Source of the DNA: an uncultured bacterium
GTDB taxonomy: Bacteria; Zixibacteria; MSB-5A5; GN15; FEB-12
Direction: 5' to 3'
Length of the DNA stretch: 64,000 bases
NCBI GenBank assembly: GCA_965372795.1
Contig: CBDVDR010000007.1
Location: 64,001-128,000, forward strand
Below are positions 1 to 64,000 of the stretch, one piece after another (positions within the stretch are counted from its first letter, which is position 1; each line of letters opens with the position of its first letter). The position numbers were made by a program, and so were the translations under genes. The notes under the pieces were generated by a model. That model did not search any database and was not told the origin of the DNA. It was given only the letters and a program-made list of their open reading frames with translations.

Positions 1-42
1 AAAGTTATCCGTGATTTCCTGAACAAGATAGAAAGTAAATAA
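1..42 (+). CDS. 3' end of a gene entering from the left (KVIRDFLNKIESK*)
   Basis: Open frame from base 1 to TAA at 40-42; too short to assign. Confidence 0.4.
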   Translation, partial: KVIRDFLNKIESK

Positions 43-169
43 GAAGAATGGCAGAACCTCTAAACACACTTCGTGTGATTAATTATATAGCAAATAATTT
101 AATATCTAAACATTAAATAAGTCTTTTTTTCTACTTTACTCCAGAAGGAAATTAACTATAATTTAAAAT

Positions 170-2194
170 ATGATAAGGACAAAATTATCAACATCACAAA
201 ACAGGGTAGAAATTCTATATCTAATCACACTTCTGTTGTATTTAGGTGCATCGTTTATCCCTGAGTACCGAGTTTGGGGATTTTCTGTTTGGAGTCATCA
301 ACCTGTTTATATCCCAATAATTCTATCAATTTTAAGTATTGCTTTATTTTCTTATTCCATTAATAATGATATTTCAAATTCTAATAATACAGAATCTACA
401 AAGCAATTTTGGTTATTTTCTATAATTATATTTATCAGTTTTGTTTTACTTTTTATAGTTTTTCGTTCACGTGCTCATTTTTTAGGTGACGGTTATACTG
501 TTCTATCAATATTGTCATCCGATGACCCGCTTTTAAAATCTCGTGAAATTGGAGAAGTGTACGCTCATTTATGGCTTAAGGACTTGTTAGCCTATGGAGG
601 TGAGAAAGCGGCACTTTTGAGCTTTCAATTGATTTCAATTATCTCCGGAGCTTTATTTTTATTAACCACCTTGTATTATTCATTTAAACTGTTCACTAAT
701 AATAAAAATCGAATTCTATTTTCACTCGGAATAATATCCGGTGGATATATGCTAATGTGCTTTGGTTATGTCGAGAACTACTCGATTTTTGTTTTATCTG
801 TTCTAGTTTATACATTTTTAGGATTATCTATATCGCTTGGGAAATCCTCACGATGGCTGATAATACCTGCCCAAATTGCAGCTGTTATATTTCATATCTT
901 TGGTGTAACGCTGATACCTGCAACAGTATATCTCTTATTTTCAAACTCAAAATATGGTAATAAATTAAAAAATATAGATAAGAAAACTAAAACACTAATT
1001 CTATTTGTTTCAGCTATTGGAGCAGTTGCCGGTTTCATATACTACTACAAAACAAATTTCTTCTTCTATTACTCTATCGTACCATTTATTTCTGATAAAT
1101 TCACATTGGATAATTACAGTATGTTTTCAATTGCTCATCTTTTGGATATGATCAATCTACTAGTGCTTGTCATCCCGGGAATAGGGTTATTATTGCTAAG
1201 TTTGTTCACGACCAAAATATCAATTCTATTAAAAGAGAGTCATTATTTCTTTTTGATGTTATTGTCTGTTTCTGTTTTAGGTGCGTCATTCATTTTTGAT
1301 CCAAAACTTGGAATGGCAAGAGACTGGGATTTGTTCTCATATATTGCGATTCCTATTTCAATTTTCTTTTACTACTATTTAATTCGTAATCGAGCAAATT
1401 TCCCTACTAACGTAACAATAGTTTTATTATCAATTTTCCTGGGATTCTTTTCTCTTTCAGCCAGAGTTATCAGTATCAATCAACCGGAAGTAGCAGTTGA
1501 GAATTTTACCGACTATATCAACTTAGATAAAGGTAAAAATCGAAATGCGAGATATCTTCTGGCAACTTACTACAAAAACATGGGTGACAATTTAGCAGTT
1601 AAAGAAATAGTAAAAAAATGGAATACCGATTATCCGGAAAGAGTTGTATTTCAAACCGGGTTTGCCTTAAAGAATGAAGGTAAAATAGTTGAAGCATCAG
1701 GATATTTTCAAAAAGTAATGCAAATGAACCCATCCTATATTGATGCCTGGATTAATTATGGTGAATGCTTAACTAATTTAAAAAGATATAGCGAAGCAAT
1801 CCAATATTTAGAGGTAGGGGTTGGCTTAAGCCCCTATGATGCGAGTGGTTATAATAACCTTGGGGTTTGTTTTATGGGTACTGCTCAATATGATAAAGCA
1901 GAAAAAGTACTAAAAACTTGTGAGTCTTTGCCACAAGTAACTTTTGTGACTTTGTATAATCTAACTACTTTGTATCGATTGACAAGAGACCACGAACTGT
2001 ATCTGGAGTATTTAATAAAATCAGGGACTCATAAAGAAGCAGGCCTTTTTGCATTAAAAGAACTTGGTAATTATTATTTAGTAACAGCCCAATACCAGAG
2101 AGCTAAACAGATTTATTTAAGAGGTATTAATCTTGGCATGGATCAACGTTTTGAAGATTCCTTAAGACAAAATTATCCAATGCTTGGGTTATAA
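170..2194 (+). CDS. Multi-pass membrane protein with C-terminal TPR repeats (possible GT-C-type glycosyltransferase-like)
   Basis: About 11-12 hydrophobic segments in the first ~435 aa, then TPR-like repeats (DAWINYGECL, SGYNNLGVCF). Confidence 0.7.
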   Translation: MIRTKLSTSQNRVEILYLITLLLYLGASFIPEYRVWGFSVWSHQPVYIPIILSILSIALFSYSINNDISNSNNTESTKQFWLFSIIIFISFVLLFIVFRSRAHFLGDGYTVLSILSSDDPLLKSREIGEVYAHLWLKDLLAYGGEKAALLSFQLISIISGALFLLTTLYYSFKLFTNNKNRILFSLGIISGGYMLMCFGYVENYSIFVLSVLVYTFLGLSISLGKSSRWLIIPAQIAAVIFHIFGVTLIPATVYLLFSNSKYGNKLKNIDKKTKTLILFVSAIGAVAGFIYYYKTNFFFYYSIVPFISDKFTLDNYSMFSIAHLLDMINLLVLVIPGIGLLLLSLFTTKISILLKESHYFFLMLLSVSVLGASFIFDPKLGMARDWDLFSYIAIPISIFFYYYLIRNRANFPTNVTIVLLSIFLGFFSLSARVISINQPEVAVENFTDYINLDKGKNRNARYLLATYYKNMGDNLAVKEIVKKWNTDYPERVVFQTGFALKNEGKIVEASGYFQKVMQMNPSYIDAWINYGECLTNLKRYSEAIQYLEVGVGLSPYDASGYNNLGVCFMGTAQYDKAEKVLKTCESLPQVTFVTLYNLTTLYRLTRDHELYLEYLIKSGTHKEAGLFALKELGNYYLVTAQYQRAKQIYLRGINLGMDQRFEDSLRQNYPMLGL

Positions 2195-2203
2195 ATTTCA
2201 AGA

Positions 2204-4894
2204 TTAGTTTAGGCTGCTATAGGATTCGTATTTTTCAAGTAGTGCTTTAAAGCGAGGGATGTTTTGTAACGGCGCAAAAATCGGATCGGCTCTTAAATAT
2301 TTAACTGAGCTCCAGGATGGAATTGATAAGAGCAACTCAAGTTCTTCAATTGCATTATCATATTCTCCAACGATTGTGTATATAGTAGCCATGACCATGA
2401 CTGCGTCCGGTCCTCACCAGTGGCAGTCGTCAACCGACATCAACTCCTTGGATGTTTTACCCGCTTTTATAGCTTCTTCTTTATTACCCATTAAGGCATA
2501 TGTGAGACCAAGTTCTGCAAAGGCATGAAACTCGGGTTCACCTTGATCAATAATATTAGTTAAGATAATCCTTGAAGAATCATAATAAATTAGAGCCGAA
2601 TCATGATGTCCTGAGAGTTCATATAGATGGCCTATGTTCATCTGTATAATATGAGGTGATCGCTCAGCAATCGTTCCTTTAATATTGCTTAACTTTCGAA
2701 TATTCTCTATTTCAATTTGAGGGTCATATAAATCAGGAATGTATCTCCACAGCCCAAGTGAGGTACCTGAAGTCAGTTCATAGGTTGATATTTCAGCCAA
2801 TCCAACTTTTTCATATAATGTTTTAAATTCTTCAACATCGTATTCGATATTACCATAACGCAGAAGGTTAATTAAAACTTTCAGATACGCAGCATCAGCA
2901 TTATTAGGATCCAGAACCAGAGCACGATTTATATAATTATCCGCTTCTTCGTAATTCCTAGTCATACTTAAACTATTGGCTATGTAAAAGTATCTTCTAT
3001 CAGACAAGGGGTCAATTCGGATAGCTTCTTCAAATTTTTCATTCGCTTCATCCCATTTTCCCTGACGCATTTTAACAATTCCAATAGCCTGTGAGAGTTC
3101 GGCATTGCTGGTAAGTTCGGATTTGGCTCTATTAAATGATGACAATGCTTTTTCGTAATCTCTTTCGATATAATTGGAATAGGTACCCATCGCAATTTGA
3201 GCGGTTGGCAAAGTAGGATCAAGAGCCAGTGCTTTTTCAGCAGCTTTTAAAGCTTCATTTTTATGATATTTTCCATTGACCGATGTAAAATGAAAATTAA
3301 AGGTCGAATGATTCATTGATTTTTGAGCCCAGGCTAAAGCGAAATTTGAGTCAAGGGCTATGGCTGAGTCAAACATATTTATAGATCCCTGAAAATCAGA
3401 CATCCGTAAATTATGACTTGAAATCTCAAGACCCCGAAGATAAAAATTATACGCCGCCATATTTGTAGTCGGAGCATAATCAGGAGCCAGTTTATCTGTT
3501 TCCACTAAAGTCAAGCCTAAGGCGATTACAATCTGTTCAGCTATTTTTGATTGAACATCAAATATTTGCACTAATTGTTGCTCATAAATATCCGACCACA
3601 TCAGATAATTATCACTGGTTTTGGTCAATCTGGGGGTAATGCGAATACGGTCGACTTCACCGGATTTATCCCAACGTATAGTCGCCTCAAGAACATAATC
3701 GGAATTGGTTTCCTGTCCGATTTGTTCAATGCTCTTGTCAGTCTCTTTAAATTTATCAGCAGTTCTTGGTGAAATAACACGCAGTCCCTTTACAGTCGAC
3801 AAACGTGAACTGATTTCATCACGAATACCATCGGAAAAATATTCATCCTCTCCGGCACCAAGATTCTCAAACGGTAACACAATCAATACTGGCGGTTTAT
3901 TTACTATTTGTTCGGGTTGATTATAAAAATACATAAAACCGATTACAATTATAAGAAAAACTGCAACCGCTGACATTTTGAAATATAAATTTTTAAATGA
4001 CGTCTCATGTGTTCTACCAGAAGGATAGGTATGTGATTGCGAATCATACATGAGTCTTTTTAAGTCAGCAATGACACCCTCGGCTGACTGATATCTGAGT
4101 TCTTTGTCTTTTTCGATAAGTTTTAAAATAATATCCTGCAACTTATCTGGAACGTCTGATTTATACCTGTTAATTGGTTCCGGATTACTTTCAATAATAG
4201 CTTTTAATGTCGCGCCTTCATTATCACGCTTAAAAGGAGTTCTTCCGCATAATAATTCATACAGCACGATACCCAATGAAAAAAGGTCCGAACGGTGGTC
4301 GATATCTCTCCCTGAAATTTGTTCGGGTGACATATATGAAACAGTTCCAAGGGTCGAACCGGTTTTGGTTAGTTTATCATCACCCTCTGTGGCAGCTAAA
4401 CCAAAATCCAGCAGTCGTATTCTATTTGTCCTATCAAGGGCAATATTAGCAGGTTTTATGTCTCGATGGGTAATGCCATGTCGATGTGCTTCCCCCAGTC
4501 CCTGACATATTTGCAAGGCGAATTCGATGATAGCATCTGCCGGCTGTGGTTTCTCTTTTATGAAATAACGCAGCGAATGTCCATCAATATTTTCCATAAC
4601 AAAAAAAGGACGACCATTAAACTCACTTACTTCGTGGATAGTAACAATATTTGGATGGTTCAGCTTTGCAACAGCTTGAGCCTCTCTTTGAAATCGTTTT
4701 TTAATATCATCATTATTTAAGAATTGTGTAGGAAGAAATTTCAGGGCAATATTTCGTTTCAGTTTTGTATCTTCAGCCAGATAAACCTCACCCATACCAC
4801 CGGCACCAATTTTTTCAATTATTTTGTATTGATGAACCACGGTTCCTTTAGTCAGAACAACAACTGTTCGGGTATTGTCATCTTTTTGATTCAT
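2204..4894 (-). CDS. Hanks-type Ser/Thr protein kinase - TM - TolB-like - TPR protein; 896 aa if the in-frame TGA at 2414-2416 is read through (candidate selenocysteine)
   Basis: Kinase motifs GAGGMGEVY, ALK, HRDIKPAN, DFG, GTVSYMSPEQ; TM AVAVFLIIVIGFMYF; VLPFEN TolB-like motif; TPRs. ORF 2204..2398 is in frame 5 codons past the TGA and supplies the typical tail of this architecture (LRADPIFAPL..PRFKALL). Confidence 0.88.
2387..2402 (-). promoter_or_regulatory. Candidate bacterial SECIS element of the kinase gene
   Basis: Minus strand AGUCAU-GGUC-AUGGCU: 6-bp stem with one G.U, loop starting GGU, beginning 11 nt after the UGA. Confidence 0.65.
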
Positions 4895-5258
4895 TATACC
4901 TTCACGATCAGGTTTACACTTTTTAGCTTAAGACTATACTCCAATTTTGAGTGAATTCAATATACAATATCTTTATTTTCAACCAAGACTTTATTGATAA
5001 ATTTTACCTACATTACTAAAATCTACGATAGGAATAAGTTATTTTCTGAAAATATTGAGATATATACTAATCAGATATTTTTATATTAAGTATTTGAATG
5101 AAAGATGCTTATAGAGATTAATATTGGGTCATAAATTATATGTATTCTAATTGTAATCAATCAATCTTTGAGTTATAATCGACTAAAAGGGCTAAATAAA
5201 AGCCTTGTGTGATTCGTCAGTAATTGATATAATTTAGTAACTCAAACCGGGAATAAAT

Positions 5259-6191
5259 ATGTCAAGAAAATTTACTAGAAGATCATTTATCAAGAGTAGC
5301 GCCACTCTCGGAGCGGCAACCCTTGCCGGCGGTTATCTTTTGCCGGAAATATTAAATGCCACCGAAATCACCAAACTCGACATAGCGTCAGTAGCAGGAA
5401 CCGACTATTACCAGGATACTATTGAATCAGTCAGAATGCTTGGCGGGATGAACAAATTTATTACAAGCGGTGATAAGGTTGCCATCCTTCCGAACGCAAT
5501 TGGGAAATATCCGGCGACAACCGTCAATCCGTTAGTTTTATTGGCAACTATTGCGATGTGCTTTGAAGCGGGCGCAAAAGAGATAAACCTTATTAAGGGA
5601 GTTTCTGAAAAATATTGGAACGGAAAAAATATCACCGATGATCAAATGGCTGCCTTTCAGAGATGCACTATCTCTAAACAGGAATTTGATATCATGCCAA
5701 TCAAGGATGGAATAGCACTCAAGGAAGCGCATATCAGCAAAGATCTGATGAATGCCGATAAATTTATCAATCTCGCTCATGTGAAACACCACAGCGGGCC
5801 ACAATTTACCGGCCTGCTTAAAAATTTGATGGGTGCCTGTCCTCATAACCCTACCAATAAATTTTTCCATTTTGGCTCGAATGCCTCTGATTGGTATGGA
5901 GATATAGATTTTCTTTCACAGTGTGTGGCAGATTTGAATATTTTGAGGAAACCTGACCTCTGTATTGCCGATTCGACCGAATTCCTGATTACTAACGGAC
6001 CATTCGGTCCCGGTGAAGTTAAAAAATCAGACACAGTTACTGCCGGGTTGAATCCGGTAGCAGTCGATGCCTTTTGTACCAAATTCCTTTCCTTAAAAAT
6101 TGAGGCTGTTGCGATGATCAAAATGTCGGCTCAGCATGGTCTGGGCGAAATGAATCTTGATAAACTGAACATTAAAGAAGCGATTGTCTGA
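5259..6191 (+). CDS. Tat-exported DUF362 domain protein
   Basis: TRRSFIK twin-arginine signal; GDKVAILPN, INLAHVKHH, LKNLMG, NPVAVD motifs. Confidence 0.8.
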   Translation: MSRKFTRRSFIKSSATLGAATLAGGYLLPEILNATEITKLDIASVAGTDYYQDTIESVRMLGGMNKFITSGDKVAILPNAIGKYPATTVNPLVLLATIAMCFEAGAKEINLIKGVSEKYWNGKNITDDQMAAFQRCTISKQEFDIMPIKDGIALKEAHISKDLMNADKFINLAHVKHHSGPQFTGLLKNLMGACPHNPTNKFFHFGSNASDWYGDIDFLSQCVADLNILRKPDLCIADSTEFLITNGPFGPGEVKKSDTVTAGLNPVAVDAFCTKFLSLKIEAVAMIKMSAQHGLGEMNLDKLNIKEAIV

Positions 6192-6198
6192 AAAACTC

Positions 6199-6687
6199 AT
6201 GAAAATATTAATTCTTATAATAGGTTTAGGCGTCCTTTGGAGTGGATGTAGCCAGAATTGCTCAAACAAAAGTATTGGCAGGTATTTTCCTGATAATAAC
6301 GAAGTTGTTGGATGGGTGGCAAATGACACCGTACGGACATTTGTTGGTCAAGATCTTTTTAAATTGATCAACGGCGGAGCCGAGCTGTATCACGAAAATG
6401 GGTTTGTTCAAATTGTCACTTTGACTTTTGGAAACAGTACCAACCAGGAGATCAGCATTGAAATTTATGAGATGGGCACCCCCGATGGCGCAACGGATTC
6501 CTATATGAGCAAAATTTCACCCGCAGGAAAAAAGGTCGAAATAGGCGACGAGGCTCTCCTGAACAGTTATTATTTAAATTTCAGACAGGGGAAATATATT
6601 GTTACGCTGGTCGGATATAGCGATGACACTGAAACAATTAGTGGACTAAATGGGCTGGCAAAGGTCATTTCTACAAACATTGATTAG
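6199..6687 (+). CDS. Lipoprotein (DUF6599-like)
   Basis: ATG at 6199; lipobox LWSGC; LFKLINGGAELY motif. Confidence 0.6.
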   Translation: MKILILIIGLGVLWSGCSQNCSNKSIGRYFPDNNEVVGWVANDTVRTFVGQDLFKLINGGAELYHENGFVQIVTLTFGNSTNQEISIEIYEMGTPDGATDSYMSKISPAGKKVEIGDEALLNSYYLNFRQGKYIVTLVGYSDDTETISGLNGLAKVISTNID

Positions 6688-6805
6688 TTTAGTTCTATTT
6701 TATTAATAAAAATTAAATCTTTTATAAACTTTTTCCGAATAGTATAGTTATAAGTTCGTAATACTAATTTCAAATTAATATTTATAATAATAAGAAAACA
6801 ATGCT

Positions 6806-7915
6806 TTGGAACTTAAATTTAAGCAAATAGAAAACTTAGACGATTTTCTACCAATCAAAGAGCAGTGGAACACTTTGGTTAAATCAACTCAATTGGACCA
6901 TGCCTTTTTTAGACATGAATGGTTTTCCTGCTGGATAAAACATATTAAACCAAAAAGCCAGTTAATGATTCAGACTGCCTGGAAGGGCGATCAACTGGTG
7001 GCGGCGGCCCCGATGCATATTATCAAAGAGGTTCGCAAGGGAACCCCGTTGAACCTGCTTAGTTTTCTGGTCTCGGGCATATCCCCCCGTTGTAATTTTA
7101 TAATCCATCCCTCAATAGATGAAAAATTATTTTTTGATTCTTTGTTTAACATAAAAGGGTGGAATGTAATCGAGCTGCAGGCGTTGGAAGAAAGCCAGGA
7201 GACAACCAAAATATTTCTAAAGTATCTGAAAAACAAAAGCAAACCATTCTATATCGAAGAGGGACTTCAGTCTCCTTATGATAATTTTGAGACAGACTGG
7301 GATGCTTATTTAGAAAATCGCTCAAGGAAATTTAAATATAATTACAAAAGTTCATTAAAAAGAATGAACAAAGCCAAGTCCTATCATATTTTATCAATCG
7401 ATACCTATGATGAATTTGAGAAATATTTTGATAAGCTGATTGAGATTTCCGGAAAAAGCTGGAAGAGTAAATTCAAGACTGATTTATACAATGTTCCAGC
7501 GTTAGCAAAATTTTATCTTGAGTTCAGCCGAATCGGTTCAGCCGACAAGCTGTTTGGAATGATATTATTATTTATCAATGATGAGCCGGTTGCCTTTGAT
7601 TATTTTTTGAAAAATCGTAATCGGAAAGTCGGGCTGCGCTGTGATCATGATGAAAATTTTAAGTATTATATGCCGGGAATTTTCATTCATAATCACAATA
7701 TTAAATCAATGTTTGACGATGAAGACGCCTGGGAGTTTGATTGCTCGGGGATGAAATCTGATTTTAAACTTGAGATGGTTGATAAAATCAGAAAGCATAT
7801 TGATATTACGGTTGGTTCGGCCAGTCTTTACAGTAAATTTTTGATGCTGTGTAAAAGGATGTTAATGATAAAGTCTGGGGCGATGCCTTTTCATTTAAGT
7901 TACAAAGTAAAATAG
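6806..7915 (+). CDS. GNAT family N-acetyltransferase, CelD/BcsL (Acetyltransf_6) type
   Basis: QWNTL..HAFFRHEW, DWDAYL, SWK, Y.PG, EFD motifs; paralog of 8982..10052. Confidence 0.8.
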   Translation: MELKFKQIENLDDFLPIKEQWNTLVKSTQLDHAFFRHEWFSCWIKHIKPKSQLMIQTAWKGDQLVAAAPMHIIKEVRKGTPLNLLSFLVSGISPRCNFIIHPSIDEKLFFDSLFNIKGWNVIELQALEESQETTKIFLKYLKNKSKPFYIEEGLQSPYDNFETDWDAYLENRSRKFKYNYKSSLKRMNKAKSYHILSIDTYDEFEKYFDKLIEISGKSWKSKFKTDLYNVPALAKFYLEFSRIGSADKLFGMILLFINDEPVAFDYFLKNRNRKVGLRCDHDENFKYYMPGIFIHNHNIKSMFDDEDAWEFDCSGMKSDFKLEMVDKIRKHIDITVGSASLYSKFLMLCKRMLMIKSGAMPFHLSYKVK

Positions 7916-7916
7916 T

Positions 7917-8975
7917 TTAATTCTTTAACATCTCTCTGATGGCGAATTTAATAATTCGTATCGAAGCTTCTGCTTTAGAATCTCCATAGATATTAAATCG
8001 TTTTAATTTGAACAAATCTAAACCTGAAGTTGAACTTTTTATAATTCCCGATTGAGTTGTAAACCCCACTTTATACCCAGCCTCTGATGAAGCACGGGCA
8101 ACCCGATCATCAAATGAACCCGCCGGATAGCAGATAGACAAAACATTTTTTAATAATTTAGTTTCAAGCATCTCTTTGGAAATAACTGCTTCACGAGAGA
8201 TTTCTTCATCTGATAATTGCGCCATTTTACGATGGGTTTTTGAATGAGATTCAATATCGATTTTAAATTTCGAGATATGTTTGAGTTCTTCCCAGGTCAT
8301 GCATCTGATCGGCAATTTATATTCCAAGCGGGAAATTGAAACCATTTTTTCAACACAACTATCAAGTTCGGCTTGCATCATTTTATCAAGGGCGTTTACA
8401 AGTTTAGGACAGATTTCAAAACGATTAAAAGTTTCTTCCGTTTGCGCCGATTTTATTATTGTGGCTATGGAATTTGGGAAGGTGCTACTTTCCCGGACAA
8501 TATCCTGCCATCCTTCCCAGGAAATATAATGCATCAAATTTGAAATTTGGAGATGCCAGAATTTTTTGTCGGAATCAACATAATCAGTCGGGACAAAGAT
8601 TGTTGCCGGGCAATTAAATTTCTGAAGGGCAGGTAAAGCGTTTTGGATAAAATCGTAGTCGCCGTCGTCGTAGGTTATCAGGGCAGAATTTTTTGTCAGC
8701 TTTTTTTCATTAGTAACTATTTTAACAAATTCAGCTATTGTAAGAGTTTTGAAATAACTGTCTATTGCCTCAATCTGGTTTTGGTGAACGGTTTTATCCA
8801 AGCCCTGATCATAGGACATAAAATAATCATTTGGGTTGCTGTCGGTTATGCGATGAAATGTAAACACCATGAGCAGTTTTTTTTGGGTTAGTAAATTGAG
8901 CATAAACAGACATAATCTTACCAACCCTGTATAATAAATCAGTTTATTGATACTCTGTTTGATTGATGTTGCCAT
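7917..8975 (-). CDS. Polysaccharide deacetylase (CE4/NodB family)
   Basis: FHR, ITYDDG, ESHSKTH, CYPAG motifs. Confidence 0.88.
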   Translation of the reverse strand: MATSIKQSINKLIYYTGLVRLCLFMLNLLTQKKLLMVFTFHRITDSNPNDYFMSYDQGLDKTVHQNQIEAIDSYFKTLTIAEFVKIVTNEKKLTKNSALITYDDGDYDFIQNALPALQKFNCPATIFVPTDYVDSDKKFWHLQISNLMHYISWEGWQDIVRESSTFPNSIATIIKSAQTEETFNRFEICPKLVNALDKMMQAELDSCVEKMVSISRLEYKLPIRCMTWEELKHISKFKIDIESHSKTHRKMAQLSDEEISREAVISKEMLETKLLKNVLSICYPAGSFDDRVARASSEAGYKVGFTTQSGIIKSSTSGLDLFKLKRFNIYGDSKAEASIRIIKFAIREMLKN

Positions 8976-8981
8976 ATTTTC

Positions 8982-10052
8982 TTATTTTGAACGTAATAGC
9001 TTCTGTTTTGCAAAAATCAATAAATTGCCAATAATACCCGGAGAACCAAAAGTAATATCAATATGTTTTCTGATATCGGGCACAAGTTTCGCTTTATGCT
9101 CGGTAATGTGTCCGGTCAAATCATACTCCCATTTTTCGCCACTGTCCATCAGCTCTTTAATAACATGGTTATGAATTACAGTTCCAGGCATATAGAAACT
9201 GAATTCTTCATCATATTCCCATCGCAATCCAGCCAGTCGGTTGTCGTGATTCAAATAGTAACTAAAGGCTGCCATTTTATTATTCACAAAAAGTATATAT
9301 AATACAAAAAGGTTATCCTTTGAGCCTAATCGACTAAAAGTTTTATAAAAATTAGCCATTTCCGGCATTGATTTAAAATCGGTCCCGCCCTTGGCTTTCC
9401 AGCTTTTACCTGAAACTTCGACTAATAATTCATAAAATTCTTCAAAATCCTCAAAATTATCGACTTTGATTATCTCAAAATCACCTGCTTTTTTGAGCCG
9501 ATTGGGATATTTACGATAGTTGTTTTTGAAATTTCGCGATTTTTTTTCTAAATAGGATTCCCAATTGGGGTCCAACATTTCATAGGGCGACTGGATACCA
9601 TTTTCTACGACAACTTTCCTCTTTTTTTTCAGATAATTTACAAATTTTATCGTGAGGGGATTATCAGCCTCAACTGATTTCAACTCGCATATATCCCACC
9701 CTTTAATTTTAAAAATTATATCAAAAAACAGAGTAGGATCATACGATTGATCAATAAGAAAATTACATCGGGGTGAAACACTGGATTTCATAAATGATAG
9801 AATTCTAAGATTAAGTTCTTTTCGAATATCTTTGATAATATGCAATGGCGCCGCCGCTACCAGTTTATCTTTATCCCAACAAGTTGGCACGACCAGACGG
9901 CTGTCGGTCATCAAATTCCGTATCCAGCTTTCGAACCATTCATGCCTCATAAAAGCATGGTCAATCCCGGTTGCTTTTGCGAGATTATTCCATTGAACTT
10001 TCAGGCTGCAAAACTTTTCAAAAGTTGTTATTAGTTCAAATCTCAATTTCAT
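8982..10052 (-). CDS. GNAT family N-acetyltransferase, CelD/BcsL type
   Basis: Same motifs as 6806..7915 (DHAFMRHEWF, SPRCNF, SGKSWK, YMPG). Confidence 0.8.
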   Translation of the reverse strand: MKLRFELITTFEKFCSLKVQWNNLAKATGIDHAFMRHEWFESWIRNLMTDSRLVVPTCWDKDKLVAAAPLHIIKDIRKELNLRILSFMKSSVSPRCNFLIDQSYDPTLFFDIIFKIKGWDICELKSVEADNPLTIKFVNYLKKKRKVVVENGIQSPYEMLDPNWESYLEKKSRNFKNNYRKYPNRLKKAGDFEIIKVDNFEDFEEFYELLVEVSGKSWKAKGGTDFKSMPEMANFYKTFSRLGSKDNLFVLYILFVNNKMAAFSYYLNHDNRLAGLRWEYDEEFSFYMPGTVIHNHVIKELMDSGEKWEYDLTGHITEHKAKLVPDIRKHIDITFGSPGIIGNLLIFAKQKLLRSK

Positions 10053-10147
10053 ACGTTTATAAAATCATCAATTCCTAAGCATAATGCTACAATTGTTCAA
10101 ATTTAGTGTCTAATTTAAATATCGGTTTTTATGAGTAAAAATTTAAA

Positions 10148-10831
10148 CTAATTCCAGTATAATCCTTCAGGCGGAGTTTTGATAAAGATATGCAATTTTC
10201 TGGTTGGGTGCGGCCAGTATTGATAATAAGTAATTTTGATGCCAAAAAGTGACAGATGGTATGATTCGCCAACTAACTTGAAATTCATTCTTTTATGCAC
10301 CATTATTGAATATTTATTTAAGGAATTGACTGCTGCATAGACTACATTTTTATTTATATTTTTAAATGATTGATTTAACTTATTAATGGCAACCGGGAAA
10401 AGTCCTTTAAGGCGAACAGATTTATCAGAAGCTCCTCCATAAAAAATGACTCCTTTATCCCCCGGGTCTAATATAGAACCGCCTAATTTTAAATACCTCT
10501 TTCCAGGTGAGCCCCAAATTTGTGTAAGGATTTTGTCATCCTGACCTAATATGTAACATCGATCGCCATTGTCTAACCGTTCTTTAAGCAGATTTTTGCT
10601 AATACCTGTTTTGAGGAAGAGATTACCATCATCTATTGTTGCAAATCTTTGGAAATATCCATTCAATTCTCGGGTTCTAACTTTAGGCTGGTCCGTTCTT
10701 AACAACACGGCATGCATATAATTAAAGAACCTATCATTTGACCGCCACGAAATGGCATAAAATAGTTCATCAATGTTTAATTTAAACAAGTGATTAAATA
10801 AATTTCCAATTGATTTAAATTTATTATTCAT
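10148..10831 (-). CDS. GNAT-like protein, tandem paralog 1
   Basis: Likely ATG at 10831; RLKGL acetyl-CoA-loop-like segment, N..S...H...F pattern; C-terminus nearly identical to 10916..11587. Confidence 0.6.
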   Translation of the reverse strand: MNNKFKSIGNLFNHLFKLNIDELFYAISWRSNDRFFNYMHAVLLRTDQPKVRTRELNGYFQRFATIDDGNLFLKTGISKNLLKERLDNGDRCYILGQDDKILTQIWGSPGKRYLKLGGSILDPGDKGVIFYGGASDKSVRLKGLFPVAINKLNQSFKNINKNVVYAAVNSLNKYSIMVHKRMNFKLVGESYHLSLFGIKITYYQYWPHPTRKLHIFIKTPPEGLYWN

Positions 10832-10915
10832 ACTATTTAATAATTCATAAGAGAAATGTTTCAATAAATCTGAATAACCGTCTATAATTTCATCGGTTAA
10901 AAAAAATATTAATAA

Positions 10916-11587
10916 TTAATTCCAGTACAATCCTTTGGGAGGGGTTTTAATAAATATATGTAATTTTCTGGTTGGGTACGGCCAATGATGATAATAGGTA
11001 AATTTTATACCAAATAGTGCCAGATGGTATGTTTCGCCCACTATTTTAAAATTTTTGCGGGCATGAATTTCTCTCGAGTTCTGGTTCATAACTAAAATAG
11101 CACCATAGAACTCAGTTACTCCGTCTCTTTCAAAAGCTGCGTATAATTCCTTACATGCAACTCGGTAGAGACCTTTATTCCTCATCGAAACATCGGTAAA
11201 GGCACCATAAAGAATACAGCCATTTTCCCCCGGATCTATAATTGTTCCACCATATCGGGCATATCGTTTACCAGGCGATCCCCAGAACATACAAAGAACC
11301 TTTTCATCTTTTCCAATAATAAAGCATTTATCATTATGTTCAAGACGCTCTTTAAGGAGTTGTTTGTCTACTCCGGCCTTTTCCAAAAGATCAGCATCTT
11401 CAAAGGTAGCAAATCTTTGAAAGAAATCCGGCAGTTCGGCTGATTGTAGAATTGGGGATATGTTTTTTGCCAACAAAGTATGAACATAAACAAAAAGCCA
11501 ATTTGGTAAACGCCAATTAATAGCATTCAAAACATAGTCATAGTTTAGCTTAAATAGTTCTTTTATGAAGAGTTTTGCTTGTGCCAT
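10916..11587 (-). CDS. GNAT-like protein, tandem paralog 2
   Basis: GAGGA RBS; MRNKGLY motif; shared C-terminus PTRKLHIFIKTPP.GLYWN. Confidence 0.65.
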   Translation of the reverse strand: MAQAKLFIKELFKLNYDYVLNAINWRLPNWLFVYVHTLLAKNISPILQSAELPDFFQRFATFEDADLLEKAGVDKQLLKERLEHNDKCFIIGKDEKVLCMFWGSPGKRYARYGGTIIDPGENGCILYGAFTDVSMRNKGLYRVACKELYAAFERDGVTEFYGAILVMNQNSREIHARKNFKIVGETYHLALFGIKFTYYHHWPYPTRKLHIFIKTPPKGLYWN

Positions 11588-11782
11588 TTATGTCCTCGTT
11601 AGGATTTCGATTTCGAAAATTCAGTTTATATCATTATAATCGACATATTTCTGTCAGTTATTTAGTTTATTATATTGGATTGTCTATGTCCATAGCTTTT
11701 ACGCTTTTATAATGGTTTTCGTTATTATTTTAAGTTAATTTTGGGTAGAAATACAGATTTAAAATTGGTTAATTGTAATGGA

Positions 11783-11861
11783 GCAGACAGAGACGTCTGC
11801 GCCCACAATGTTAAAAACAGATAAATCAAACAAGGCTGGAACAGGCATGCCTGTTCCCTAC
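11783..11861 (-). repeat. Two REP-like palindromes
   Basis: Minus strand GTGG-GC-GCAGAC..GTCTGC (11783-11806) and GTAG-GGAACAGGCATGCCTGTTCC (11838-11861). Confidence 0.4.
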
Positions 11862-12161
11862 TAATAATAATCGCATTAGTTTTGATTGCAAAGTATATAT
11901 ATGTGTGCTGTGGAGTCCTTATTTGCAGCTGTAAATTGTGGACCGACAGCTAACAATTAAAGAAAACATAAATTGTATTATTTGTCTTGAATTGGTTTCG
12001 CTTTGTCCGCAGCACTATATTGATGGTTAATAAAATCTATCTTTTTTATTGACTAAATAATTAAATTTTCTATTTCTTAATATCAACAAGACTTAATTTG
12101 TAAACTTACTAATTTTAAAAATTGAGTAAATATTAATTGTTATCAAACTCACGAGGGTAAA

Positions 12162-12866
12162 ATGAAAAATTATAAAAAATATTTAGCTTTTACAATTATC
12201 TGTCTAATTGCTTTTGGGTGCGGACAAGAAAAAAAAGATAAATTTCATTACAAAACTATCACCGAGGTCGACAGTCTTCATGTAACAACTACTTATGCCA
12301 ATGATTTTGTAAATGTTCTCAAAATTGAGTTGCATGAAAAAGAACAGATTCCGGCTCACAGCAGTAAAGCCAGGTTAATCTATTCGATGAGTGATTATTC
12401 TACTATGCTTATAATGGGTGCAGACAGTCTGGCAAAAGAGTGGCAAACCGGCGATGTGCATTGGCATGATGATGCCCCACACGCAATAGACAATATCGGT
12501 ACTACAACTGCAAAGTTTTTAGCTATCTCCAGAACCGATATGGAACTCCCCGGAATTGATACTACAAAACAAATAGATGACTTATCCAAAATTAATTCAG
12601 AGGCGGCTCAAATACTTTTTGGAAATGATATCCTGGAAGTTGTACGTGTAAATCTTTCAGCCGGTGATGAAATAATTTCCCATTATGGCATCAACCGCCT
12701 GTTTTATTCAGAGTCCGATCTTCATTTAGAACTCACCGGAGAATCTGATCTGGTTGTCGAATTGACCTTGCAAAAGGGAGAAATTCGCTGGTTTTTACCA
12801 AGCAGCCAAGCCTTAAAAAATATGAGTGAGAATTCGGCTCAATTTCTGATTATATCTTTTAAGTAA
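12162..12866 (+). CDS. Lipoprotein with tandem cupin-like domains
   Basis: Lipobox IAFGC; two cupin-like repeats (IPAHS..GDVHW..PHAIDNIG; ISHYG..GEIRW). Confidence 0.65.
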   Translation: MKNYKKYLAFTIICLIAFGCGQEKKDKFHYKTITEVDSLHVTTTYANDFVNVLKIELHEKEQIPAHSSKARLIYSMSDYSTMLIMGADSLAKEWQTGDVHWHDDAPHAIDNIGTTTAKFLAISRTDMELPGIDTTKQIDDLSKINSEAAQILFGNDILEVVRVNLSAGDEIISHYGINRLFYSESDLHLELTGESDLVVELTLQKGEIRWFLPSSQALKNMSENSAQFLIISFK

Positions 12867-12879
12867 AGAAGATCAAGAT

Positions 12880-12906
12880 GGCAGATCTCAGTCAGTGAGA
12901 CCTGCC
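12880..12906. terminator. Hairpin between convergent genes
   Basis: GGCAGATCTCA-GTCAG-TGAGACCTGCC. Confidence 0.45.
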
Positions 12907-12959
12907 GACGGTATATTTCGTTAGACAGTTTGTATAGTTGAACCAGTACCCATCGAAAC

Positions 12960-14444
12960 TTATTTATTATCTAATGTCTTTATAATAAGATTTGAAATTT
13001 TATGTAAAATCAACATCGCGGCACCATCATAATTTGCCATAACTGCTACGGTGTAACCGCAATCCATAAACATATCCAAAACAGCATTGATTCCCGGCGC
13101 CCCGCCGTTATGCCCGATAATTCTTTGACCATTATTTATTTCATCGCCAAATAGATAAGCATATTTCATGTCGGGACCCATTTCAACTTTACCAGTGGTT
13201 ACAGCATCAAAATATTTTTTATCAAGCAGGGTGTAATTTCTTAAGGCAATATCAAATTTAAGCAAGTCCTCAACCGTTGAGTATCCCCCGCCCGCAGGGC
13301 CGCCTTTGGATGCATGCATAAAAAGATTGTTCATCCAATAATCGGTTGGCTCGCCATTGTAGTCTCTTTTTGTATATCCGATAGCGAGGTTTTCAACCGG
13401 TCGGTCAACTTCGTAACAGTCGGTGTTTATCATCCCGGCTGGTTTTGCTATATTCTGGCGTATATATTCATCGTAGGACATACCTGAAATTTTTTCGATA
13501 ATCAGTCCGAGAATAATCGGTCCGCAGTTGCTGTATGAGAATCTTTCACCCGGTTCAAAATCTAAGGGGTTTTCAGCAGTCAGATCGGCAAGTTGCTGAA
13601 CAGTTTTGATTTCCCACCATTTAGCATTAAAAAGCGGGTCCCAATAATCGCCGGTTCCTGAAGTATGGGTCAGCAGGTGATGAATTGTAACTTTATTTTT
13701 CACATCTTCGTTCGGGTAGTCAGGAAGGTGCTGTCCGACAAAATCATCAAAAGATAGTTTACCATTTTGCACCAGCTGTCCAATAGCCACCCCGGTGAAC
13801 ATTTTGTTCATTGAGCCAAGATTAAATTTTGTATCGAGTTTGTTTGGAACCGAATATCTTTTGCAGGCTTCTCCATCGACCCGGGTATATAACGGTATTC
13901 CATCTTTGGCAACCATCACAGCCCCTGAGAATTTGTCTTTGGCAACCAACCCATCGATAAATTCATCGAGATAAGTTTTCATTTTCTCAGCAGTCAGTTT
14001 TCCTTCGGGGAAAACTTCGTTCGGATCATCCGCCGGTCTTAAATCGAAAGCCGCCCATCCATGCGGTGGCAGCGTGTCAAACATCATTCCCAGCCAGGCA
14101 AATTCAATCCCACCGCTCGGATTGATTCCTTTGGTTAAAACTTCAATTTGATATTCTTTGTTTTCTGTAATATTTAAAAGCTCAATACCACCGAGGTCTT
14201 CAAATACAAATTGAAATAGTCCTAACCTGCGTTCAAGTACGTTCGCGCTGTCAACTGCTTTGGGATCCTCAAGGATATAATTTTTCCAGTTTTCCTCGAT
14301 CCCGGAGTTTAGGGCCGTAGTGAATTTTTTAAGATGTTTACCGGCATGAGTTTCCGGATAATCAAAATTTTCGTTTACAGCATTAGACGTCGAAAAAGTA
14401 AGTAATGCGATTGTCAGTGTGAAGAACAGATAACGATATTTCAT
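12960..14444 (-). CDS. Secreted serine hydrolase, beta-lactamase class C / D-peptidase family
   Basis: SxxK (GSMNK), YSN, LLTHTSG, HNGG motifs; signal peptide; GGAGGA RBS before ATG 14444. Confidence 0.9.
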   Translation of the reverse strand: MKYRYLFFTLTIALLTFSTSNAVNENFDYPETHAGKHLKKFTTALNSGIEENWKNYILEDPKAVDSANVLERRLGLFQFVFEDLGGIELLNITENKEYQIEVLTKGINPSGGIEFAWLGMMFDTLPPHGWAAFDLRPADDPNEVFPEGKLTAEKMKTYLDEFIDGLVAKDKFSGAVMVAKDGIPLYTRVDGEACKRYSVPNKLDTKFNLGSMNKMFTGVAIGQLVQNGKLSFDDFVGQHLPDYPNEDVKNKVTIHHLLTHTSGTGDYWDPLFNAKWWEIKTVQQLADLTAENPLDFEPGERFSYSNCGPIILGLIIEKISGMSYDEYIRQNIAKPAGMINTDCYEVDRPVENLAIGYTKRDYNGEPTDYWMNNLFMHASKGGPAGGGYSTVEDLLKFDIALRNYTLLDKKYFDAVTTGKVEMGPDMKYAYLFGDEINNGQRIIGHNGGAPGINAVLDMFMDCGYTVAVMANYDGAAMLILHKISNLIIKTLDNK

Positions 14445-14478
14445 ATAATCCTCCATCAATATTTAAAGCTTATTTAAT

Positions 14479-14512
14479 CTAAGACAACATAACTGGCAAA
14501 TAGCAACATTTT
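14479..14512 (-). promoter_or_regulatory. Putative ECF-sigma promoter of the serine hydrolase
   Basis: AAAATGTTGCT-N15-TGTCTTAG, boxes and spacing identical to 16975-17008. Confidence 0.6.
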
Positions 14513-14539
14513 ATTTGAGGATTGCGTCTAATCACATCC

Positions 14540-14568
14540 TTGACAACAAAGGATACTTTCTATATCCT
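14540..14568 (+). promoter_or_regulatory. Sigma70-type promoter of the prolyl oligopeptidase
   Basis: TTGACA-N17-TATCCT. Confidence 0.55.
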
Positions 14569-14607
14569 GAATTAGAATAAGTTGTCGATATTTTATGAGA
14601 GGAAACC

Positions 14608-16767
14608 ATGAACTACACATCTCAAAAAAAAATTGCGTCAATCTTCACATTTGTTCTTTTATTCATCATAATCCCGAATGTTATTTGTTCACAAAATCTT
14701 CCCCCTGAGACAAAAAAACAGACTGTTTCGGATGAATATCATGATGTGACCGTTTCTGAAGATTATCGCTGGCTTGAAGACTTTACATCTAGCGAAGTCA
14801 AAGAGTGGAATAAATCACAAAATGGATATACCCGTGACCATCTGGATAATCTTCCGGCACGTAATTTAATTAAAAAACAGCTACAAGAGTTACTCGGGGG
14901 TTCTTCAACCGATTATTATAGTATAAAACTTGTCAACGGCACAATTTTCGCATTGAAATTTCAACCACCTAAAGAACAGCCTTTGTTTATAACACTTGAG
15001 TCGCTTGATGATCCTTCGACTGAAAAAATAATTCTCGATGTGACCGAGCTTGATAGTGAAGCGACAACTTCAATAGATTTTTATGTACCTTCAACGGATG
15101 GAAAATTGGTTGCGATTTCTCTTTCTAAAAAAGGAAGTGAGATTGGAGATATTTATATATTAGATTTGGCTACCGGTGAAATGCTTGAGGATGTTGTACC
15201 GCGAGTCAATGGTCCAACCGCCGGCGGTGACGTTGCCTGGGTGGCTGATAATTCCGGTTTCTATTATACTCGTTACCCCCGTGAAGGTGAACGCCCTCAA
15301 GAGGATCTTCAATTTTATCAGCAGGTTTACTATCATCAGCTTGGCACAAGTACTACCGAAGACAAATATGCTATCGGGGAAGAATTTCCATATATAGCCG
15401 AAATAGTCTTAGAAGAATCAGACGATGCTAAATCATTTATTGCCACGGTTGCTAACGGTGACGGTGGTGAATATGCCCATTATCTTTTGAATCAAACCGG
15501 TGAATGGCATAAGATTGCTGATTTTGAAGATTTGAGTCCGGTGGCAACATTTGGAAGTGACAATTCAATTTTCCTGTTATCACGTTTCAATGCCCCAATG
15601 GGTAAAATACTTAAACTCGCACCGGAAGAAATAGATATTACAAAAGCGATAGTAGTTGTCCCGGAGTCTGATGTTACTATCAAGTATTTTCAACCGGTTG
15701 ATAAATATCTTTATATATCAGATTTAGACGGTGGACCTTCAAAGTTGCGTCTGGTTGATATTACAACTTTTGAACAAAAAGAAATACCCGTTAAAGAAAT
15801 ATGTTCTGTCAGAAATTTAATCGCTTTGGATAATAATGAACTTCTTTTCAGGTGTGGAAGTTACACTGAACCATCAGCATGGATGCGTTTCAATCCTGAA
15901 AAATGGAAAATATCGCTGACTGGATTATATATGACATCACCAGCTGATTTTTCTGATATTGAAGTGACCCGTGAGTTTGCAACTTCTAAAGATGGCACCA
16001 AAGTCCCACTCAATATTATCAGGCGAAAAGGGACTGAACTTAACGGTGAGAATCCAACTATTCTTTATGGATATGGAGGATATGGAATTAGTCTCATGCC
16101 ATATTTTGATCCTGCAATGCGACTTTGGTTTGATCAGGGAGGGATTTATGTCATTGCCAATATTCGCGGAGGCGGTGAGTATGGCGAAGAATGGCATCTT
16201 CAGGGTAATTTAACCAAAAAACAAAATGTGTTTGATGATTTTGCGGCAGGTGCTGAATACCTTATTGAACAAAAATATACCAATCCCAAAAAACTTGCCA
16301 TCAAAGGCGGCAGTAACGGCGGGTTGCTGATGGGAGCGGCTTTTACTCAGCGTCCGGAACTGTTTGGATGTGTAGTATCCTATGTTGGTATTTATGATAT
16401 GTTGCGAGTTGAGCTTGATCCGAATGGGGTATTTAATATAACAGAATTTGGAACGGTTAAAATTCCGGAACATTTTGAGGCTCTGTATGCTTATTCACCA
16501 TATCATAATGTAAAAGACAATACGTCTTATCCGGGAATTATATTTTTAACCGGCGATCATGATGGCAGAGTTAACCCAGGTCAGTCGCGTAAAATGACAG
16601 CCCGGATGCAAACAGCTACAAATTCTGGTAAACCGATATTCCTGAGAACATCTGCAAAAAGCGGACATGGCGGCGGGACAGCTTTGAGTGAAAAGATTGA
16701 ACGGGAAACTGATGTGTTTTCTTTTATAGTTGATCAATTGGGAATAAATTTCAAATATGATAAGTAA
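14608..16767 (+). CDS. Prolyl oligopeptidase (S9A), exported
   Basis: DYRWLED, YGYGGY, RGGGEYG, GGSNGG nucleophile, DGRV, GHGGG; signal peptide. Confidence 0.93.
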   Translation: MNYTSQKKIASIFTFVLLFIIIPNVICSQNLPPETKKQTVSDEYHDVTVSEDYRWLEDFTSSEVKEWNKSQNGYTRDHLDNLPARNLIKKQLQELLGGSSTDYYSIKLVNGTIFALKFQPPKEQPLFITLESLDDPSTEKIILDVTELDSEATTSIDFYVPSTDGKLVAISLSKKGSEIGDIYILDLATGEMLEDVVPRVNGPTAGGDVAWVADNSGFYYTRYPREGERPQEDLQFYQQVYYHQLGTSTTEDKYAIGEEFPYIAEIVLEESDDAKSFIATVANGDGGEYAHYLLNQTGEWHKIADFEDLSPVATFGSDNSIFLLSRFNAPMGKILKLAPEEIDITKAIVVVPESDVTIKYFQPVDKYLYISDLDGGPSKLRLVDITTFEQKEIPVKEICSVRNLIALDNNELLFRCGSYTEPSAWMRFNPEKWKISLTGLYMTSPADFSDIEVTREFATSKDGTKVPLNIIRRKGTELNGENPTILYGYGGYGISLMPYFDPAMRLWFDQGGIYVIANIRGGGEYGEEWHLQGNLTKKQNVFDDFAAGAEYLIEQKYTNPKKLAIKGGSNGGLLMGAAFTQRPELFGCVVSYVGIYDMLRVELDPNGVFNITEFGTVKIPEHFEALYAYSPYHNVKDNTSYPGIIFLTGDHDGRVNPGQSRKMTARMQTATNSGKPIFLRTSAKSGHGGGTALSEKIERETDVFSFIVDQLGINFKYDK

Positions 16768-16974
16768 AATAAATCTACTTATCAATGTGTAAAATTGTCT
16801 GGCAGTTATTCATTGTGACTTTTTATAGTTCCACCTATAAATGGAATACATAAATATGTGGAACTTCTTTTTCTCTTTAACGTAAACTAATTATCTCGTT
16901 GTAAAATAACGAGTTATGCTTTATGTTTTCGTCTTACAGAAGATAATTAAATGTTAATAATAAAAATTATAGCT

Positions 16975-17008
16975 AAAATGTTGCTTTTTATTGATTGAGG
17001 TGTCTTAG
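16975..17008 (+). promoter_or_regulatory. Putative autoregulatory ECF promoter, near-leaderless transcript
   Basis: TGTTGC-N16-TGTCTTAG ending 2-5 nt before the GTG/ATG start; a second ECF-like promoter GGAAC-N16-CGTAA lies at 16860-16885. Confidence 0.6.
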
Positions 17009-17010
17009 CA

Positions 17011-17589
17011 GTGATGGAAAGAAATAGGAACCTATTTTGGGAGCTCGTTGAGGGCGAACATCTAAAAGCCAGAGGATTCTGTCGAAAGCTAATTGGCAAT
17101 CGACAGGATGGTGATGACCTGTATCAGGACTCTCTGGTGACTGCTCTTTCAAAATTTGATAGTCTACGGGAGATAAATTCTTTTCGACCGTGGTTTTACC
17201 GGATTATTGTAAATCATTTTAAAAACACAATCCGCAGACCCTGGTGGACAAAAATTACTCCTATGACAAAGGAAATTTCGGAAAGTCTTGGCGGTAAAGA
17301 CCCGTTTGATGCTTATTCTGCCCGACAGCGCCTTGAAGTTGCTTTCAAAGTCCTTAAACCGGAAGATCAAACTCTGGTAACTTTGTTCGAACTTGAAGGC
17401 TGGTCAATAGCCGAACTTGCAGAGAGCTACGATAAAAATATCGGAGTGATCAAAATGCGACTTTCCCGTTCCAGAGCGAAGATGCGTAATGCTCTAATGA
17501 AAGCTTCTCCATCGACGAAAAAGGAAGCCGTTAAAATTTTTAAAACTGAGGACCGAATATGCGTTGCTACCAAGCCAGGCAAGAACTGA
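17011..17589 (+). CDS. ECF RNA polymerase sigma factor
   Basis: Region 2 (DDLYQD, FRPWFYRI..N) and region 4 (LEGWSIAELA..IKMRLSRSR). Confidence 0.92.
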   Translation: MMERNRNLFWELVEGEHLKARGFCRKLIGNRQDGDDLYQDSLVTALSKFDSLREINSFRPWFYRIIVNHFKNTIRRPWWTKITPMTKEISESLGGKDPFDAYSARQRLEVAFKVLKPEDQTLVTLFELEGWSIAELAESYDKNIGVIKMRLSRSRAKMRNALMKASPSTKKEAVKIFKTEDRICVATKPGKN

Positions 17590-18965
17590 ACCGACTAGGT
17601 TGGTCAGATACAAAAATTGCCCAAGAAATGCAGTTGGTTCAGCACCTTCAGAACTGTCCTGCCTGCGCCGGACTTCTCAAGGCTGAACAGTCATTAAAGA
17701 GTGACCTCAGAGCGGCATCATTGAATGATAACGAAGAGGTGATACCTATGTCAGTTTTGAAGGCTCGGGTCGAGTATCAGGCTGCAAAAGTACCACAAGT
17801 AACTTTCATGGAGAAACTGCTCATGGCACCACTAAACAATCTGTTCACAAAACGCCCGAAGCTCGGTATTGGTCTGGCTGTTACTATTGTAGCCCTGCTT
17901 ATCTCAGCTTTGGTACCGTTTACTTATGACAACACTATCGGTTACGAAGTAGCCTTTGCCGGTGTTGACCGTACTTTAGCAATGGATCAGGATAAGATTC
18001 AGGATATTTTGTTAAAGCTTGGCGTTGAAGATGCTGCAATTGATGTCTCTGATTGCGAAGCGACATGTAAACTTTTTATCTCGGATCTGAAATCTTCATC
18101 TGATGCTCAAATGATCAAAGCCGCCTTTATAAATATTGATCAAGTTGAACTTCTGCATGATATTAAAGAGATGGTTTCAAAAGAATCCGGAACTTTGATC
18201 CATAAGGTTAAAATTGATCTATTGTCTTCATCAGATAATGTATTTTTCTCAGAAGATGATGCTCATAAAAAAGTTATTGAAATCTTTGGTGACAGTATGA
18301 CTGCTGAACTGATTTTTATCTCTGAAGATTGTAGTGAACTCGATTCTTTGCATTTTAAAATGGGAGATGCCAAAGAGGGCGATTTTGCATGGTTTGGAGC
18401 CGAAATCAATGTTGATTCAGATGATGTAACTGAAAACGTAAATGTTATTGCAAAATATATTAAAATCGGTGATTCAAACTGTAACATTACCGGATTAGAA
18501 GGTATTGATTTTGAAAATCTGACAGATGAAGATATTCAAAAGCTTAAAGATCTGGGCTATGTAGTAGAAATCATTGAAAGTGCTGATGGTACTACCATGG
18601 TTAAGCTGATGATGACTGATGTTACATTTTCTGGTGACCCAACCGAAGATGATGATGAAGCAGCCAAAGAAAATCCGGACCTCCCGGAAGGATATACTCT
18701 TTCACAGAATTATCCAAACCCGTTTAACCCGACTACAACAATTTCATATTCACTTCCAAAGAGTGAGCATGTTACTATAGATATTTATAATATCAATGGT
18801 CAGGTTGTTCGTTCGCTGGTTGATCAGGTTATGTCGGCTGGTACGCACACAATCGAGTGGGATGCGACTTCTGATGGCGGTACCAAAGTTGCGACAGGCA
18901 TGTATCTCTACCGTTTTAATGCCGGTGATATTAGTGAAACCAAGAAGATGACTTTGATGAAATAA
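17559..18965 (+). CDS. Zinc-finger anti-sigma factor with TM helix and C-terminal T9SS type-A/FlgD-Ig sorting domain
   Basis: C3...HLQNCPAC (HxxxCxxC); TM LGIGLAVTIVALLISALV; C-terminal QNYPNPFNPTTTI..IYNINGQVV..WD..GMYLYR..KKMTLMK. Confidence 0.85.
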   Translation: MRCYQARQELNRLGWSDTKIAQEMQLVQHLQNCPACAGLLKAEQSLKSDLRAASLNDNEEVIPMSVLKARVEYQAAKVPQVTFMEKLLMAPLNNLFTKRPKLGIGLAVTIVALLISALVPFTYDNTIGYEVAFAGVDRTLAMDQDKIQDILLKLGVEDAAIDVSDCEATCKLFISDLKSSSDAQMIKAAFINIDQVELLHDIKEMVSKESGTLIHKVKIDLLSSSDNVFFSEDDAHKKVIEIFGDSMTAELIFISEDCSELDSLHFKMGDAKEGDFAWFGAEINVDSDDVTENVNVIAKYIKIGDSNCNITGLEGIDFENLTDEDIQKLKDLGYVVEIIESADGTTMVKLMMTDVTFSGDPTEDDDEAAKENPDLPEGYTLSQNYPNPFNPTTTISYSLPKSEHVTIDIYNINGQVVRSLVDQVMSAGTHTIEWDATSDGGTKVATGMYLYRFNAGDISETKKMTLMK

Positions 18966-19009
18966 CAGGCGTGGCCTGTTTGATATAAAATAAATTTACT
19001 TCATTTCGT

Positions 19010-19036
19010 AAAAAAACCCGCTCGGCGGGTTTTTTT
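19010..19036 (+). terminator. Rho-independent (bidirectional) terminator
   Basis: A7-CCCGC-TCG-GCGGG-T7. Confidence 0.85.
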
Positions 19037-19055
19037 GTAATAATTTTGATTTAAT

Positions 19056-19093
19056 AAAAAAAAAGTGCCCGCCAACCACAGACAGGCACTTTT
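19056..19093 (-). terminator. Terminator of the tRNA gene
   Basis: Minus strand AAAAGTGCC...GGCAC followed by a T9 run. Confidence 0.75.
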
Positions 19094-19100
19094 CGAATTT

Positions 19101-19172
19101 TAGCGGTAAGGGGAATCGAACCCCTGTTTGATGGATGAGAACCACCGGTCCTAACCACTAGACGATACCGCC
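19101..19172 (-). tRNA. tRNA-Glu (anticodon CUC), CCA not encoded
   Basis: Cloverleaf GGCGGTA/TACCGCT, D-arm GTCT-AGTGGTT-AGGAC, anticodon arm GGTGG-TTCTCAT-CCATC, T-arm AGGGG-TTCGATT-CCCCT. Confidence 0.95.
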
Positions 19173-19208
19173 ATATTCAATGCGTAACGCTAAAAAGCAA
19201 CACAGCCG

Positions 19209-19237
19209 AGTATATCGGTTTAAATATCCCTTGTCAA
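19209..19237 (-). promoter_or_regulatory. Sigma70 promoter of tRNA-Glu
   Basis: TTGACA-N17-TATACT on the minus strand. Confidence 0.75.
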
Positions 19238-19579
19238 GCAGACGCAATCCGTTGAACAACACAGCGTTATGCGATATTGCAAATCTAATCCACTGATAAT
19301 AAACAGCTTACTCAATATCACTTTTTTGCAATAAATTGAAAATAATTCAAAAATAATCACTTCCCAAATTTTGAAAGTCGATATATTAGCATTTGAGTTT
19401 AATTATAACAGATGTCAAATTCAAAAAAAGTGCTTATCGCTGTAACATTACGGGATATAAATAGTTATAAATAATAAGCACAATAGGTTAGCAGACATTA
19501 AATTATTAAATCATATTTTGCTAATCAGTTTGAGGTTTTCTATATTTGAGGTAACACAGCAACTTAGTTGGAGGAAAAA

Positions 19580-22048
19580 ATGGCTCAGCCAAAGAAAATA
19601 AAACAGATAAAAGGTATAAAAGCTAAAGATTTATTATATCTAATTGATTATAAACCATCCGGAATTAAAACCTCAGATGATCTAAAATCACGAAAATCAA
19701 GTATTGGGCAGGAACGTGCGATTGACGCTATAAAAACCGGACTAAATGTGAAAAGTCGCGGTTATAATATATTTGTAAGCGGACCATCGGGCACCGGACG
19801 CACTTCCTCAATAAAAAGACTTCTCGAAGAACTTGAATATGAAAAACCTGAATTAGTTGATTACTGTTATGTAAATAATTTCAAAAACCCCGATCTCCCG
19901 AAACTTCTTGTTTTTAATGCTGGCGAGGGTCGCCGTTTTAAAAAAGATATGTCTTATCTGATCAATTCTTTGCGGAAAATTGTACCAAAAATATTTATGA
20001 GCGAAGATTACAAAGACCGTCAGAGTCGTATCTCCCGTGAATTTGAGGGTCGCCAGAAAGATCTGATTAAAAAATTCGAAGAGAAATTAAGTGAAGCTGG
20101 TTTTGTAATGGTTCAAATCCAATCCGGATTAGGAGTACGAAACGAAATTCAACCACTATATGAAGAGGAACCGGTTCCTTTTGAAAAACTTGAAGTTATG
20201 GTTGAAGAAGGAAATTACTCTCTTTCGCAACTTGACGAACTTCGCCGTAAATGGGATAGTTTAAGGCGCGAGTTTGATGTTACCTCAATAGAATCAAAAA
20301 AATTATCAAATAAACTTGAAGATGCCATCGAAAAATTGAACTACTCAATGGTGGCACCGCTGGTAACCGATAAAATCAATCTTCTGAGCAAAAGATACTC
20401 TTATGAAAAAGTTATCGACTATTTGAACGATGCTCAAGAAGCTCTGCTTGATGATCTTGATCGTTTTCGCGAGGCACAACCCCGGCGGGGCGAGGAAGAA
20501 CCTCCCCCATTTAGAAAACGCGAACCGTTTGAAGAGTTTAGTATAAATCTATTTTTGGATAACTCTGAAACTGATAAAGTACCAATAGTAATCGAAAAAT
20601 CGCCAACATTTAGTAAACTTTTCGGATCATTAGAACGGGTTGTCGACCGTTTTGGTTACTGGCGGACAGATTTTACGCGAATTTTTTCCGGTTCAATGGT
20701 TAAAGCCGCCGGTGGTTTTTTAATTATCAATGCTATGGATATTTTGATTGAGCCGGGAGTCTGGACTCAATTAAAAAGAACATTACTTAACGGTGAATTT
20801 GAAATGGCGGGTTCTGATCCATTTGGAATGTTTGCCGGATCAAGTATCAAACCGGAACCAATTCCGCTTAATATTAAGGTTATCTTAAAAGGTGACGCCA
20901 AAACCTTTGGTTTACTTTATCAGTTAGACGAAGATTTTAAAAAGATTTTTAAAATTAAAGCAGAATTTGATTCGGTTATGAAGATAACCAATAAAAATAT
21001 TAACAATTATTTTGAATTCATTCGAACTGTTATCGATAACGATAACCTGATGGCATTTGATTTGTCCGGAATGCAGGCGATTGTTGAATATGGAACAAAG
21101 CTAAGCGGCAAAAAAGGCAAAATTACAACTCAGTTCACCTATATCTCAGATATGGTTCGTGAAGCTAATTATTGTGCCTCAAAACGGAAAACAAAAGTTG
21201 TCAGCCGCGAAGATGTTCATTGTGCCATTAAACTGAAGCGCCGTCGTTCAAATATGGTCGAGGAGAAAATTCAAGAGCTTTATGATGAAAATGTACTAAT
21301 GGTTTCTACATCAGGCAAAGTTGTTGGCCAGATAAACGGATTAGCTGTTTATAGCCAGGGTGATTTTGCTTTTGGACGACCGACACGAATTACTGCCGCA
21401 ACATCATTAGGCAGAGCAGGCGTGATCAATATTGAACGTGAAGCAGATTTATCAGGACCAACACATAATAAAGGGATTCTGATTCTTACCGGATATCTCA
21501 GACATCTGTTTGCCCAGGATAAGCCAATGATAATGTCAGCCTCAATATCATTCGAACAATCATACAGCGGCGTCGATGGTGATTCGGCTTCATCAACAGA
21601 AATGTATGCGATCTTATCGTCCTTGTGTAATGTTCCATTAAAACAAGGCATTGCTGTAACAGGATCAGTCAATCAAAAAGGTGAAATTCAACCAATTGGC
21701 GGCGCAAATGAAAAAATCGAAGGATTTTATGACGTTTGCAAAGCAAAACGGTTGACCGGAACTCAGGGCGTGATGATCCCTCATCAAAATGTAAATGATT
21801 TGTTATTACGGCCTGATGTGATTGATGCTATCAAAGCTGGAAGTTTTCATATCTATCCTGTGAAAACGATTAATGAAGGAATAGAAATACTCACCGACAT
21901 TCCCGCCGGGAAAAAACTTGCCAATGGTAAATTTACCAAGGGAAGTTTGATGGAAATGGTTGATGATAAACTTCGTGAGATGGCTTTAGCCTTTCAAAAT
22001 TTCGGACGAGATACTAAAACAAAAAACAATAACAACAACGATAAATAA
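19580..22048 (+). CDS. Lon-family protease, LonC/LonB-like (AAA_32 plus Lon_C)
   Basis: GGAGG RBS before ATG 19580; GQERA, GPSGTGRT, GQINGL, DGDSAS Ser and GGANEK Lys dyad. Confidence 0.9.
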   Translation: MAQPKKIKQIKGIKAKDLLYLIDYKPSGIKTSDDLKSRKSSIGQERAIDAIKTGLNVKSRGYNIFVSGPSGTGRTSSIKRLLEELEYEKPELVDYCYVNNFKNPDLPKLLVFNAGEGRRFKKDMSYLINSLRKIVPKIFMSEDYKDRQSRISREFEGRQKDLIKKFEEKLSEAGFVMVQIQSGLGVRNEIQPLYEEEPVPFEKLEVMVEEGNYSLSQLDELRRKWDSLRREFDVTSIESKKLSNKLEDAIEKLNYSMVAPLVTDKINLLSKRYSYEKVIDYLNDAQEALLDDLDRFREAQPRRGEEEPPPFRKREPFEEFSINLFLDNSETDKVPIVIEKSPTFSKLFGSLERVVDRFGYWRTDFTRIFSGSMVKAAGGFLIINAMDILIEPGVWTQLKRTLLNGEFEMAGSDPFGMFAGSSIKPEPIPLNIKVILKGDAKTFGLLYQLDEDFKKIFKIKAEFDSVMKITNKNINNYFEFIRTVIDNDNLMAFDLSGMQAIVEYGTKLSGKKGKITTQFTYISDMVREANYCASKRKTKVVSREDVHCAIKLKRRRSNMVEEKIQELYDENVLMVSTSGKVVGQINGLAVYSQGDFAFGRPTRITAATSLGRAGVINIEREADLSGPTHNKGILILTGYLRHLFAQDKPMIMSASISFEQSYSGVDGDSASSTEMYAILSSLCNVPLKQGIAVTGSVNQKGEIQPIGGANEKIEGFYDVCKAKRLTGTQGVMIPHQNVNDLLLRPDVIDAIKAGSFHIYPVKTINEGIEILTDIPAGKKLANGKFTKGSLMEMVDDKLREMALAFQNFGRDTKTKNNNNNDK

Positions 22049-22056
22049 CAAAAATT

Positions 22057-22090
22057 TGATGCATGTATGATTCGAATCATGCATGCATCA
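22057..22090. repeat. 34-bp near-perfect palindrome
   Basis: TGATGCATGTATGATTCGAATCATGCATGCATCA, one mismatch. Confidence 0.8.
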
Positions 22091-22247
22091 TTCGTTCACG
22101 ATCAATTTTTTCTAATCATTCATTCAAAATTATAAAAACTGATTAAATTTTATTTTTAAATAATAAAGTTTTATTAATGTTTTTTCTTGACATAATTTTA
22201 AAAAAGGCTTTTTTTTTGATGAACAAACAAAACATGGAGGATGTTCA

Positions 22248-22559
22248 ATGCGCAAAGCTAAAAAAACCACAAAGAGAAAAGTCGCCAAGAAAAAAGTGGT
22301 AAAGAAAAAAGTTGCTAAAAAGAAAGTAGCGAAGAAAAAAGTCGCTAAGAAAAAAGTAGCAAAGAAGAAAGTAGCCAAGAGAAAAGTTGCTAAAAAGAAA
22401 GTCGTGAAGAAAAAAGTAGCCAAGAAAAAAGTCGCTAAGAAAAAGGTTGCTAAGAAGAAAAAAACTAAATGCGCTGGCAAAACCAAAGCCGGTAAAGCTT
22501 GTAAACGCTTCACTGACGGTAGAGGGAAATTCTGCTCGGTTCATAAAAAGAAAAGATAA
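22248..22559 (+). CDS. Histone H1-like lysine-rich repeat protein with C-terminal CCCH motif
   Basis: GGAGG RBS; 12 x K(K/R)KV(A/V); C-terminal CAGKTKAGKAC...FCSVH; followed by a terminator. Confidence 0.85.
   Translation: MRKAKKTTKRKVAKKKVVKKKVAKKKVAKKKVAKKKVAKKKVAKRKVAKKKVVKKKVAKKKVAKKKVAKKKKTKCAGKTKAGKACKRFTDGRGKFCSVHKKKR
22272..22451 (+). repeat. Coding 15-bp tandem repeat x12
   Basis: Degenerate AARAARAARGTNGYN units. Confidence 0.9.
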
Positions 22560-22573
22560 ATTATCTTTTAAAT

Positions 22574-22606
22574 AAAAAACGCAGTCTTAAAGACTGCGTT
22601 TTTTTT
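22574..22606. terminator. Bidirectional terminator
   Basis: A6-CGCAGTCT-TAA-AGACTGCG-T8. Confidence 0.9.
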
Positions 22607-22629
22607 GCTTTAAATTTAAATATCAAATT

Positions 22630-25600
22630 TTAGAAATCAGCCCCAAGCGAGAAATAGTAGGTCGGCTTAGCCGATATTTGAGCAAAATCAGTTGCCCAGG
22701 CTAAGTCATATCTCAGTAATAAAAAGCCAAGATTGGCTCTCATTCCAAAGCCAAAACCTGTTTTAATGTCCTGAAGCCGCTTTTCTCCACCTTCGGAAGT
22801 CCCACCTTTAAATCGGTTTTTAAACCAGGCAGCACCAATATCTGAAAAAATTGCGCCCTGCACCCGACTGATAATCAAAGGCAGAGGGAATCGCATGGCA
22901 AAATAATCAATCATTGGAAAGCGAAATTCCATGTTTATTAGGCCGTACCGGGTTCCGTTTATCCCATAATATGGCAAACCCCGCATCGGCGTAATTATAT
23001 CAGCAAAATAAAGATTTTCAACTTCATACACCGAGGCATCAAGGGTTCGATTACCAATCCAGTTAGTTGTACCGCCAAGGAAATATAATTTAGGAGTTTT
23101 TCCTGAAGAGGCTCCACCGGAAACTCGGAACGCAAACGAATATGTTTTATTAAAATGCCAATATTTTCTATAATCCACTTCTAATGAATTGTAGTCAATG
23201 TCATTTGAATCAAAAAGATTTATTCCTTTTGAGAGAGAGATTTTTGCTCGTCTTCCATTTACCGGACCAGTAATCCCCCAGATTATATTATCAGTAACGT
23301 AAGAAAAGTTACCTGTGAAAACTTTCGAGTTCCGGTCAGACCTATTATCAACAATATCGTAATATTGGCGATCTATGAAGGAATGTGTGGCACTCATCTC
23401 AAGACGGCTGAAAATTGAATAAGGTCGGCTGGCAAAGAATTGTAAGCCGTAAAACCTGTCAGAAAATAGAAAATCGTTGGCGTCAATATAGAAATTTTTC
23501 GAATGAAAAATGCCAAACCCTAATCTGGTTCTCTTTTTATTGTTAAAATAATAAACCTGGATATTCGATTGATCAATCGTATTGACTAAATCTGTGGCGA
23601 GATAAAATTGATGATTACCAAGGTAATCTGAGAAAACAAAATATGATTGACCTCTTAATCCAAAGAATGTGTCATAAGAAAAACCACCTCCGACATAGTC
23701 TGGTGTAAATTTAACCTTATATTCGTTAATCTCATATTCACCATTAGTAAGAAGTCCGGGAATTGAATCAAATGACGTTGGTTCTTCAAGAGGTATATCT
23801 AAGCCCGATTCATCTTCCTCCCGGGCAATATCTCTCATTAAAGAATCAAGAGGACTTTTTTTATCATCGCTGACAAAAACAAACTCATCGTCATAAATTC
23901 CGGTTGATCGGACCGTTTTTTCATCTTCAGGATCAGAATTTTCTTTTTCAGATGAAGTTGTCGTATCGGATACTTGAGCCAGCTCAACCGCTGTTGAGTC
24001 AGATTCAGAGTCTGCTACGGTTTCTTTAGCAGGTTTTTGGATTGTTGTATCTTTGGCTTTATGTTTAGCGAGGATATTATTGGGATCTTCTTTTTTCAAA
24101 AGGTCATATTCCCCGGTAACAAAGTCAGATAATGTCAGAACGCCATTTTCACCAACGGGTACTAATTCTTCAAGCATAAAGATATCAAAAGCGCCCTGAT
24201 GAAATGATGAGAACGCAATATTATCACCATCAGGCGACCAGCTAATCGAACTTACTCCGGTAAGAATATCCGTCAGACTATAATATTGAACGGTATCCAA
24301 AAATCCGATATAGATGTTATCAATTCCATTTCTATTAGATATAAAAGCAACTTTTTTTCCATCCGGCGATACTCTTGGATATTTATTGTCACCGGCACCA
24401 ACATCTAACGGCTTGACTTCTTTATCAGCAAAATCTACTCGAAAGAGATTGTATTTCCCATAATTAAAATCTCCCGGCAGAAGAGCGCCTTTATCGACAT
24501 AAATATTTTCTTTATCATAAATTTGATTTGTCTGAGGATGTGATCGATCAGATGAGAAGATGAGTCCATCGGAACCTTTCAGCCAAGTGGGAGTCACATC
24601 ATCAAATCTATCTTCAGTTATCTGGATAACATCATCATTATCTACATTATATACAAACAGATTTCTTGTATTTCCTTTAAGTGCTGAAAAGGCAATTTTG
24701 ATTCCATCAGGCGACCATACCGGTGAAATAATGTTGTAATAATCGAATCTTTTTTTAAGATAAGTTTTCTTTTTTTTAACATTGTAAAAAAACAGAGCTT
24801 CTTTACCTTCTGATTTTGCAACAAACACCAGACTTCGGCCATCAGGTGAGAAAGAAATTCCTGAGACATAGGAATGAAGCGATTCTAAATCTCCCGTTCG
24901 CTGAGATTTTACGAGCCTCTCGACATGGGTTCCGTTTTCAGAAGAGATCAAAACAATCTCAGTATAATCTGATTTGTCAGTAAAAATTGCCAGATGATCA
25001 CCATCAGGAGTGAATTCCGGTTTTTCATTAAAATAAGATCCGTCTTCACGGGCATGAGTAAGTTGTTTGGCTATTTCATCAGTTTCTTTTCGCTTGGCAA
25101 TTTCAGGCCAGTACCGGCGTTTCATCTCTTTTGAAAAATCTTTCCAGAAATCTTTCATCGTTATTCCAAGAGCATATTTCATCGCCTTATTCATGGTTAG
25201 ATGAATTTTACCCTTCATTAATATTTTGCCGAGTTTTTCCTCTCCATATTTTTCGGCAATATATTTAACCATTGCCTGCCCCTGCTTATAGGCGAGGAAA
25301 CCTCCCAGATATTCCGGTGGCGCCAGATATCCGTTGATCGTGGCATCGCGTACGAACATATCAGAATTATAATCCCAGCCATGCCGTGAGGAATATTCGG
25401 CGTAACCTTCGGCAAACCATAAAGGCAGGGCAAACAGCCTTTGTCTTGATAAAAGAGATGAAAAAACATTTCCATACACCATATCATAAATAACAGCATG
25501 GGTTAATTCATGATGAAGGACATGCCTTAAAACTTCATAAGAACCAGTAAACGGAATAACTATTCGGTTTTTGAAGGCTTCGGTAAAACCTCCGGTACCT

Positions 25601-25920
25601 TCACCGATAAGAGAAGAAATAATATTTGTTTGTTGGAAGTCATTATGAGAATTGTAAAGAAAGACCGGTATTCTTTTTTGAATTTTGTAGTTTAATTCAC
25701 GGGTGACCTCTACATAAGCCGACTCAAGAACAGTTGCCGTAAACTTTGCTGTCGGGTAGGCACTTTCGTAGAAATGAATATCAAAGTGACGGGTTTGGAT
25801 ATAATCCCAATCGAAATCTTTATATCTAACCTTGTTTTTCCCAAAATATGTTTCCTGAGCGTAAACATCAACTATTAGCAAAGTGAGGATTATAAAAATA
25901 AAAAGAAATGTTTTCCTCAT
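22630..25920 (-). CDS. Omp85/BamA-TamA family outer membrane protein with N-terminal HExxH peptidase domain and PD40/TolB beta-propeller
   Basis: Signal peptide; HELTH...WFAEGYAEY; repeated WSPDG; acidic linker; barrel with MRG, EFRFP, FSDIG, C-terminal SLGADF. Confidence 0.85.
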   Translation of the reverse strand: MRKTFLFIFIILTLLIVDVYAQETYFGKNKVRYKDFDWDYIQTRHFDIHFYESAYPTAKFTATVLESAYVEVTRELNYKIQKRIPVFLYNSHNDFQQTNIISSLIGEGTGGFTEAFKNRIVIPFTGSYEVLRHVLHHELTHAVIYDMVYGNVFSSLLSRQRLFALPLWFAEGYAEYSSRHGWDYNSDMFVRDATINGYLAPPEYLGGFLAYKQGQAMVKYIAEKYGEEKLGKILMKGKIHLTMNKAMKYALGITMKDFWKDFSKEMKRRYWPEIAKRKETDEIAKQLTHAREDGSYFNEKPEFTPDGDHLAIFTDKSDYTEIVLISSENGTHVERLVKSQRTGDLESLHSYVSGISFSPDGRSLVFVAKSEGKEALFFYNVKKKKTYLKKRFDYYNIISPVWSPDGIKIAFSALKGNTRNLFVYNVDNDDVIQITEDRFDDVTPTWLKGSDGLIFSSDRSHPQTNQIYDKENIYVDKGALLPGDFNYGKYNLFRVDFADKEVKPLDVGAGDNKYPRVSPDGKKVAFISNRNGIDNIYIGFLDTVQYYSLTDILTGVSSISWSPDGDNIAFSSFHQGAFDIFMLEELVPVGENGVLTLSDFVTGEYDLLKKEDPNNILAKHKAKDTTIQKPAKETVADSESDSTAVELAQVSDTTTSSEKENSDPEDEKTVRSTGIYDDEFVFVSDDKKSPLDSLMRDIAREEDESGLDIPLEEPTSFDSIPGLLTNGEYEINEYKVKFTPDYVGGGFSYDTFFGLRGQSYFVFSDYLGNHQFYLATDLVNTIDQSNIQVYYFNNKKRTRLGFGIFHSKNFYIDANDFLFSDRFYGLQFFASRPYSIFSRLEMSATHSFIDRQYYDIVDNRSDRNSKVFTGNFSYVTDNIIWGITGPVNGRRAKISLSKGINLFDSNDIDYNSLEVDYRKYWHFNKTYSFAFRVSGGASSGKTPKLYFLGGTTNWIGNRTLDASVYEVENLYFADIITPMRGLPYYGINGTRYGLINMEFRFPMIDYFAMRFPLPLIISRVQGAIFSDIGAAWFKNRFKGGTSEGGEKRLQDIKTGFGFGMRANLGFLLLRYDLAWATDFAQISAKPTYYFSLGADF

Positions 25921-26017
25921 TTTGAATCACCAACCTTTTCTTAAAAAAAATTATTTTATAAATAACGGATAAAAGTCCCGAACCATTTTCAATATTTAGT
26001 CTCTCAGATAAAATCTG

Positions 26018-27289
26018 TTATTCTTTTACTCTAATTATATCGGCTCCAAGGCTGACTAACTTGTCTTCTAATTTACTATAGCCACGATCGACATGATAGA
26101 CTCTAAGTACTTCAGACTTTCCTTTTGCAGCAAGACAGGCAACAACAAGTCCAGCCCCAGCTCTAATATCCGGTGCCATAACTTCTGCTCCAATCAGATT
26201 ATCAACTCCCGCAATAACCGCTTTTCCTTCAGCCACGGTTATATCGGCACCTAATCTTCGAAGTTCCATTGCGTGAACAAACCTATCTACAAAAACAGTT
26301 TCAGTGATGTAAGAAGTTCCCGAAGCGACCGTTGTAGCCGCCATTAAACAAGCTTGTAGATCAGTTGGGAATCCGGGATATGGGAATGTCGTTGTGGTTA
26401 AAGAAGATAACTTTTTTAATTTTTCCGGTGCCGATATAGTTAATCCAGATTTAGATATCTGAATATCGCATCCCATTTCAATTAATTTATGGTTTACAAC
26501 CGTTAATGTACTGGGATCAATTCCTGTCAAAGTAATGTTTCCGCCTGTAATCGCAGTCGCAAACATATATGTTCCAGCGACTAATCGATCACCAGAGACA
26601 GCATATTCCACTGGATTAAGTGTCTTAACCGGTTCAATAACGATATTTGGACTTCCGGCTCCTCTAATTTTTGCTCCGGCTAAATTCAAAAAATTTGCAA
26701 CATCAATAATTTCCGGATCACAAGCTGCATTAGTTATATAGGTTGGTTTTCTGGCAAAAACTGCACCGAACAATATATTTTCCGTTCCAGTATGAGAAGG
26801 TCGATCAAAATAGATTGATCCTCCTTGCAAAGGATTTGCTTTTGCAGTAACATAACCTCCCGATTCTTCGATTGTAGCACCCATGCTTGCAAAAGCTTTA
26901 ATATGAAAATCTACCGGACGTGATCCCAGCGAACATCCACCCGGCAGAGAGACTTTGGCTTCTCCCAGTCTTGATAAAAGTGGTCCCAGCACTAAGAAAG
27001 AAGCCCGCATTTGACGCATAAGCTCATACGGAGCCGTATTTTGAATGATATTCTCGGCATTTATTCTCATGATCCCCGATTCCGGATCATAAGAGATTTT
27101 TGCCCCGAGATATTCCATGACTTTAATGACAGTGTTGATGTCTCTCAAAGGAGGTACATTTTTTACAACTGTCTCCCCTTTATCAACAAGTAACGCCGCT
27201 ACTATTATCGGTAGCGCAGCATTTTTTGAACCATCAACTTGAATCGTTCCCTTTAAGGGCTTCCCGCCGTTTATAATAAACTTATCCAT
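26018..27289 (-). CDS. murA: UDP-N-acetylglucosamine 1-carboxyvinyltransferase
   Basis: GSKNAALP, MRAS, LPGGC..G.RP, PGFPTDLQ, DRGY. Confidence 0.97.
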   Translation of the reverse strand: MDKFIINGGKPLKGTIQVDGSKNAALPIIVAALLVDKGETVVKNVPPLRDINTVIKVMEYLGAKISYDPESGIMRINAENIIQNTAPYELMRQMRASFLVLGPLLSRLGEAKVSLPGGCSLGSRPVDFHIKAFASMGATIEESGGYVTAKANPLQGGSIYFDRPSHTGTENILFGAVFARKPTYITNAACDPEIIDVANFLNLAGAKIRGAGSPNIVIEPVKTLNPVEYAVSGDRLVAGTYMFATAITGGNITLTGIDPSTLTVVNHKLIEMGCDIQISKSGLTISAPEKLKKLSSLTTTTFPYPGFPTDLQACLMAATTVASGTSYITETVFVDRFVHAMELRRLGADITVAEGKAVIAGVDNLIGAEVMAPDIRAGAGLVVACLAAKGKSEVLRVYHVDRGYSKLEDKLVSLGADIIRVKE

Positions 27290-27442
27290 TAAGTATCCTC
27301 ATTAATTAGACTCTAACTAATAGTGAAAAGATTAATAATTTCTTTCAAAAACAGATTATAATTTCTTGAGATTTAATTTCTATGAAAATTGGTTAAAAAG
27401 AAAGTTTTAACAATAAATTTACAGAAAAAAGGGGTATTAAGA

Positions 27443-28000
27443 TTAGAATTCGATCTGAGTTTCTTTCTCTTTTTCAGTTTCACTTAAACTTGTCCGAACC
27501 CGATCAAAAAAATCAATTGCTTCCGGATCACAATAATCCGGCATTGTCCAGGGTAATTGACGATAGGTGCCGCGGGAATAAATCAGAGCAATTTCAACGA
27601 AAACTCCGTCTTTAAAATAGATATTGCAATTACTCTCTCTATGAGAAGTTATCACAACATTATCAGCAGTTATAATACAAGGATCAATATTAACTGTGCG
27701 AAACAAAAAGTCCCCGACTTTGTCAGCAAAATTAGGTTCTATTTTAAAACATGTGTCCTTTAATTCAACCAGAGAACTCCTGCTAACCGGTTTCTCAAAT
27801 GAGATAAATCGGCGAAGAAGATTTTCACCCATTTCTTCACGATACTCTTGAGCCTGAGAAGTTTCGATCTCCATGGTTTCAAATTCTACCGGACCGAATT
27901 TTTTCTCAAGAGCACTGACAGCATCTGCTAAGGCATCCATAGATGAATATATAAGAGAAACTACCAGCTTCCCGTTTGATGGTATTTGTTTTCGAGCCAT
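27443..28000 (-). CDS. DUF4416 family protein
   Basis: Y..EMG..L.R.F..F, RTVNIDP, LPWT.PDY motifs. Confidence 0.75.
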   Translation of the reverse strand: MARKQIPSNGKLVVSLIYSSMDALADAVSALEKKFGPVEFETMEIETSQAQEYREEMGENLLRRFISFEKPVSRSSLVELKDTCFKIEPNFADKVGDFLFRTVNIDPCIITADNVVITSHRESNCNIYFKDGVFVEIALIYSRGTYRQLPWTMPDYCDPEAIDFFDRVRTSLSETEKEKETQIEF

Positions 28001-28080
28001 AAATTATAATGCTATGAAAAGTAGTAAGAAATCAACAAAAACTGTTGATAGTCGACAGTTTTCAAGCCATCAGATATTTC

Positions 28081-29619
28081 TTACAACCACAGCTTCCGAT
28101 CCAAAGTTCTATACTGTACCGCCTCGGCTACATGCCCCAATTGGATATTCTCAGATCCTTCAATATCCGCAATAGTACGGGAAACTTTCAAAATTCTGTC
28201 ATACGCCCTAGCCGATAAGCCTTGTTTTGTTATCGCCAAAGATAACAGTGATTGCGATTTATCATCAATTTTACAGTATTTTCTCGTATCTCGTGATTCC
28301 ATGTGAGCATTACAGAAAATATTTTCTTCATTCTTAAATCGTTCGATTTGAAATTTCCGACTATCATTAACCCTTTTTCGTATAGCAATTGAATTTTCAC
28401 CAGATGTTTCTGAAGATAATTCTTTAAATTTAACTGATGGAACTGTGATATGGATATCAATTCTATCCATCAATGGACCCGAAATTCGTGACATATAGCG
28501 TTGAATTTCAGAGGTCGAGCAATTGCATTCATGTTTCTGGTCACCATAATATCCACAAGGGCAGGGATTCATTGCGGAAATCAACATAAATCCCGCCGGA
28601 TAAGTCAGAGTTGTTAAAGCTCGAGAAATTGTAACACTGTTATCCTCCATTGGTTGTCTTAACATCTCCAGAATATCCTTTTTAAATTCTGGTAATTCAT
28701 CAAGAAACAAAACTCCATGATGAGCTACTGAAACTTCTCCCGGTTTTGGAATTGTCCCTCCTCCAATGAGACCAGCATAAGAAATCGTGTGATGAGGAGA
28801 TCGAAACGGTCTGGTAGCTATCAAAGCGGTATCAGATGGCAATCGACCGGCAACCGAATGTATTTTAGTAGTTTCAAGAGCCTCTTTAATAGACATATCA
28901 GGCAAAATACTTGGCATTCTTCTGGCAAGCATCGTTTTCCCCGACCCGGGGGGACCCACCATGATAATATTATGTCCTCCTGCGGCAGCAACTTCGAGAG
29001 CCCGTTTTGCAGATTCCTGACCTTTCACATCAGAAAAATCTGTCATATATTTACGCGCCTGTTCAAAAACTTCAGAAATATTAATTTTATATGGTTTCAA
29101 ACTTGTTTCATCTTCTAAAAAATGAATCGCTTCCTGTAATGAGCTAACCGGATATACGGGGACTGTATCAGCCATCGCCGCTTCTTTGGCATTTTGTTTG
29201 GGTACAATCATCCCTTTAATCCCATTTTCTTCTTTAAAATTCATTGCCATAGGAAGAATCCCGGGTACAGGTCGAAGAGAACCATCAAGCGACAGCTCAC
29301 CTAATATTACAAAATCGTCACATCGGTCCCGAAGAATTTGTCCGGTTGCCGAAAGGATTCCTACCGCAATCGGCAAGTCAAAAGCCGAACCTTCCTTTTT
29401 AATATCCGCCGGAGCTAGATTGATCGTTACTCTTTTTGCCGGAAACATAAAATCTGAATTTTTAATTGCAGCCGTCACTCGTTCTTTAGATTCGCGTACA
29501 GCCCCATCGGGAAGTCCAACAGTCACAAAAGCCGGCAGTTGCTGCTGAATATCAGCCTCAACTTGAACAGTATATGCATCAACTCCAAGGGTTGCGGCAG
29601 AAATAATTTTTGATAACAT
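28081..29619 (-). CDS. comM: YifB/ComM family Mg-chelatase-like AAA+ ATPase
   Basis: VGLPD, NLAPAD..KEG..FDLPIA, GPPGSGKT, RSPHH, LFLDE, NPCPCG, ISGPLMDRID. Confidence 0.95.
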   Translation of the reverse strand: MLSKIISAATLGVDAYTVQVEADIQQQLPAFVTVGLPDGAVRESKERVTAAIKNSDFMFPAKRVTINLAPADIKKEGSAFDLPIAVGILSATGQILRDRCDDFVILGELSLDGSLRPVPGILPMAMNFKEENGIKGMIVPKQNAKEAAMADTVPVYPVSSLQEAIHFLEDETSLKPYKINISEVFEQARKYMTDFSDVKGQESAKRALEVAAAGGHNIIMVGPPGSGKTMLARRMPSILPDMSIKEALETTKIHSVAGRLPSDTALIATRPFRSPHHTISYAGLIGGGTIPKPGEVSVAHHGVLFLDELPEFKKDILEMLRQPMEDNSVTISRALTTLTYPAGFMLISAMNPCPCGYYGDQKHECNCSTSEIQRYMSRISGPLMDRIDIHITVPSVKFKELSSETSGENSIAIRKRVNDSRKFQIERFKNEENIFCNAHMESRDTRKYCKIDDKSQSLLSLAITKQGLSARAYDRILKVSRTIADIEGSENIQLGHVAEAVQYRTLDRKLWL

Positions 29620-29643
29620 TTTTTCCTTCCTCAGATTAAATTA

Positions 29644-29701
29644 ACCGCCGGCTCCGCCCTTGGACCCCCCTCATCTCTGTCTCAGACATAGAGCCAGCGG
29701 T
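29644..29701 (-). promoter_or_regulatory. GC-rich structured element in the comM leader
   Basis: 12-bp stem ACCGCTGGCTCT/GGAGCCGGCGGT with two G.U pairs on the sense strand, enclosing a small hairpin. Confidence 0.45.
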
Positions 29702-29788
29702 AATCGTAATCCATTACCGAATTGGTATTATGTTTCTATTTTCTAAGATGAATTGAGGCACTGACAGGGGACGTCAGTTTTTATATAT

Positions 29789-29818
29789 AAAAAAAGCGGC
29801 ACTAAAAATAGTACCGCT
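29789..29818 (-). terminator. Rho-independent terminator
   Basis: Minus strand AGCGGTACTA-TTTT-TAGTGCCGC followed by a T-run. Confidence 0.75.
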
Positions 29819-29846
29819 CAATTATTCGATTTTAAAATAATTTTTA

Positions 29847-30320
29847 TTATTCAGAAGGAATGCGATATAACTGAATTTCTTTAAATAAACCATCAATATA
29901 TTGAGTTAATCTAAGAGTATCTGAGTTACCTTGTCTAATCAAAGAAAACTCACCTTTTGGGTTTGTACTTTCTTCACAAGCATTACAACCGGCTTTTTCA
30001 TCAGGAATGCTATGAAGCTGATTCAACAATATACCTTCACTAAGATTATATCTTCCATCAACACGACAAATACACCAGTCAGCATTAAATACTTCACTTG
30101 TATCAATCTGCATGACGTAGGTTGAGTCAGTGAATATCCAGGTAATAGTCTGTAATTTTTCAGTAGAATTACTACTGCCAAAATCAGATGTCACAGCATA
30201 AGTACCGACAAAATTGCCTTTTAATTCAGACTCTGATTCCAAAATAATATCGCTTGAACAACCAATAATTAGTGCGTATAAAACGCCAAAACACAATCCA
30301 AGAAGGAACAACTTTTTCAT
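29847..30320 (-). CDS. Hypothetical lipoprotein
   Basis: AGGAG RBS; lipobox LIIGC; CxC and CxxC pairs. Confidence 0.7.
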   Translation of the reverse strand: MKKLFLLGLCFGVLYALIIGCSSDIILESESELKGNFVGTYAVTSDFGSSNSTEKLQTITWIFTDSTYVMQIDTSEVFNADWCICRVDGRYNLSEGILLNQLHSIPDEKAGCNACEESTNPKGEFSLIRQGNSDTLRLTQYIDGLFKEIQLYRIPSE

Positions 30321-30665
30321 CTAATAATCTCCTATGTTTCCAAGATGGACAATATACTTACCGGATATAGATTGCACAACCCCAAAATAGAAATATTCAT
30401 AGTTATAGACGGATTATTTCAAATCTTTGTCAAATTTTGGGGTTTAATAATTTAAATGAATTAATCACATTCGTAGAATATTTTATCTATACTATTAAAT
30501 TAATTTTAAGCAAAAAATCAAAAATCGAACCTGAGATGTAACTCTTTAGCTATAAGGGCATTATAAGAGGCGTGGAGGTGCTAATGGTTCGACAAAGAGG
30601 ACTATTAAATTCTACTTTTAAAATTGTGACTATTGACAAATTAAGATTATATATTATAATTTATT

Positions 30666-30737
30666 GAAGTTTGCCGGTGGTCTTACGTAGGAACTTCCCC
30701 TCTGTTTCTAAACCTCCATTGGTAAGCTTCTTTTTTT
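30666..30737 (+). ncRNA. Candidate small RNA (~72 nt)
   Basis: TTGACA-N16-TATAAT at 30633-30660; 15-bp closing stem with 4 G.U pairs; inner 7-bp hairpin with C-rich loop; 3' T7. Confidence 0.55.
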
Positions 30738-30738
30738 G

Positions 30739-31143
30739 TTAAAACTTACTATTCCCTGTTTCAATTTCATACCCGGCATTTTTCCAGGCAATAATTCCAC
30801 CCACTACATTGGAGACGTTGGTATATCCAATTGAAACAAGATATCGGGTAATAATTCCACTTCTTCTTCCCGAGCGACAGAACAGATAAATTTCGGTTTC
30901 TTTATCTTTAGGGAGCCTATCGAGATTTTCTTCAATTTTATCGTGAGAAATTAAATCATCTGTAAAAGACAGATGCCCTTCAATGAATTCCGGTTCAGTG
31001 CGAACATCAATCACATAAATTTCTCGTCCGGATTCAGATATTTCTTTTAACTGGGTGACAGAGATCGATGATGAAGTGTCACTTTCTGAACATCCAAAGG
31101 TTAAAATTCCTATGGTTGCCAAAAAACTTGCAAATTTTCTCAT
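30739..31143 (-). CDS. Rhodanese-domain lipoprotein
   Basis: Lipobox LTFGC; DVRT..EF..GH, CRSGRRS, GG..AW. Confidence 0.88.
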   Translation of the reverse strand: MRKFASFLATIGILTFGCSESDTSSSISVTQLKEISESGREIYVIDVRTEPEFIEGHLSFTDDLISHDKIEENLDRLPKDKETEIYLFCRSGRRSGIITRYLVSIGYTNVSNVVGGIIAWKNAGYEIETGNSKF

Positions 31144-31156
31144 ATTCGACTTTTTC

Positions 31157-31627
31157 CTAATTTTCATTTGGTATTGCTTTAAATGTGTAAATTTTCCATT
31201 TCCCGTTCAATTTGTGGAGACCAAATTTGGATAAATAGCCTTTTGAACTTTTTTTATCTATAAATGACACTTCAACGGTCGCTGTTTCACCGAAATTCTC
31301 AACATTACCGATAATTCTCTGGTATGAGAACCATCTGGTTTTAGTTAAGCCATCCTCGGTTAAATCTTCAAGGAGTTGTTGAGGAGAGGTAAATACCCTC
31401 GGTTCATCATCGCTATGAAAGGCATAGTCCTCGGTAATATTTTTCATTAATTCGGCTAGATCTAAAAAGTGCGTTAAAGCAGCTTTATCATCCTTTTCCA
31501 TCGCTCCAAAGAAACTGATAACTGTTTTTTTGGGATCATCAGATCCAGAGTCAGAACAACCCGGTGCAAAAATCAACAAACAGAGCATCAGAGTAATTGC
31601 GCCTAACAATGATTGTTTAGTAAACAT
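31157..31627 (-). CDS. Hypothetical lipoprotein (NTF2/DUF4878-like)
   Basis: Lipobox APGC; C-terminal NGKWKI. Confidence 0.6.
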   Translation of the reverse strand: MFTKQSLLGAITLMLCLLIFAPGCSDSGSDDPKKTVISFFGAMEKDDKAALTHFLDLAELMKNITEDYAFHSDDEPRVFTSPQQLLEDLTEDGLTKTRWFSYQRIIGNVENFGETATVEVSFIDKKSSKGYLSKFGLHKLNGKWKIYTFKAIPNEN

Positions 31628-31628
31628 T

Positions 31629-32594
31629 TTACATACTACCTGTTAAAGTTATTCGGTGGCTGTCACCAAGATCGGCTCCGGGTGAAAATGAATAAGAAAC
31701 TTGCATATTTCTAACATCGAATCCAAACCCTAATGAAAGTCCGGCAAGATTATCTTCTGAACCTTCAGCCACATAATTCGATCCGAAACTATTCCATCCC
31801 AGCCTGAAATAAATCGGTTCCAATTCATAATATTCAGCTCCAATTGCAAAGACAATATCATTATCAACCGGGATAATCAGATCAGATGAAAGCTGAACCG
31901 GCAGACCTCGCGGCTTAATGGCAATTCCCGTTCTAACCGTAAGAGGCATCCGATATTTTTCATCTCCAAAGCCAGATAATTGTTTGCCAAGGTTTTGAAT
32001 CATGATACCGGCAGTAAATTTTTCACGGTCACCAATATATTTAGCACCCAGATCAATAGCAAATCCGGCAGCTGAATATTTTTGAATTTTTTCATAGATA
32101 GCTTTTATTGTAATACCGCCAGCATAGTTATAATTAAACCGGTAAGCTAACGTTGCGGCTCCCATTAAGTCGCCACCTGAGAAATCACCGGTGACTTCTC
32201 CGAAACGATTAGCCTCGGTAAATTTTCCGTAATTTAAATAAGAAAGATATCCGCCAAACGTCATTTTCTCATTAATAGTTCTTATGTACCCTGCAAACCC
32301 TGATTGTATATCAGTAAAATAATTATGATAACCAATAATATAACGGCTTTCCTGTTCAAAAGTAACAATCCCGGCGGGATTGTAGTACAGAGAAGCTTCA
32401 TCATCAGCTAATCCCGTAAACGCCCCACCCATAGCTACCGCACGGGCACTAATATTAATTTTTAAAAATGGAAAAGCACTGGTGCCAGCTTTTTCGTGGA
32501 TATCGTCACCATCTTGAGCAGAAATATTTGATATGCCAATAAATGAAATCAGAAATAAGCATATAAAAATCGAGAACATCAAATTTCGTATCAT
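31629..32594 (-). CDS. PorV/PorQ family outer membrane beta-barrel protein
   Basis: FLKI..SARAVAMGGA, YYNPAG, DLG, IQNLG motifs; signal peptide from ATG 32594. Confidence 0.8.
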   Translation of the reverse strand: MIRNLMFSIFICLFLISFIGISNISAQDGDDIHEKAGTSAFPFLKINISARAVAMGGAFTGLADDEASLYYNPAGIVTFEQESRYIIGYHNYFTDIQSGFAGYIRTINEKMTFGGYLSYLNYGKFTEANRFGEVTGDFSGGDLMGAATLAYRFNYNYAGGITIKAIYEKIQKYSAAGFAIDLGAKYIGDREKFTAGIMIQNLGKQLSGFGDEKYRMPLTVRTGIAIKPRGLPVQLSSDLIIPVDNDIVFAIGAEYYELEPIYFRLGWNSFGSNYVAEGSEDNLAGLSLGFGFDVRNMQVSYSFSPGADLGDSHRITLTGSM

Positions 32595-32680
32595 ACAGTT
32601 TCCTTTAAAATTATGATGACCAATATCACCATCAAATATCAATTTAATCTAAAAAAATAAATATTAGTTACAAATAAAAA

Positions 32681-33175
32681 TTACCAGCTTTTAGTCGTTT
32701 TATTTATAATATTTTCAATTAACAAAAATATTACTTTTTCCTGGCCATCTTCTTCGGTCTCACTGATCACATCATAAATTCCGACATGGTTCATTTTTTC
32801 CCGCCAGATTTCACTATCATCAGACGGTTTTTTTAGGACAATTTCAAAATCCATTTCTAGTTTGTATTCCTGTACCTGATCATTCTGGTCAAATGAATGA
32901 GGTTTTCGGGCATATCGGATTAAATCTCCGATCAAAATCCCTTCGGCATCATCAATAGGCAGAATTTTGAAAGTTCCGTCAGATATAAAGGCATCGATGA
33001 TTTCATCAGTTATTCGGTCAGTCAATCCATACTCGGAGGTTTTATTTTCAAATCTTTGAATCGCAATAGATGTGATGGTTGCTTTACCTTTTGGATTAAA
33101 AGTATATACACTACATCCCAGCGTTAAGATAATTATTCCTGCCAGAATCAGATTTATAAAAGAATATTTTTTCAT
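32681..33175 (-). CDS. lptE: LptE-family lipoprotein
   Basis: Lipobox LTLGC then Y.F; I..FENKT..YGL; C-terminal W, as in FCB-type LptE. Confidence 0.65.
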   Translation of the reverse strand: MKKYSFINLILAGIIILTLGCSVYTFNPKGKATITSIAIQRFENKTSEYGLTDRITDEIIDAFISDGTFKILPIDDAEGILIGDLIRYARKPHSFDQNDQVQEYKLEMDFEIVLKKPSDDSEIWREKMNHVGIYDVISETEEDGQEKVIFLLIENIINKTTKSW

Positions 33176-33215
33176 TACATATTAAACCACAATATCGGAC
33201 TGTCGTTCCAGAATA

Positions 33216-34487
33216 TTAATTACTCAGAATCTCTTTGCCCTTTTTAACAACCGTTCTTACTAAATTGACCGCATAATGATACGGCAACTCTCGGTAATCT
33301 TCCATATCCCAGATAACCAGATCAGCCTGCAAGCCTTCCTCAAGCTGTCCGATTTTCCCCTGTCGATCAATTGCATAGGCAGCATTAACCGTCACTGCGC
33401 TAATAGCTTCTGCGGCTGTCATCTTAAGTTGTAACGAGGCGATTGAGATTATAAATGGCAGTGATTCAGTATAACTTGAGCCGGGATTACAATCGGTTGA
33501 CAAGGCAACAATAACACCCTCTTCGATCATTTTACGAGCCCGGGCATATCGGTTGGATCCAAGCGAGAAAGTTGTGCCCGGAAGAAGAACCGCGGCTGTC
33601 TTTGATTTTGCCATTGCTTTGATTCCGGCATCCGAGGCGTAAACAACATGATCGGCCGACCGAGCGCTCATTGAGGCGGCAAGTTCGGCGGCTCCGAATC
33701 CATCTACAAGCTCATCAGCATGAAATTTTAGTTTCAAACCGGCATCTTTGGCAACTTGTTGAATTTTTCTGGATTCCTCAATTTCAAAAACGCCTTTATC
33801 ACAGAATATATCAGAGAATTCAGCCAGCTTTTCGCTGACAACTTTTGGAATCATTTCATTTATAATGAGATCGATATATTCAGAACGCTTGTCCCGATAT
33901 TCATCAGGGACTTCATGAGCCCCTAAAAAAGTCGGAATCAAATCAATTGGATGAATCAGATCGAGATTACGGATTACTTCAAGCTGTTTTATTTCTGACT
34001 CGGTAGATAAACCATATCCGGATTTTGCCTCAATTGTTGTAATTCCATAAGAGAGCAACCGATCAAGGCGATCTTTGGTTTTATCTTGAAGAGTTTGGAT
34101 GTCGGTTTTCCTAAGGTCTCTGACAGATGCGCGAATTCCTCCGCCTGAATCGGCAATCTCCATATAGGATTTGCCTTGATTTCGCATTTCAAATTCATTT
34201 TCACGGGTCATGGAAAAAACCGGATGAGTATGAGGGTCTATTAAGCCGGGAGTAACGACTCCGCCTTTGGCATCAATAACAATACAGCCTTCCGCAAGAT
34301 TAACTTTACCTTCAACTTCATCAGAACTGCCGACGGCAAGAATTTCTTCACCGGCAGCCGCGACACCACCATTTTTAATTAACCCAAGTTCGTTCATTGC
34401 TGAACCGATACGGGGTGAAGGACCTGCCAGAGTCAGCAGTTGTCCTATATTTTTAATAAGAAGGGTAGCGTTTTTATTTATGGACAT
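33216..34487 (-). CDS. hutI: Imidazolonepropionase
   Basis: PGLIDPHTH, EAKSGYGL, LGAH, HADE, STDCNPG. Confidence 0.96.
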   Translation of the reverse strand: MSINKNATLLIKNIGQLLTLAGPSPRIGSAMNELGLIKNGGVAAAGEEILAVGSSDEVEGKVNLAEGCIVIDAKGGVVTPGLIDPHTHPVFSMTRENEFEMRNQGKSYMEIADSGGGIRASVRDLRKTDIQTLQDKTKDRLDRLLSYGITTIEAKSGYGLSTESEIKQLEVIRNLDLIHPIDLIPTFLGAHEVPDEYRDKRSEYIDLIINEMIPKVVSEKLAEFSDIFCDKGVFEIEESRKIQQVAKDAGLKLKFHADELVDGFGAAELAASMSARSADHVVYASDAGIKAMAKSKTAAVLLPGTTFSLGSNRYARARKMIEEGVIVALSTDCNPGSSYTESLPFIISIASLQLKMTAAEAISAVTVNAAYAIDRQGKIGQLEEGLQADLVIWDMEDYRELPYHYAVNLVRTVVKKGKEILSN

Positions 34488-34508
34488 ACAATTAATTTCA
34501 ATTCAATA

Positions 34509-36161
34509 TTATTTCATCATTGGAATTTTAATTTTATTCTTCTTGGCAAATTTCTTTGCTTCCGGATATCCGGCGTCTACATGTCTCATCACTCCGGTTC
34601 CAGGATCATTGGTTAAAACACGATTGATTCGTTTGCCCATTTCTTCGGTGCCATCGGCAACAACAACCATCCCGGCATGGATCGAATTACCGATACCAAC
34701 TCCGCCGCCATGATGAATGGAAACCCAACTTGCCCCGGAAATAGCATTCAGCATACCATTTAATAATGGCCAATCAGCAATAGCATCCGAGCCATCGAGC
34801 ATATTTTCAGTTTCACGGTTTGGAGAAGCAACCGAACCGCAATCGAGATGGTCACGTCCTATCACGATTGGGGCAGATAATTTACCTTTTTTAACATAGT
34901 CGTTAATAATTTCACCGAACTTTGCGCGTTCACCGTATCCAAGCCAGCAGATTCTTGAGGGAAGTCCCTGAAATGGAATTTTTTCCGCGGCTAAATCCAT
35001 CCAGCGCATCAGTAATTTATTATATGAAAATTGTTCTTTAACAATCTTGTCAGTAATATAAATATCTTTGGGATCGCCTGATAAGGCTGCCCAGCGGAAA
35101 GGACCTTTTCCTTCGCAGAAGAGCGGCCGGATATATTCCGGTACAAATCCGGGATAATCAAACGCATTTTTCAAACCTCCGGTTTTAGCCTGACCGCGAA
35201 GATTATTGCCATAGTCAAAAACAACCGAACCGGCTTTTTTAAATTTGATCATAGCATCACAATGCTTGACCATCGATTCATATGATCGAGTAATATATTC
35301 ACGAGGATTTTTCTTGCGCAATTTTTTTGCTTCAATAACAGTAAAGCCTTCGGGGATATAACCATTAAGTTCATCATGGGCAGAAGTTTGATCGGTGACA
35401 ATATCAGGAATAATACCCCGTCTGAAAATTTCAAGAAATATTTCAGCACAATTGCCAACTAAACCGATAGAAATAGGTTCGCCTGATTTGGTATGTTCTT
35501 TTATAAGTTTAAGAGCCTTATCAAGTGTCTTAACTTTGACATCCACAAAGCCCTGTTTTATTCTTCTTGAAATGCGAGTTTCGTCAACTTCTACAACTAA
35601 AATCGAAGCCCCGGACATTGTTCCGGCAAGCGGTTGAGCGGCGCCCATCCCTCCCATGCCACCGGTGAGAATCCAGCGACCGGTTAAGTCACCTTTGAAA
35701 TGTTTTTTAGCTAAAGAGGCAAAAGTTTCAAAAGTACCCTGAATAATTCCCTGAGTTCCAATATAAATCCAGCTTCCGGCGGTCATCTGACCATACATTA
35801 TTAAACCCATTTTTTCATACTGACGGAATTTATCCCAGGTTGCCCATGCGGGCACAAGATGAGAATTGGCAATTATTACGCGGGGAGTGTATTCGTGAGT
35901 TTGGAAAATGCCGACTGGTTTACCTGATTGTACCAGAAGAGTTTCATCATTTTTCAAAGATTTGAGAGATTTGACAATTGCGTTATAAGATTCCCAGTTA
36001 CGGGCAGCTTTTCCAGAACCTCCGTAAATAATAAGTTCTTTAGGATTTTCGGCAACTTCAGGATCGAGATTATTATTCAACATGCGCAGGGCAGCCTCTT
36101 GATGCCAACCTTGACAAGAAAGCTTTAAACCATGAGCAGCTTTGACGACTTTAGGCTTCAT
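34509..36161 (-). CDS. hutU: Urocanate hydratase
   Basis: [39 protein letters not shown]. Confidence 0.98.
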
Positions 36162-36359
36162 GTACGAACTCCTTCATTATAATTGTCCAAATATATGCAG
36201 GTTGTTCAGTTATGTCAATCAGTGAGTTTTAGACTTGAAAGAAACAGTCAAATTCAACAGATATAGTCTAATATCTGATTTAAGTTGATAAGATATGAAT
36301 AATCCAATATGATGAAGCGAAACGGGATTTTCCGTATTATTTAGATTTTTGGGGCAAAG

Positions 36360-36920
36360 ATGAATAAAAGCATGAACATCAGTATCAACTTAAGGCCACT
36401 CAAAAATTCCGATGCAGAACAAATCGCCCAAAACTTAAAAGACCGCAATGTAACCCGTTATACATTTATCCCTCACCCATACACAATAGATGATGCTTAC
36501 AGTTTTTTAAAAAGAGTCAAAAAAGAGAGTAAAAAACAAACTTCGGCCGTTTTGGCAATCGCCTTAAAAGAGAATAATGAAATTATCGGTGCGGTTGGTT
36601 TTCATAACATCAATTTTAAAGATAAAAACGCCGAAATGGGTTACTGGCTTTCAAAAAAATACTGGGGTAAAGGAGTAGTTTCAAAAGCTGTTCAAATGGC
36701 GCTTGATTACGGGTTCAAAGAGTTAAAACTTCGTCGTATTTATGCCTTTGTCTTTGAAATAAATTTAGCCTCGTCAAAGGTTCTTTTAAAAAACGGTTTT
36801 ATCCATGAAGGTACGATGAGAAAATCTGATTTTCATGGTAATCGCTGGCATAACAAACTTGCCTATGGGATTCTCAAAGAGGAATACCAAACTCAAACTA
36901 AAAAGAATCTAAGAAAATAA
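36360..36920 (+). CDS. RimJ/RimL family GNAT N-acetyltransferase
   Basis: AEMGYW..YWGKG, N.AS.KVL.KNGF..EG. Confidence 0.88.
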   Translation: MNKSMNISINLRPLKNSDAEQIAQNLKDRNVTRYTFIPHPYTIDDAYSFLKRVKKESKKQTSAVLAIALKENNEIIGAVGFHNINFKDKNAEMGYWLSKKYWGKGVVSKAVQMALDYGFKELKLRRIYAFVFEINLASSKVLLKNGFIHEGTMRKSDFHGNRWHNKLAYGILKEEYQTQTKKNLRK

Positions 36921-36924
36921 TTTT

Positions 36925-37482
36925 ATGGATTGTCCCAAACAGATAATTGGCAACCGAATTTTATTACGGATTCCTAAAAGATCTGATGCTGAGTTTATCT
37001 ATGAATATTGTACCGATAATTTAATGGGAAGATATGCTTTTTTAAAGTTTGATAGAACTCCGAAGGGTGCAGCAGGAATTATCAATCACAACCACAACGC
37101 TATTCGCAAGTCACAAGGATTCTTTTATACTATTGTTGATAAAAAAACAAAAGAGTTTATGGGCATGATCAATCTGCGTGATTTTGCTAAAACTCAAACC
37201 AATGCTGAGATTGGTTACTGGTTGGGGAGAAAATTCTGGGGGAAAAGTTATACTTCCGAAGCGGTGGGGTTGTTGCTTGATTTTGGATTTCGTAAAGCAA
37301 AACTAAAAAGAATCTTTGCCACCTGTTTTGAAAAGAATATGGGATCAAGAATAATCCTTGAAAAATTTAATTTTACTCATGAATCAACAGCCCGCAAACA
37401 TTGTTTCCACAGAGGTCGATGGCACAATATTCGGTTTTATGGATTATTAAAAGAGGAGTATCAAACTTTCGATTTTAATTAA
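36925..37482 (+). CDS. RimJ/RimL family GNAT N-acetyltransferase (tandem paralog)
   Basis: AEIGYW..FWGK, N.GS..ILEK; shared tail RWHN...YG.LKEEYQT. Confidence 0.85.
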   Translation: MDCPKQIIGNRILLRIPKRSDAEFIYEYCTDNLMGRYAFLKFDRTPKGAAGIINHNHNAIRKSQGFFYTIVDKKTKEFMGMINLRDFAKTQTNAEIGYWLGRKFWGKSYTSEAVGLLLDFGFRKAKLKRIFATCFEKNMGSRIILEKFNFTHESTARKHCFHRGRWHNIRFYGLLKEEYQTFDFN

Positions 37483-37732
37483 TACTTTCAAGAATAAAAC
37501 CACCAACAATACCTATTAGAATTAGCCAGGTTGAAACTTTTAAATATCTTAATCCTGATGGTGTGTATCTATCGCTTGTAGAAGATTGCCCCAGAAACCA
37601 AAATTTATAATTATACCATTTAATTGATGATCCATATTCGGTTAAATGACAGTTTGCCAATATTCGAAAAACAAGTCCTCCGATAATCAGTCCAATTACT
37701 AATAATTTTAATACTAATAGAAACAAAAACAT
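37475..37732 (-). CDS. Small two-TM hypothetical protein
   Basis: Two hydrophobic segments; no family recognised. Confidence 0.45.
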   Translation of the reverse strand: MFLFLLVLKLLVIGLIIGGLVFRILANCHLTEYGSSIKWYNYKFWFLGQSSTSDRYTPSGLRYLKVSTWLILIGIVGGFILESIN

Positions 37733-38001
37733 ACCCTATTAATTTGCTACAAATTTCAATAAAAATTATTTTTAAAAACAATAATTGATAGTTATTCTAA
37801 ATTACTTTTCATGTGTATTTCCGCTAACAATCTAACTATAAATAGGTTATCGTCAAGTATAAATTCCTGAGGTTAAGCCACATTCATTTGTCATTAAAAG
37901 AAAAAATTTACTCCTTGTATCTGAATGTAAATTATTCTATCTTCCGGCGCTGTAAATTTGCAGTAGATTAATTTTTTATTTGATTGCGAAGCACTTATTT
38001 T

Positions 38002-40503
38002 ATGAAACAACTTCTTGAACGAAAATTTTTCCCTTTTGTAATAAAACCGGGTAGATACTCAGGTTTCGAGCTTGGTCAGATAGTTAAAGACCCTGAAGGC
38101 AGAACCAAATACCTTCATGCTTTTCCAGAAAAATATGAAATCGGACAGGCTTATTTAGGGCTTCAAACAATCTATCATATCATTAACACCGATGACCGTT
38201 TTTTATGTGAACGGGTTTTTGCAATGGACAAAGACGCCGAAGAGGTGATGCGAAAAAATAATATCCCTCTTTTTTCTCTGGAGTCATATCGCGCTGCAAA
38301 AGATTTTGATGTTATCGGCTTTACATTATCATACGAACTTGTCGCAACCAATATGCTCCAGATGCTTGACCTTGCGGGCATACCCCTTCATTCGAAAGAC
38401 CGCGATGAATCTGACCCGATAATTATGGCTGGCGGACCGACCGTATACAATCCTGAACCATTTGCAGATTTTATTGATATCTTTTTTATTGGCGACGCAG
38501 AAGAAGGTCTTCTGGAAATGCTTTCCATTATTCATGAAATGAAAGGGAAGCCAAGAGAATTAATTATTGAAACAATTGTCCGACAGGTCAAATCGGTTTA
38601 CGCCCCCCGATTCTATGATGCGGATAATAAACCTATTGTTGATTTTGCTCCCGAACAGGTTGAAGCTCGTATTATACGGGATTTAAAAAAGGAATTTTAT
38701 CCCACTCAGCCGATTGTTCCTTTTATAGATGTCGCACATAATTTCCTTAGTGTTGAAATTATGCGTGGGTGTCCTCAAGGATGCAGATTTTGTCAGGCAG
38801 GTCCGATCTATCGTCCGGTAAGATTCCGTAAACAAGAAGATATCATCGAACAAGTCGAGACGCAACTTGCCCATACCGGTTATCAAGAAGTCACCCTGCT
38901 TTCACTATCTACTTCAGATTATCCTGAGATTGAGAAACTGGCAACAACCATATCAAGACGTCTGGCTCCAAAACGAGCCTCAATCGCACTGCCATCATTA
39001 AGACCGGAAACAATTAGCTCCGGTTTACTTGATGCGATAACAAGGGTTCGTAAAGTAGGATTAACGCTGGCACCCGAAGCCGGCACCGAACGACTTCGAT
39101 TATTTCTGCGTAAAGATTTCCCTGATGAAGCAATTTATGATACAATTCGGCTGGCGTATGAAAAGGGCTGGACGACAATTAAGCTCTATTTTATGCTGGG
39201 TTTGCCTACTGAAACCAAAGAAGACCTGATCGGAATTTGTAATATTATCCGAAAAATTTATGAGATGGGCAGACGCTATCAAGGAAGAAAAACGATCAAC
39301 GTCACTCTATCACCTTTTTCTGCAAAACCTCATACTCCGTTTCAATGGGATGAAATTAGCAATGTTGAACCGATTTTGAAAAAAATATATTTCATTAAAA
39401 ACAATTGTCGTTTTAATAATGTGAATTTCAAATATAACAGTGCTGAAATGAATATCCTTCAAGGCGTAATCGGACGCGGTAGTCGAGCCTTTGGCAAAGT
39501 CATTTATGAAGCCTTCCAAAAGGGCTGTCGTTTTGACGGGTGGACGGAAGATTTTAACTGGGAAGTTTGGAAAAGTTCTTTTGAAGAAAATGGAATTGCC
39601 ATAGAAGATATGCTTAAACCTATTCCCTTTTCACAGAAACTTCCCTGGTCAATAATTAAAAAAGGGGTTTCAACCGAACATCTCAAAAATGAACGACAAA
39701 GAACTTCAGTCCAGCTTAAAGAATATGTCCCCCGAGTGAATACTAAGTCTGAAGATGACAACGATGAATCGTCCTCTATTCAATACGGGCGTTCAAATAA
39801 GAAAGTTGCTTCTCGAAATCTGGCTGCCCCAACAAAAAATATGGTTAGGATTCAATGGGGTCGAACTAAAAAACTAAAATATCTTTCCCATCTTGATAAT
39901 CTTCGTTTAATCGAGCGATCTTTAAGGCTTTCAAATGTTCCGGTCGCTTACAGTCAGGGGTTTAATCCCTCCATGAAACTTTCTTTTGGACCGCCGTTGT
40001 CGCTTGGGTTTACTTCGGAAACAGAATTTATTGATATTACTTTTGATACCAGTGTGATGCCGTACATGATTGAAGATCTTCAAAAAACATTGCCTGATGG
40101 AATGATGTTGATTAACTCTAAGATCATTCTTGCCAAAATTAAAACTCTTGGAGCTTTTTTGAATCGGGCAAAATATACACTCCCTTATAACGAATGTTTC
40201 ACAACCGAAGAAATTCAATCAAAAATTGATGAGATTATGAGCCGTGAGAGTATTTTATTTAACCGTAAGGGTAAAGATAAAATAAAAGAAGTTGATATCA
40301 GGGGTGGAATATTTGATTTATCTTTAGAAAATAATAATTTAGTTATGACGCTTGGTTTGGGTGAAGGAATTTATGTGCGTCCCACAGAAGTTGTAAAGCT
40401 TCTTGAAAACGATAATCAATTTGAGTACCTGTCTTTCAAACTTCACCGTAAAGAACTTTTCAGAGTTGAAGAAGATGGCGAAATAAAAAACCCAATGGAT
40501 TGA
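38002..40503 (+). CDS. B12-binding radical SAM protein (TIGR03960-like) fused to DUF2344 (TIGR03936-like)
   Basis: KPGRY, GGP..NPEP, CPQGCRFC, APEAGTERLR, KPHTPFQW; C-terminal YLSHLD, YSQGFNP. Confidence 0.9.
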   Translation: MKQLLERKFFPFVIKPGRYSGFELGQIVKDPEGRTKYLHAFPEKYEIGQAYLGLQTIYHIINTDDRFLCERVFAMDKDAEEVMRKNNIPLFSLESYRAAKDFDVIGFTLSYELVATNMLQMLDLAGIPLHSKDRDESDPIIMAGGPTVYNPEPFADFIDIFFIGDAEEGLLEMLSIIHEMKGKPRELIIETIVRQVKSVYAPRFYDADNKPIVDFAPEQVEARIIRDLKKEFYPTQPIVPFIDVAHNFLSVEIMRGCPQGCRFCQAGPIYRPVRFRKQEDIIEQVETQLAHTGYQEVTLLSLSTSDYPEIEKLATTISRRLAPKRASIALPSLRPETISSGLLDAITRVRKVGLTLAPEAGTERLRLFLRKDFPDEAIYDTIRLAYEKGWTTIKLYFMLGLPTETKEDLIGICNIIRKIYEMGRRYQGRKTINVTLSPFSAKPHTPFQWDEISNVEPILKKIYFIKNNCRFNNVNFKYNSAEMNILQGVIGRGSRAFGKVIYEAFQKGCRFDGWTEDFNWEVWKSSFEENGIAIEDMLKPIPFSQKLPWSIIKKGVSTEHLKNERQRTSVQLKEYVPRVNTKSEDDNDESSSIQYGRSNKKVASRNLAAPTKNMVRIQWGRTKKLKYLSHLDNLRLIERSLRLSNVPVAYSQGFNPSMKLSFGPPLSLGFTSETEFIDITFDTSVMPYMIEDLQKTLPDGMMLINSKIILAKIKTLGAFLNRAKYTLPYNECFTTEEIQSKIDEIMSRESILFNRKGKDKIKEVDIRGGIFDLSLENNNLVMTLGLGEGIYVRPTEVVKLLENDNQFEYLSFKLHRKELFRVEEDGEIKNPMD

Positions 40504-40507
40504 TAAA

Positions 40508-41872
40508 ATGAATCAATATTCAAGTAGAAAAAATTTCAGCTACGATCCTGTCAGAGCAGCTGCGGTTGAAGCTTTGGCACAGATAGAACAAGGTGATCAA
40601 TCTGATATTGCGGTCTCAAATGTAAGTAATGGGAAAAATTTCCGTCCAATTGACCGGCGTTTTTTGATGCAGCTTGTCAATGGTACTATCAAAATGCGAC
40701 GTCGGATTGATCATGAAATGAAATTTTACCTTGCCCGACCTTCTCAGGAACTTCCAATTATTCTGGCAAATATAATGCGGCTTGGATTTTTCCAGCTTAG
40801 GTTTACTGATCGTATTCCTGATGCGGCGGCTGTCAGTGAATCTGTAAATCTTGCCCTCCATATGCTAAACCGCCCCCAGGCAAATATGGTAAATGCGGTG
40901 TTGCGTTCAGCTATTCGTGAACCTGAAAAAGTACAATTTGTTGATAAAAATGATGACCCTGAAAAATATCTGGGTGATTATCATAGCTATCCTGAATTTT
41001 TCGTTAAGTATTGTTTAAGAGAATTCGGTTTTGAAAATGCTGAGAAACTGCTCGCACAGTATAACAAGGCACCCCATGTAACTTACCGTGTGAATTTCCT
41101 GAAAGCGAAACCTGAAGAGGTCCTTGCTTTATTAGATGAAAATGAAATTGAATATACCATCGGAGAACATTTACCGGAATTTATTCATATAGTAAAAGGC
41201 GGACTGCCTTTGGAAAATGAACTGGTAGATACCGGTAAAGTTTTTATTCAAGATGAATCAGCCGGGTTACCGGTACGTCTTTTAAATCCTCGACCGGGAA
41301 GTTCAGTAATTGATCTTGCTGCCGCTCCGGGAGGAAAGGCTACTTATTGCGCCGTAAGAATGCGCAACAAAGGACGAGTTACGGCTCTTGATAAATCACA
41401 TCGACGTCTTAAACTATTGGTAGATAACACAAAAAAACTTGGAATCTCTATAATTTCACCGGTTGTATGTGATATTGGTGATTTTGATGGGGGACAGTTT
41501 GACCGGGTTCTACTCGATCCACCTTGTACAGGATGGGGAACAGCCGGCAAACATTCCGATCTTCGCTGGGCAAAAAAGGAAATTGATATAAGAAATTTAG
41601 CCCGGATTCAGAAAGCCCTTCTTGATAAAGCTTCATTTATGGTCAAACCGGGCGGAGTATTGGTTTATTCCACCTGCACCATAATTCGGGATGAAAACGA
41701 TCAGGTTGTGGAAGAATTTTTAATCAGACACCCTGAGTTTCAGTTAGAATCCGGCGTAGAATTTGTTAATGAAAAGCTGGTGAATTCTCGCGGTTTTGTT
41801 AAAACTTACCCGTTGCAGGATAAAATTGACGGTGCTTTTTGTGCCAGATTGAAAAAAAATGTCAAGGCATAG
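40508..41872 (+). CDS. rsmB: 16S rRNA m5C967 methyltransferase
   Basis: NusB-like N-terminus; QD.S, AAPGGK, DPPC, YSTCT. Confidence 0.93.
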   Translation: MNQYSSRKNFSYDPVRAAAVEALAQIEQGDQSDIAVSNVSNGKNFRPIDRRFLMQLVNGTIKMRRRIDHEMKFYLARPSQELPIILANIMRLGFFQLRFTDRIPDAAAVSESVNLALHMLNRPQANMVNAVLRSAIREPEKVQFVDKNDDPEKYLGDYHSYPEFFVKYCLREFGFENAEKLLAQYNKAPHVTYRVNFLKAKPEEVLALLDENEIEYTIGEHLPEFIHIVKGGLPLENELVDTGKVFIQDESAGLPVRLLNPRPGSSVIDLAAAPGGKATYCAVRMRNKGRVTALDKSHRRLKLLVDNTKKLGISIISPVVCDIGDFDGGQFDRVLLDPPCTGWGTAGKHSDLRWAKKEIDIRNLARIQKALLDKASFMVKPGGVLVYSTCTIIRDENDQVVEEFLIRHPEFQLESGVEFVNEKLVNSRGFVKTYPLQDKIDGAFCARLKKNVKA

Positions 41873-41971
41873 AGGCTAACAATATTTTATCTTGATTTCA
41901 TTGCTTAATTTCCAAAAATTGAAGCATTAAACTGAGTTGGAACTTTTAAAGACAGTAAGAATAAAATTAAT

Positions 41972-42781
41972 ATGGCAAATGTTAGAGCTTCAAGATTAAA
42001 TAATCGGCGTCCCAGTCGTAGCGGATGGCTGACATCATATCTTCCAATTGGTTCCTGGCAGAGAATAGTTGTATTCTACATTGGTATTCCTATTATATTT
42101 TTGTTTTTAATGTTACTTATGATAGATCAATTGATTATGCCCCAATTAACCCGTCATAACAGCGAGTTTCCTCTGCCCGATTTTACAACTCTAAGAATAG
42201 TAGAAGTCCAGTTTAATATTGAAGAGCTTGATTTAAAACATGAGGTTTCATCACAAGAATATTCCCCCGGAATAGAAAAGGGTGTTATTTTAAGCCAGTT
42301 CCCTGTTTCAGGAACCAAAGTTAAACCGGGCCGACTGGTTAAATTTGTGGTCTCAATGGGACAAAAATTGGTTCCTATTCCAAATATCTCAGGAAAATCT
42401 GTGCGACAGGCAATGTTGGATTTGGAAGCTTCAGGACTTGTTTTAGGCGAGATAGCGTGGGCATTTTCTGATACACTTCCTGAAAAAGTTGTCGTATTCT
42501 CATATCCCTCGGCTGATACTGAAATCCCGCTTGGGTCTCCTGTCAATTTAATGGTTAATCATGGCAGGGCGTCAAATTTCACATTTATGCCCAAAGTGCT
42601 CGGTCTAACAATAACCGAAGCAATTAAACGCCTTGAAGATAAATCTCTCAAGGCAGGCATTATCACACCTCGCACCGATGAAAATTATCTCCCTGAAACT
42701 GTTTTGGAACAGTCTGAACCGATTGGTGCCGAATTAGACGTAGGCACTGAAATTGATCTGGTTATCAGCACTACTGAGTAA
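41972..42781 (+). CDS. Membrane-anchored PASTA domain protein
   Basis: N-terminal TM then three PASTA-like repeats. Confidence 0.85.
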   Translation: MANVRASRLNNRRPSRSGWLTSYLPIGSWQRIVVFYIGIPIIFLFLMLLMIDQLIMPQLTRHNSEFPLPDFTTLRIVEVQFNIEELDLKHEVSSQEYSPGIEKGVILSQFPVSGTKVKPGRLVKFVVSMGQKLVPIPNISGKSVRQAMLDLEASGLVLGEIAWAFSDTLPEKVVVFSYPSADTEIPLGSPVNLMVNHGRASNFTFMPKVLGLTITEAIKRLEDKSLKAGIITPRTDENYLPETVLEQSEPIGAELDVGTEIDLVISTTE

Positions 42782-42986
42782 TCAATTCTTATAGCCGATT
42801 GGTTTTATCCTGATTTTATTTTCTCATATCTTACGTTAACGATGTTAACATCTCAATGAATTTGTAATTATTCACCTATACAGTCTTTTATTTTCAGGAA
42901 CTTCTTGAAAGATTCATCCGTTTTATTATATTTGACCGGAAGATGTTAGTCTGTTTTGTTGATGGTAAATATTATAAGAATTGGAT

Positions 42987-45407
42987 ATGGCAAAAGAGAA
43001 AACTACAACCAAAACATCCTGCTATCATTGCGGAGAACCATGCGAAGCCAATGCTATTGCAATTGATGAAAAATCATTTTGCTGTCAGGGTTGTAAAGCG
43101 GTGTATCAATTATTGAACAGTCATGATCTTGATACTTATTACACTATTGAACAAAATCCCGGAATAAAAACCAGCGATCAATCATTTAACCATGATCGTT
43201 TTGCATACCTTGATGATTTATCAATCAAAAGCAAATTATATGAATTCTCAGATGATAGTGTGAATCGGATAACTTTTTATATCCCCCAAATGCATTGCAG
43301 CTCATGTTTGTGGCTCTTGGAAAATTTGTATAGGCTAAACGATGGCGTTCATTCATCGCGAGTTGTGTTTCTTGAAAAAAAACTTACTGTTGTATTTGAT
43401 GAAACCAAATTGACGTTGTCAAAGTTAGCAGCCTTGCTTGCCTCACTCGGATATGAACCAACTATCAATCTCGATAATCTAAAAGATAAATCAGATCCCA
43501 AAACAAATCGTTCGCTTTCATACAAACTTGCCGTTGCCGGATTTAGTTTTGCGAATATCATGCTTTTCAGTTTTCCCGAATATCTTGATTCCACCGGAGA
43601 AGTTGCCAGCGATTTAAAAGAACTGTTTTGGTATTTGAATATATTTCTGTCTCTTCCGGTGCTATTTTACAGCAGCAATGAATTTCTGATCTCGGCGTAC
43701 AAAGGCTTGAAACAAAAAGTCATCAATATGGATGTCCCAATTTCTATGGGCATAATAATATTATTTCTCCGTTCACTTTATGAGGTTTTGATAGCTAATC
43801 AAGCCGGTTACTTTGATTCATTCGCCGGATTAGTGTTCTTTCTATTAATAGGCAGAGCCTTTCAGAAAAAAACTTATGACACTCTGTCGTTTGATCGGGA
43901 TTACAAATCATTTTTCCCTCTTTCAGTTACCTGTCTTAAAAACAAAATCGAAGAAACTATTCCAATAACCAAACTTGAGATTGGCGACAAAATAATTATC
44001 CGCAATCAAGAGTTGATTCCCGCTGATTCTATTCTGATGGATGCTCAAGGCATGATTGACTATTCTTTCGTTACCGGAGAGGCTAATCCGGTACAAAAGA
44101 AAAATGGTGATCTTCTATACGCCGGAGGTCGGTTGATCGGAAAATCAATAATTGCAGAAATAGTCAAGGAAGTTTCTCAAAGTTATCTGACTCAATTGTG
44201 GAATGAAAAAATCCCCAATTCAAAGGAATCAAAATCATTAACAACCCTTGCCAATCGAATTGCCAAACAATTTACAATAGTAATTATATCAATCGCAATT
44301 GCCACTGCTCTGGTGTGGTATTTTATTGATCCGGTTAAAGCGATTACTTCGGCAACAGCAGTATTAATTATAGCCTGTCCCTGTGCGCTGGCATTATCGA
44401 CGCCATTTACATTGGGAACAGTCTTAAGAATTTTCGGACGCAATAAATTTTACTTAAAAAATATCGAGACCATTGAATCGTTGGCATCTGTTGATACCAT
44501 TGTTTTTGATAAAACAGGAACCCTGACAACCTCAAGCGGATCAGAGATTACATTTCACGGCGATGAACTTAATGAGTATGAACAACGAATTATAAAATCA
44601 GTTGTCAGGCAATCGGCTCATCCGCTAAGTTTACGAATTTATAATAAGCTAACTTCTAAATATGACCTTTTTGAAATTTCAAACTTTGAAGAGAAAACCG
44701 GAAAAGGAATTATAGCCGAAGCCGATGGACAAGTTATCCAAATCGGGTCAATCAGCTGGCTTGGAATTTCTGATAAGTTTTCCAATGATATCAATAACCA
44801 AACAGCCGTTGGGGTTTTGATCAACGACAAAGTCAGAGGCTTATTTAAATTTTCCAATGTTTATCGCAATGGTGTTGATAAAGTTGTTAAAATGTTAAAA
44901 GAAAAGTATAAATTAGCCTTGTTGTCGGGCGATAATGAATCAGAACAAGCCCAGATAGAAAAAATACTCGGAGAAAATGCAGATATTCATTTTAACTGTT
45001 CACCCCATGATAAATTTGACTATATAAATAAATTAGAAAATGACAACCACCGAGTGCTCATGCTTGGCGATGGGTTAAATGATGCCGGGGCATTATATAA
45101 AAGCAATGTTGGGGTTGCAATAAGTGACGATACGGCTTTGTTCACGCCTGCAAGTGATGGGATTTTGGATGCGGAAAGTTTTAATAAATTACATAGCTTT
45201 ATTGAAATATCTCAAAAAAGTTTGACAATTATCAAAGCGAGTTTTGTAATTTCTTTTTTATATAATATTGTTGGATTAAGTTTCGCAACAGCGGGGATGT
45301 TGTCTCCTCTGTTTTCGGCTGTTTTGATGCCGCTTAGTTCGATTTCGGTCGTTTTATTTACGACTTTGACAACCACTTATTTCGCCAGGAAAATAGGATT
45401 GAAATAA
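42987..45407 (+). CDS. ccoI: Copper-translocating P1B ATPase for cbb3 oxidase assembly
   Basis: CYHC..CC.GC, HCSSC, TGE, CPC, DKTGT, GDG.ND. Confidence 0.93.
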   Translation: MAKEKTTTKTSCYHCGEPCEANAIAIDEKSFCCQGCKAVYQLLNSHDLDTYYTIEQNPGIKTSDQSFNHDRFAYLDDLSIKSKLYEFSDDSVNRITFYIPQMHCSSCLWLLENLYRLNDGVHSSRVVFLEKKLTVVFDETKLTLSKLAALLASLGYEPTINLDNLKDKSDPKTNRSLSYKLAVAGFSFANIMLFSFPEYLDSTGEVASDLKELFWYLNIFLSLPVLFYSSNEFLISAYKGLKQKVINMDVPISMGIIILFLRSLYEVLIANQAGYFDSFAGLVFFLLIGRAFQKKTYDTLSFDRDYKSFFPLSVTCLKNKIEETIPITKLEIGDKIIIRNQELIPADSILMDAQGMIDYSFVTGEANPVQKKNGDLLYAGGRLIGKSIIAEIVKEVSQSYLTQLWNEKIPNSKESKSLTTLANRIAKQFTIVIISIAIATALVWYFIDPVKAITSATAVLIIACPCALALSTPFTLGTVLRIFGRNKFYLKNIETIESLASVDTIVFDKTGTLTTSSGSEITFHGDELNEYEQRIIKSVVRQSAHPLSLRIYNKLTSKYDLFEISNFEEKTGKGIIAEADGQVIQIGSISWLGISDKFSNDINNQTAVGVLINDKVRGLFKFSNVYRNGVDKVVKMLKEKYKLALLSGDNESEQAQIEKILGENADIHFNCSPHDKFDYINKLENDNHRVLMLGDGLNDAGALYKSNVGVAISDDTALFTPASDGILDAESFNKLHSFIEISQKSLTIIKASFVISFLYNIVGLSFATAGMLSPLFSAVLMPLSSISVVLFTTLTTTYFARKIGLK

Positions 45408-45408
45408 T

Positions 45409-45576
45409 ATGAAAGTTATGTTTGTTCTAATAGGAGCTTCATTATTTATTGCTCTTGGATTTTTGCTCGCTTTTTTATGGGCTAATAGAAAAGGGCAGTT
45501 TGATGATGATTATACTCCCTCTATCAGAATGCTCATTGATGAGGAAACTCAACATGATAAAAAAAATAAACAATAA
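45409..45576 (+). CDS. ccoS: cbb3 oxidase assembly protein CcoS (55 aa, not in the ORF track)
   Basis: Translated by hand: MKVMFVLIGASLFIALGFLLAFLWANRKGQFDDDYTPSIRMLIDE... Confidence 0.92.
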   Translation: MKVMFVLIGASLFIALGFLLAFLWANRKGQFDDDYTPSIRMLIDEETQHDKKNKQ

Positions 45577-45605
45577 TTGGTACATCACCATTTCGGAGAA
45601 AATAG

Positions 45606-47738
45606 ATGGCAATTGAAACTTATTATTATGACAACAAAATTGTAAAGAACTTTGCTTTAGCAACAATGCTGTGGGGTATTGTTGGAATGCTGGTGGGGCT
45701 GCTTGCGGCAATTCAATTATTTGCACCTAGTTTTAATTTTGGCATAGCCTATACAACTTTTAGTCACATTCGACCATTACATACTAATGCTGTTATATTT
45801 GCTTTTGTAGGAAACGCCATTTTTATGTCGATTTACTACTCCTTACAAAGACTTTGTAAAGCTCGTATGTATAACGATTTCCTGAGTAAATTTAATTTCT
45901 GGGGTTGGCAGGCAATAATTGTTTCAGCAGTAATTACAATTCCAATGGGTTTTGTGACCGGTAAAGAATATGCTGAACTTGAATGGCCGATTGATATTGC
46001 GATTGCAGTTGTCTGGCTGGCCTTTGGCTATAATATGTTTGGAACCATTGCAAAACGGCGCGAGAAACATATGTATGTTGCGATCTGGTTTTATATCGCC
46101 ACTTTTGCAACTGTGACAATTCTCCATGTTGTAAATTCAATTGAAATTCCTGTTTCATTTTTAAAAAGTTATCCGGTTTATGCCGGTGTACAGGATGCTT
46201 TAGTTCAATGGTGGTATGGGCATAATGCCGTAGCATTCTTTTTGACCACCCCTTATCTCGGCATGATGTATTATTTTCTTCCCAAAGCAGCTAACCGTCC
46301 TATTTTTTCATATCGATTATCGATCATTCATTTTTGGGCATTAATTTTTATCTATATCTGGGCAGGTCCCCATCATCTGCTATATACTTCGCTTCCCGAT
46401 TGGGCTCAATCACTTGGCACAACTTTTTCGATCATGCTCCTGGCGCCATCATGGGGCGGAATGTTAAACGGTCTTTTAACCTTGAGGGGTGCCTGGGATA
46501 AGTTAAGAGAAAGTGTCGTACTCAAATTCCTTGTTGTCGCAATCACTGCTTATGGAATGGCAACCTTTGAAGGTCCGATGCTTGCAATAAAAGGAGTTAA
46601 TGCTCTTTCCCATTACACCGATTGGACGATTGCTCATGTTCATGTTGGAGCCTTGGGCTGGAACGGGTTCATGACTTTTGGGGTGCTTTATTGGCTGATA
46701 CCAAAAATATTCAATACAAAACTGTACTCTGAAAAACTTGCAAATGCTCATTTTTGGATAGCCTTTCTGGGTATTTTAGTTTATGCCTTGCCGTTGTATT
46801 TTGCCGGTATCACTCAGGGACTTATGTGGAAACAATTTTCCCCCGAAGGATTTTTGGTTTATCCTAACTTCCTTGAAACAGTAATCCAAATTATTCCGAT
46901 GTATGCCATTCGAGCTATCGGAGGAGCACTATTCATAACCGGTTCAATAATGATGACCTATAACCTGTTAAAGACTATGAGAATCGGTAATTTAATTGCT
47001 GATGAAAAAGCGGAAGCTCCAGCTTTGGTTAAAGAGATAACTTCAAAAGAAAAATCAGAAGGCTGGCATAGAGTCCTCGAAGGCAAACCGCTCAAATTTA
47101 CGTTTCTTTCAGTAGTAGCAGTTTTGATCGGTGGAGCGATTGAAATTATCCCTACCTATATAATTAAGTCAAATATCCCGACAATCAGCTCGGTTAAACC
47201 ATACACCCCGCTTGAACTTGAAGGTCGTGATATATATGTAGCCGAAGGGTGCAACACCTGCCATTCACAAATGATTCGTCCTTTCCGCTCAGAGACAGAG
47301 CGTTATGGTGAGTATTCTAAAGCCGGTGAATTTGTATATGACCATCCTTTCTTGTGGGGCTCAAAACGTACCGGACCGGATCTTCATCGTATTGGTGGAA
47401 AATATCCCGATGCCTGGCATTATAACCATATGATAGATCCCGAGTCTATGTCACCCGGATCGATCATGCCGCCGTTCCCATGGCTGGCAACTGATCTGGT
47501 TGACCTTGAGATGATTCCTCCAAAAATTAGGGCGATGCAGACATTGGGAGTTCCGTATCCTAATAATTATGACGAACAAGCAGTCAGAGATTATTCTATT
47601 CAAGCAATAAAAGTAGCTGAGAATCTCAATGAGAGTGGGATAACCGTTGATGTAAAATCAAAGATGGTTGCTTTGATTGCATATCTACAAAGAATGGGTA
47701 CTGATATCAAAGCTAAACCAACTCCTTCGGGAAATTAA
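45606..47738 (+). CDS. ccoNO: cbb3-type cytochrome c oxidase, fused subunits I/II
   Basis: RPLHT, WWYGHN, GPHH, HVH; CcoO part CNTCHSQMIR, WGSKRTGPDL. Confidence 0.97.
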   Translation: MAIETYYYDNKIVKNFALATMLWGIVGMLVGLLAAIQLFAPSFNFGIAYTTFSHIRPLHTNAVIFAFVGNAIFMSIYYSLQRLCKARMYNDFLSKFNFWGWQAIIVSAVITIPMGFVTGKEYAELEWPIDIAIAVVWLAFGYNMFGTIAKRREKHMYVAIWFYIATFATVTILHVVNSIEIPVSFLKSYPVYAGVQDALVQWWYGHNAVAFFLTTPYLGMMYYFLPKAANRPIFSYRLSIIHFWALIFIYIWAGPHHLLYTSLPDWAQSLGTTFSIMLLAPSWGGMLNGLLTLRGAWDKLRESVVLKFLVVAITAYGMATFEGPMLAIKGVNALSHYTDWTIAHVHVGALGWNGFMTFGVLYWLIPKIFNTKLYSEKLANAHFWIAFLGILVYALPLYFAGITQGLMWKQFSPEGFLVYPNFLETVIQIIPMYAIRAIGGALFITGSIMMTYNLLKTMRIGNLIADEKAEAPALVKEITSKEKSEGWHRVLEGKPLKFTFLSVVAVLIGGAIEIIPTYIIKSNIPTISSVKPYTPLELEGRDIYVAEGCNTCHSQMIRPFRSETERYGEYSKAGEFVYDHPFLWGSKRTGPDLHRIGGKYPDAWHYNHMIDPESMSPGSIMPPFPWLATDLVDLEMIPPKIRAMQTLGVPYPNNYDEQAVRDYSIQAIKVAENLNESGITVDVKSKMVALIAYLQRMGTDIKAKPTPSGN

Positions 47739-47749
47739 GGAGGTATCTG

Positions 47750-47935
47750 ATGATAAAAGATGTACTTCAGTCTATAGAAGGTATTGAGATTTATCCAATT
47801 ATCTCATTATTACTTTTCTTTATAACATTTGTTTTAATGCTTATTAAAGTATTCAACCTTGATAAAAAATACCTTCAGAAGATGGGAAAACTTCCGCTCG
47901 ACAATAATATTGAACAGGATAAGAGGAATATATAG
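47750..47935 (+). CDS. ccoQ: cbb3 oxidase subunit CcoQ
   Basis: AGGAGG RBS; single TM; LPL tail; position in the operon. Confidence 0.85.
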   Translation: MIKDVLQSIEGIEIYPIISLLLFFITFVLMLIKVFNLDKKYLQKMGKLPLDNNIEQDKRNI

Positions 47936-47936
47936 A

Positions 47937-48608
47937 ATGTCCGATCTAAACGATAAACTGCTCGATCATGATTACGATGGAATTAAAGAACTTGATAATG
48001 ATCTCCCTCGCTGGTGGGTGTGGCTATTTATTCTAACAATAATTTGGTCTTTTGCTTATATGATTTATTATCATGTTGCTGATATTGGATATCTTTCAAC
48101 TGATGAATATAGACTTGAAATGAATCCAAACTATATACGGATTCAGGAATCAGATGCAAAGTTAATGGGTGTACTCAACGAGTATCGTTCACCATATTTT
48201 AATTCCAAAGGTGAAATGACTCCGCGTATGAGATTGCTTGGACAAGTTCAGGAAGCTTACATTGAAGAAAGCCGCGAATCTGATACAATCAGTTATTTTG
48301 CATTAACCGAACCAGAGCAAATCGCATCCGGAGTAGAAACCTACAAGAAAAACTGTGTTTCCTGTCATGGTAATTTTGGAGAAGGCGGCATTGGACCAAA
48401 CCTGACCGATAATTACTGGATGCATAAATCAAGTATGACTGATGTTGTTAAAAGTATTAAATACGGTTATCCCGCCAAAGGGATGATTTCCTGGCGTGGT
48501 TTCTTGAAAGAAGATCAGATTTTGGAGGTTGCAAGTTTTGTCTTAACCCTTAAAGGCACCAATCCCCCTAATGCCAAATCACCACAAGGGGATCTGGTCG
48601 AAGACTGA
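47937..48608 (+). CDS. ccoP: cbb3 oxidase subunit III (mono-heme)
   Basis: DHDYDGIKELDN.LP.WW; CVSCH; GPNLTD; GM..W. Confidence 0.92.
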   Translation: MSDLNDKLLDHDYDGIKELDNDLPRWWVWLFILTIIWSFAYMIYYHVADIGYLSTDEYRLEMNPNYIRIQESDAKLMGVLNEYRSPYFNSKGEMTPRMRLLGQVQEAYIEESRESDTISYFALTEPEQIASGVETYKKNCVSCHGNFGEGGIGPNLTDNYWMHKSSMTDVVKSIKYGYPAKGMISWRGFLKEDQILEVASFVLTLKGTNPPNAKSPQGDLVED

Positions 48609-48615
48609 TTGAATT

Positions 48616-50028
48616 ATGAACTCCAACTCGAAAAATAGAAACGACTTTAGAAATACTTTAGCAACAGCCGATAAACAGGGAAAAAGAATTTGGGTTTACC
48701 CAACCCGTCCCAAAGGTAAATTTCATTCTGCCCGACAATGGGTAAGTTATTTATTGCTGGCTCTTTTATTCGGTGGCCCGTTTATAAAAATCAGCGGTAA
48801 ACCGATATTGATGCTTAATATTATTGAGCGTCAATTTGTAATTTTCGGAGAAACGTTTTATCCTCAGGATTTCTTTCTGTTCGCACTGTTTTCAATTTCT
48901 ATAATTGTAATTGTATTTTTATTTACAGCTATCTATGGCAGGCTTTTTTGCGGATGGATCTGCCCGCAGACGATTTTTATGGAAATGGTATTCCGCAAAA
49001 TTGAATACTTTATAGAAGGCAGCGCCCAGCGTCAGCGCGATTTAAACAATGCCCCCTGGACAGCTTCGAAGTTTTTCAAAAAAACTTCCAAACATGTCAT
49101 TTTTTATGGTATATCATTTTTGATCGGGAATACCTTCCTCGCTTACATCATCGGAATTGATAGCCTGATTGAAATCATCACTGACCCGCCTTCACAACAT
49201 GTTACCGGTTTAAGCGTCATGATAATTTTCAGTCTTATTTTCTACTGGGTTTTTGCCTGGTTCAGAGAGCAGGTCTGTACCCTTGTTTGTCCGTATGGAA
49301 GACTACAATCGGTTCTATTGGATTCTAATACAATCGTGGTTGCTTATGATAATAAACGGGGTGAACCGCGGGAACCGATGAATAGAAATCAGTCCCGGGA
49401 GAATCAGGGTGATTGCATTGATTGTGATGCTTGTGTAAAAGTGTGCCCGACCGGAATAGATATCAGAAACGGCACCCAACTCGAATGTATCAACTGTACG
49501 GCATGCATTGATGCCTGCGATTTTGTCATGGAAAAAGTAAATTTGCCAACCGGCCTTATCAGATACTCATCGCTGAATAATATAGAGTACGGCAGAAAAT
49601 TTCAATATACTCCTCGAATTATCGGATATTCGCTGGTGTTATTCTTCATTGTTGTTTTGACCACGACTTTGTTATTCGCCCGTTCAGACGTTGATATATC
49701 TATTCTCAGAACTCCCGGTTCATTGTATCAGGAATCACAAAATGGAATTATTCAAAATATTTATAATCTTCGAGTAATTAATAAAACTTCAGACAAAATG
49801 CCAATCGTGTTGAAGTTAAAAAATATTGAAGGACAAATAAAAGTCGTTAGCGGAGATATTGTCGTAGAAGAAAACGGCACCTCCGAAACCGTTATTGTCA
49901 TAGAGCTGAATAAAAAACATCTCTTTACGGCAATCCGTTTAATTGAGATACAAATTCTATCAAACGGTGAATTGATTGATGAAATACGAACTAATTTCTT
50001 AGGACCTAAACCTGTGACAGGAAGATAA
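48616..50028 (+). CDS. ccoG: Cytochrome oxidase accessory ferredoxin membrane protein
   Basis: FCGWICPQT, CPYG, two CxxCxxCxxxC motifs. Confidence 0.95.
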   Translation: MNSNSKNRNDFRNTLATADKQGKRIWVYPTRPKGKFHSARQWVSYLLLALLFGGPFIKISGKPILMLNIIERQFVIFGETFYPQDFFLFALFSISIIVIVFLFTAIYGRLFCGWICPQTIFMEMVFRKIEYFIEGSAQRQRDLNNAPWTASKFFKKTSKHVIFYGISFLIGNTFLAYIIGIDSLIEIITDPPSQHVTGLSVMIIFSLIFYWVFAWFREQVCTLVCPYGRLQSVLLDSNTIVVAYDNKRGEPREPMNRNQSRENQGDCIDCDACVKVCPTGIDIRNGTQLECINCTACIDACDFVMEKVNLPTGLIRYSSLNNIEYGRKFQYTPRIIGYSLVLFFIVVLTTTLLFARSDVDISILRTPGSLYQESQNGIIQNIYNLRVINKTSDKMPIVLKLKNIEGQIKVVSGDIVVEENGTSETVIVIELNKKHLFTAIRLIEIQILSNGELIDEIRTNFLGPKPVTGR

Positions 50029-50029
50029 A

Positions 50030-50482
50030 ATGATTTTCAAAATTTCATGGGGAACCGGGATTACACTCTTATATAGTGGTTTTGTTATTTTTATTCTTGC
50101 AATGGTATTCTTTGCCGCAACCAGAACTCATGAATTGGTTGAAAAAGATTATTACACTCAGGAAATACAATACCAAAAAAGGATCGACAAACAAACTAAC
50201 TCGGCGATGCTGGAAACTAATTTGAACATTAATTATATCAATGAATCAAAAAAGCTTGTGTTCACATTCCCCCAAATGGAAACTAATAATTTTGGTGGTA
50301 AAATTAAATTTTACCGTCCATCTGATGAATCATTGGATTTTTATTTACTGGTTGAGGTTGATTCATTATTCTCTCAAGCCGTTGACTGCTCTGATTTGAA
50401 AACCGGCTTATGGTGGGTAAAAGTTGATTGGAGCAACGAAACCTCGAAATATTATTTTGAAGATAAATTTTTTATAAATTGA
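50030..50482 (+). CDS. ccoH: FixH family protein
   Basis: SWG.GI, LV..DYY, YRPS, GLW motifs. Confidence 0.85.
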   Translation: MIFKISWGTGITLLYSGFVIFILAMVFFAATRTHELVEKDYYTQEIQYQKRIDKQTNSAMLETNLNINYINESKKLVFTFPQMETNNFGGKIKFYRPSDESLDFYLLVEVDSLFSQAVDCSDLKTGLWWVKVDWSNETSKYYFEDKFFIN

Positions 50483-50513
50483 TTTATAAAAAAAGAAAAG
50501 GCAAACTAAGTTC

Positions 50514-51275
50514 ATGGAAATATGGACAGCATTTATAATCGGAATAGCCGGGAGTTTTCATTGTATCGGTATGTGCGGACCAATCGCATTAGCCCTGCCG
50601 GGTAATTTTGATAAAAAAACCAGCCTTCTAATCAGCAGAATCCTCTACAATACCGGCCGGATTATAACTTATTCTTTGCTCGGGGGAGTATGCGGTTTTA
50701 TCGGTCAGACAATCGCTTTGGGCGGGTACCAGCAATCGCTCTCGTTAGTATTAGGTATTTTTATTTTAATAATGATATTTCTTCCTTCCAGGTACGCATC
50801 GAAAATTTTACCGGCGTCATTCCACAGCCGGATTATTGCTCGAATAAAATCGTTGTGGTTTAAACATTTTCAAAAAAGCACCTACTCTTCCCTTCTCGTT
50901 ATTGGAATTCTAAATGGGTTCCTTCCCTGCGGACTGGTTTATGTGGCTCTTGCCGGAGCCGCAACTACGAGTACATTATCAAATGGTGCTTTATATATGA
51001 TGATGTTTGGTGTTGGCACTTTTCCTATTATGCTGGCAACTTCTCTGGCGGGAAATTTGATCGGGGTCAAAGTAAAATCTGCTATCAATCGCCTGCTTCC
51101 GATTGGAGGAATTATTCTGGCATCGCTTTTGATTTTACGGGGGATGTCACTGGGAATACCTTACATCAGTCCTGAAATTATAATTGATGATGGCGAACAG
51201 ATAATTAATTGCTGTCCTAAAAAAGTTGAACAAGTGGATGATTCAATTTTTTCAGACAGTCTTAAAACAAAGTAA
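50514..51275 (+). CDS. DsbD_2/TauE-SafE family membrane protein of the cco cluster
   Basis: HCIGMCG, YN.GR..Y, LPCGLVY. Confidence 0.88.
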   Translation: MEIWTAFIIGIAGSFHCIGMCGPIALALPGNFDKKTSLLISRILYNTGRIITYSLLGGVCGFIGQTIALGGYQQSLSLVLGIFILIMIFLPSRYASKILPASFHSRIIARIKSLWFKHFQKSTYSSLLVIGILNGFLPCGLVYVALAGAATTSTLSNGALYMMMFGVGTFPIMLATSLAGNLIGVKVKSAINRLLPIGGIILASLLILRGMSLGIPYISPEIIIDDGEQIINCCPKKVEQVDDSIFSDSLKTK

Positions 51276-51278
51276 TCA

Positions 51279-51827
51279 TTAATTAATTCTTGTATATTTC
51301 AATTCCCATAACAAAACCCAGGTTGCACCGTTGTCTTTCGAGGTTTCCCAATTCCAGGTCAGACTGCTATCGGTTATATCATGGAATACCATTCGTTGGA
51401 TTTTGCTCACGCCATTAGTTTCTGTTTCTCTTAAAAAAATCATCTTACCTTCTTTGAACTCTCCGACAAAATCAAGATAACCGCCATAATTATCAACCCA
51501 GGTCTGCTGCCATTTTTCAGCCTTTTGATTGTAGGTTGATAAAGATTTTCCTTTATAATTTGCCGCCGGATTGCCATCAAAGTGTTCCATTATAACACAA
51601 CTGTCTAAAACTAATTCGATGCTGTTCGTACAGGTCGATTCCTGCCATTCATCCTTTTCAAAGGAAGTTCGCATTCGCGAATCAAGCGCCCATTCTCCAA
51701 GCCAAAAATCGAATTGTCTAAATTCGGGAGTACTGCAAGGTTGGGGGGGTAGTTGTTTGGTTGTGTCCTGAGCAAAAGAAGAAAGGCTTAAAAGTGAAAC
51801 CAATAATAGCATTGACAATAATTTCAT
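51279..51827 (-). CDS. Secreted hypothetical protein (DUF1579-like)
   Basis: Signal peptide; QFDFWLGEW, W.QTWVD, S.DNG.TW. Confidence 0.65.
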   Translation of the reverse strand: MKLLSMLLLVSLLSLSSFAQDTTKQLPPQPCSTPEFRQFDFWLGEWALDSRMRTSFEKDEWQESTCTNSIELVLDSCVIMEHFDGNPAANYKGKSLSTYNQKAEKWQQTWVDNYGGYLDFVGEFKEGKMIFLRETETNGVSKIQRMVFHDITDSSLTWNWETSKDNGATWVLLWELKYTRIN

Positions 51828-51937
51828 TTTATCAATCCTTTTAAAAAATTACTCTATTAATTTAACAGAATAACAATGAGAATTGTTCACTATGAATTAA
51901 TTTTTGAATTATCATTTTATGATTGGTTTATTTTAAT

Positions 51938-51969
51938 AAAAAAAGGCAGGAAATTTACATTTCCTGCCT
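51938..51969 (-). terminator. Terminator of the prpD operon
   Basis: AGGCAGGAAAT/ATTTCCTGCCT stem with T-run on the minus strand. Confidence 0.8.
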
Positions 51970-52001
51970 AAAAACTATTTATATCGTAACGAAGTTACTA
52001 C

Positions 52002-53375
52002 TTACTTATTAACAACCAATTCCGACATAAATTTCTCAGCTGACATCTTTTCACAGCTAAAAATGACCTTCTTTACATTTTCCATCTCTGTCTCAGAAAG
52101 CAATCCTTCAGCCAGAGAATTAAATTTAACGGTCAAATCATCATCGGTCATCGGTTCTCTTGGATCACCTTTGGGATATTCAAGATATTCTTCATATGAA
52201 TTTCCATCATTGGTTGTAATCACAACTTTAGATGGCTGTTTGGCGGGGAACATCTGTTCAAATTCCTGAGAGGCTTCCCCTTTGATTTTGTCAATAACTT
52301 CCCAAATCCGGGCATCTTTCATCTTTTCATCAGAGAAGGACTGGGTTGTAATCTGTTTGTCAACTATGGCAGCGGCCAGACAATACGGCAGAGAGTGATC
52401 GGCGGTCTCTCTTGATTCCGGACGATATTTGTGCTGATCAAAAAGAATATCACAAGCACGGGCAATCGTAGTAACGACTACTTCTTTGATATCATCATAG
52501 TTAATATCATTATCGCGGATAACTTTCAGTGTACAACTTAAATGAGTATGGGTTAAGGCTTCGGTTGGGAATGCTTTCATACTGCATTCTAAAATTTTAT
52601 ATTTTTCTCCCAAACCGCCAATCAGTTTATCTTCGTCCCATTTTGGTCCGAAAACATCCATCAATCCTTCTTTGCCTTCAAACACCGCTTCGGTTCCGCT
52701 GTAACCCTTTTGTGCCATCAGAGCCGCAAAGACTCCGCTCTGCACAGCCATCGGATCAACCGTATTTTTCATCATCGTCAATTTCCCGGCAGTAGGACAC
52801 CCGATAGTATGATTATGCGAACCATTGATACCGATAGCATTAACCATTTGATCAACAGTGAGACCGAGAATTTTACCGGCAACAATTGGAGACACAAATT
52901 GAGTCAAAGTTGCATGGTGCCATTTTCTTTCTCTTACTCCGGGTACGGCAAATTCACAAAGACGCATCTCAAATTCATAAGCTAAAACAATAGCCGTGAT
53001 GACTTCTTTCATGGACGCACCAACCATCTCAGCCATAGAGAGGGCAGCCGGGATGATATCTGATGGATGCGAAGGATCTTCTTTCCAATAGATGTCGTTG
53101 TAATCAAGCGCCCGAAACATCAGCGAATTCACCAGCGTAGCATTGACTGCCGGTATCCGATCACCAAATCCGATAACGGTAGCTTCTTCTTTACCAGCCA
53201 TATTGATATAAATATCACGCAGAATATTAACATCTTTCGTATGATATCCGCCATAGGCGCATCCGACCGAATCATAAAGATAGCGTTTAACTTCTTCAAT
53301 GACATCCGGCGGAAGATCGTTGTAGTTTAAGTTGACTGCAAATTCAGAAATTTTTCTTGAGATTGTCTTTTTCAT
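52002..53375 (-). CDS. MmgE/PrpD family protein
   Basis: RALDYND, HPSD, G.EG, RETADHSLPY, PKGDP. Confidence 0.9.
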   Translation of the reverse strand: MKKTISRKISEFAVNLNYNDLPPDVIEEVKRYLYDSVGCAYGGYHTKDVNILRDIYINMAGKEEATVIGFGDRIPAVNATLVNSLMFRALDYNDIYWKEDPSHPSDIIPAALSMAEMVGASMKEVITAIVLAYEFEMRLCEFAVPGVRERKWHHATLTQFVSPIVAGKILGLTVDQMVNAIGINGSHNHTIGCPTAGKLTMMKNTVDPMAVQSGVFAALMAQKGYSGTEAVFEGKEGLMDVFGPKWDEDKLIGGLGEKYKILECSMKAFPTEALTHTHLSCTLKVIRDNDINYDDIKEVVVTTIARACDILFDQHKYRPESRETADHSLPYCLAAAIVDKQITTQSFSDEKMKDARIWEVIDKIKGEASQEFEQMFPAKQPSKVVITTNDGNSYEEYLEYPKGDPREPMTDDDLTVKFNSLAEGLLSETEMENVKKVIFSCEKMSAEKFMSELVVNK

Positions 53376-53402
53376 TTTCTTTAAACTCTCTATTCAATAG
53401 AT

Positions 53403-55370
53403 TTATAAATTCTTTTTTACCCAGTTTTCAAGACCTTCAACAACTACCAGTTCCTGTGCAGCGGCACCGACCGGACTGATAGAATAAGTTTTCCCATTGT
53501 ATTCAATGATAGAGTTCTGGAAATCTACAACAACTTCCCCTCCGGATGCAACAGTTAGTTTTTCAATCCCGAGTTCTTTTTTTAAATCATCAACCAGTTC
53601 CGGACATTCGATAGTAAGAAACCCATTATTGAGCGCATTCCGTTTATATGTTTCGCTGAACGAACCGGCAATGACTAATTTTATCCCGCGATATTTTAAA
53701 GCCGTAGCCGCCTGTTCACGTGAAGAACCGGTTCCAAAATTGTACCCGCCGATTAAAATATCACCCTCATTAACAAGTTTTCCGAATTCGGAATCATAGT
53801 TTTCCATTACTACTTCAGCTTGTTGCTTTGGAGTAAAATCATCGACATAGGTATATTTTCCGGGATAAATACCATCGGTATTTAAATTATCCTGATGGCA
53901 GAAAATAAGCCTGCCTTCCAATCCTATTGAGAATCCATCAATAATCGGAACCGAGCCTGATGCTGTTGATTTTTGGGTCTTTATATTAATATCACCTTTG
54001 ATAGAAGCATCTTCGATTTCAAACGGCATGTCAACATGTCCAGCTATTGCCGAAGCGGCAACCACAGCCGGAGAGGCAAGGTACGCTTTGGCATCACGGG
54101 AGCCCATGCGTCCTTTGAAATTTCTATTTGTAGCCGAAATGCCAACTTCACCGTCTTTTAACAGTCCGGCACCAAGACCGATACAAGGTCCGCATCCGGG
54201 AGACAGCTCAATCGCACCCGAATCAAGCAGCGTCTGCCAATCACCGCGGCGTTCGCTTTCTTTTTGTACTTCACTTGAGGCAGCCGCAATATAGAACTCA
54301 ACACCATCAGCCACCTGTTTGCCTTTGACAACCTCTGCTGCTTCGGCAAGATCCTCAACCCGGCTATTAACGCAAGAGACCAGATATGCTTTATGAATCT
54401 TCATCTGTTTCTCTTTCATCTCAGTTGCGGGAGTCATAATTTTGACATGGTCCGGACCGGACAGATAAGGAGTTACTGAATCCAAGTCCAAAGTTAGTTC
54501 TTTAGCGTAAAAAGCGTCAGGATCCGGCTGAACAATATTAGCTTTTAATTCATCCAGGCGTTGTTTATTTAAACGGGGATGAGTTCCATTCCCATCAGAA
54601 TCAGATGGCACTCCTTCTAGCCCTCTTTTCTCAACAAAGGATATTCTCTGCTTGAGCCAATTGAGTGTAACTTCATCTATTGGGAAAACACCGGCAAGCG
54701 CTCCCCACTCGGTAGTCATATTTGAAATTGTTAATCTTTCATCAACCGAAAGATTAGCAATCCCATCACCAGAAAATTCTATGGCATGGTTCAGTACTTC
54801 ATCTTTATTGAAAAAACCACATAATGCAATAATGACATCTTTCCCGGTTACTCCTTTGCGAAGTTTCCCATTCAAATTAACTTTTGCTACCGGCGGAACC
54901 TGCCACCAGGTTCTTCCCGTTGCCCATATCGCCGCCGCATCCGTTCTAACAATCGGAGTTCCCAAACATCCCAATCCTCCATGCATATTGGAGTGACTGT
55001 CCGAGGCTACAATCATTCTTCCCGGCCAGGAATATCCTTCTTCACATAAAATCTGATGACCGATACCTCTTCCAGCCGGGTAAAAATCAACACCCATCTC
55101 TTTGGCAAAGGCTTCGATCCGGGCATACTTGGCAAGGTTTTCATCGCTTCTATTTTGAACATTATGATCAAGAGTAAAAACGACCTGACGAGGGTTGGCT
55201 ATTTTGGTAGCACCTATTGATTTAAATTTTGGTATAACTGCCCCGGTGTTATCATGGGTCATAACATGTGCCGGTTGTATCGACAGATAATCTCCGCTTT
55301 GGACAATCTGATTTTCTGCTAATCCAACAGCATACTTTTGAGCAATTTTTTCAACTATATTTTGAGCCAT
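53403..55370 (-). CDS. Single-chain homoaconitase-like (LysF/Lys4-type) aconitase-family hydratase
   Basis: MTHDN, DH, GIGHQ, SDSHSN, VSCVN, CGPCIG, TNRNFKGRMG, fused swivel domain NTDGIYPG..GSSRE. Confidence 0.85.
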   Translation of the reverse strand: MAQNIVEKIAQKYAVGLAENQIVQSGDYLSIQPAHVMTHDNTGAVIPKFKSIGATKIANPRQVVFTLDHNVQNRSDENLAKYARIEAFAKEMGVDFYPAGRGIGHQILCEEGYSWPGRMIVASDSHSNMHGGLGCLGTPIVRTDAAAIWATGRTWWQVPPVAKVNLNGKLRKGVTGKDVIIALCGFFNKDEVLNHAIEFSGDGIANLSVDERLTISNMTTEWGALAGVFPIDEVTLNWLKQRISFVEKRGLEGVPSDSDGNGTHPRLNKQRLDELKANIVQPDPDAFYAKELTLDLDSVTPYLSGPDHVKIMTPATEMKEKQMKIHKAYLVSCVNSRVEDLAEAAEVVKGKQVADGVEFYIAAASSEVQKESERRGDWQTLLDSGAIELSPGCGPCIGLGAGLLKDGEVGISATNRNFKGRMGSRDAKAYLASPAVVAASAIAGHVDMPFEIEDASIKGDINIKTQKSTASGSVPIIDGFSIGLEGRLIFCHQDNLNTDGIYPGKYTYVDDFTPKQQAEVVMENYDSEFGKLVNEGDILIGGYNFGTGSSREQAATALKYRGIKLVIAGSFSETYKRNALNNGFLTIECPELVDDLKKELGIEKLTVASGGEVVVDFQNSIIEYNGKTYSISPVGAAAQELVVVEGLENWVKKNL

Positions 55371-55391
55371 TATTAATTTCCTTTAAGATAT

Positions 55392-55940
55392 CTATGCATC
55401 CTTAACGAGATCAAAATCAATAAAATCACAATGATGAAAAATAATACTTTCTGCTAATCTTTTTTCTCCGGCACCCTCTTTTGAATGAGTAGCAATTACA
55501 TGCATTACCTCTGAAGGGACACCATGTTTGAAGGCAAGTCCGACACCACTGAAAGGATGACGGATATGTTTACCATAGTCGGATTTTTGGGGAGCACCGT
55601 CAACAATTTCAAATTCTAAAAGTTTGCCGACATCAGCAAGCAATGCTCCGGAAATCAGGTAGTCACGATTTACTTTTGTTTTATTGGCACCATGTACTTC
55701 ATCCAAAACTTCATCACAAGCAATACACATACGACAAACTGCGCGGACATGATCAATAAAAGTAATATTTACATTCTCAGCTAACAGAGTAAAGGGAATG
55801 TTGCGAAGTAATTCTTCAGACCAACCCCGAAACTCAATTGCTTCAATCCAGCAATCAATAGTTTGACCGCGAAGTTTTTCATCATTTATCAATTCTACTT
55901 CAGGTAATAATCTTTTTACTAATTCTATTTTCTCTGACAT
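55392..55940 (-). CDS. HD-domain (HDIG-type) protein with HD replaced by AD
   Basis: DHV..V, ALLADVGK, RHP.SG, H.I..HS, HCD. Confidence 0.8.
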   Translation of the reverse strand: MSEKIELVKRLLPEVELINDEKLRGQTIDCWIEAIEFRGWSEELLRNIPFTLLAENVNITFIDHVRAVCRMCIACDEVLDEVHGANKTKVNRDYLISGALLADVGKLLEFEIVDGAPQKSDYGKHIRHPFSGVGLAFKHGVPSEVMHVIATHSKEGAGEKRLAESIIFHHCDFIDFDLVKDA

Positions 55941-56229
55941 AATCAGCCCTTTCACACGATTCAATAATTTGGGGCAATCTACATAATTTGATCAGTCCTT
56001 GCAATACAACTTTTAAAGGAATCATGGATTTATTGAAATTATTTATATTAAATATATCTATTGATCATTAAAACTATAAATATTTTTATAACATCATCAG
56101 CATACCATAAAGCGCTGTATAACAGCGTTATAACATTATTATACATAACTAATCATTGATTTCTTAGTGATTAATGTCACAAAAGTATCAATTTTGTATT
56201 GACTCGGTCGATAAAACTACTTACTTGGT

Positions 56230-56245
56230 TAGTTAATGATAACTA
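56230..56245. promoter_or_regulatory. Putative TetR operator 1
   Basis: TAGTTA-ATGA-TAACTA just before the tetR RBS. Confidence 0.65.
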
Positions 56246-56260
56246 TATGGAGATTCTCTT

Positions 56261-56863
56261 ATGAGAAAAAAAATTGATAGAAAAAAACAGATACTTGAAG
56301 AAGCTACAAAATTGTTCAGCGCCCATGGTTATGACAAAGTAACTGTTAAAGATTTATCAATGGCAGTTGGAATTTCTGAACCGGCATTATACCGTCACTA
56401 TCAATCTAAAGCAGCAATATATGACACTGTTCTTCTCTCAATAGAATCACGTCTCGATTGCACTGATTTATTTATTGAGTTAGAAAAAATAGATGATTTA
56501 GATAAAATTCTAAAAACACTAGCTAGTCATATTCTTGTGTTCTTTACCGCTAATGAAGATCTGTACCGCCTACTCCTTTATTCAGCCTTAAAAGGACACG
56601 AAAAAGCCAATCAGATTTATCAAATTATCAGAGGATCATATATCAAATTTCTTATCAAAAAATTTGATGAGCTCTATCAAAAGGGCACAATAATCGAAAA
56701 GAAAAATGATATTACTGCCCGATGTTTTGTAGGAATGGTATTTGACTGTTCCTTAGGCACTACTCTTTGGAAAAATTTCCAGGGCAAAGTGTACAAACCA
56801 CACGAAGTTATAGCCAATAATATTCCAATCTATGTAAAAGGTTTATCAACAAAAGCTGAATAA
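56261..56863 (+). CDS. TetR/AcrR family transcriptional regulator
   Basis: IL..A..LF...GY...TV, GISEPALYRHY.SK helix-turn-helix. Confidence 0.93.
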   Translation: MRKKIDRKKQILEEATKLFSAHGYDKVTVKDLSMAVGISEPALYRHYQSKAAIYDTVLLSIESRLDCTDLFIELEKIDDLDKILKTLASHILVFFTANEDLYRLLLYSALKGHEKANQIYQIIRGSYIKFLIKKFDELYQKGTIIEKKNDITARCFVGMVFDCSLGTTLWKNFQGKVYKPHEVIANNIPIYVKGLSTKAE

Positions 56864-56905
56864 AGAATTATTTGAAATCAATGTATTTTTACACTTACAC
56901 GTAAG

Positions 56906-56923
56906 TTAGTTAACGCTAACTAA
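56906..56923. promoter_or_regulatory. Putative TetR operator 2
   Basis: TTAGTTA-ACGC-TAACTAA just before the RBS of the decaheme cytochrome. Confidence 0.65.
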
Positions 56924-56940
56924 TGCACCAAGGAGGTATC

Positions 56941-57876
56941 ATGTTTCAACACAACAAAGATGGTTCCCGATATCGCAAGTTTCTTGTGATAGGTATGGGA
57001 TTACTTGCCATCTTGCTTGTTGCTCCCGCAAGTTTTGCAGGAGTTGCAAACGATGTGTGTGCCGGTTGCCATGATGAAGTTAGTGAATCATTTCACAAAA
57101 CTTCTCACAGCAGCTATTTAGTGCAGGAGCAGTTCAGTTGTGAAAGCTGTCATGGATCAGCTATTGATCATATCAATAGTGGCGATCCGGAACAGATTAT
57201 CAACCCTGCTCGTCATGATCAGATTGGCGGAAAAGAACTCTGCTTGAGCTGTCACGACAATCATCGTTTTGATGAATGGAGTATTTCATCCCACAACACA
57301 GCCGGTCTTACTTGTGCCGATTGCCACAAGGTTCATGAAGACGGCGGCAATGTGGCGAAGAAATCTGCTCCGGAACTTTGCTATAGTTGTCATAGTAATG
57401 TTCGAGCTGCAATGTCTATGCCATCACACCACCCAATCATGGAAGGTCATATGACCTGTCAGGATTGTCATGGCGTTCATGGCGAAAAACCAGTAATGGC
57501 AATGAACGACGGAAGCAAAGAATTATGCTATAGTTGTCATGCAGAAAAAGAAGGACCTTTTGTTCACGAACATGCCCCGGTGAATGAAGATTGTATGATT
57601 TGTCATTCTCCTCATGGCACGGTTGCCAAAAGTCTTCTTAAACAGAGCGAGCCATCGTTATGTTTGAGCTGTCATCCAATGCATTTCCATGCTACAGTTG
57701 TCAGTATTGATGGAGATTTTACAACTCCGCTTGCACCTGAAAGAGCCGGAACATCAACTTCCGATTCCTTCAAATCAGGCATGTTGACCAAATGTACTCA
57801 GTGTCATACTGAAGTTCATGGTTCCGATATGCCTTCACAAACAATTTCAACCGGCGCCGCCGGATTAACCAGGTAG
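56941..57876 (+). CDS. DmsE/MtrA/PioA family periplasmic decaheme cytochrome c
   Basis: AGGAGG RBS; signal peptide; 10 CxxCH; HHP, GPF..EH.PV, HGS motifs. Confidence 0.93.
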   Translation: MFQHNKDGSRYRKFLVIGMGLLAILLVAPASFAGVANDVCAGCHDEVSESFHKTSHSSYLVQEQFSCESCHGSAIDHINSGDPEQIINPARHDQIGGKELCLSCHDNHRFDEWSISSHNTAGLTCADCHKVHEDGGNVAKKSAPELCYSCHSNVRAAMSMPSHHPIMEGHMTCQDCHGVHGEKPVMAMNDGSKELCYSCHAEKEGPFVHEHAPVNEDCMICHSPHGTVAKSLLKQSEPSLCLSCHPMHFHATVVSIDGDFTTPLAPERAGTSTSDSFKSGMLTKCTQCHTEVHGSDMPSQTISTGAAGLTR

Positions 57877-57885
57877 GAGAATTAA

Positions 57886-60066
57886 ATGAACAAATACAAA
57901 ATGATTTTTGTTGGTTTGCTCGTTCTTCTGCTGGCAGGATCTGTACTCTCAGCCGTAGAAAACGATGCTACAATCGAAAAGTATTCACTTTGGATCGGTA
58001 CTCATTACACCGAATTTTCTGATTATACTAAAAAAGTCGGAAAATATAATCTTGGTAATAATGAAATGTTACCTGAATTCATGGTGAATTACATTTCCAA
58101 ATCATCAAACGGAATGTTTTCACTTGATGGACATTACTTCGATGATCAAAATATTTTAGGTAAAGTAAAAACCACTATTAGTGATAAATTTAAAGCCAAA
58201 TTCCAATATCGTTCAATGACTTTACAGGAAGGTCAGGACCTTCTTGAAAATATTGAAGCCAGAGAATGGTTGGAATCAGCAGGTAAACCTGGTGGAAAGA
58301 TGTTAACCCACGAAATTCTTGATGTTGATGCTGATTACAAAACTCATCGTCAGGAAATTTTGGGCGAACTTGAAGTTCTACTATCAAAGAAAAACAATGT
58401 TCGTTTGATAGCTGCTCATCGTTCGGTCTTAAAAAAAGGTACCGAACAGAAGATTGCTTCCAACCATTGTTTTAGCTGTCACTTAACTTCGCAAAGTGCG
58501 AAGGTTGATCAACGGCAACACCAGTTTGAAACCGGTATTGATGCTGAAGTCATAAATTTCGATCTTGGATACCGTTTTGGGTATCGCTTGTTCGAAAGTA
58601 ATGCTACACCATCAACTGCCTTTTATGATGATGCTGTTCATCCTGTAAATGGAGGTTCCGGTGGAGAATTCGGAGCACGGGTGATCTATGATGACACAAT
58701 CACAACTTTCAGCCGGTATCCGAAAACCGAAAAAATATCACATAAAGTTCGCTTAAAAGGTGACGTTGGCACTGGTTATTTAACCGGTACAGTCGGATAT
58801 AGCAAAACCGAGAATAAGTATACTCAGCTTGCAAATCAAGCCTGGGTTGGAGCCGGAAGTTATTCTTTATTAATGAACGATAAAACACGTTTAATTGCTA
58901 AAGTTTCGGCAACTAAAGTAAAATCTGATAATGTCTTTATCGATTTACCGACTTATCGCGATGGTTTAGCTGATGGCAATTCATATGATTTTGATTATAT
59001 GCGATATTCATCACTTGATCGGATGGAATCAAAATTCATTGCTGAAATTATCACAAAACTAAACCCAAAATTGACTTTGTCAGTTTTAGTTGGATATAAC
59101 TTCACTAACCGTGATTATTATCCGGTTCGTAATGATGGAATTCAAACAAAAAAACTTATCGGTCAGTTTAAACTGAGATTTAGAAAAGGGCTTCGTTATA
59201 ACAACTCGTTCAAATACCGGTTTGAGAAAATTACTGATCCATTTGTTTCCTCAAGAGGATTGTTTGAAGAAGTTGGACATGGTAATGATATTCTGACTCC
59301 TTTGGTTCCAACTTCAAGTTGGGTCTTCTATTTCCAAAGAGAAGAACTTCGTTATCAGGATATTACTACGATGCCTACTCAGATCCACAAGTTTGAATGG
59401 CGTTCAACTTATTCACCTAACTCGAAGTACAGCATTAATATGGGTGTTAATGGCAAACTTGATAAAAACAGTGAATTGGGTCAGTTGGATGTGAAACATG
59501 TATCATACCAGCCAAACTTTTACATGAACTACACTCCAGATGCGAAATGGGCAATGACAACCGGCTATACTTATAGCTATGACAAGTCACAATTACCGAT
59601 TACGGTAGCCCTTTTCGATGGCTGAGGTGGCCATATTTTCCGCGACGCCGGTGGCGACGCTCGACACTATGGTTCTATGTACACCATGGCTGATTATGAA
59701 AACAAAGTTCACAATATTTATTTTACAACCAACTTCTTACCAACCGAAAAACTCCGTATTTTCGCTACTTTGGCTTACAACAAAGCTGAAGGATCGTTAG
59801 AAGAAGTCATTATGCCCGATATTGAAGCCCAATTAAATGGCGATCTTGAGGATCAGGATTTTACATTCGAAGAAATGCACACTTATAGTGATCTCGATTA
59901 TAAATATCTAAATCTCAATATTGGGCTTTCTTATGCTCTCACCCCAACTGTTTCCTGGACAGCTGATGGTGATTTTATTGATTTAACTGATAATACAGGG
60001 TATGTCTACGGAAATGAATCCGGATCATATTTCTTAATTCGGACCGGATTTAAGATAGATTTCTAA
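57886..60066 (+). CDS. MtrB/PioB-like outer membrane beta-barrel with CxxCH and in-frame TGA (candidate selenoprotein, 726 aa)
   Basis: Signal peptide; CFSCH at aa 195-199; TGA at 59623-59625 (codon 580); same frame stays open to 60066 and ends in a beta-signal (RTGFKIDF). Confidence 0.85.
59629..59674 (+). promoter_or_regulatory. Candidate SECIS element of the porin gene
   Basis: Lower stem GGCCATA/TATGGTT; upper stem GCG-A-CGCC-[GGT]-GGCG-A-CGC (59642-59660). Confidence 0.7.
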
Positions 60067-60094
60067 AAATCCTCTTTTTCTTAACTCCAATCTT

Positions 60095-60130
60095 CAAGGT
60101 TGTGTTATTTTCCAAAATAACGCAACCTTG
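60095..60130 (+). terminator. Long hairpin downstream of the porin (terminator or mRNA stabiliser)
   Basis: CAAGGTTGTGTTATTTT-CC-AAAATAACGCAACCTTG; no U-tract. Confidence 0.55.
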
Positions 60131-60287
60131 TGAAAAATAGCACTTGCGGTAATCAAGATAATATATATATTAGGCTATTAAAGATAGATTTTGGAGAGAA
60201 TAGCAGAAGGTTAACTTTTTATTATACAACGGCTTTTTAATAATAAGATAGTTTAGATTGTTTTAAAAAATACAAAAAAGACCGGAA

Positions 60288-61484
60288 ATGAACATGATGA
60301 AATACTTAAGTTATATACTAATCATTCTTTTAGCAGGCTCATTATCAGCCAATGAGAAATGCATCGAATGTCATCAAGCAAACCCTCCCCAGGGAATGGA
60401 AGCTGCCAAATATGATATTCGGACGCTGGATCTTTCTGTGCATAAAGATGCAGACTGTATTGATTGCCATAAAATTGATCCGGAAAAAAAACATGCCGGC
60501 GAAAAAGGTGTTCTTTGTGGCAATTGTCATGAAGATATTGAAGAGACCTATTGCAGATCTCCTCATCAAAATGGTCAACAAGATAATATTGACTTACTCC
60601 CAAACTGTGTGAAATGTCATGGCGGTCATGACATTCTTCGAAGTGATGATACAAACTCCATAACCAACCGCAAAAAGATTATAAAAATATGCATTAGCTG
60701 TCATGAAGACGAAAAATTAACCAGTGAAGTTAATCAGATTCCAGAAGCGGCAATGATTAAATCTTATGAAAATTCAGTTCATGGAAAAGCCTTGCTGATC
60801 GATGGCAACGAAGAAGCTCCTTCTTGTATTGATTGTCATGGAAGTCATTCTAATTTACCATCTGATAATCCCGATAGTCCGATTTATAAAACTCATATAG
60901 CCGAAACCTGTGGTAAATGCCACTTAGAAGAAGCTAAACATTTTCAGGAATCGATACATGGAGAAACTCTTTCCAAAGGTGTCCTGGAGTCACCAACCTG
61001 TACAAATTGTCACGGTGAACATAACATAAAGGCTCATCTTGATCCTGAATCAAAAGTTTATGCAACTAATGTTGTAAAAACCTGCAGTGGGTGCCATACC
61101 TCTGAGGTTATAGTAGGAAAGTATGGTCTTAAAGCTGACCGCATTGAAACATTCAAAGAATCTTTCCATGGAGTAGCAATAGAATTTGGTGAGACTAAAG
61201 CCGCTAATTGTGCATCCTGTCATGGGGTTCACGATATTTATCAACAATCCCATCCAAAGTCTTTGATAAATAAAGATAATATTCAGGCAACTTGCGGAAA
61301 ATGTCATGATGATCTTCCGGCTGATTTTTCACAAGGCACATTTCATAAATCTGCCAGCGATAAAGAATCCGGCGCAGAATATTATGTTAGAAATTTCTAT
61401 GTTTGGTTTATTACCATTTTAATCTTTGGTTTCATTATATATCGTGTTCTTGAATATAAGCGTCGTGTAAAACGTGTGGAGTAG
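60288..61484 (+). CDS. Membrane-anchored multiheme cytochrome c (11 CxxCH)
   Basis: Signal peptide, 11 CxxCH, repeated S.HG motifs, C-terminal TM. Confidence 0.92.
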   Translation: MNMMKYLSYILIILLAGSLSANEKCIECHQANPPQGMEAAKYDIRTLDLSVHKDADCIDCHKIDPEKKHAGEKGVLCGNCHEDIEETYCRSPHQNGQQDNIDLLPNCVKCHGGHDILRSDDTNSITNRKKIIKICISCHEDEKLTSEVNQIPEAAMIKSYENSVHGKALLIDGNEEAPSCIDCHGSHSNLPSDNPDSPIYKTHIAETCGKCHLEEAKHFQESIHGETLSKGVLESPTCTNCHGEHNIKAHLDPESKVYATNVVKTCSGCHTSEVIVGKYGLKADRIETFKESFHGVAIEFGETKAANCASCHGVHDIYQQSHPKSLINKDNIQATCGKCHDDLPADFSQGTFHKSASDKESGAEYYVRNFYVWFITILIFGFIIYRVLEYKRRVKRVE

Positions 61485-61492
61485 TTATAGAG

Positions 61493-62557
61493 ATGTTTAA
61501 TAAAAAAATAAAATTGACCTTCTTCATGAGTGCTTTCCTATTGCTTCTTTTTGCATCAGATATTTTTGCATTAGAAAAATGCCTTCTTTGTCATAGGAAA
61601 CATGATCTGGTTAAAACTGAAGAGACCGGTCGAAAAGTATCACTTTTTGTAGACGAAGAGTTACTCGCACAATCTGTACATTCCACCAGAATCTGTACCG
61701 ATTGTCACGTGGACATAGTTGACATTCCACATGAAAAGGGTGTAAAAAAAGTTAATTGTCGTCGGTGTCATTATTCCGGTAACCCGATTGGAGCTCCTGA
61801 AGGGGCTTTATATGATCAATATGAACATAGCGTTCATGGTCTTGAAGTTGCAGCTGGAAATCAAAAAGCACCTGTTTGCCAAAATTGTCATGGATCCCAT
61901 GATATTTTTGCACCTGATTCTACAGCATCATCAATAAACAAAGCAAATATTCCTGCAACATGCGGGAGCTGTCATATCGATATTTACGCAACTTATCAGG
62001 AATCAGTTCATGGAGTTGCTTTAAAAAATGGTAACTTAGATTCACCTGTCTGTTCTGATTGTCATGGCGAACATAGCATTGCCAGACCAGAGGACCCAAC
62101 CTCGTCTGTTTATGGTACAAATCTTACAGCAACCTGTTCTGATTGTCATGGTCCTAAAGGAGTCGTATCAAAATATGGCATTAAAACCGACCGGGCAGCT
62201 ACATTTGAAGATTCATTTCATGGCGTAGCTCAAAAAATGGAAAGCCGGTTTGTTGCCAATTGTTCATCATGTCACGGTTTTCATGATATCCGATCAGATA
62301 ATGATCCAAAATCGATGATTCATCCTGACAATATTCCACAAACTTGCGGACAAACAAACTGTCACCCTGAAGCAAGTTCCACTTTTGCCACAGGACAGAT
62401 TCACATTGATCCAACCAGTGAGGAATCCGGTATACTTTATTATATTTCAAAGTTTTTCCTGATTCTAACAGTTGCGACATTAATAGGTTTATTATTATTT
62501 ATATTTCTTGATCTCTTCCGCCGGGCAAGATCATCTAGAGAAAAGAGTGGTCATTAA
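61493..62557 (+). CDS. Membrane-anchored multiheme cytochrome c (8 CxxCH plus 1 CX4CH)
   Basis: Signal peptide; heme motifs counted; C-terminal TM; paralogous to the preceding gene. Confidence 0.92.
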   Translation: MFNKKIKLTFFMSAFLLLLFASDIFALEKCLLCHRKHDLVKTEETGRKVSLFVDEELLAQSVHSTRICTDCHVDIVDIPHEKGVKKVNCRRCHYSGNPIGAPEGALYDQYEHSVHGLEVAAGNQKAPVCQNCHGSHDIFAPDSTASSINKANIPATCGSCHIDIYATYQESVHGVALKNGNLDSPVCSDCHGEHSIARPEDPTSSVYGTNLTATCSDCHGPKGVVSKYGIKTDRAATFEDSFHGVAQKMESRFVANCSSCHGFHDIRSDNDPKSMIHPDNIPQTCGQTNCHPEASSTFATGQIHIDPTSEESGILYYISKFFLILTVATLIGLLLFIFLDLFRRARSSREKSGH

Positions 62558-63507
62558 TGGACAAAAACGCTAACAACTTTAACAAAAACAGACAATCTCT
62601 GATTAGTCAATTATCGGATAATATTGTTAATTCTTTTGTCTCATTATTCAAAGAAAGAACTGACCAAAAAACCAGAGATAAAATTGTAAAAGAAGTAAAT
62701 GAACGGCTTAATTTTGAAATTAATGTTACTCTGAATGAATTGGTAACAAAATATGCTCCTGAAAAGAGAGTCGATGTAAAAGAAGAAGCCCCCCCTCGTA
62801 CTTTTGAAAGATTTGGTAAGAACTTCCGGGCTCAACATATGCTTATGTTCGTGTCGGTCATCATTCTGGTTATTACCGGAATGCCATTAAAATTTCCCGA
62901 ATTTGATTTTGCCAAGTTCATCATCATTGACCTGCTGGGAGGATTAGAAAATTCCACCTTCCTTCATCGGGTAGGTGCGGTTGGATTGATCATTGTTGGT
63001 CTCTGGCATTTGATCTATACCGTTGCTTCCCGTTTAGGGCGGCGTGATTTTATTTTAATGATACCATATCCACAGGATATAAAAGATTTCTTCACTACTA
63101 TTTTTTACTATATCGGAAGAAGAAAAACAGGAGCCAAATTCGGACGTTTTAGTTTCATTGAAAAATTTGATTATTGGGCTGTATACTGGGGCATGATCAT
63201 TATGATTGGTTCCGGCAGCATTATGTGGTATAAGGAAATTTTTCCAAAATATATATTTGATATTGCACGTGAGGCTCATTCTGATGAAGGATTACTGGCA
63301 ACATTAGCAATTGTTGTTTGGCATTTCTATAATGTTCATTTCAATCCTGAAGTCTTCCCTATGAGCTGGGCGTGGTGGCATGGTCAACTAACAGAAAAAG
63401 AGATGAAACATCATCATCCCCTTGAATATGCGCAAATCATGGAAGCTGAGAGTAATGAAATTATCTCTAAACAGACACAGGATAACAATAGCAAGGAGCC
63501 TGAATAA
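62557..63507 (+). CDS. Cytochrome b (FdnI/CbcB-like) membrane subunit
   Basis: R.QH, ITG.P, LHR, WH, EKFDYWA..WG, AHSDE..LA, WHFY, HHPLEY. Confidence 0.9.
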   Translation: MDKNANNFNKNRQSLISQLSDNIVNSFVSLFKERTDQKTRDKIVKEVNERLNFEINVTLNELVTKYAPEKRVDVKEEAPPRTFERFGKNFRAQHMLMFVSVIILVITGMPLKFPEFDFAKFIIIDLLGGLENSTFLHRVGAVGLIIVGLWHLIYTVASRLGRRDFILMIPYPQDIKDFFTTIFYYIGRRKTGAKFGRFSFIEKFDYWAVYWGMIIMIGSGSIMWYKEIFPKYIFDIAREAHSDEGLLATLAIVVWHFYNVHFNPEVFPMSWAWWHGQLTEKEMKHHHPLEYAQIMEAESNEIISKQTQDNNSKEPE

Positions 63508-64000
63508 TGCTTTCTTTATTTTCTGATTTATTTCAGGTCTTAAAAACACATAAAAAACAACTTGGAATTTTATTATTGATAGTTGTGACCATATCTATCA
63601 TGGGTGGACTAATTCTCAAATACGAAACAACTCAATCTGAATTTTGTGATTCGTGCCATTATATGGCTCCGTATGTCAGACATTGGGAAGCTTCTTCTCA
63701 CGCAGATGTAGATTGTCGCCAATGCCATGATTATGGCGTAACAGATTTAATTGGTTCTGCTATCAAATATGGTACAAATTCTTATAATAACCGACCAAAA
63801 GCAATCGTAAATGATGAAAGCTGTCTTGCTTCTGGATGTCATGAAAATCAAAATCTTGAAGGTGCTATAGAATACAAAAACAATGTGTTTTTTGATCACT
63901 CCAAACATCTTGAAAAAGCATTACGTGGCGAAAAATTACGCTGTACATCATGCCATAACCAAATTGTTCAATATGATGACGACAGTCAAGGGCATATGAG
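63507..64000 (+). CDS. NapC/NirT-like membrane-anchored multiheme cytochrome (truncated by the window edge)
   Basis: Translated by hand: N-terminal TM, FCDSCHYM, W..SSH, CRQCH, CLASGCH, CTSCH. Confidence 0.88.
   Translation, partial: MLSLFSDLFQVLKTHKKQLGILLLIVVTISIMGGLILKYETTQSEFCDSCHYMAPYVRHWEASSHADVDCRQCHDYGVTDLIGSAIKYGTNSYNNRPKAIVNDESCLASGCHENQNLEGAIEYKNNVFFDHSKHLEKALRGEKLRCTSCHNQIVQYDDDSQGHM

What the first reader, a model, noticed from the sequence alone, without database searches (positions are those of the whole stretch)
2204..4894. Candidate selenoprotein Ser/Thr kinase with a CxxU motif in its C-terminal sensor domain
Seen: the 826-aa kinase ORF stops at ...KELMSVDDCHW-TGA (2414-2416), but the frame continues GPDAVMVMATIYTIVGEYDNAIEELELLLSIPSW...LRADPIFAPLQNIPRFKALL to TAA at 2204, only 9 bp from the convergent neighbour's stop. 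The TGA sits three residues after a Cys (C824-H-W-U827). A hairpin AGUCAU-[GGUC]-AUGGCU starts 11 nt downstream. Established: CxxU is the classic redox motif of selenoproteins, the minimal E. coli fdhF SECIS starts about 11 nt after UGA, and bacterial SECIS loops carry a G at the start. The downstream peptide resembles the usual tail of kinase-TolB-TPR proteins. Inference: an 896-aa membrane kinase whose domain beyond the TM carries a selenenyl-sulfide switch or metal site, i.e. selenium-based redox or metal sensing coupled to phosphorylation. I know of no characterised bacterial selenoprotein kinase.
Basis: partly seen in the sequence, partly recalled or inferred. Interest (0 to 1): 0.93.

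Follow-up and report, generated by a model that had tools for sequence, protein, structure and literature searches.

The report
Selenocysteine codon in a receptor kinase
The apparent early stop in this membrane Ser/Thr kinase gene is most likely a selenocysteine codon conserved across many uncultured bacteria, which would make it a selenium-containing signalling receptor that gene callers routinely cut short.

Summary

It is not a nonsense mutation.
- The same in-frame TGA sits in the same column, in the motif C-[H/F]-W-U-G-P, in 7 of 41 related genomes.
- It is also in 34 of 39 pattern-matched loci (32 intact) and in 40 of 285 genomes of the phylum.
- The ~68-residue tail is as conserved as the upstream sequence. 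It folds as five confident TPR helices and matches NF047558.
- The hairpin pairs in 210 of 210 cells, and its closing pair covaries.
- The genome has selA, selB, selD and tRNA-Sec. Its known selenoprotein genes carry GGUC or GUU loops.

No Cys-containing counterpart turned up in three searches. Homologues without TGA have D-A-x-x-G at this place.

A 2026 table of more than 110 prokaryotic selenoprotein families contains no hit for kinase (other than PSTK), TPR, PF00069 or PF07719.

The redox-switch function is inference. Selenium incorporation itself is unproven.

The parts
2207..4894 (-). Full coding sequence of the receptor kinase read through TGA: 896 codons, followed by the TAA stop at 2204-2206
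   Evidence: The read-through homologues in other genomes span query residues 2-896 with exactly one TGA.
4082..4828 (-). Hanks-type Ser/Thr protein kinase domain (residues 23-271), cytoplasmic
   Evidence: PF00069 scores 179 bits (E 1.6e-52) over residues 23-271. The motifs GAGGMG (30), IALK (49), HRD (143), DFG (163) and SPE (189) are all present.
3920..3988 (-). Single transmembrane helix (about residues 303-325, LYFKMSAVAVFLIIVIGFMYFYN)
   Evidence: This is the only stretch with a Kyte-Doolittle 19-residue mean above 1.6 (peak 2.27 at residue 303). The N-in/C-out topology is inferred from the kinase lying on the N-terminal side and from R/K residues before the helix.
2915..3907 (-). Extracytoplasmic sensor module with the fold of the CadC periplasmic domain (residues about 330-660): an alpha/beta subdomain followed by helices
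   Evidence: The AlphaFold2 model has pLDDT 90.8 and pTM 0.90. VIA-align against 3ly7 gives Z 20.3, rmsd 4.2 and 299 of 322 residues aligned, over model residues 6..331. Foldseek TM-score normalised to the target is 0.68-0.70.
2207..2914 (-). C-terminal TPR superhelix (residues about 661-896) that carries the CxxU motif
   Evidence: Pfam TPR families match residues 544-816. The model is all-helical, with TPR-protein structural matches.
2414..2425 (-). C824-H825-W826-U827 motif, in the loop just before a TPR helix (model residues 495-498; the helix starts at 499)
   Evidence: In alignment A3, Cys, Trp and TGA are present in 30 of 30 Sec-form rows and His in 28 of 30. They are in 0-1 of 24 rows without TGA.
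2414..2416 (-). In-frame TGA, proposed selenocysteine codon 827
   Evidence: It sits in the same alignment column in 7 of 7 TGA-bearing orthologues among 41 related genomes. It is also in 34 family loci from the species-level genome collection and at 48 sites in 40 of 285 genomes of the phylum.
2387..2402 (-). Candidate SECIS hairpin: a 6-bp stem (2397-2402 with 2387-2392) and a GGUC apical loop (2393-2396). It starts 11 nt after TGA, and the loop starts 17 nt after TGA
   Evidence: 210 of 210 cells pair in 35 sequences, and the closing pair is GC 29, AU 3, GU 2, UA 1. It meets three of the four bSECIS model constraints quoted in PMC13188914. The energy of the hairpin alone, -4.3 kcal/mol here, does not reach -7.5.
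2207..2413 (-). Post-TGA tail, residues 828-896: five helices that complete the TPR domain
   Evidence: NCBIfam NF047558 (TPR end-of-group domain) scores 53.4 bits against a cut-off of 32 on residues 835-887. Helices 499-512, 516-528, 535-540, 542-547 and 551-566 have block pLDDT 95-98. Mean pairwise identity is 39.7% downstream against 35.7% upstream.

Best explanation
The gene encodes one 896-residue, single-pass membrane receptor kinase, not an 826-residue one.

Domain order:
- a catalytically complete Hanks-type Ser/Thr kinase in the cytoplasm
- one TM helix
- outside the membrane, a CadC-like sensor module followed by a TPR superhelix.

How the recoding works (inferred from conservation): UGA-827 is read as selenocysteine by SelB and tRNA-Sec. 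These are directed by a minimal SECIS hairpin (6-bp stem, GGUC loop) that lies inside the coding sequence 11 nt downstream. That hairpin is why all family members carry the peptide V-M-V-M-A there.

Where Sec sits: Sec827 and Cys824 form a CxxU pair in the loop that caps the next TPR helix.

What it most likely does (inference only): the pair is redox-active. It could form a reversible selenenylsulfide, or capture an electrophile or a soft metal. A change in its state would alter the conformation or the binding of the last five TPR helices and so set kinase output.

Shown here: conservation of the TGA, motif, hairpin and tail; the Sec machinery; the fold.
Inferred: actual Sec insertion, the topology, and the switch chemistry.

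My confidence of 0.8 is for the recoding claim. For the redox-switch step I would say about 0.45.
For: 1. Conserved TGA.
- Among the window's genome and 40 relatives, the best full-length hits in 7 genomes (42-62% identity to each other's query span) each contain exactly one TGA.
- All 7 have it in the same column, within D/x-C-[H/F]-W-TGA-G-P.
- A DNA pattern scan of one genome per species returned 39 loci. Of these, 34 lie in this kinase-TPR context and 32 have intact tails of 62-70 residues.
- In 285 genomes of the phylum the codon pattern C-x-W-TGA-G-P occurs at 48 sites in 40 genomes. The reversed control pattern gave 2 sites.

2. The tail is translated protein.
- NF047558 matches residues 835-887 above its cut-off.
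- Identity after the SECIS codons is 39.7%, against 35.7% before the motif (33 sequences, 528 pairs).
- The tail forms five high-confidence helices.
- The Gly right after the TGA aligns with a Gly kept in 35 of 42 homologues without TGA. Its codon varies synonymously: GGA at 43 sites and GGC at 5 of 48.

3. Cys824 and the TGA always occur together.
- Cys is in 30 of 30 Sec-form rows and 0 of 24 other rows.

4. The hairpin.
- 42 of 42 cells pair in the 7 sequences found without any hairpin pattern.
- 210 of 210 cells pair in 35 sequences. The closing pair, at two codon third positions, covaries: GC 29, AU 3, GU 2, UA 1. None of 500 shuffles reaches the covariation score.
- The competing RNAalifold helix breaks in exactly the 4 sequences where column 15 changes.
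- Loop size (4), stem length (6 bp), G in the first loop positions and the 17-nt spacing fit the bSECIS model quoted in PMC13188914 (passages read).
- Val is GTC at both hairpin codons, although GTC is only 18.5% of Val codons in this genome.

5. Sec machinery and known selenoproteins in the same genome.
- tRNA-Sec scores 68.9 bits, and ARAGORN calls tRNA-SeC with anticodon tca.
- selB scores 323.6 bits, selA 513.6 bits, and selD 389.3 bits with its own in-frame TGA.
- Known selenoprotein families in this genome have hairpins with GGUC or GUU apical loops: two TIGR01926 AhpD-like CxxU proteins, a thioredoxin-like UxxC protein and a DUF3179 protein. HdrA carries two in-frame TGA codons, but no hairpin was resolved in its 60-nt fold.

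6. All 5 genomes behind loci labelled with other phyla have selA above the cut-off.

7. In a tree with the motif columns removed, 28 of 30 Sec forms lie on one side of a branch with 99% support. This points to an old, maintained trait.
Against: - No Cys-containing counterpart was found, although nearly all selenoprotein families have them (PMC13188914).
  - 0 of 42 full-length homologues have Cys at either column.
  - 0 of 285 genomes have a Cys version in a kinase context; the 10 pattern hits are all in unrelated short frames and fall below the reversed-control count of 24.
  - None was seen among the best 150 of 35,352 profile hits in 1.84 billion representatives.
- The hairpin alone is weak: -4.1 to -7.3 kcal/mol, and -4.3 in the window. 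This is short of the model's -7.5. The local MFE is not better than shuffles (z = 0.16).
- Four of the six stem pairs never vary. Columns 1-8 and 16-22 of the 35-sequence set were fixed by my own search pattern, so only the 3' half and the closing pair are free evidence.
- TGAGGA contains a Shine-Dalgarno-like GAGGA, and two conserved ATGs follow 12 and 18 nt later. This genome does use SD motifs: AGGA lies upstream of 26% of 1,333 crude long-ORF starts against 4.8% background. A stop-and-restart reading is therefore not excluded.
- Sec machinery is near-universal in the relatives (selA in 40 of 41, tRNA-Sec in 38 of 41). Its presence therefore does not discriminate between readings.
- No protein-level or RNA-level data exist here.
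Confidence: 0.8

Rival explanations
1. Split gene with termination and reinitiation. TGA is a true stop. The GAGGA overlapping it acts as a Shine-Dalgarno site, and translation restarts at the conserved ATG (Met833 or Met835). The result would be an 826-residue kinase plus a ~64-residue TPR cap peptide that assembles with it.
For: - TGAGGA is invariant, and two ATGs are conserved 12 and 18 nt after the stop.
- The genome uses SD-like motifs.
- The hairpin is weak by energy.
- No Cys counterpart exists.
Against: - It does not predict the strict coupling of Cys824 with the TGA: 30 of 30 against 0 of 24.
- It does not predict covariation of the stem-closing pair.
- It does not explain codon-like conservation of Gly-Pro between the stop and the ATG. 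The Gly is conserved family-wide in 35 of 42 homologues without TGA, GGA/GGC vary synonymously, and the Pro third position varies.
- Residues 828-832 would be lost from both products, although they start a confident helix.
- The SD-to-ATG spacing of 12 nt is long (recalled rule of thumb, not tested).
Confidence: 0.07
2. Sec is real, but the site is a metal or metalloid ligand set rather than a redox switch. Cys824, His825 and Sec827 would bind a soft metal (for example Hg, Cu, Zn or As species), and the kinase would report metal exposure.
For: - Cys, His and Sec lie within four residues, and His is in 28 of 30 Sec forms.
- The 2026 review states that about 70% of predicted Sec-ligand interactions involve metals or metal-derived groups (PMC13188914, passage read).
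- Asn574 is a second Sec-form-specific column: 93% against 0%.
Against: - His is replaced by Phe in one subclade: L072, L075 and their relatives G021 and G119. So His is not an obligatory ligand.
- No metal-resistance genes flank the gene. The neighbours are a TPR protein, DUF362, DUF6599 and a GNAT-like protein.
- Nothing here tests metal binding.
Confidence: 0.2
3. Nonsense mutation, pseudogene or sequencing error in this genome only.
For: Gene callers end the protein at TGA. 8 of 50 database homologues stop at ...CHW, and one is named by NCBI as an 819-aa TPR Ser/Thr kinase.
Against: - The same TGA occurs at the same column in dozens of independently assembled genomes. They are 35-73% identical in the sensor domain and have intact, conserved tails.
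Confidence: 0.01
4. Sec-independent read-through. UGA is decoded by a near-cognate tRNA (Trp, Cys or Arg) at low efficiency, helped by the downstream structure.
For: Downstream hairpins can stimulate stop-codon read-through (general knowledge, recalled).
Against: - A sense codon would serve better and would be expected to replace the TGA over this much divergence, yet no Cys, Trp or Arg form was found.
- The hairpin has the loop sequence and spacing of SECIS elements of proven selenoprotein families in the same genome.
- The Sec machinery is present.
Confidence: 0.03

Closest known systems
Bacterial CxxU selenoproteins decoded through an in-frame SECIS hairpin (for example the AhpD-like TIGR01926 proteins, present twice in this same genome)
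   Same: - UGA is followed by a short hairpin whose apical loop starts with G (GGUC or GUU).
- A Cys lies three residues before Sec.
- They depend on selA, selB, selC and selD.
   Different: - Those are small thiol oxidoreductase folds with abundant Cys homologues.
- Here the motif sits in a TPR inter-helix loop of a 896-residue receptor kinase, and no Cys form was found.
[quoted passage not shown]
   Same: It is a non-oxidoreductase envelope receptor carrying a CxxU motif outside the cytoplasm (passages read).
   Different: - It is an outer-membrane beta-barrel transporter with no signalling domain.
- It is reported to have Cys-containing homologues.
Selenoprotein O and bacterial SelO-like selenoproteins (PF02696)
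   Same: It is the only kinase-fold protein family known to contain Sec (PMC12013277, passages read).
   Different: - SelO is a soluble pseudokinase that AMPylates.
- The window protein is a canonical PF00069 kinase with HRD, DFG and SPE motifs and gave no PF02696 match.
- Its Sec lies 550 residues from the kinase domain, on the other side of the membrane.
CadC periplasmic pH and lysine sensor of E. coli (PDB 3LY7), which has a functional periplasmic disulfide (PMC3096576; title and start of abstract seen in the listing)
   Same: - Residues 330-660 share its whole fold: Z 20.3, with 299 of 322 residues aligned.
- Both are single-pass membrane proteins with a cytoplasmic output domain.
- In CadC a Cys pair in the sensor affects signalling.
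   Different: - CadC's output is a DNA-binding domain.
- Sequence identity is only 10-11%.
- The CxxU of the kinase lies in the extra TPR extension (model residues 495-498), outside the part that aligns with CadC.
Paralogous kinase-TPR receptor kinases without TGA, in the same genomes
   Same: They share the same architecture and 31-45% identity over the full length. The same TPR end domain is present.
   Different: - They have D-A-[LVYFMI]-x-G where the Sec forms have C-H-W-U-G.
- They have Tyr where the Sec forms have Asn574.
- They lack the V-M-V-M-A peptide and the hairpin.
E. coli fdhF minimal SECIS (recalled, not retrieved here)
   Same: As recalled, the functional upper hairpin carries a GGUC-containing apical loop and works at about 11 nt from the UGA. 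That matches the geometry seen here.
   Different: - The comparison rests on memory and on the general model quoted in PMC13188914.
- No Rfam family matched the region.

Membership tests
Bacterial selenoprotein (SelB/SECIS-decoded UGA) | In-frame TGA conserved at the homologous position in orthologues from different genomes | tested here: met
   It is in the same column in 7 of 7 TGA-bearing orthologues among 41 genomes. It is also in 34 loci of the species collection and in 40 of 285 genomes of the phylum.
Bacterial selenoprotein (SelB/SECIS-decoded UGA) | Protein-level conservation continues in frame downstream of the TGA | tested here: met
   NF047558 matches residues 835-887. Identity is 39.7% downstream against 35.7% upstream. 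Tails of 62-70 residues are intact in 32 of 34 loci. The tail forms confident helices.
Bacterial selenoprotein (SelB/SECIS-decoded UGA) | bSECIS geometry: 3-9 nt apical loop, 4-16 bp stem, G in the first two loop positions, 16-37 nt from UGA to the loop (PMC13188914, Fig. 2 legend) | tested here: met
   The loop is GGUC (4 nt), the stem is 6 bp and the spacing is 17 nt. 210 of 210 cells pair, and the closing pair covaries.
Bacterial selenoprotein (SelB/SECIS-decoded UGA) | bSECIS stability: MFE of -7.5 kcal/mol or lower | tested here: inconclusive
   The hairpin alone gives -4.1 to -7.3 kcal/mol (window -4.3). The 48-nt MFEs are -6.3 to -17.4 but mostly use other folds. The z-score against shuffles is 0.16.
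Bacterial selenoprotein (SelB/SECIS-decoded UGA) | Genome encodes tRNA-Sec, SelA, SelB and SelD | tested here: met
   All four score above the curated cut-offs. selA is also present in 5 of 5 genomes behind loci with other phylum labels.
Bacterial selenoprotein (SelB/SECIS-decoded UGA) | Cys-containing homologues align Cys with the TGA (the usual, not obligatory, criterion) | tested here: not met
   0 of 42 full-length homologues. 0 of 285 genomes. None among the best 150 profile hits, which gave 156 domains with a residue at that column.
Bacterial selenoprotein (SelB/SECIS-decoded UGA) | Selenium shown in the polypeptide (75Se labelling or MS) | not testable with these tools
   No proteomic data are available, and no sequencing run was listed for the locus.
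Hanks-type Ser/Thr protein kinase (PF00069) | Kinase domain with the Gly-rich loop, VAIK Lys, HRD, DFG and APE/SPE motifs | tested here: met
   PF00069 scores 179 bits over residues 23-271. GAGGMG, IALK, HRD, DFG and SPE are present.
CadC-type periplasmic sensor domain | Two-subdomain fold (alpha/beta plus helical bundle) of the CadC periplasmic domain | tested here: met
   Z is 20.1-20.3 to 3ly7, 3ly8, 3ly9 and 3lya, covering 292-307 of 318-323 residues. This shows fold likeness only: identity is 10-11%, and no sequence-family test was made.
Selenoprotein O (PF02696) | SelO/YdiU pseudokinase domain | tested here: not met
   No PF02696 match appeared in the Pfam scan at E up to 0.01.
Thioredoxin-fold CxxC/CxxU oxidoreductases | The redox motif sits at the start of helix 1 of a thioredoxin fold | tested here: not met
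   The motif lies in a loop between two TPR helices of an all-helical domain. No thioredoxin-like family matched.

The most novel reading that the evidence does not exclude
This would be an obligate-Sec family (no Cys form found) of extracytoplasmic sensors, and the first selenoprotein class in bacterial signal transduction.

In this reading the receptor works at two levels.
- The Cys-Sec pair reports envelope redox state, or electrophile or metalloid exposure, to a Ser/Thr kinase.
- Synthesis of the complete receptor itself depends on selenium supply. When selenium or SelB capacity is short, UGA terminates, and the cell makes a receptor lacking its last five TPR helices.

The ratio of full-length to truncated kinase would then act as a built-in selenium-status signal. 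The presence of up to four copies in some genomes would fit such a dosage-sensitive system.
Probability: 0.12. Interest if true: 0.9.

Novelty: new variant of a known kind. Interest (0 to 1): 0.75.

Why it matters
Known prokaryotic selenoproteins are mostly redox enzymes or their accessory proteins, or are predicted to serve redox functions. A 2026 table of more than 110 families contains no hit for kinase (other than PSTK), threonine, TPR, sensor, PF00069 or PF07719 (PMC13188914; passages and Table 1 rows read).

A receptor kinase with Sec in its sensing domain would extend selenium biology to signal transduction.

Because no Cys counterpart was found, methods that rely on Sec/Cys pairs may miss such a family. 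The deep-Sep authors say this of their own method (PMC12013277). That suggests further obligate-Sec families remain unseen.

There is also a practical annotation consequence. Public gene calls end these proteins at ...CHW: 8 of 50 homologues do, one of them named by NCBI as an 819-aa kinase. Each loses a 62-70-residue structural cap.

The short, highly conserved hairpin (GGUCAUGGUCAUGGCC) is a compact natural SECIS that could be tested directly in reporter systems.

Tried and rejected
- Rfam scan at E up to 10 over 2300-2480: only four chance-level matches (snoZ175, HOTAIR_2, Transposase-1, bxd_5) and no SECIS family.
- RNAalifold on 7 sequences proposed two small helices (5-8/15-18 and 20-23/28-31) without covariation. 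The first breaks in the 4 sequences where column 15 changes.
- Single-sequence folding gives no signal (z = 0.16).
- Sec machinery as a discriminator: useless among relatives, because selA is in 40 of 41 and tRNA-Sec in 38 of 41.
- Cys-form searches: all negative. Only the best 150 of 35,352 profile hits could be inspected.
- The search of earlier findings by place: nothing for this genome.
- Literature searches for a bacterial selenoprotein Ser/Thr or sensor kinase found nothing relevant. The GOS selenoproteome paper mentions protein kinases only in its reference list. Supplementary tables of the deep-Sep paper and of the review were not opened and could list further candidates.
- My crude whole-genome scan for C/U motifs (152 candidates, output cut) is mostly noise. 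Only the six candidates later matched to families were used.
- A monophyly test was only partly clean. 2 of 30 Sec rows (L086, L091) fall outside the main clade, and one row without TGA (P0026) falls inside. The minimum is 3 changes, and starred branches force at least 2.
- Slips corrected: structure strings of the wrong length and search terms with a slash or too short.
Full report
**1. What is in the sequence**

On the minus strand an ORF runs from ATG at 4894 to TGA at 2414-2416 (826 codons). Read through that TGA, the frame stays open for 69 more codons to TAA at 2204-2206, giving 896 residues. The peptide around the stop is ...KELMSVDDC-H-W-[TGA]-G-P-D-A-V-M-V-M-A-T.... The convergent neighbour's ORF ends at 2194, 9 bp away. 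Eleven nucleotides after the TGA comes AGUCAU-GGUC-AUGGCU, at 2402-2387.

**2. What kind of protein it is**

- Pfam finds a protein kinase domain at residues 23-271 (179 bits) and TPR repeats between 544 and 816.
- The catalytic signatures GAGGMG, IALK, HRD, DFG and SPE are all present. There is one strongly hydrophobic stretch, residues about 303-325.
- An AlphaFold2 model of residues 330-896, built on a 54-row alignment, is confident (pLDDT 90.8, pTM 0.90).
- The first 331 model residues have the fold of the CadC periplasmic sensor domain (3ly7: Z 20.3, rmsd 4.2, 299 of 322 residues aligned; Foldseek TM 0.68-0.70). The rest is a TPR superhelix.
- Cys824, His825, Trp826 and codon 827 are model residues 495-498. 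They sit in the loop between helix 476-489 and helix 499-512.
- The 69 residues after the TGA form five helices with block pLDDT of 95-98. They match NCBIfam NF047558, a TPR end-of-group domain (53.4 bits, cut-off 32, residues 835-887).
- A protein ending at residue 826 would therefore lack the end of its own domain.

**3. Is the TGA an accident?**

No.
- I searched the window's genome and 40 relatives with the read-through protein. The best full-length matches in six other genomes, at 42-62% identity, each contain exactly one TGA.
- I aligned 21 loci. All seven TGA-bearing genes have the TGA in one column, within C-[H/F]-W-TGA-G-P, followed by a conserved tail that ends at the homologous place. 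Twelve TGA-free paralogues have D/E-A-x-x-G/A there. Two loci did not align because they were cut.
- A DNA pattern taken from the seven sequences was scanned over one genome per species and gave 39 loci. Thirty-four are this gene: 32 have intact 62-70-residue tails, one tail is cut at 35 residues, and one is frame-broken. Five are chance hits in unrelated frames.
- A looser codon pattern (Cys-x-Trp-TGA-Gly-Pro) occurs at 48 sites in 40 of 285 genomes of the phylum. The reversed control gives 2 sites. Some genomes have 2-4 copies.
- Record titles label the carriers Zixibacteria, Ignavibacteria, Neomarinimicrobiota, Calditrichaeota and 'FCB group'. Several 'Ignavibacteriales' records are identical to genomes that the genome tool places in the window's own family. 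The true taxonomic breadth is therefore narrower than the labels suggest, and the window's organism is most likely a zixibacterium.

**4. Is the tail translated as part of the same chain?**

- Mean pairwise identity among 33 family members is 39.7% in the tail (after the hairpin codons) and 35.7% in the 64 residues before the motif (528 pairs).
- The Gly immediately after the TGA aligns with a Gly kept in 35 of 42 TGA-free homologues.
- The codon for that Gly varies synonymously (GGA 43, GGC 5 of 48), and the Pro third position varies freely.
- This pattern fits translated codons. It is not what a ribosome-binding site would show.

**5. The hairpin**

- In the seven sequences found without reference to the hairpin, all 42 stem cells pair.
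- In 35 sequences, 210 of 210 cells pair. The closing pair is formed by two codon third positions and occurs as GC 29, AU 3, GU 2, UA 1. None of 500 shuffles reaches the observed covariation score.
- Caveats: columns 1-8 and 16-22 of that set were fixed by my search pattern, and four of the six pairs never vary. The free evidence is therefore the 3' half and the closing pair.
- The alternative helix proposed by RNAalifold is broken in exactly the four sequences in which column 15 changes.
- The element fits three of the four constraints of the consensus bacterial SECIS model quoted in PMC13188914 (Fig. 2 legend, read): a 4-nt loop, a 6-bp stem, G at the first loop positions, and 17 nt from UGA to the loop.
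- It fails the fourth constraint, stability. The hairpin alone gives -4.1 to -7.3 kcal/mol, against a required -7.5. Single-sequence folding is no better than shuffles. No Rfam family matches.
- The hairpin explains the Sec-form-specific peptide V-M-V-M-A. It also explains the use of GTC for both valines, although GTC is only 18.5% of Val codons in this genome.

**6. Can this organism insert Sec?**

- The genome (98.65% complete) has tRNA-Sec (68.9 bits; ARAGORN anticodon tca), selB (323.6 bits), selA (513.6 bits) and selD (389.3 bits, itself with one in-frame TGA).
- It also carries recognised selenoprotein families with in-frame TGA: two AhpD-like TIGR01926 proteins (CVHU, CHYU), a thioredoxin-like UxxC lipoprotein, a DUF3179 protein and HdrA. 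DUF3179 and HdrA are listed in the review's Table 1.
- The hairpins of four of these genes have GGUC (two genes) or GUU (two genes) apical loops. The kinase's loop is therefore of the type used by this genome's own selenoprotein genes.
- The machinery is nearly universal among the relatives (selA 40 of 41, tRNA-Sec 38 of 41), so it does not discriminate within the group. All five genomes tested from differently labelled loci have selA.

**7. The unusual point: no Cys form**

- Cys824, Trp826 and the TGA occur in 30 of 30 Sec-form rows, and in 0, 1 and 0 of 24 other rows. His825 occurs in 28 of 30 against 1 of 24.
- A word-indexed search of 5.8 billion proteins gave 50 homologues. Eight stop at ...CHW, which are truncated gene calls. 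The other 42 are full length, and none has Cys at either column.
- The Cys version of the codon pattern gave 10 hits in 285 genomes. That is below the reversed-control count of 24, and none lies in a kinase or TPR frame.
- A profile of 33 Sec-form C-termini (Sec written as Cys) was run against 1.84 billion representatives. No CxxC form appears among the best 150 of 35,352 hits.
- In a tree built without the motif columns, 28 of 30 Sec rows fall on one side of a 99%-supported branch together with one TGA-free row (P0026, motif D-P-W-S-S-G). Two Sec rows (L086, L091) fall elsewhere. At least two changes are forced.
- The simplest reading is an old Sec-bearing clade that arose from D-A-L-x-G ancestors. 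No Cys form, extant or intermediate, was found.

**8. Rivals**

- The serious one is stop-and-restart. TGAGGA contains an SD-like GAGGA, two conserved ATGs follow, and this genome does use SD motifs.
- That rival does not explain the Cys-TGA coupling, the covarying stem, or the codon-like conservation of Gly-Pro. I give it about 0.07.
- A private nonsense mutation or a sequencing error is excluded by the comparative data.
- Near-cognate read-through is unlikely, because a sense codon would then be expected somewhere in the family.

**9. Function**

This part is inference. A CxxU pair at the start of a helix on the outer face of the membrane suggests a redox-active selenenylsulfide. Electrophile or metal capture is an alternative. 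The state of the pair could alter the last five TPR helices and so change kinase signalling.

- The CadC fold of the adjacent module is a useful analogy, because CadC signalling involves a periplasmic disulfide (PMC3096576, listing seen). However, the CxxU lies outside the CadC-like part.
- His825 is replaced by Phe in one subclade. This argues against an obligatory Cys-His-Sec metal site.
- Asn574 is a second Sec-form-specific column: 93% against 0%, with Tyr in the other forms. It may face the motif, but I could not check this without model coordinates.

**10. Prior knowledge**

- The 2026 review of the prokaryotic selenoproteome has no hit for kinase (other than PSTK), threonine, TPR, tetratricopeptide, sensor, PF00069 or PF07719, in Table 1 or in the text.
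- The nine new families of deep-Sep include a SelO-like protein and a TonB receptor but no Ser/Thr kinase.
- Five full-text searches found nothing. Supplementary files were not opened.
I count it as a repeat, not as evidence.

**11. Verdict**

This is a genuine, conserved and systematically mis-annotated candidate selenoprotein family: a receptor Ser/Thr kinase with Sec in its extracytoplasmic TPR sensor. My confidence that the UGA is read as Sec is about 0.8-0.9. My confidence in a redox-switch role is about 0.45. It needs 75Se or MS evidence and a reporter test.

Noticed in passing
L096-L100 (G000:C1:118270-119163, C16:37366-38457, C19:20063-20635, C31:672-1217, C63:22-1683) and L019: The genome carries at least six other selenoprotein genes with in-frame TGA. 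They are a thioredoxin-like UxxC lipoprotein with a TPR/YfiO-like tail, a DUF3179 protein (WUPLC), two AhpD-like TIGR01926 proteins (CVHU, CHYU), HdrA with two TGA codons, and selD (CAGUASK). In four of them the SECIS apical loop is GGUC or GUU.
   Followed up: partly
P0026 (protein), alignment and tree: One TGA-free homologue sits inside the Sec clade next to the Neomarinimicrobiota-labelled Sec forms. At the motif it has D-P-W-S-S-G with a one-residue insertion. This may be a secondary loss of Sec that kept the Trp.
   Followed up: no
window 3171-3173 (-), residue 574: Asn574 is the only Sec-form-specific column outside the motif and hairpin region: 93% of 30 Sec rows against 0 of 24, with Tyr in the other forms. 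It lies about 250 residues before the CxxU, roughly one TPR superhelix turn away, so it may face the motif in 3D. I could not check this without coordinates.
   Followed up: no
L061 and L062: Two family loci look degenerate. L061 has a tail cut by TAG after 35 residues. L062 is frame-broken on both sides of the motif, which may reflect indel errors in a long-read assembly.
   Followed up: no
G134:C27:210606-213303 and other multi-copy genomes: Some genomes hold several Sec-kinase copies: G134 four, G162 three, and G116, G196 and G208 two each. Two copies in G134 and two in G208 lie about 2.7 kb apart, so they are tandem genes. In G032 and G021 the Sec form sits directly next to TGA-free paralogues.
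   Followed up: no
window 170-2194 (+): The convergent neighbour is a 674-residue TPR protein whose stop lies only 9 bp from the kinase's true stop. That leaves no room for separate terminators between the two genes.
   Followed up: no
L059, L066, L095 versus G003, G018, G024: Records titled 'uncultured Ignavibacteriales' carry kinase loci identical to genomes that the genome tool places in the window's own family. Sister genomes are titled Zixibacteria. The submitters' taxon labels and the genome-based grouping therefore disagree.
   Followed up: partly
window 5259-7915 (+): Across a 364-bp gap, a run of genes diverges from the kinase's 5' end: DUF362 (310 aa), DUF6599 (167 aa, overlapping the DUF362 stop) and a GNAT-like acetyltransferase (369 aa). 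No functional link to the kinase is evident.
   Followed up: no

Follow-up and report, generated by a model that had tools for sequence, protein, structure and literature searches.

An ECF anti-sigma factor of Zixibacteria-like bacteria ends in a type IX secretion sorting domain

We analysed a window of 64,000 nt from the genome of an uncultured bacterium of the Zixibacteria. The window contains a gene for an extracytoplasmic-function (ECF) sigma factor and an overlapping gene for a membrane-anchored anti-sigma factor, and the anti-sigma factor terminates in a T9SS (type IX secretion system) sorting domain of type A, hereafter the tag (Table 1). Judged from sequence, the T9SS-tagged anti-sigma factor is a conserved design in Zixibacteria-like bacteria and no one-off fusion, and the design may couple sigma activity to secretion. 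Specifically, we put at about even the prospect that the stability of the anti-sigma factor is tied to the state of the T9SS through docking of the tag, with the sigma factor released by regulated proteolysis.

Table 1. Positions of the sigma/anti-sigma unit, the parts of the anti-sigma protein and nearby features in the window
Feature	Residues	Position	Strand	Remarks
Candidate ECF-type promoter of the pair		16979..17005	+	Conserved motif; putative function
ECF sigma factor gene		17014..17589	+	191 aa counted from ATG at 17014 (likely start)
Anti-sigma partner gene (ORF)		17559-18965	+	468 aa; 31-nt overlap with sigma gene
Cytoplasmic anti-sigma domain	1-95	17559..17843	+	C3, H29, C33, C36 (HxxxCxxC)
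Single TM signal-anchor helix	100-122	17856..17924	+	N-terminus inside
Juxtamembrane periplasmic domain	123-245	17925..18293	+	Ferredoxin-like fold; CxxxC
Acidic linker	246-375	18294..18683	+	33 D/E, 8 K/R
T9SS type-A C-terminal sorting domain	376-468	18684..18965	+	Position includes stop codon
Terminator-like hairpin, then T run		19008..19038	+	Closes two-gene unit
tRNA-Glu gene		19100-19173	- (opposite)	3′ of hairpin
PorV/PorQ family ORF		31629-32642	-	166.4 bits with NF033709 (cut-off 90); 186.8 bits with the PorQ model (cut-off 220)

The earlier note on this DNA had described an ECF sigma gene overlapped by its partner gene, and both genes were recovered where it had placed them. The sigma ORF (17011-17589; 191-192 aa) is listed with a GTG start at 17011, the ATG at 17014 being the likelier start. 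The encoded protein matches the Pfam models PF04542 (Sigma70_r2, 45.8 bits) and PF08281 (Sigma70_r4_2, 32.3 bits), both above their cut-offs, and the ECF model TIGR02937 (65.3 bits; cut-off 42.9). As far as its sequence tells, the product of 17014-17589 is a group 4 ECF sigma-70 factor, small and with regions 2 and 4 only.

A candidate promoter precedes the sigma gene and comprises a −35-like TGTTGC (16979-16984), a spacer of 15 nt and a −10-like GTGTCT (17000-17005). Of 30 related loci, 21 have the motif TGT(A/T)AC..N..GTGTCT at the equivalent position 5′ of their sigma gene in a pattern search. Just 8 nt separate the −10-like element from the ATG at 17014, and a nearly leaderless transcript would result. 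A match to the classical GGAAC-N16-CGT promoter, 151 nt 5′ of the sigma gene, is confined to the window and is not conserved in the other 29 loci, and it was dropped in favour of the conserved TGTWAC..GTGTCT motif. A look-up of public sequencing runs over 16800-19050 listed none, RNA runs included. The pair forms a self-contained unit of two genes that probably activates itself.

Searches with this promoter motif gave no indication of a wider regulon. In the whole genome, the strict pattern matched only the promoter of the unit itself. When a weight matrix derived from 20 orthologous sites, the unit's own site excluded, was run at a threshold of at least 13 bits, the two strands of the 3.35-Mb genome (6.7 Mb of strand) gave 42 matches, a number that is uninformative against shuffled controls, three 1-Mb strands of which gave 9, 10 and 13 matches with top scores up to 22.5. 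Across the phylum, a pattern search of 285 genomes yielded 10 matches, spread over 8 of the genomes; seven are the orthologues' own promoters, and the three found elsewhere equal the three matches of a reversed control pattern, leaving no regulon signal.

The partner had been read beforehand as a cytoplasmic HxxxCxxC domain, one transmembrane (TM) helix, an acidic periplasmic region of about 250 aa and a C-terminal T9SS type-A/FlgD-Ig domain, and our analysis bears out each of these parts. C3 and H29-x3-C33-x2-C36 are conserved to at least 90% in 53 relatives, and an HxxxCxxC motif occurs inside the first 80 residues of 143 of 167 family proteins. The AlphaFold model of the N-terminus is helical, with pLDDT >90 over residues 1-50, and HxxxCxxC within an N-terminal helical domain suggests a ZAS-type, zinc-binding class I anti-sigma factor. 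The earlier note had proposed an architecture of zf-HC2, a TM helix and Por_Secre_tail/FlgD_ig beside an ECF sigma gene; the helix, the tag and the sigma neighbour are all there, and the Pfam zf-HC2 model has no match in the protein at E ≤ 1. The RsrA model TIGR03988 matches weakly (18.1 bits, cut-off 62.5; E 0.0021), and the sole match of the N-terminal profile in a sequence search of the PDB is a weak one, to RsiW (E 0.18). Among look-alikes in the atlas, one cluster scores 0.94 and has Candidatus Zixiibacteriota as its commonest member phylum; zf-HC2 clusters score 0.87, which we treat as a lead only.

Structure prediction of the sigma/anti-sigma complex, a check proposed at the outset, supports the pairing. 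The predicted complex scores 0.64, against 0.12 for the best control. Of 157 solved complexes 116 attain that mark, as do 2 of 215 mismatched pairs; solved sigma/anti-sigma complexes exist, and a passing score may reflect resemblance to them. Contacts agree between runs to at least 68%, the pLDDT of the partners is at least 77, and the contacts involve sigma residues 5-46 and 103-165, in regions 2 and 4. The N-terminal HxxxCxxC domain is thus predicted to bind its cognate sigma factor across both regions.

The anti-sigma protein has a single hydrophobic helix (Kyte-Doolittle 2.03 over residues 100-118; AlphaFold helix 103-118), with KRPK on the N-terminal side. The possibility, raised beforehand, that this helix is a cleaved signal peptide does not hold, because the helix sits after a domain of 98 residues that is predicted to bind sigma. 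In addition, the best 10-residue hydropathy within the first 70 residues is 1.21, versus 2.43-3.72 in all 38 T9SS cargo proteins of the genome, and the protein lacks the N-terminal cleavable Sec signal peptide expected of T9SS cargo. It is the sole tagged protein of the genome without an N-terminal signal-peptide-like stretch, which is present in 38 of 38 cargo proteins.

The tag sits at the extreme C-terminus. TIGR04183 matches residues 385-464 of 468 with 43.7 bits (cut-off 23), and PF18962 Por_Secre_tail (37.5 bits; cut-off 27) and PF13860 FlgD_ig (43.2 bits; cut-off 27) are likewise exceeded. AlphaFold models the tag as an Ig-like beta-sandwich of seven strands with pLDDT >90, and Foldseek matched this model to the Ig domain of FlgD (3osv, E 1.4e-4), to PorZ entry 5m11, to PorU entry 6za2, and to chain 8gl8_D of an extended-translocon entry. 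The identity of the tag to the 38 cargo tags of the genome has a median of 47.5% and a maximum of 61%. Of the 52 columns that cargo tags conserve, 43 have the same residue in the anti-sigma tag, and the terminal KKMTLLK-type strand is among what is kept. Furthermore, a profile made from anti-sigma tags alone scores the cargo tags at 90-131 bits, versus 19 bits for the true FlgD of the genome (the FlgD-like ORF C4:46237-46974). By these comparisons, the anti-sigma tag is indistinguishable from the genome's cargo tags. The FlgD hook-capping protein was also considered as an identity for the partner and was rejected, on the low score of the FlgD ORF and on the finding that, of its N-terminal and Ig-like domains, the Ig-like part alone matches.

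The machinery that would receive such a tag is encoded in part. The earlier note had made its proposal depend on a T9SS core, and the genome contains SprA (454 bits; cut-off 200), PorU (688 bits; cut-off 420) and PorV-family ORFs (14 matched stretches), one of them directly 3′ of porU (C19:54718-57453) and all below the PorV equivalog cut-off; GldK, GldL and GldM were not found. The motor search covered the models of these three proteins. GldK has no model match in the genome, and GldL and GldM have none either, but these two models are silent in all named control genomes too, so their silence here need not mean absence. The energising motor known from Bacteroidota may, from these searches, be absent from the genome. 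The PorV/PorQ-like gene that had been pointed out near 31629 is confirmed by the family model NF033709, with the PorQ model staying under its cut-off (Table 1); it lies 13 kb from the pair, is one of several PorV-like ORFs, and has no conserved linkage to the pair. A site-2 protease is present as well (Peptidase_M50, 228 bits). PorU occurs in 281 of the 285 genomes of the phylum and is so nearly universal that comparing the presence of the family with that of the T9SS across the phylum is uninformative.

A one-off fusion or a misassembly had been named as a finding that would undo the proposal, and the relatives speak against both. A search with residues 1-380, the non-tag part, found 25 relatives; 23 have both PF18962 and PF13860, one has PF13860 only, and one, a partial sequence, has neither. 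The tag is retained across relatives of 29-59% identity. The anti-sigma family is matched in 143 of the 285 genomes, and in the best 30 related loci the sigma gene stands directly 5′ of the partner in every case (30/30), with the tag in 29; the lone untagged locus is cut by a contig end. In loci from named records, a set that overlaps the former in part, the sigma gene is present in 39 of 39 and the tag in 34 of 39. Across the family as a whole, 108 of 167 proteins are tagged. Short tag-less relatives with the same core, ending at most 40 residues past the juxtamembrane domain, account for another 42 of the 167, and the same genome encodes two further tag-less systems. On the family tree, the tag state implies at least four gains or losses. 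The pair has no conserved neighbours among the 39 loci, the largest flanking cluster occurring in 3 of 39, and no conserved linkage to T9SS genes was seen among the loci examined.

Between the membrane and the tether lies a juxtamembrane domain that is the best conserved portion of the anti-sigma protein outside the tag, and its C166 and C170 (CxxxC) are almost invariant. The model of this domain has a pLDDT of 82.6 and a pTM of 0.70. Foldseek returned nothing for it at E ≤ 0.001, the best match being PII-like SbtB (8.5e-3). VIA-align matched it to RRM, SecDF P4, ACT and MzrA-type ferredoxin-like folds with Z of 7-9.9; such scores are usual for models that match nothing clearly, and they point to a generic fold but to no function. 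The family of this domain is small, 281 clusters being recovered at E ≤ 0.001 in a set of 1.84 billion representatives.

These features would also suit an ordinary envelope-stress or redox ECF system, in which the CxxxC juxtamembrane domain senses and the T9SS-like domain is a passive Ig-like binding or spacer module. We regard this as possible and, on balance, doubtful. The juxtamembrane domain defines the family as well as being its best conserved part, the short relatives and the two other systems of the same genome do without the tag, the tag has come or gone repeatedly, neither T9SS linkage nor a regulon signal was seen, and the fold of the tag also occurs in FlgD, where it is no secretion signal. 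However, the tag keeps the cargo-conserved positions and the KKMTLLK-type strand and is far closer to cargo tags than to FlgD, a cargo-grade tag in the periplasm is expected to be recognised given SprA, PorU and PorV-family proteins, and the majority of the family has kept it over wide sequence divergence. Even with an irrelevant tag, the family would still define a juxtamembrane sensor domain that is new, confined to the phylum and marked by a conserved CxxxC.

The periplasmic stretch between the helix and the tag (residues 123-375) has 253 aa with 58 D/E and 20 K/R, in keeping with the acidic region expected. Its distal part, the linker, is modelled as disordered at 248-298 and 355-374 (pLDDT <50), with a small folded module at 297-352 (pLDDT ~80); about 70 residues of the tether are disordered in the AlphaFold model. 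Across the family, the linker measures 92-243 aa, and the distance from the TM helix to the tag is 214-392 aa (median 262) with a net charge of −51 to −13. The region from the juxtamembrane domain to the tag is the least conserved part of the protein. The linker may well be long enough to span to the outer membrane.

A tether of this length would fit a surface sensor that spans the envelope as Dma proteins do. In such a sensor, the tag would undergo export and PorU processing, the far end would become fixed at the surface, one polypeptide would join the cell exterior to the cytoplasmic sigma factor, and outer-membrane or extracellular cues would be passed on to sigma. PorU is present, and the layout is that of Dma1 as given in PMC10927553, where the protein pairs with an ECF sigma factor and has a single helix, a long disordered stretch and an end directed to the outer membrane. 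We nevertheless consider such a sensor improbable: the C-terminal fold is a beta-sandwich and no barrel, a T9SS tag makes no membrane-spanning barrel, and once the translocon had let go of it, the chain would have no means of passing through the outer membrane. Still less probable, and in our view very unlikely, is that the main role of the periplasmic part is to be secreted, with an extracellular function of its own after constitutive cutting from its anchor, and with sigma release as a by-product. The cargo-grade tag and the folded module at 297-352, which has no assigned role, would agree with a secreted product, whereas the poor conservation and variable length of the stretch between juxtamembrane domain and tag do not, and the pairing with sigma in all 30 loci points to regulation as the selected function.

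In the reading that we prefer, that of an anti-sigma factor whose stability depends on the T9SS, the cytoplasmic HxxxCxxC domain would hold the sigma factor and the signal-anchor helix would put the remainder of the protein in the periplasm, in the order of ferredoxin-like juxtamembrane domain, acidic and partly disordered tether, and type-A sorting domain at the end. The tag would dock the far end of the tether on the outer-membrane T9SS, comprising a PorV-family shuttle and the SprA translocon. Anti-sigma stability would then follow the secretion state, and regulated proteolysis, with the site-2 protease acting last, would free sigma.

The signal could run in either of two directions. We tentatively favour capture and pull, in which a free SprA/PorV translocon would strain the juxtamembrane domain and thereby lead to its cutting, to the action of the site-2 protease and to the freeing of sigma. 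The cut periplasmic piece would leave as ordinary cargo, and sigma would report spare secretion capacity, comparable to FlgM export. Nearly as likely, at a somewhat lower standing, is the reverse wiring, in which a build-up of cargo would displace the tag from the shuttle and expose the tether to proteases.

Several observations speak against coupling or restrict it, among them the lack of a regulon signal and of T9SS linkage, and the dispensability of the tag in tag-less relatives. GldK, GldL and GldM were not found, so a pulling force would be hypothetical. In addition, a chain anchored in the inner membrane is not fully exportable unless it is cut, and the cleavage site is only hypothetical.

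If capture and pull is true, the periplasmic half of the anti-sigma factor would itself be a tethered T9SS cargo, transcription would read secretion capacity directly, and the unit would be a FlgM-like checkpoint made of regulated proteolysis; the T9SS of its phylum appears to be without the GldKLM motor of Bacteroidota. The system would offer a handle on tag recognition, on the engagement of tethered cargo and on how the T9SS works outside Bacteroidota, and the small unit, two genes with their own candidate promoter, could be used to report on secretion status. To our knowledge, the matching of expression to type IX secretion is understood in outline only, and solely in Porphyromonas (PorXY-SigP, with tagged PorA somewhere upstream). 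Our literature search found no published description of a T9SS-tagged anti-sigma design, and searches for Zixibacteria with T9SS, and for type IX secretion with Ignavibacteria and SprA, found no paper. In an ECF re-classification preprint, T9SS, Por_Secre and FlgD do not occur, and 'type IX secretion' occurs in the reference list only.

Among known systems, the ZAS class I anti-sigma factors that are paired with ECF sigma factors include ChrR, RsrA and RsiW. The protein described here shares with them the overlap with the ECF gene, the N-terminal helical HxxxCxxC domain, the one helix and the predicted contacts with sigma regions 2 and 4, but it differs from them in having no zf-HC2 match at E ≤ 1, and its juxtamembrane domain, acidic tether and T9SS tag have no counterpart there. 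FlgM, the soluble anti-sigma factor of sigma-28, is exported whole by the flagellar system, and in RseA/DegS/RseP a proteolytic cascade is triggered by C-terminal signals of envelope proteins, RseA itself being without a secretion tag. The logic is shared, in that either the state of export or assembly or a proteolytic cascade governs the removal of an anti-sigma factor, whereas a sequence relationship of either system to the family was not found as far as tested.

The Dma family consists of anti-sigma factors that reach the outer membrane via a disordered region, as described in PMC10927553. Both designs have an ECF-linked, single-pass anti-sigma factor with a long disordered region running across the periplasm toward the outer membrane, and both include a sigma-fused form, Dma3 there and the ORF C21:25263-26645 here. 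However, Dma ends in an eight-stranded outer-membrane barrel (PMC10927553), in contrast to the soluble T9SS sorting domain here; the present family belongs to another phylum and has an extra conserved juxtamembrane domain, and we found no sequence relationship to the Dma proteins.

RsgI of the SigI/RsgI system of Clostridium thermocellum, according to PMC10328401, is cut in its juxtamembrane domain and then undergoes site-2 proteolysis. The order of parts is the same, with an anti-sigma domain, a helix, a conserved juxtamembrane domain and an outer sensing or binding module. The outer module of RsgI binds polysaccharide and not a secretion machine. RsgI has a conserved Asn-Pro autocleavage motif (PMC10328401), which is missing from the consensus of 29 sequences here, and no RsgI entry is among the listed fold matches of our juxtamembrane model, which are generic ferredoxin-like only.

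In Porphyromonas gingivalis, PorA, a tag-bearing protein, feeds the PorXY-SigP pathway (PMC7712824). In both cases an ECF sigma factor is the end point of signalling that involves, or here would involve, a protein bearing a T9SS C-terminal domain. In the PorA-PorY/PorX-SigP route, a separate tagged surface protein and a two-component system are used, whereas here the tag is fused to the anti-sigma factor itself, which, if the coupling is true, would be the shortest possible wire from the secretion machine to RNA polymerase.

The sigma gene and its partner form a compact two-gene ECF sigma/anti-sigma pair on the plus strand. The overlap of an ECF sigma gene by its partner, claimed from sequence alone in an earlier note, is borne out: the partner gene starts inside the end of the sigma gene, with a 31-nt overlap and a GAGGA sequence 8 nt ahead of its ATG, and sigma models are passed over cut-off (TIGR02937, 65.3 bits, cut-off 42.9; Sigma70_r2, 45.8 bits, and Sigma70_r4_2, 32.3 bits, in a domain search). 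Just downstream lies a gene for a Lon-like protease with LonB-type AAA, LonC helical and Lon_C domains (19568-22048, plus strand), which is no conserved neighbour of the unit in relatives.

The partner gene encodes an anti-sigma factor, whose only hydrophobic helix, the single transmembrane helix of the earlier note, is a signal anchor and no cleavable signal peptide; the caveat that it might be a cleaved signal thus falls away. The helix leads into a juxtamembrane domain that, modelled alone (pLDDT 82.6, pTM 0.70), is predicted to adopt a ferredoxin-like beta-alpha-beta-beta-alpha-beta fold followed by two helices; fold searches with this domain returned generic matches only. The acidic region and the C-terminal T9SS-type domain that the note described are both present. 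The acidic linker is predicted to be disordered at residues 248-298 and 355-374, flanking a small folded module (297-352), and ends in the tag, a T9SS type-A sorting domain that passes all three curated cut-offs.

Features of the two-gene unit and of the 468-aa anti-sigma factor
Feature	Position	Strand	Remarks
Second terminator-like hairpin	16895-16913		Between the unit and the upstream prolyl-oligopeptidase gene
Candidate promoter, window copy	16979-17005		Weaker -35 part
ECF sigma gene	17014 (ATG)-17589	+	ORF call begins at GTG 17011
Partner (anti-sigma) gene	17559-18965	+	468 aa
Hairpin and T run	19008-19038		3' of the partner gene
tRNA-Glu gene	19100-19173	-	Opposite strand to the unit
N-terminal helices	Residues 1-54		Modelled confidently; pLDDT above 90 up to residue 40
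Only hydrophobic helix	Residues 100-122		KRPK on N-terminal side
Juxtamembrane domain	Residues 123-245		Most conserved non-tag part; consensus TIGYEVAFAGVD...CEATC
Acidic linker	Residues 246-375		33 D/E vs 8 K/R
Tag	Residues 376-468		Beta-sandwich, pLDDT above 90; TIGR04183, PF18962 and PF13860 cut-offs passed

By sequence, position and fold, the tag fits type-A T9SS cargo. The source genome (3.35 Mb, 98.65% complete) holds 45 matches to TIGR04183 over cut-off, and our own profile places such a domain at the end of 38 other ORFs. The anti-sigma tag is identical to these cargo tags at a median of 47.5% of positions (maximum 61%), and the anti-sigma tags share the residue at 43 of 52 cargo-conserved columns, among them those of LP..L.QNYPNPFNP, SG.Y.Y and, at the very end, KKM.L.K. 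Furthermore, a profile built from anti-sigma tags only scores the cargo tags at 90-131 bits and the FlgD-like ORF of the genome at 19 bits. A fold search finds a resemblance to FlgD Ig domains and to chains from PorZ, PorU and extended-translocon entries. What sets the anti-sigma factor apart is its N-terminus: a hydrophobic stretch resembling a signal peptide occurs near it in each of the 38 cargo proteins (best 10-residue hydropathy 2.43-3.72), but not in the anti-sigma factor (1.21). The anti-sigma factor is therefore alone in this genome in carrying a cargo-grade tag on a membrane tether, and the missing signal peptide on an otherwise cargo-like protein is the point of interest.

Sequence models by themselves give weak support for an N-terminal anti-sigma domain. 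Pfam zf-HC2 yields no row at E<=1, the RsrA model reaches 18.1 bits, below its cut-off, and RsiW appears in a PDB sequence search at E 0.18; atlas look-alikes bearing zf-HC2 score 0.87. The assignment draws its support from the HxxxCxxC motif (C3, H29, C33 and C36, each at least 90% conserved across 53 relatives), from the overlapping ECF sigma gene in every relative examined, and from a predicted complex. Specifically, the sigma factor and residues 1-98 are predicted to associate with a score of 0.64 (best control, 0.12), a mark that 116 of 157 solved complexes and 2 of 215 mismatched pairs also attained; this pass may reflect likeness to existing solved sigma/anti-sigma complexes and not independent evidence. 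In the predicted complex the contacts involve sigma regions 2 and 4, with at least 68% agreement between runs and a partner pLDDT of at least 77. The domain would work like a ZAS domain while lying below the family models: of the HxxxCxxC anti-sigma domain proposed earlier, the conserved motif and the predicted sigma complex stand, but the zf-HC2 and RsrA models are not reached.

The unit belongs to a real, conserved family, with relatives mostly titled Candidatus Zixiibacteriota. A protein search with residues 1-380 only, which kept the tag from driving the result, found 25 relatives at 29-52% identity, 23 with PF18962 and PF13860, one with PF13860 alone and one, partial, with neither. Of 285 genomes of the phylum, 143 contain a match to this query; among good-quality genomes the count is 109 of 198, and by genus 74 of 130. 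At the best 30 loci (the window's among them), the gene directly upstream is always an orthologous sigma gene, mostly with the same 31-nt overlap, and the partner is tag-ended in 29, the other being interrupted by a contig end. Scanning named genome records brought up 40 loci; in the 39 examined, which partly overlap the best 30 and leave out one 28-residue match, the sigma gene is always present, and the partner is tagged in 34, cut by a contig end in two and short in three. In addition, a census with the juxtamembrane profile found 281 clusters at E<=0.001 (195 at 1e-10, 83 at 1e-30) among 1.84 billion representatives, with the domain at about residues 110-250 where the N-terminus is complete.

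Among 167 family proteins, 108 are tag-ended, which disposes of the earlier worry about a one-off fusion; 42 end at most 40 residues past the juxtamembrane domain, and 17 are partial or intermediate. A FastTree phylogeny was built from the N-terminal sequences of 135 complete proteins, with 32 partial or ambiguous rows left out. It requires six tagged/short changes, of which well-supported branches force at least four, whereas shuffled labels require about 33; the tag is thus clustered yet has been gained or lost several times. Two further systems in the source genome share the core but lack the tag. One, on contig C28 (4938-6081, minus strand), is a paralogous pair of a 176-aa sigma factor and a 203-aa anti-sigma factor that ends right after the juxtamembrane domain. 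The other, on contig C21 (25263-26645, plus strand), is one 460-aa ORF joining a paralogous ECF sigma (180 bits to the window's sigma), an HxxxCxxC domain, a helix and a juxtamembrane domain. Such tag-less relatives favour the main rival explanation, in which sensing falls to the CxxxC-bearing juxtamembrane domain and the tag is a passive module; we consider it less likely than not.

A shared site, TGT(A/T)ACC(TTT)-N-GTGTCT(A/T)A, ends a few bases before the sigma ATG and is found by pattern at 21 of the 30 loci, which suggests that the unit activates itself. The gap between site and start codon is 8 nt in the window and 2-7 nt in most relatives, so the sigma transcript is probably leaderless or nearly so. 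Pattern and weight-matrix searches of the source genome and the phylum did not define further targets beyond the unit's own promoter. A promoter-like site of the same type (20.1 bits) lies 13 nt upstream of the C21 ORF.

Outer-membrane T9SS parts are present in the source genome, which answers a reservation of the earlier note: SprA reaches 454 bits (574 with same-frame neighbouring pieces; cut-off 200) and PorU 688 bits (cut-off 420). Besides one PorV-like ORF immediately downstream of porU, the genome has several others at scattered positions; all are below the PorV equivalog cut-off. Across the phylum, PorU occurs in 281 of 285 genomes, among them all 198 of good quality. On contig C19, a porU gene and the 931-aa ORF directly after it, whose PorV-like pieces are split by a long insert, occupy 54718-60776 (minus strand), and SprA lies on the same contig (8387-14191, minus strand). 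The PorV/PorQ-like gene noticed in the earlier note (31629-32642, minus strand) is indeed a family member (NF033709, 166 bits, cut-off 90), but 13 kb separate it from the pair, to which it is not linked in relatives. GldK, GldM and GldL were not found in the source genome; the GldM and GldL models matched no control genome, so their absence is unproven. The T9SS looks reduced compared with Bacteroidota. A site-2 protease gene is also present (Peptidase_M50, 228 bits).

Elsewhere, the window encodes an 826-aa Ser/Thr protein kinase with C-terminal TPR repeats (2414-4894, minus strand) and a 1096-aa protein with Peptidase_MA_2, PD40/TolB-like beta-propeller repeats and a weak TamL-like C-terminal match (22630-25920, minus strand). 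A cbb3-type oxidase cluster (45606-51275, plus strand) has CcoN (COX1) and CcoO (FixO) domains in one 710-aa ORF, followed by FixP-, FixG-, FixH- and DsbD_2-like genes. A multihaem cytochrome c gene row (56923-63998, plus strand; Paired_CXXCH_1, cytochrome c7/c3 types), behind a TetR-family regulator, is accompanied by one cytochrome b561-like and one NapC/NirT-like gene.

The unit thus combines a conserved architecture, a cargo-like tag and a predicted sigma-binding interface, in a genome with outer-membrane T9SS parts and a site-2 protease gene. Across the family, the tether to the tag is acidic and 214-392 residues long. We propose that the tag would be held in the periplasm at the tether end and recognised there, as cargo is, by the PorV-family/SprA machinery. 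The periplasm is 20-30 nm wide, and about 70 disordered residues and two small domains could, judging from the model, bridge it. Once engaged by the machinery, the anti-sigma factor would change in stability, and release of the sigma factor would follow from a proteolytic cascade with the site-2 protease as its last step. The link to secretion is unproven, though plausible and open to testing. We regard the secretion-coupled model overall as an even bet; within it, a pull-and-cut direction, sensing secretion capacity, is somewhat favoured over a competition or jam-sensing direction.

Literature searches for anti-sigma factors with a T9SS domain turned up the PorA paper and otherwise unrelated items; as far as searched, the family is undescribed. 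The closest published ideas are PorA, RsgI and the Dma anti-sigma factors. PorA is a tagged protein feeding PorXY-SigP (PMC7712824). In RsgI, a cut in the juxtamembrane domain precedes site-2 proteolysis (PMC10328401), but its Asn-Pro motif is not present in the juxtamembrane domain of the present family. Dma anti-sigma factors span both membranes through a disordered region and carry a barrel at the end (PMC10927553); a similar surface-exposed arrangement here is very unlikely, a soluble tag being harder to reconcile with it. The tag-less sigma/anti-sigma fusion on contig C21, in turn, recalls the sigma-fused Dma3 described in the same paper (PMC10927553).

Follow-up and report, generated by a model that had tools for sequence, protein, structure and literature searches.

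Does the sequence between bases 57886 and 60066 encode two proteins separated by a stop codon, or a single outer-membrane protein in which a UGA is read as selenocysteine (Sec), and what could such a protein do next to a decahaem cytochrome? The question is raised by a 64,000-nucleotide stretch of DNA (hereafter the window) from a low-GC source genome; the named relatives closest to it are MAGs of Zixibacteria, the FCB group and GN15. The explanation that best accounts for the locus, and that we hold to be very probable, is a Sec-containing barrel of the OmcL/GSU2204 family that partners the decahaem. The features on which it is based are collected in Table 1.

Table 1. Features of the porin-decahaem locus and its surroundings (positions in the window)
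Feature	Position	Strand	Evidence
TetR-family regulator, first gene of conserved three-gene unit	56261..56863	+	Pfam TetR_N, 52.4 bits
Decahaem c-type cytochrome, MtrA/DmsE type (OmcK/GSU2203-like)	56923..57876	+	ten CXXCH; TIGR03508
Outer-membrane barrel of the OmcL/GSU2204 family, predicted selenoprotein, 726 residues	57886..60066	+	NF041027; AF2 model; MtrB fold match
Signal peptide, approximately residues 1-23	57886..57954	+	N-terminus MNKYKMIFVGLLVLLLAGSVLSA; modelled helix at residues 2-20; putative cleavage site
CFSCH haem c-binding motif, residues 195-199, after invariant H194	58468..58482	+	conservation in homologues
UGA, almost certainly a selenocysteine codon, residue 580	59623..59625	+	same TGA column in 22/22 loci; Cys in 2/8 distant full-length representatives
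C-terminal 146 residues past Sec: final five barrel strands and beta-signal ...FKIDF	59626..60063	+	
Predicted bSECIS upper stem-loop, GGU apical loop at 59650-59652	59642..59660	+	-10.1 kcal/mol; covariation; values within the four bSECIS criteria
17-nt inverted repeat, 29 nt past the stop codon	60095..60130	+	arms 60095-60111 and 60114-60130, 94% complementary
Downstream cytochrome module	60288..63998	+	11-CXXCH protein, 8+1-haem protein, FdnI-like cytochrome b, membrane-anchored c-type cytochrome

One gene with an in-frame UGA

The two open reading frames, 57886..59625 (579 codons and the TGA) and 59626..60066, lie in a common frame, as the original prediction had stated, and together they form one 726-codon gene that contains a lone in-frame TGA. 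When this TGA is taken as U, translation yields 726 residues and crosses the site as ...VALFDG-U-GGHIFRDAGGDARHYGSMYTM... The signal peptide and the beta-signal that had been ascribed to the joined product are both present, with MNKYKMIFVGLLVLLLAGSVLSA at the N-terminus and ...FKIDF at the C-terminus. That these bases are one gene is strongly supported.

Were the UGA a genuine stop codon, a lesion in a pseudogene or an error of sequencing, the two reading frames would be separate or dead, and the databases would at first sight agree, as gene callers split the gene and all 120 database homologues among the matches listed are 558-597 residues long and end at the TGA; in addition, M601 is nearly invariant and might pass for a start. 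However, the ATG at 59677 (M598) is not conserved, the C-terminal piece alone lacks a signal peptide, as the N-terminal piece lacks a beta-signal. Moreover, conservation past the TGA is on a par with that before it (mean column conservation of 0.61 and 0.63, respectively), and the downstream part has tblastn identities of 40-59% in 16 loci and a terminal F that is at least 90% conserved. Finally, the column within FDG-U-[GA][GA][HG] is TGA in 22 of 22 loci, which belong to different genomes, and a codon shared in this way is not a sequencing error. A stop, lesion or error is already contradicted by this column and by the downstream conservation, and the chance left to it is vanishingly small.

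The wider family carries the same signature. Thirty of 31 genome matches have exactly one TGA, the 31st being a fragment that covers residues 632-726. Among 150 representatives at 50% identity, 81 finish exactly at ...[FMY][DN]G, just ahead of the Sec column, while another 27 consist of an orphan C-terminal piece. In the Sec column the eight distant full-length representatives have Cys in two cases (P0191 and P0222) and Gly or Leu in the other six. As for the general use of the codon, TGA serves as an ordinary stop in 5 of the 35 long frames of the window.

The genome also contains the machinery for Sec insertion. selA, selB, a Sec-type selD and tRNA-Sec each score above their cut-offs (68.9 bits against 47 for the tRNA); selA adjoins selB, and selD itself carries one in-frame TGA. 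selA is present in 28 of the 30 genomes with a TGA-containing porin and was not found in two that are 85% and 93% complete. Nevertheless, this co-occurrence is not discriminating, because 58 of 61 relatives have selA, with or without the porin. The original prediction had named three observations that would speak against it, namely a sequencing error at 59623-59625, homologues with neither Cys nor TGA at the site, and a genome devoid of sel genes; none of the three came out against it, given the shared TGA, the occurrence of TGA or Cys in homologues and the sel genes of the genome, respectively.

A conserved hairpin downstream of the UGA

A GC-rich patch had been noticed after the TGA, and the 55 bases downstream indeed have a G+C content of 58%, compared to 37% in the window. 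The stem found there consists of 4 bp, an A.A mismatch and 3 bp, with 59642-59649 pairing to 59653-59660, and its GGU loop lies 24 nt past the TGA, exactly where it had been placed. The criteria for bSECIS elements given in a review are a loop of 3-9 nt with a G within its initial two nucleotides, a stem of 4-16 bp, a spacing of 16-37 nt from the UGA and a minimum free energy of -7.5 kcal/mol or lower; the corresponding values here are a 3-nt GGU loop, 7 bp (4+3), 24 nt and -10.1 kcal/mol.

The strongest evidence for the hairpin comes from comparison among loci. Over 21 loci, the observed covariation score was reached by none of 500 shuffles, and six of the eight pairs show changes on both sides. 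In particular, pair 34-42 is AU in nine cases, GC in eight, UA in two and CG in one, and is never unpaired. RNAalifold retained nothing beyond the upper stem and a single closing pair. Of the two-tier structure first described, the upper stem holds, whereas the lower tier (GGCCAU with AUGG) does not, being lost in relatives with insertions. Folding of the single sequence was no better than that of shuffles (z of -0.44, -0.60 and -1.45), and a scan of 59400-59900 against Rfam, which apparently has no model fitting this bSECIS, returned only a chance match to mir-329 (E of 5.8).

Since a hairpin might in principle stimulate read-through of another kind, the UGA could be passed by near-cognate insertion of Trp or Cys, or under a local recoding signal, rather than by Sec. 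The hairpin conforms to bSECIS rules, however, Cys and Sec replace each other among homologues, the Sec machinery of the genome is complete and selA accompanies nearly all TGA-containing porins, so that such decoding is highly improbable. The TGA at 59623-59625 almost certainly encodes selenocysteine, and SelB and tRNA-Sec would decode it under the direction of the hairpin at 59642-59660.

An MtrB-type barrel of the OmcL/GSU2204 family

The family name given in the original prediction proved to be real: the porin falls into NCBIfam NF041027, named "GSU2204 family CXXCH-containing (seleno)protein", and scores 537.1 bits where the cut-off is 350. Positions 2-580 of the 580-position profile fall on residues 13-579, so that the match ends one residue before the TGA. 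The proposed kinship to MtrB-type porins is likewise upheld by the AF2 model, which has 26 strands (pLDDT of 74.6) and whose top fold match, by two aligners, is MtrB (6R2Q_B; E of 3.6e-20 and TM of 0.64/0.71 in one, Z of 26.5 in the other). The superposition has an rmsd of 3.9 A over 578 residues, at 11-12% identity. At the sequence level, no porin match was obtained in Pfam, including MtrB_PioB (PF11854), at E of 0.001 or below, nor in a profile search of PDB sequences; PF11854 is annotated, in precomputed form, on one porin homologue (P0068). Taken together, membership in the OmcL/GSU2204 family and a 26-strand MtrB-type outer-membrane barrel are strongly supported.

In the model, the CFSCH motif, found at residues 195-199 as had been indicated, sits at the tip of the long hairpin that strands 7 (172-192) and 8 (199-222) make, and Sec belongs to the hairpin of strands 21 and 22. 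Fourteen strands of the 26-strand barrel separate one hairpin from the other, which would put haem motif and Sec on roughly opposite walls by strand count. The positions of the motif tips themselves are not predicted, because the pLDDT is below 50 at both (195-197 and 578-589).

The decahaem partner and its surroundings

The partner decahaem expected from the original prediction directly precedes the porin in 16 of 16 loci. It passes the cut-off of TIGR03508, the DmsE/MtrA decahaem family, with 216.9 bits against 192.2; its best-scoring family is nonetheless NF041028, the GSU2203 type, with 317.5 bits, just below the cut-off of 325, over profile positions 30-317 of 317. The protein has a signal peptide and no lipobox. 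A TetR homologue precedes the decahaem in 14 of 16 related loci and completes the three-gene unit.

A gene for a lipoprotein cytochrome beside the porin-decahaem pair was not found in the window. Downstream, the module of multihaem proteins and cytochrome b, whose membrane-anchored c-type cytochrome extends beyond the window end, is probably the inner-membrane and periplasmic electron supply. Comparable multihaem and cytochrome b genes occur in the fetched flanks of 9 of 16 related loci, where their position and orientation vary. The inverted repeat behind the porin is a possible terminator or operator; it is not among the matches of a consensus terminator scan, and over 55900-60400 the consensus scans returned about as many promoters (13 compared to 15.7 expected) and terminators (2 compared to 2.8) as chance would give.

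By homology with MtrAB, the decahaem would sit inside the barrel and carry electrons across the outer membrane. We consider it likely that the decahaem threads the barrel in this way.

Haem motif, selenocysteine and the outer face

The CXXCH of the porin is present without exception in the read-through homologues (21 of 21) and in 9 of 9 rows that include the distant full-length forms, and every Sec-type representative that is complete enough keeps it (63 of 63). A c-type haem would be attached at C195 and C198 in the periplasm, prior to barrel assembly. The motif might alternatively be a thiol or metal site that forms a chalcogen redox centre with Sec. Shewanella MtrB has a CXXC motif; the tip of a tight beta-hairpin is an unusual place for haem c, as a haem on a loop crossing the outer membrane would be. 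A plain CXXC, however, would not need the His that invariably follows the second Cys in all of these members, and the organism encodes many c-type cytochromes; on these grounds a thiol or metal site is disfavoured and appears improbable.

The loops that carry the two motifs are conserved to an unusual degree, as positions at least 90% conserved make up 31% of the long loops, 18% of the strands and 11% of the short turns. The barrel haem and Sec580 would lie in long loops on the outside of the barrel, each topping an extra-long hairpin, and might jointly constitute the outward-facing redox site of the conduit, replacing an MtrC-type surface cytochrome, which is not encoded in the conserved three-gene unit. 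This combined proposal, from periplasmic haem attachment to the replacement of the surface cytochrome, is put forward tentatively and is less likely than not to be correct throughout. A joint haem-Sec site would require both hairpins to fold inward.

The two groups might also act separately. Six of the eight full-length forms keep the CXXCH with Gly or Leu at the Sec position, from which it follows that Sec is dispensable for the role of the haem motif. The haem could then extend the decahaem wire to the surface, while Sec would be an independent surface site, for instance a metal ligand together with H583 and H594, a scavenger of peroxide or polysulfide, or a site that touches a partner cytochrome filament. 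In agreement with this division, strand count places the motifs on opposite walls, the CXXCH is universal while Sec or Cys is not, and the close group conserves a U-x-x-H with an invariant H594 nearby. H583 and H594 are, however, absent from the two Cys forms and from the other distant forms, and the metal or substrate is a candidate only. Separate roles are a possibility to be taken seriously, if a rather unlikely one.

Alternatively, Sec580 could be the distal axial ligand of the barrel haem, with His/Sec coordination, and the mouth of the barrel would then be catalytic for sulfur, selenium or similar species rather than a plain relay. Such a haem would be comparable to the His/Cys haems of the sulfur enzymes TsdA, SoxAX and DsrJ. 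C195, C198, H199 and U580 are all invariant, with no further conserved Cys available for a selenenylsulfide; the distant full-length forms share no invariant His or Met besides H199 that might act as distal ligand in all of them; the two Cys forms retain Cys and neither H583 nor H594; and both motifs top extra-long hairpins in conserved loops. The distance of 14 strands between the hairpins and the six distant forms that have the haem motif with neither Sec nor Cys count against such a ligand, which we regard as unlikely.

A related and equally doubtful proposal, again drawn from sequence, makes the barrel a terminal redox enzyme in which the haem of strands 7/8 and the Sec580 of strands 21/22 meet over the pore mouth, His/Sec-ligated or with Sec adjacent to the haem. 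The site would draw electrons from the terminal haem of the decahaem inside the barrel and react directly with sulfur, selenium or metal species outside the cell. If true, this would be the first cofactor-bearing outer-membrane barrel of such a kind; we know of no natural selenolate-haem site described previously, and the barrel would be the first. A redox-active catalytic barrel with haem and Sec, acting on S, Se or metal substrates, was part of the original prediction as well, and no result of the analysis lends support to that part. The literature searched contained no experimental study of the porin, nor direct evidence for its Se or haem.

Relation to known electron conduits

The porin family has been listed as a selenoprotein before, and in this respect the finding is not new. 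Table 1 of a 2026 review enters the GSU2204 family as a selenoprotein, and the review credits it to Zhang & Gladyshev 2008, whose main text makes no mention of outer membrane, cytochrome c, heme or porin. By profile (NF041027), the porin belongs to the same family as GSU2204 (OmcL) of Geobacter sulfurreducens, which is paired with GSU2203 (OmcK); both are reported to be up-regulated on haematite and magnetite. In the text of Murali et al. 2023, the pair is named the OmcKL conduit in HotSeep-1 and Seep-SRB2 and OmcK is called extracellular; the words 'selenocysteine' and 'selenoprotein' do not occur in that text, and 'CxxCH' occurs once, in the methods. OmcKL shares with the present locus the pairing of porin and decahaem with no adjoining third cytochrome gene, and Murali et al. 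2023 likewise describe an adjacent cytochrome as missing, there a periplasmic one. Unlike those, the copy described here comes from a low-GC uncultured genome and has a TetR gene in front.

The MtrB/MtrA/MtrC system of Shewanella (6R2Q) has a similar 26-strand barrel, which is the best fold match by a wide margin, and its partner decahaem is also of the DmsE/MtrA family. The present barrel differs in that it has no sequence-level match to MtrB, no MtrC-type gene adjoining it, and both a CXXCH and Sec of its own, whereas MtrB has, to our knowledge, no cofactor. The two-component layout of porin and decahaem with no surface cytochrome is known from PioAB and MtoAB as well; we know of no report of a haem motif or Sec in PioB or MtoB.

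Another predicted selenoprotein with c-type haem motifs in an outer-membrane electron-transfer cluster is ExtKL of Geobacter (GSU2937-2936), which is a soluble or periplasmic five-haem cytochrome and not a barrel, and whose cluster porin, ExtI, belongs to a different and smaller family.

Implications

The contribution of this locus is a new member of the family together with its anatomy, that is the topology, the conservation of the loops and the distribution of Sec, Cys or neither, and not a new kind of system. The porin gene is routinely split at the TGA in annotation, and outer-membrane electron conduits are therefore under-called in Zixibacteria-like and other genomes. Collectively, a widespread porin that combines a haem motif with selenocysteine is paired with a decahaem and has no gene for a surface cytochrome, which makes it an obvious, as yet unstudied candidate for the hand-over of electrons to the outside in two-gene conduits. 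The question is directly testable, because the culturable and genetically tractable Geobacter sulfurreducens has a member of the family.

Reading frame, family and fold of the porin

The OmcL/GSU2204-family porin gene runs for 579 codons from its ATG to a TGA, beyond which 146 more codons follow in unchanged frame up to a TAA. With the TGA read as selenocysteine (Sec, U), the product has 726 residues, with a typical signal peptide at its N-terminus, the junction ...VALFDG-U-GGHIFRD... and the C-terminus FKIDF. The original prediction, in which two same-frame open reading frames joined over the TGA give one product with both a signal peptide and a C-terminal beta-signal, is confirmed, as are the CFSCH motif and the GC-rich patch after the TGA (58% G+C in the 55 bases on its 3' side vs 37% in the whole window). 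By a mechanical count, TGA is the ordinary stop in 5 of the 35 window frames of at least 200 codons, so the genetic code as a whole is unchanged.

The earlier identification of the protein is also correct. The porin scores 537 bits, where 350 is the cut-off, on model GSU2204_Se_pt_1 of NCBIfam (NF041027, "GSU2204 family CXXCH-containing (seleno)protein"); this profile stops at residue 579, one short of Sec. Searches of Pfam and, by profile, of PDB sequences returned no match for the porin. An AlphaFold2 model built on 21 read-through homologues (pLDDT 74.6, pTM 0.69) contains 26 strands, and its best structural match is by far MtrB of the Shewanella Mtr complex, both in Foldseek (E 3.6e-20, TM 0.64/0.71; runner-up E 7e-9, TM 0.38) and in VIA-align (Z 26.5, rmsd 3.9 A over 578 residues; runner-up Z 16.9). 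At the level of the model, the proposed MtrB-type porin is thereby upheld.

The family is already catalogued as a predicted selenoprotein, and it is biologically intriguing. In particular, Table 1 of Zhang et al. (2026) places it among selenoproteins, and 5 of 120 listed database homologues bear the NCBI (seleno)protein name. A search of the literature found no experimental work on selenium or haem in the GSU2204/OmcL family.

Features of the porin locus, of the kinase-TPR gene and of the host selD
Feature	Position	Strand	Remarks
Ser/Thr kinase-TPR gene	4927..2207	minus	907 codons
In-frame TGA of kinase-TPR gene	2414-2416	minus	codon 838
Kinase-TPR hairpin	~2382-2397	minus	17 nt past UGA
PrpD/MmgE-like protein, fused homoaconitase/aconitase large+small subunit (655 aa), HD-domain protein	52002-55964	minus	divergently upstream of TetR gene
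TetR gene	56261..56863	plus	
Decahaem gene	56923..57876	plus	MtrA/DmsE-type
Porin gene	57886..60066	plus	ATG 57886; TAA 60064-60066
CFSCH motif	58468-58482	plus	porin residues 195-199
Porin TGA	59623-59625	plus	Sec580
Porin hairpin	59642-59660	plus	24 nt past UGA
Inverted repeat	60095-60130		17-nt arms, 94% complementary, 2-nt loop, 29 nt past porin stop
Downstream cluster	60288-63998		11-CXXCH cytochrome, 8+1-haem cytochrome, FdnI-like cytochrome b, membrane-anchored c-type cytochrome running off window
Porin long loops (predicted outward-facing)	residues 116-150, 239-280, 348-378, 451-498, 576-596, 639-669		
Host selD (locus L011 of the host genome)	G000:C4:204174-205094		one in-frame TGA

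The in-frame UGA as a selenocysteine codon

Five independent lines of evidence identify the UGA of the porin as a selenocysteine codon. The porin gene was recovered from 31 of 61 related genomes, the host counted in, by a six-frame search; exactly one TGA is present in 30 of these matches, and the one remaining, a fragment covering residues 632-726, falls short of the site. When 20 loci fetched from this search were aligned with two MAG contigs from a public genome collection, the TGA occupied one shared column in all 22, within the motif FDG-U-[GA][GA][HG], which rules out a sequencing error. Mean column conservation is 0.61 after Sec vs 0.63 before it.

The sel genes expected in the genome (selA, selB, selD and tRNA-Sec) are all found. 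selB adjoins selA, tRNA-Sec scores 68.9 bits (cut-off 47), and selD is a Sec-containing selenophosphate synthetase, since it carries an in-frame TGA of its own (...SCAG-U-ASKL...). selA accompanies the TGA-containing porin in 28 of 30 genomes, the two misses being 85% and 93% complete, a co-occurrence that discriminates little because selA is also present in 58 of the 61 relatives overall.

Database homologues were surveyed through an exhaustive HMMER search, as 150 representatives of 50% identity clusters. Of these, 81 stop exactly at ...[FMY][DN]G, just before the Sec column, and so do 14 of 33 unclassified representatives, whose printed C-termini were read by eye; 27 are orphan C-terminal pieces and only 9 are full-length. 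In eight aligned full-length representatives the Sec column holds Cys in two and Gly or Leu in six. Sec or Cys at position 580, as expected, is thus seen in the 22 loci and in two of eight distant homologues; the other six have neither.

In the hairpin after the UGA, stems of 4 bp and 3 bp flank an A.A mismatch and carry a GGU loop (-10.1 kcal/mol), in agreement with all four bSECIS criteria in section 5 of Zhang et al. (2026). As a single sequence it folds no better than its shuffles (z -0.44 to -1.45). A comparison of 21 loci shows covariation in the hairpin, with both-sided changes in 6 of 8 pairs; pair 34-42, for example, is AU in 9 loci, GC in 8, UA in 2 and CG in 1, and is unpaired in none. 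The observed covariation score was reached by 0 of 500 shuffles, and pairing drops from 83% to 27-56% when the partner is shifted by 1-3 columns. Of the two-tier hairpin first described, the upper stem, GGU loop and spacing hold, whereas the lower tier is lost in relatives with insertions.

A second in-frame TGA in the window

The Ser/Thr kinase-TPR gene also contains one in-frame TGA, in the context C-H-W-U-G-P (CxxU) and in the same column in 6/6 orthologues; in four homologues that lack the TGA the site holds I, L, Q or S, and neither Cys nor Sec. Its hairpin, a 6-bp GGUCAU/AUGGCC stem with a GGUC loop, is nearly invariant in nucleotides, with only one compensatory pair. The TPR end-of-group domain of NCBIfam matches wholly within the 69 codons past the TGA (53.3 bits vs a cut-off of 32). 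A term search of the table in Zhang et al. (2026) found no kinase/TPR selenoprotein family.

The decahaem partner and the gene neighbourhood

The gene ahead of the porin encodes a protein with a signal peptide that lacks a lipobox and with ten CXXCH motifs. It passes the cut-off of the DmsE/MtrA decahaem family (216.9 vs 192.2) and narrowly misses that of the GSU2203 family (317.5 vs 325), which is still its best-scoring family; the GSU2203-type decaheme partner proposed earlier is upheld. In 16 related loci with flanks of up to 8 kb, compared with the window's own neighbours as the only queries, the decahaem gene lies directly upstream of the porin in 16/16 and the TetR gene ahead of it in 14/16. 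The HD and aconitase genes hold the same place in three of the fetched loci (L043, L044, L053), and the PrpD-like gene in L043.

The downstream cluster resembles a quinol-linked electron module of the inner membrane. Multihaem and cytochrome b genes like its own occur in 9/16 loci, in varying positions and orientations, and relatives such as those of loci L049, L050 and L053 have one to three tandem copies of similar sets. No lipobox was found in the window on the cytochromes adjoining the pair. The inverted repeat past the porin, which the consensus terminator scan did not pick up, may be a terminator or a palindrome that binds protein.

Murali et al. (2023) treat the two proteins as a porin:cytochrome conduit, OmcKL, present in HotSeep-1 and Seep-SRB2, and note that no periplasmic cytochrome gene adjoins it; in their text "selenocysteine" and "selenoprotein" do not occur, and "CxxCH" occurs once, in the methods. 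In Kato et al. (2013), GSU2203 and GSU2204 are listed among genes up-regulated on haematite and magnetite.

Barrel topology and the proposed redox site

One gene encodes an MtrB-type barrel with an MtrA-type partner and carries a Sec codon with a recoding hairpin; by analogy with MtrAB, the decahaem would thread the barrel. In such barrels both termini and the short turns are usually periplasmic. All twelve turns of 2-5 residues lie on one side of the modelled barrel, opposite all the long loops. In the model, the CXXCH forms the 6-residue turn that joins strand 7 (21 residues) to strand 8 (24 residues), and Sec580 lies in the loop that joins strands 21 and 22, both 21 residues long. With the short turns all on one side, the usual rule would have both motifs facing outward, each at the tip of a hairpin that overtops its neighbours.

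Positions at least 90% conserved make up 31% of the long loops, 18% of strands and 11% of turns, whereas ordinary porins show the opposite pattern. This suggests a functional cap formed by the loops; modelled with low confidence yet conserved, they may fold around a cofactor invisible to the predictor. H194, C195, C198, H199, F577, D578, G579, U580, H594 and G596 are invariant, and the homologue alignment contains no other conserved Cys.

In the favoured but tentative reading, the barrel's own haem and Sec would provide a redox site that faces outward, in a conduit with no MtrC-type surface cytochrome. Three observations speak against one joint site: the two hairpins stand 14 strands apart, on roughly opposite walls, pLDDT is below 50 at both tips, and in 6 of 8 distant full-length homologues the haem motif is kept with neither Sec nor Cys.
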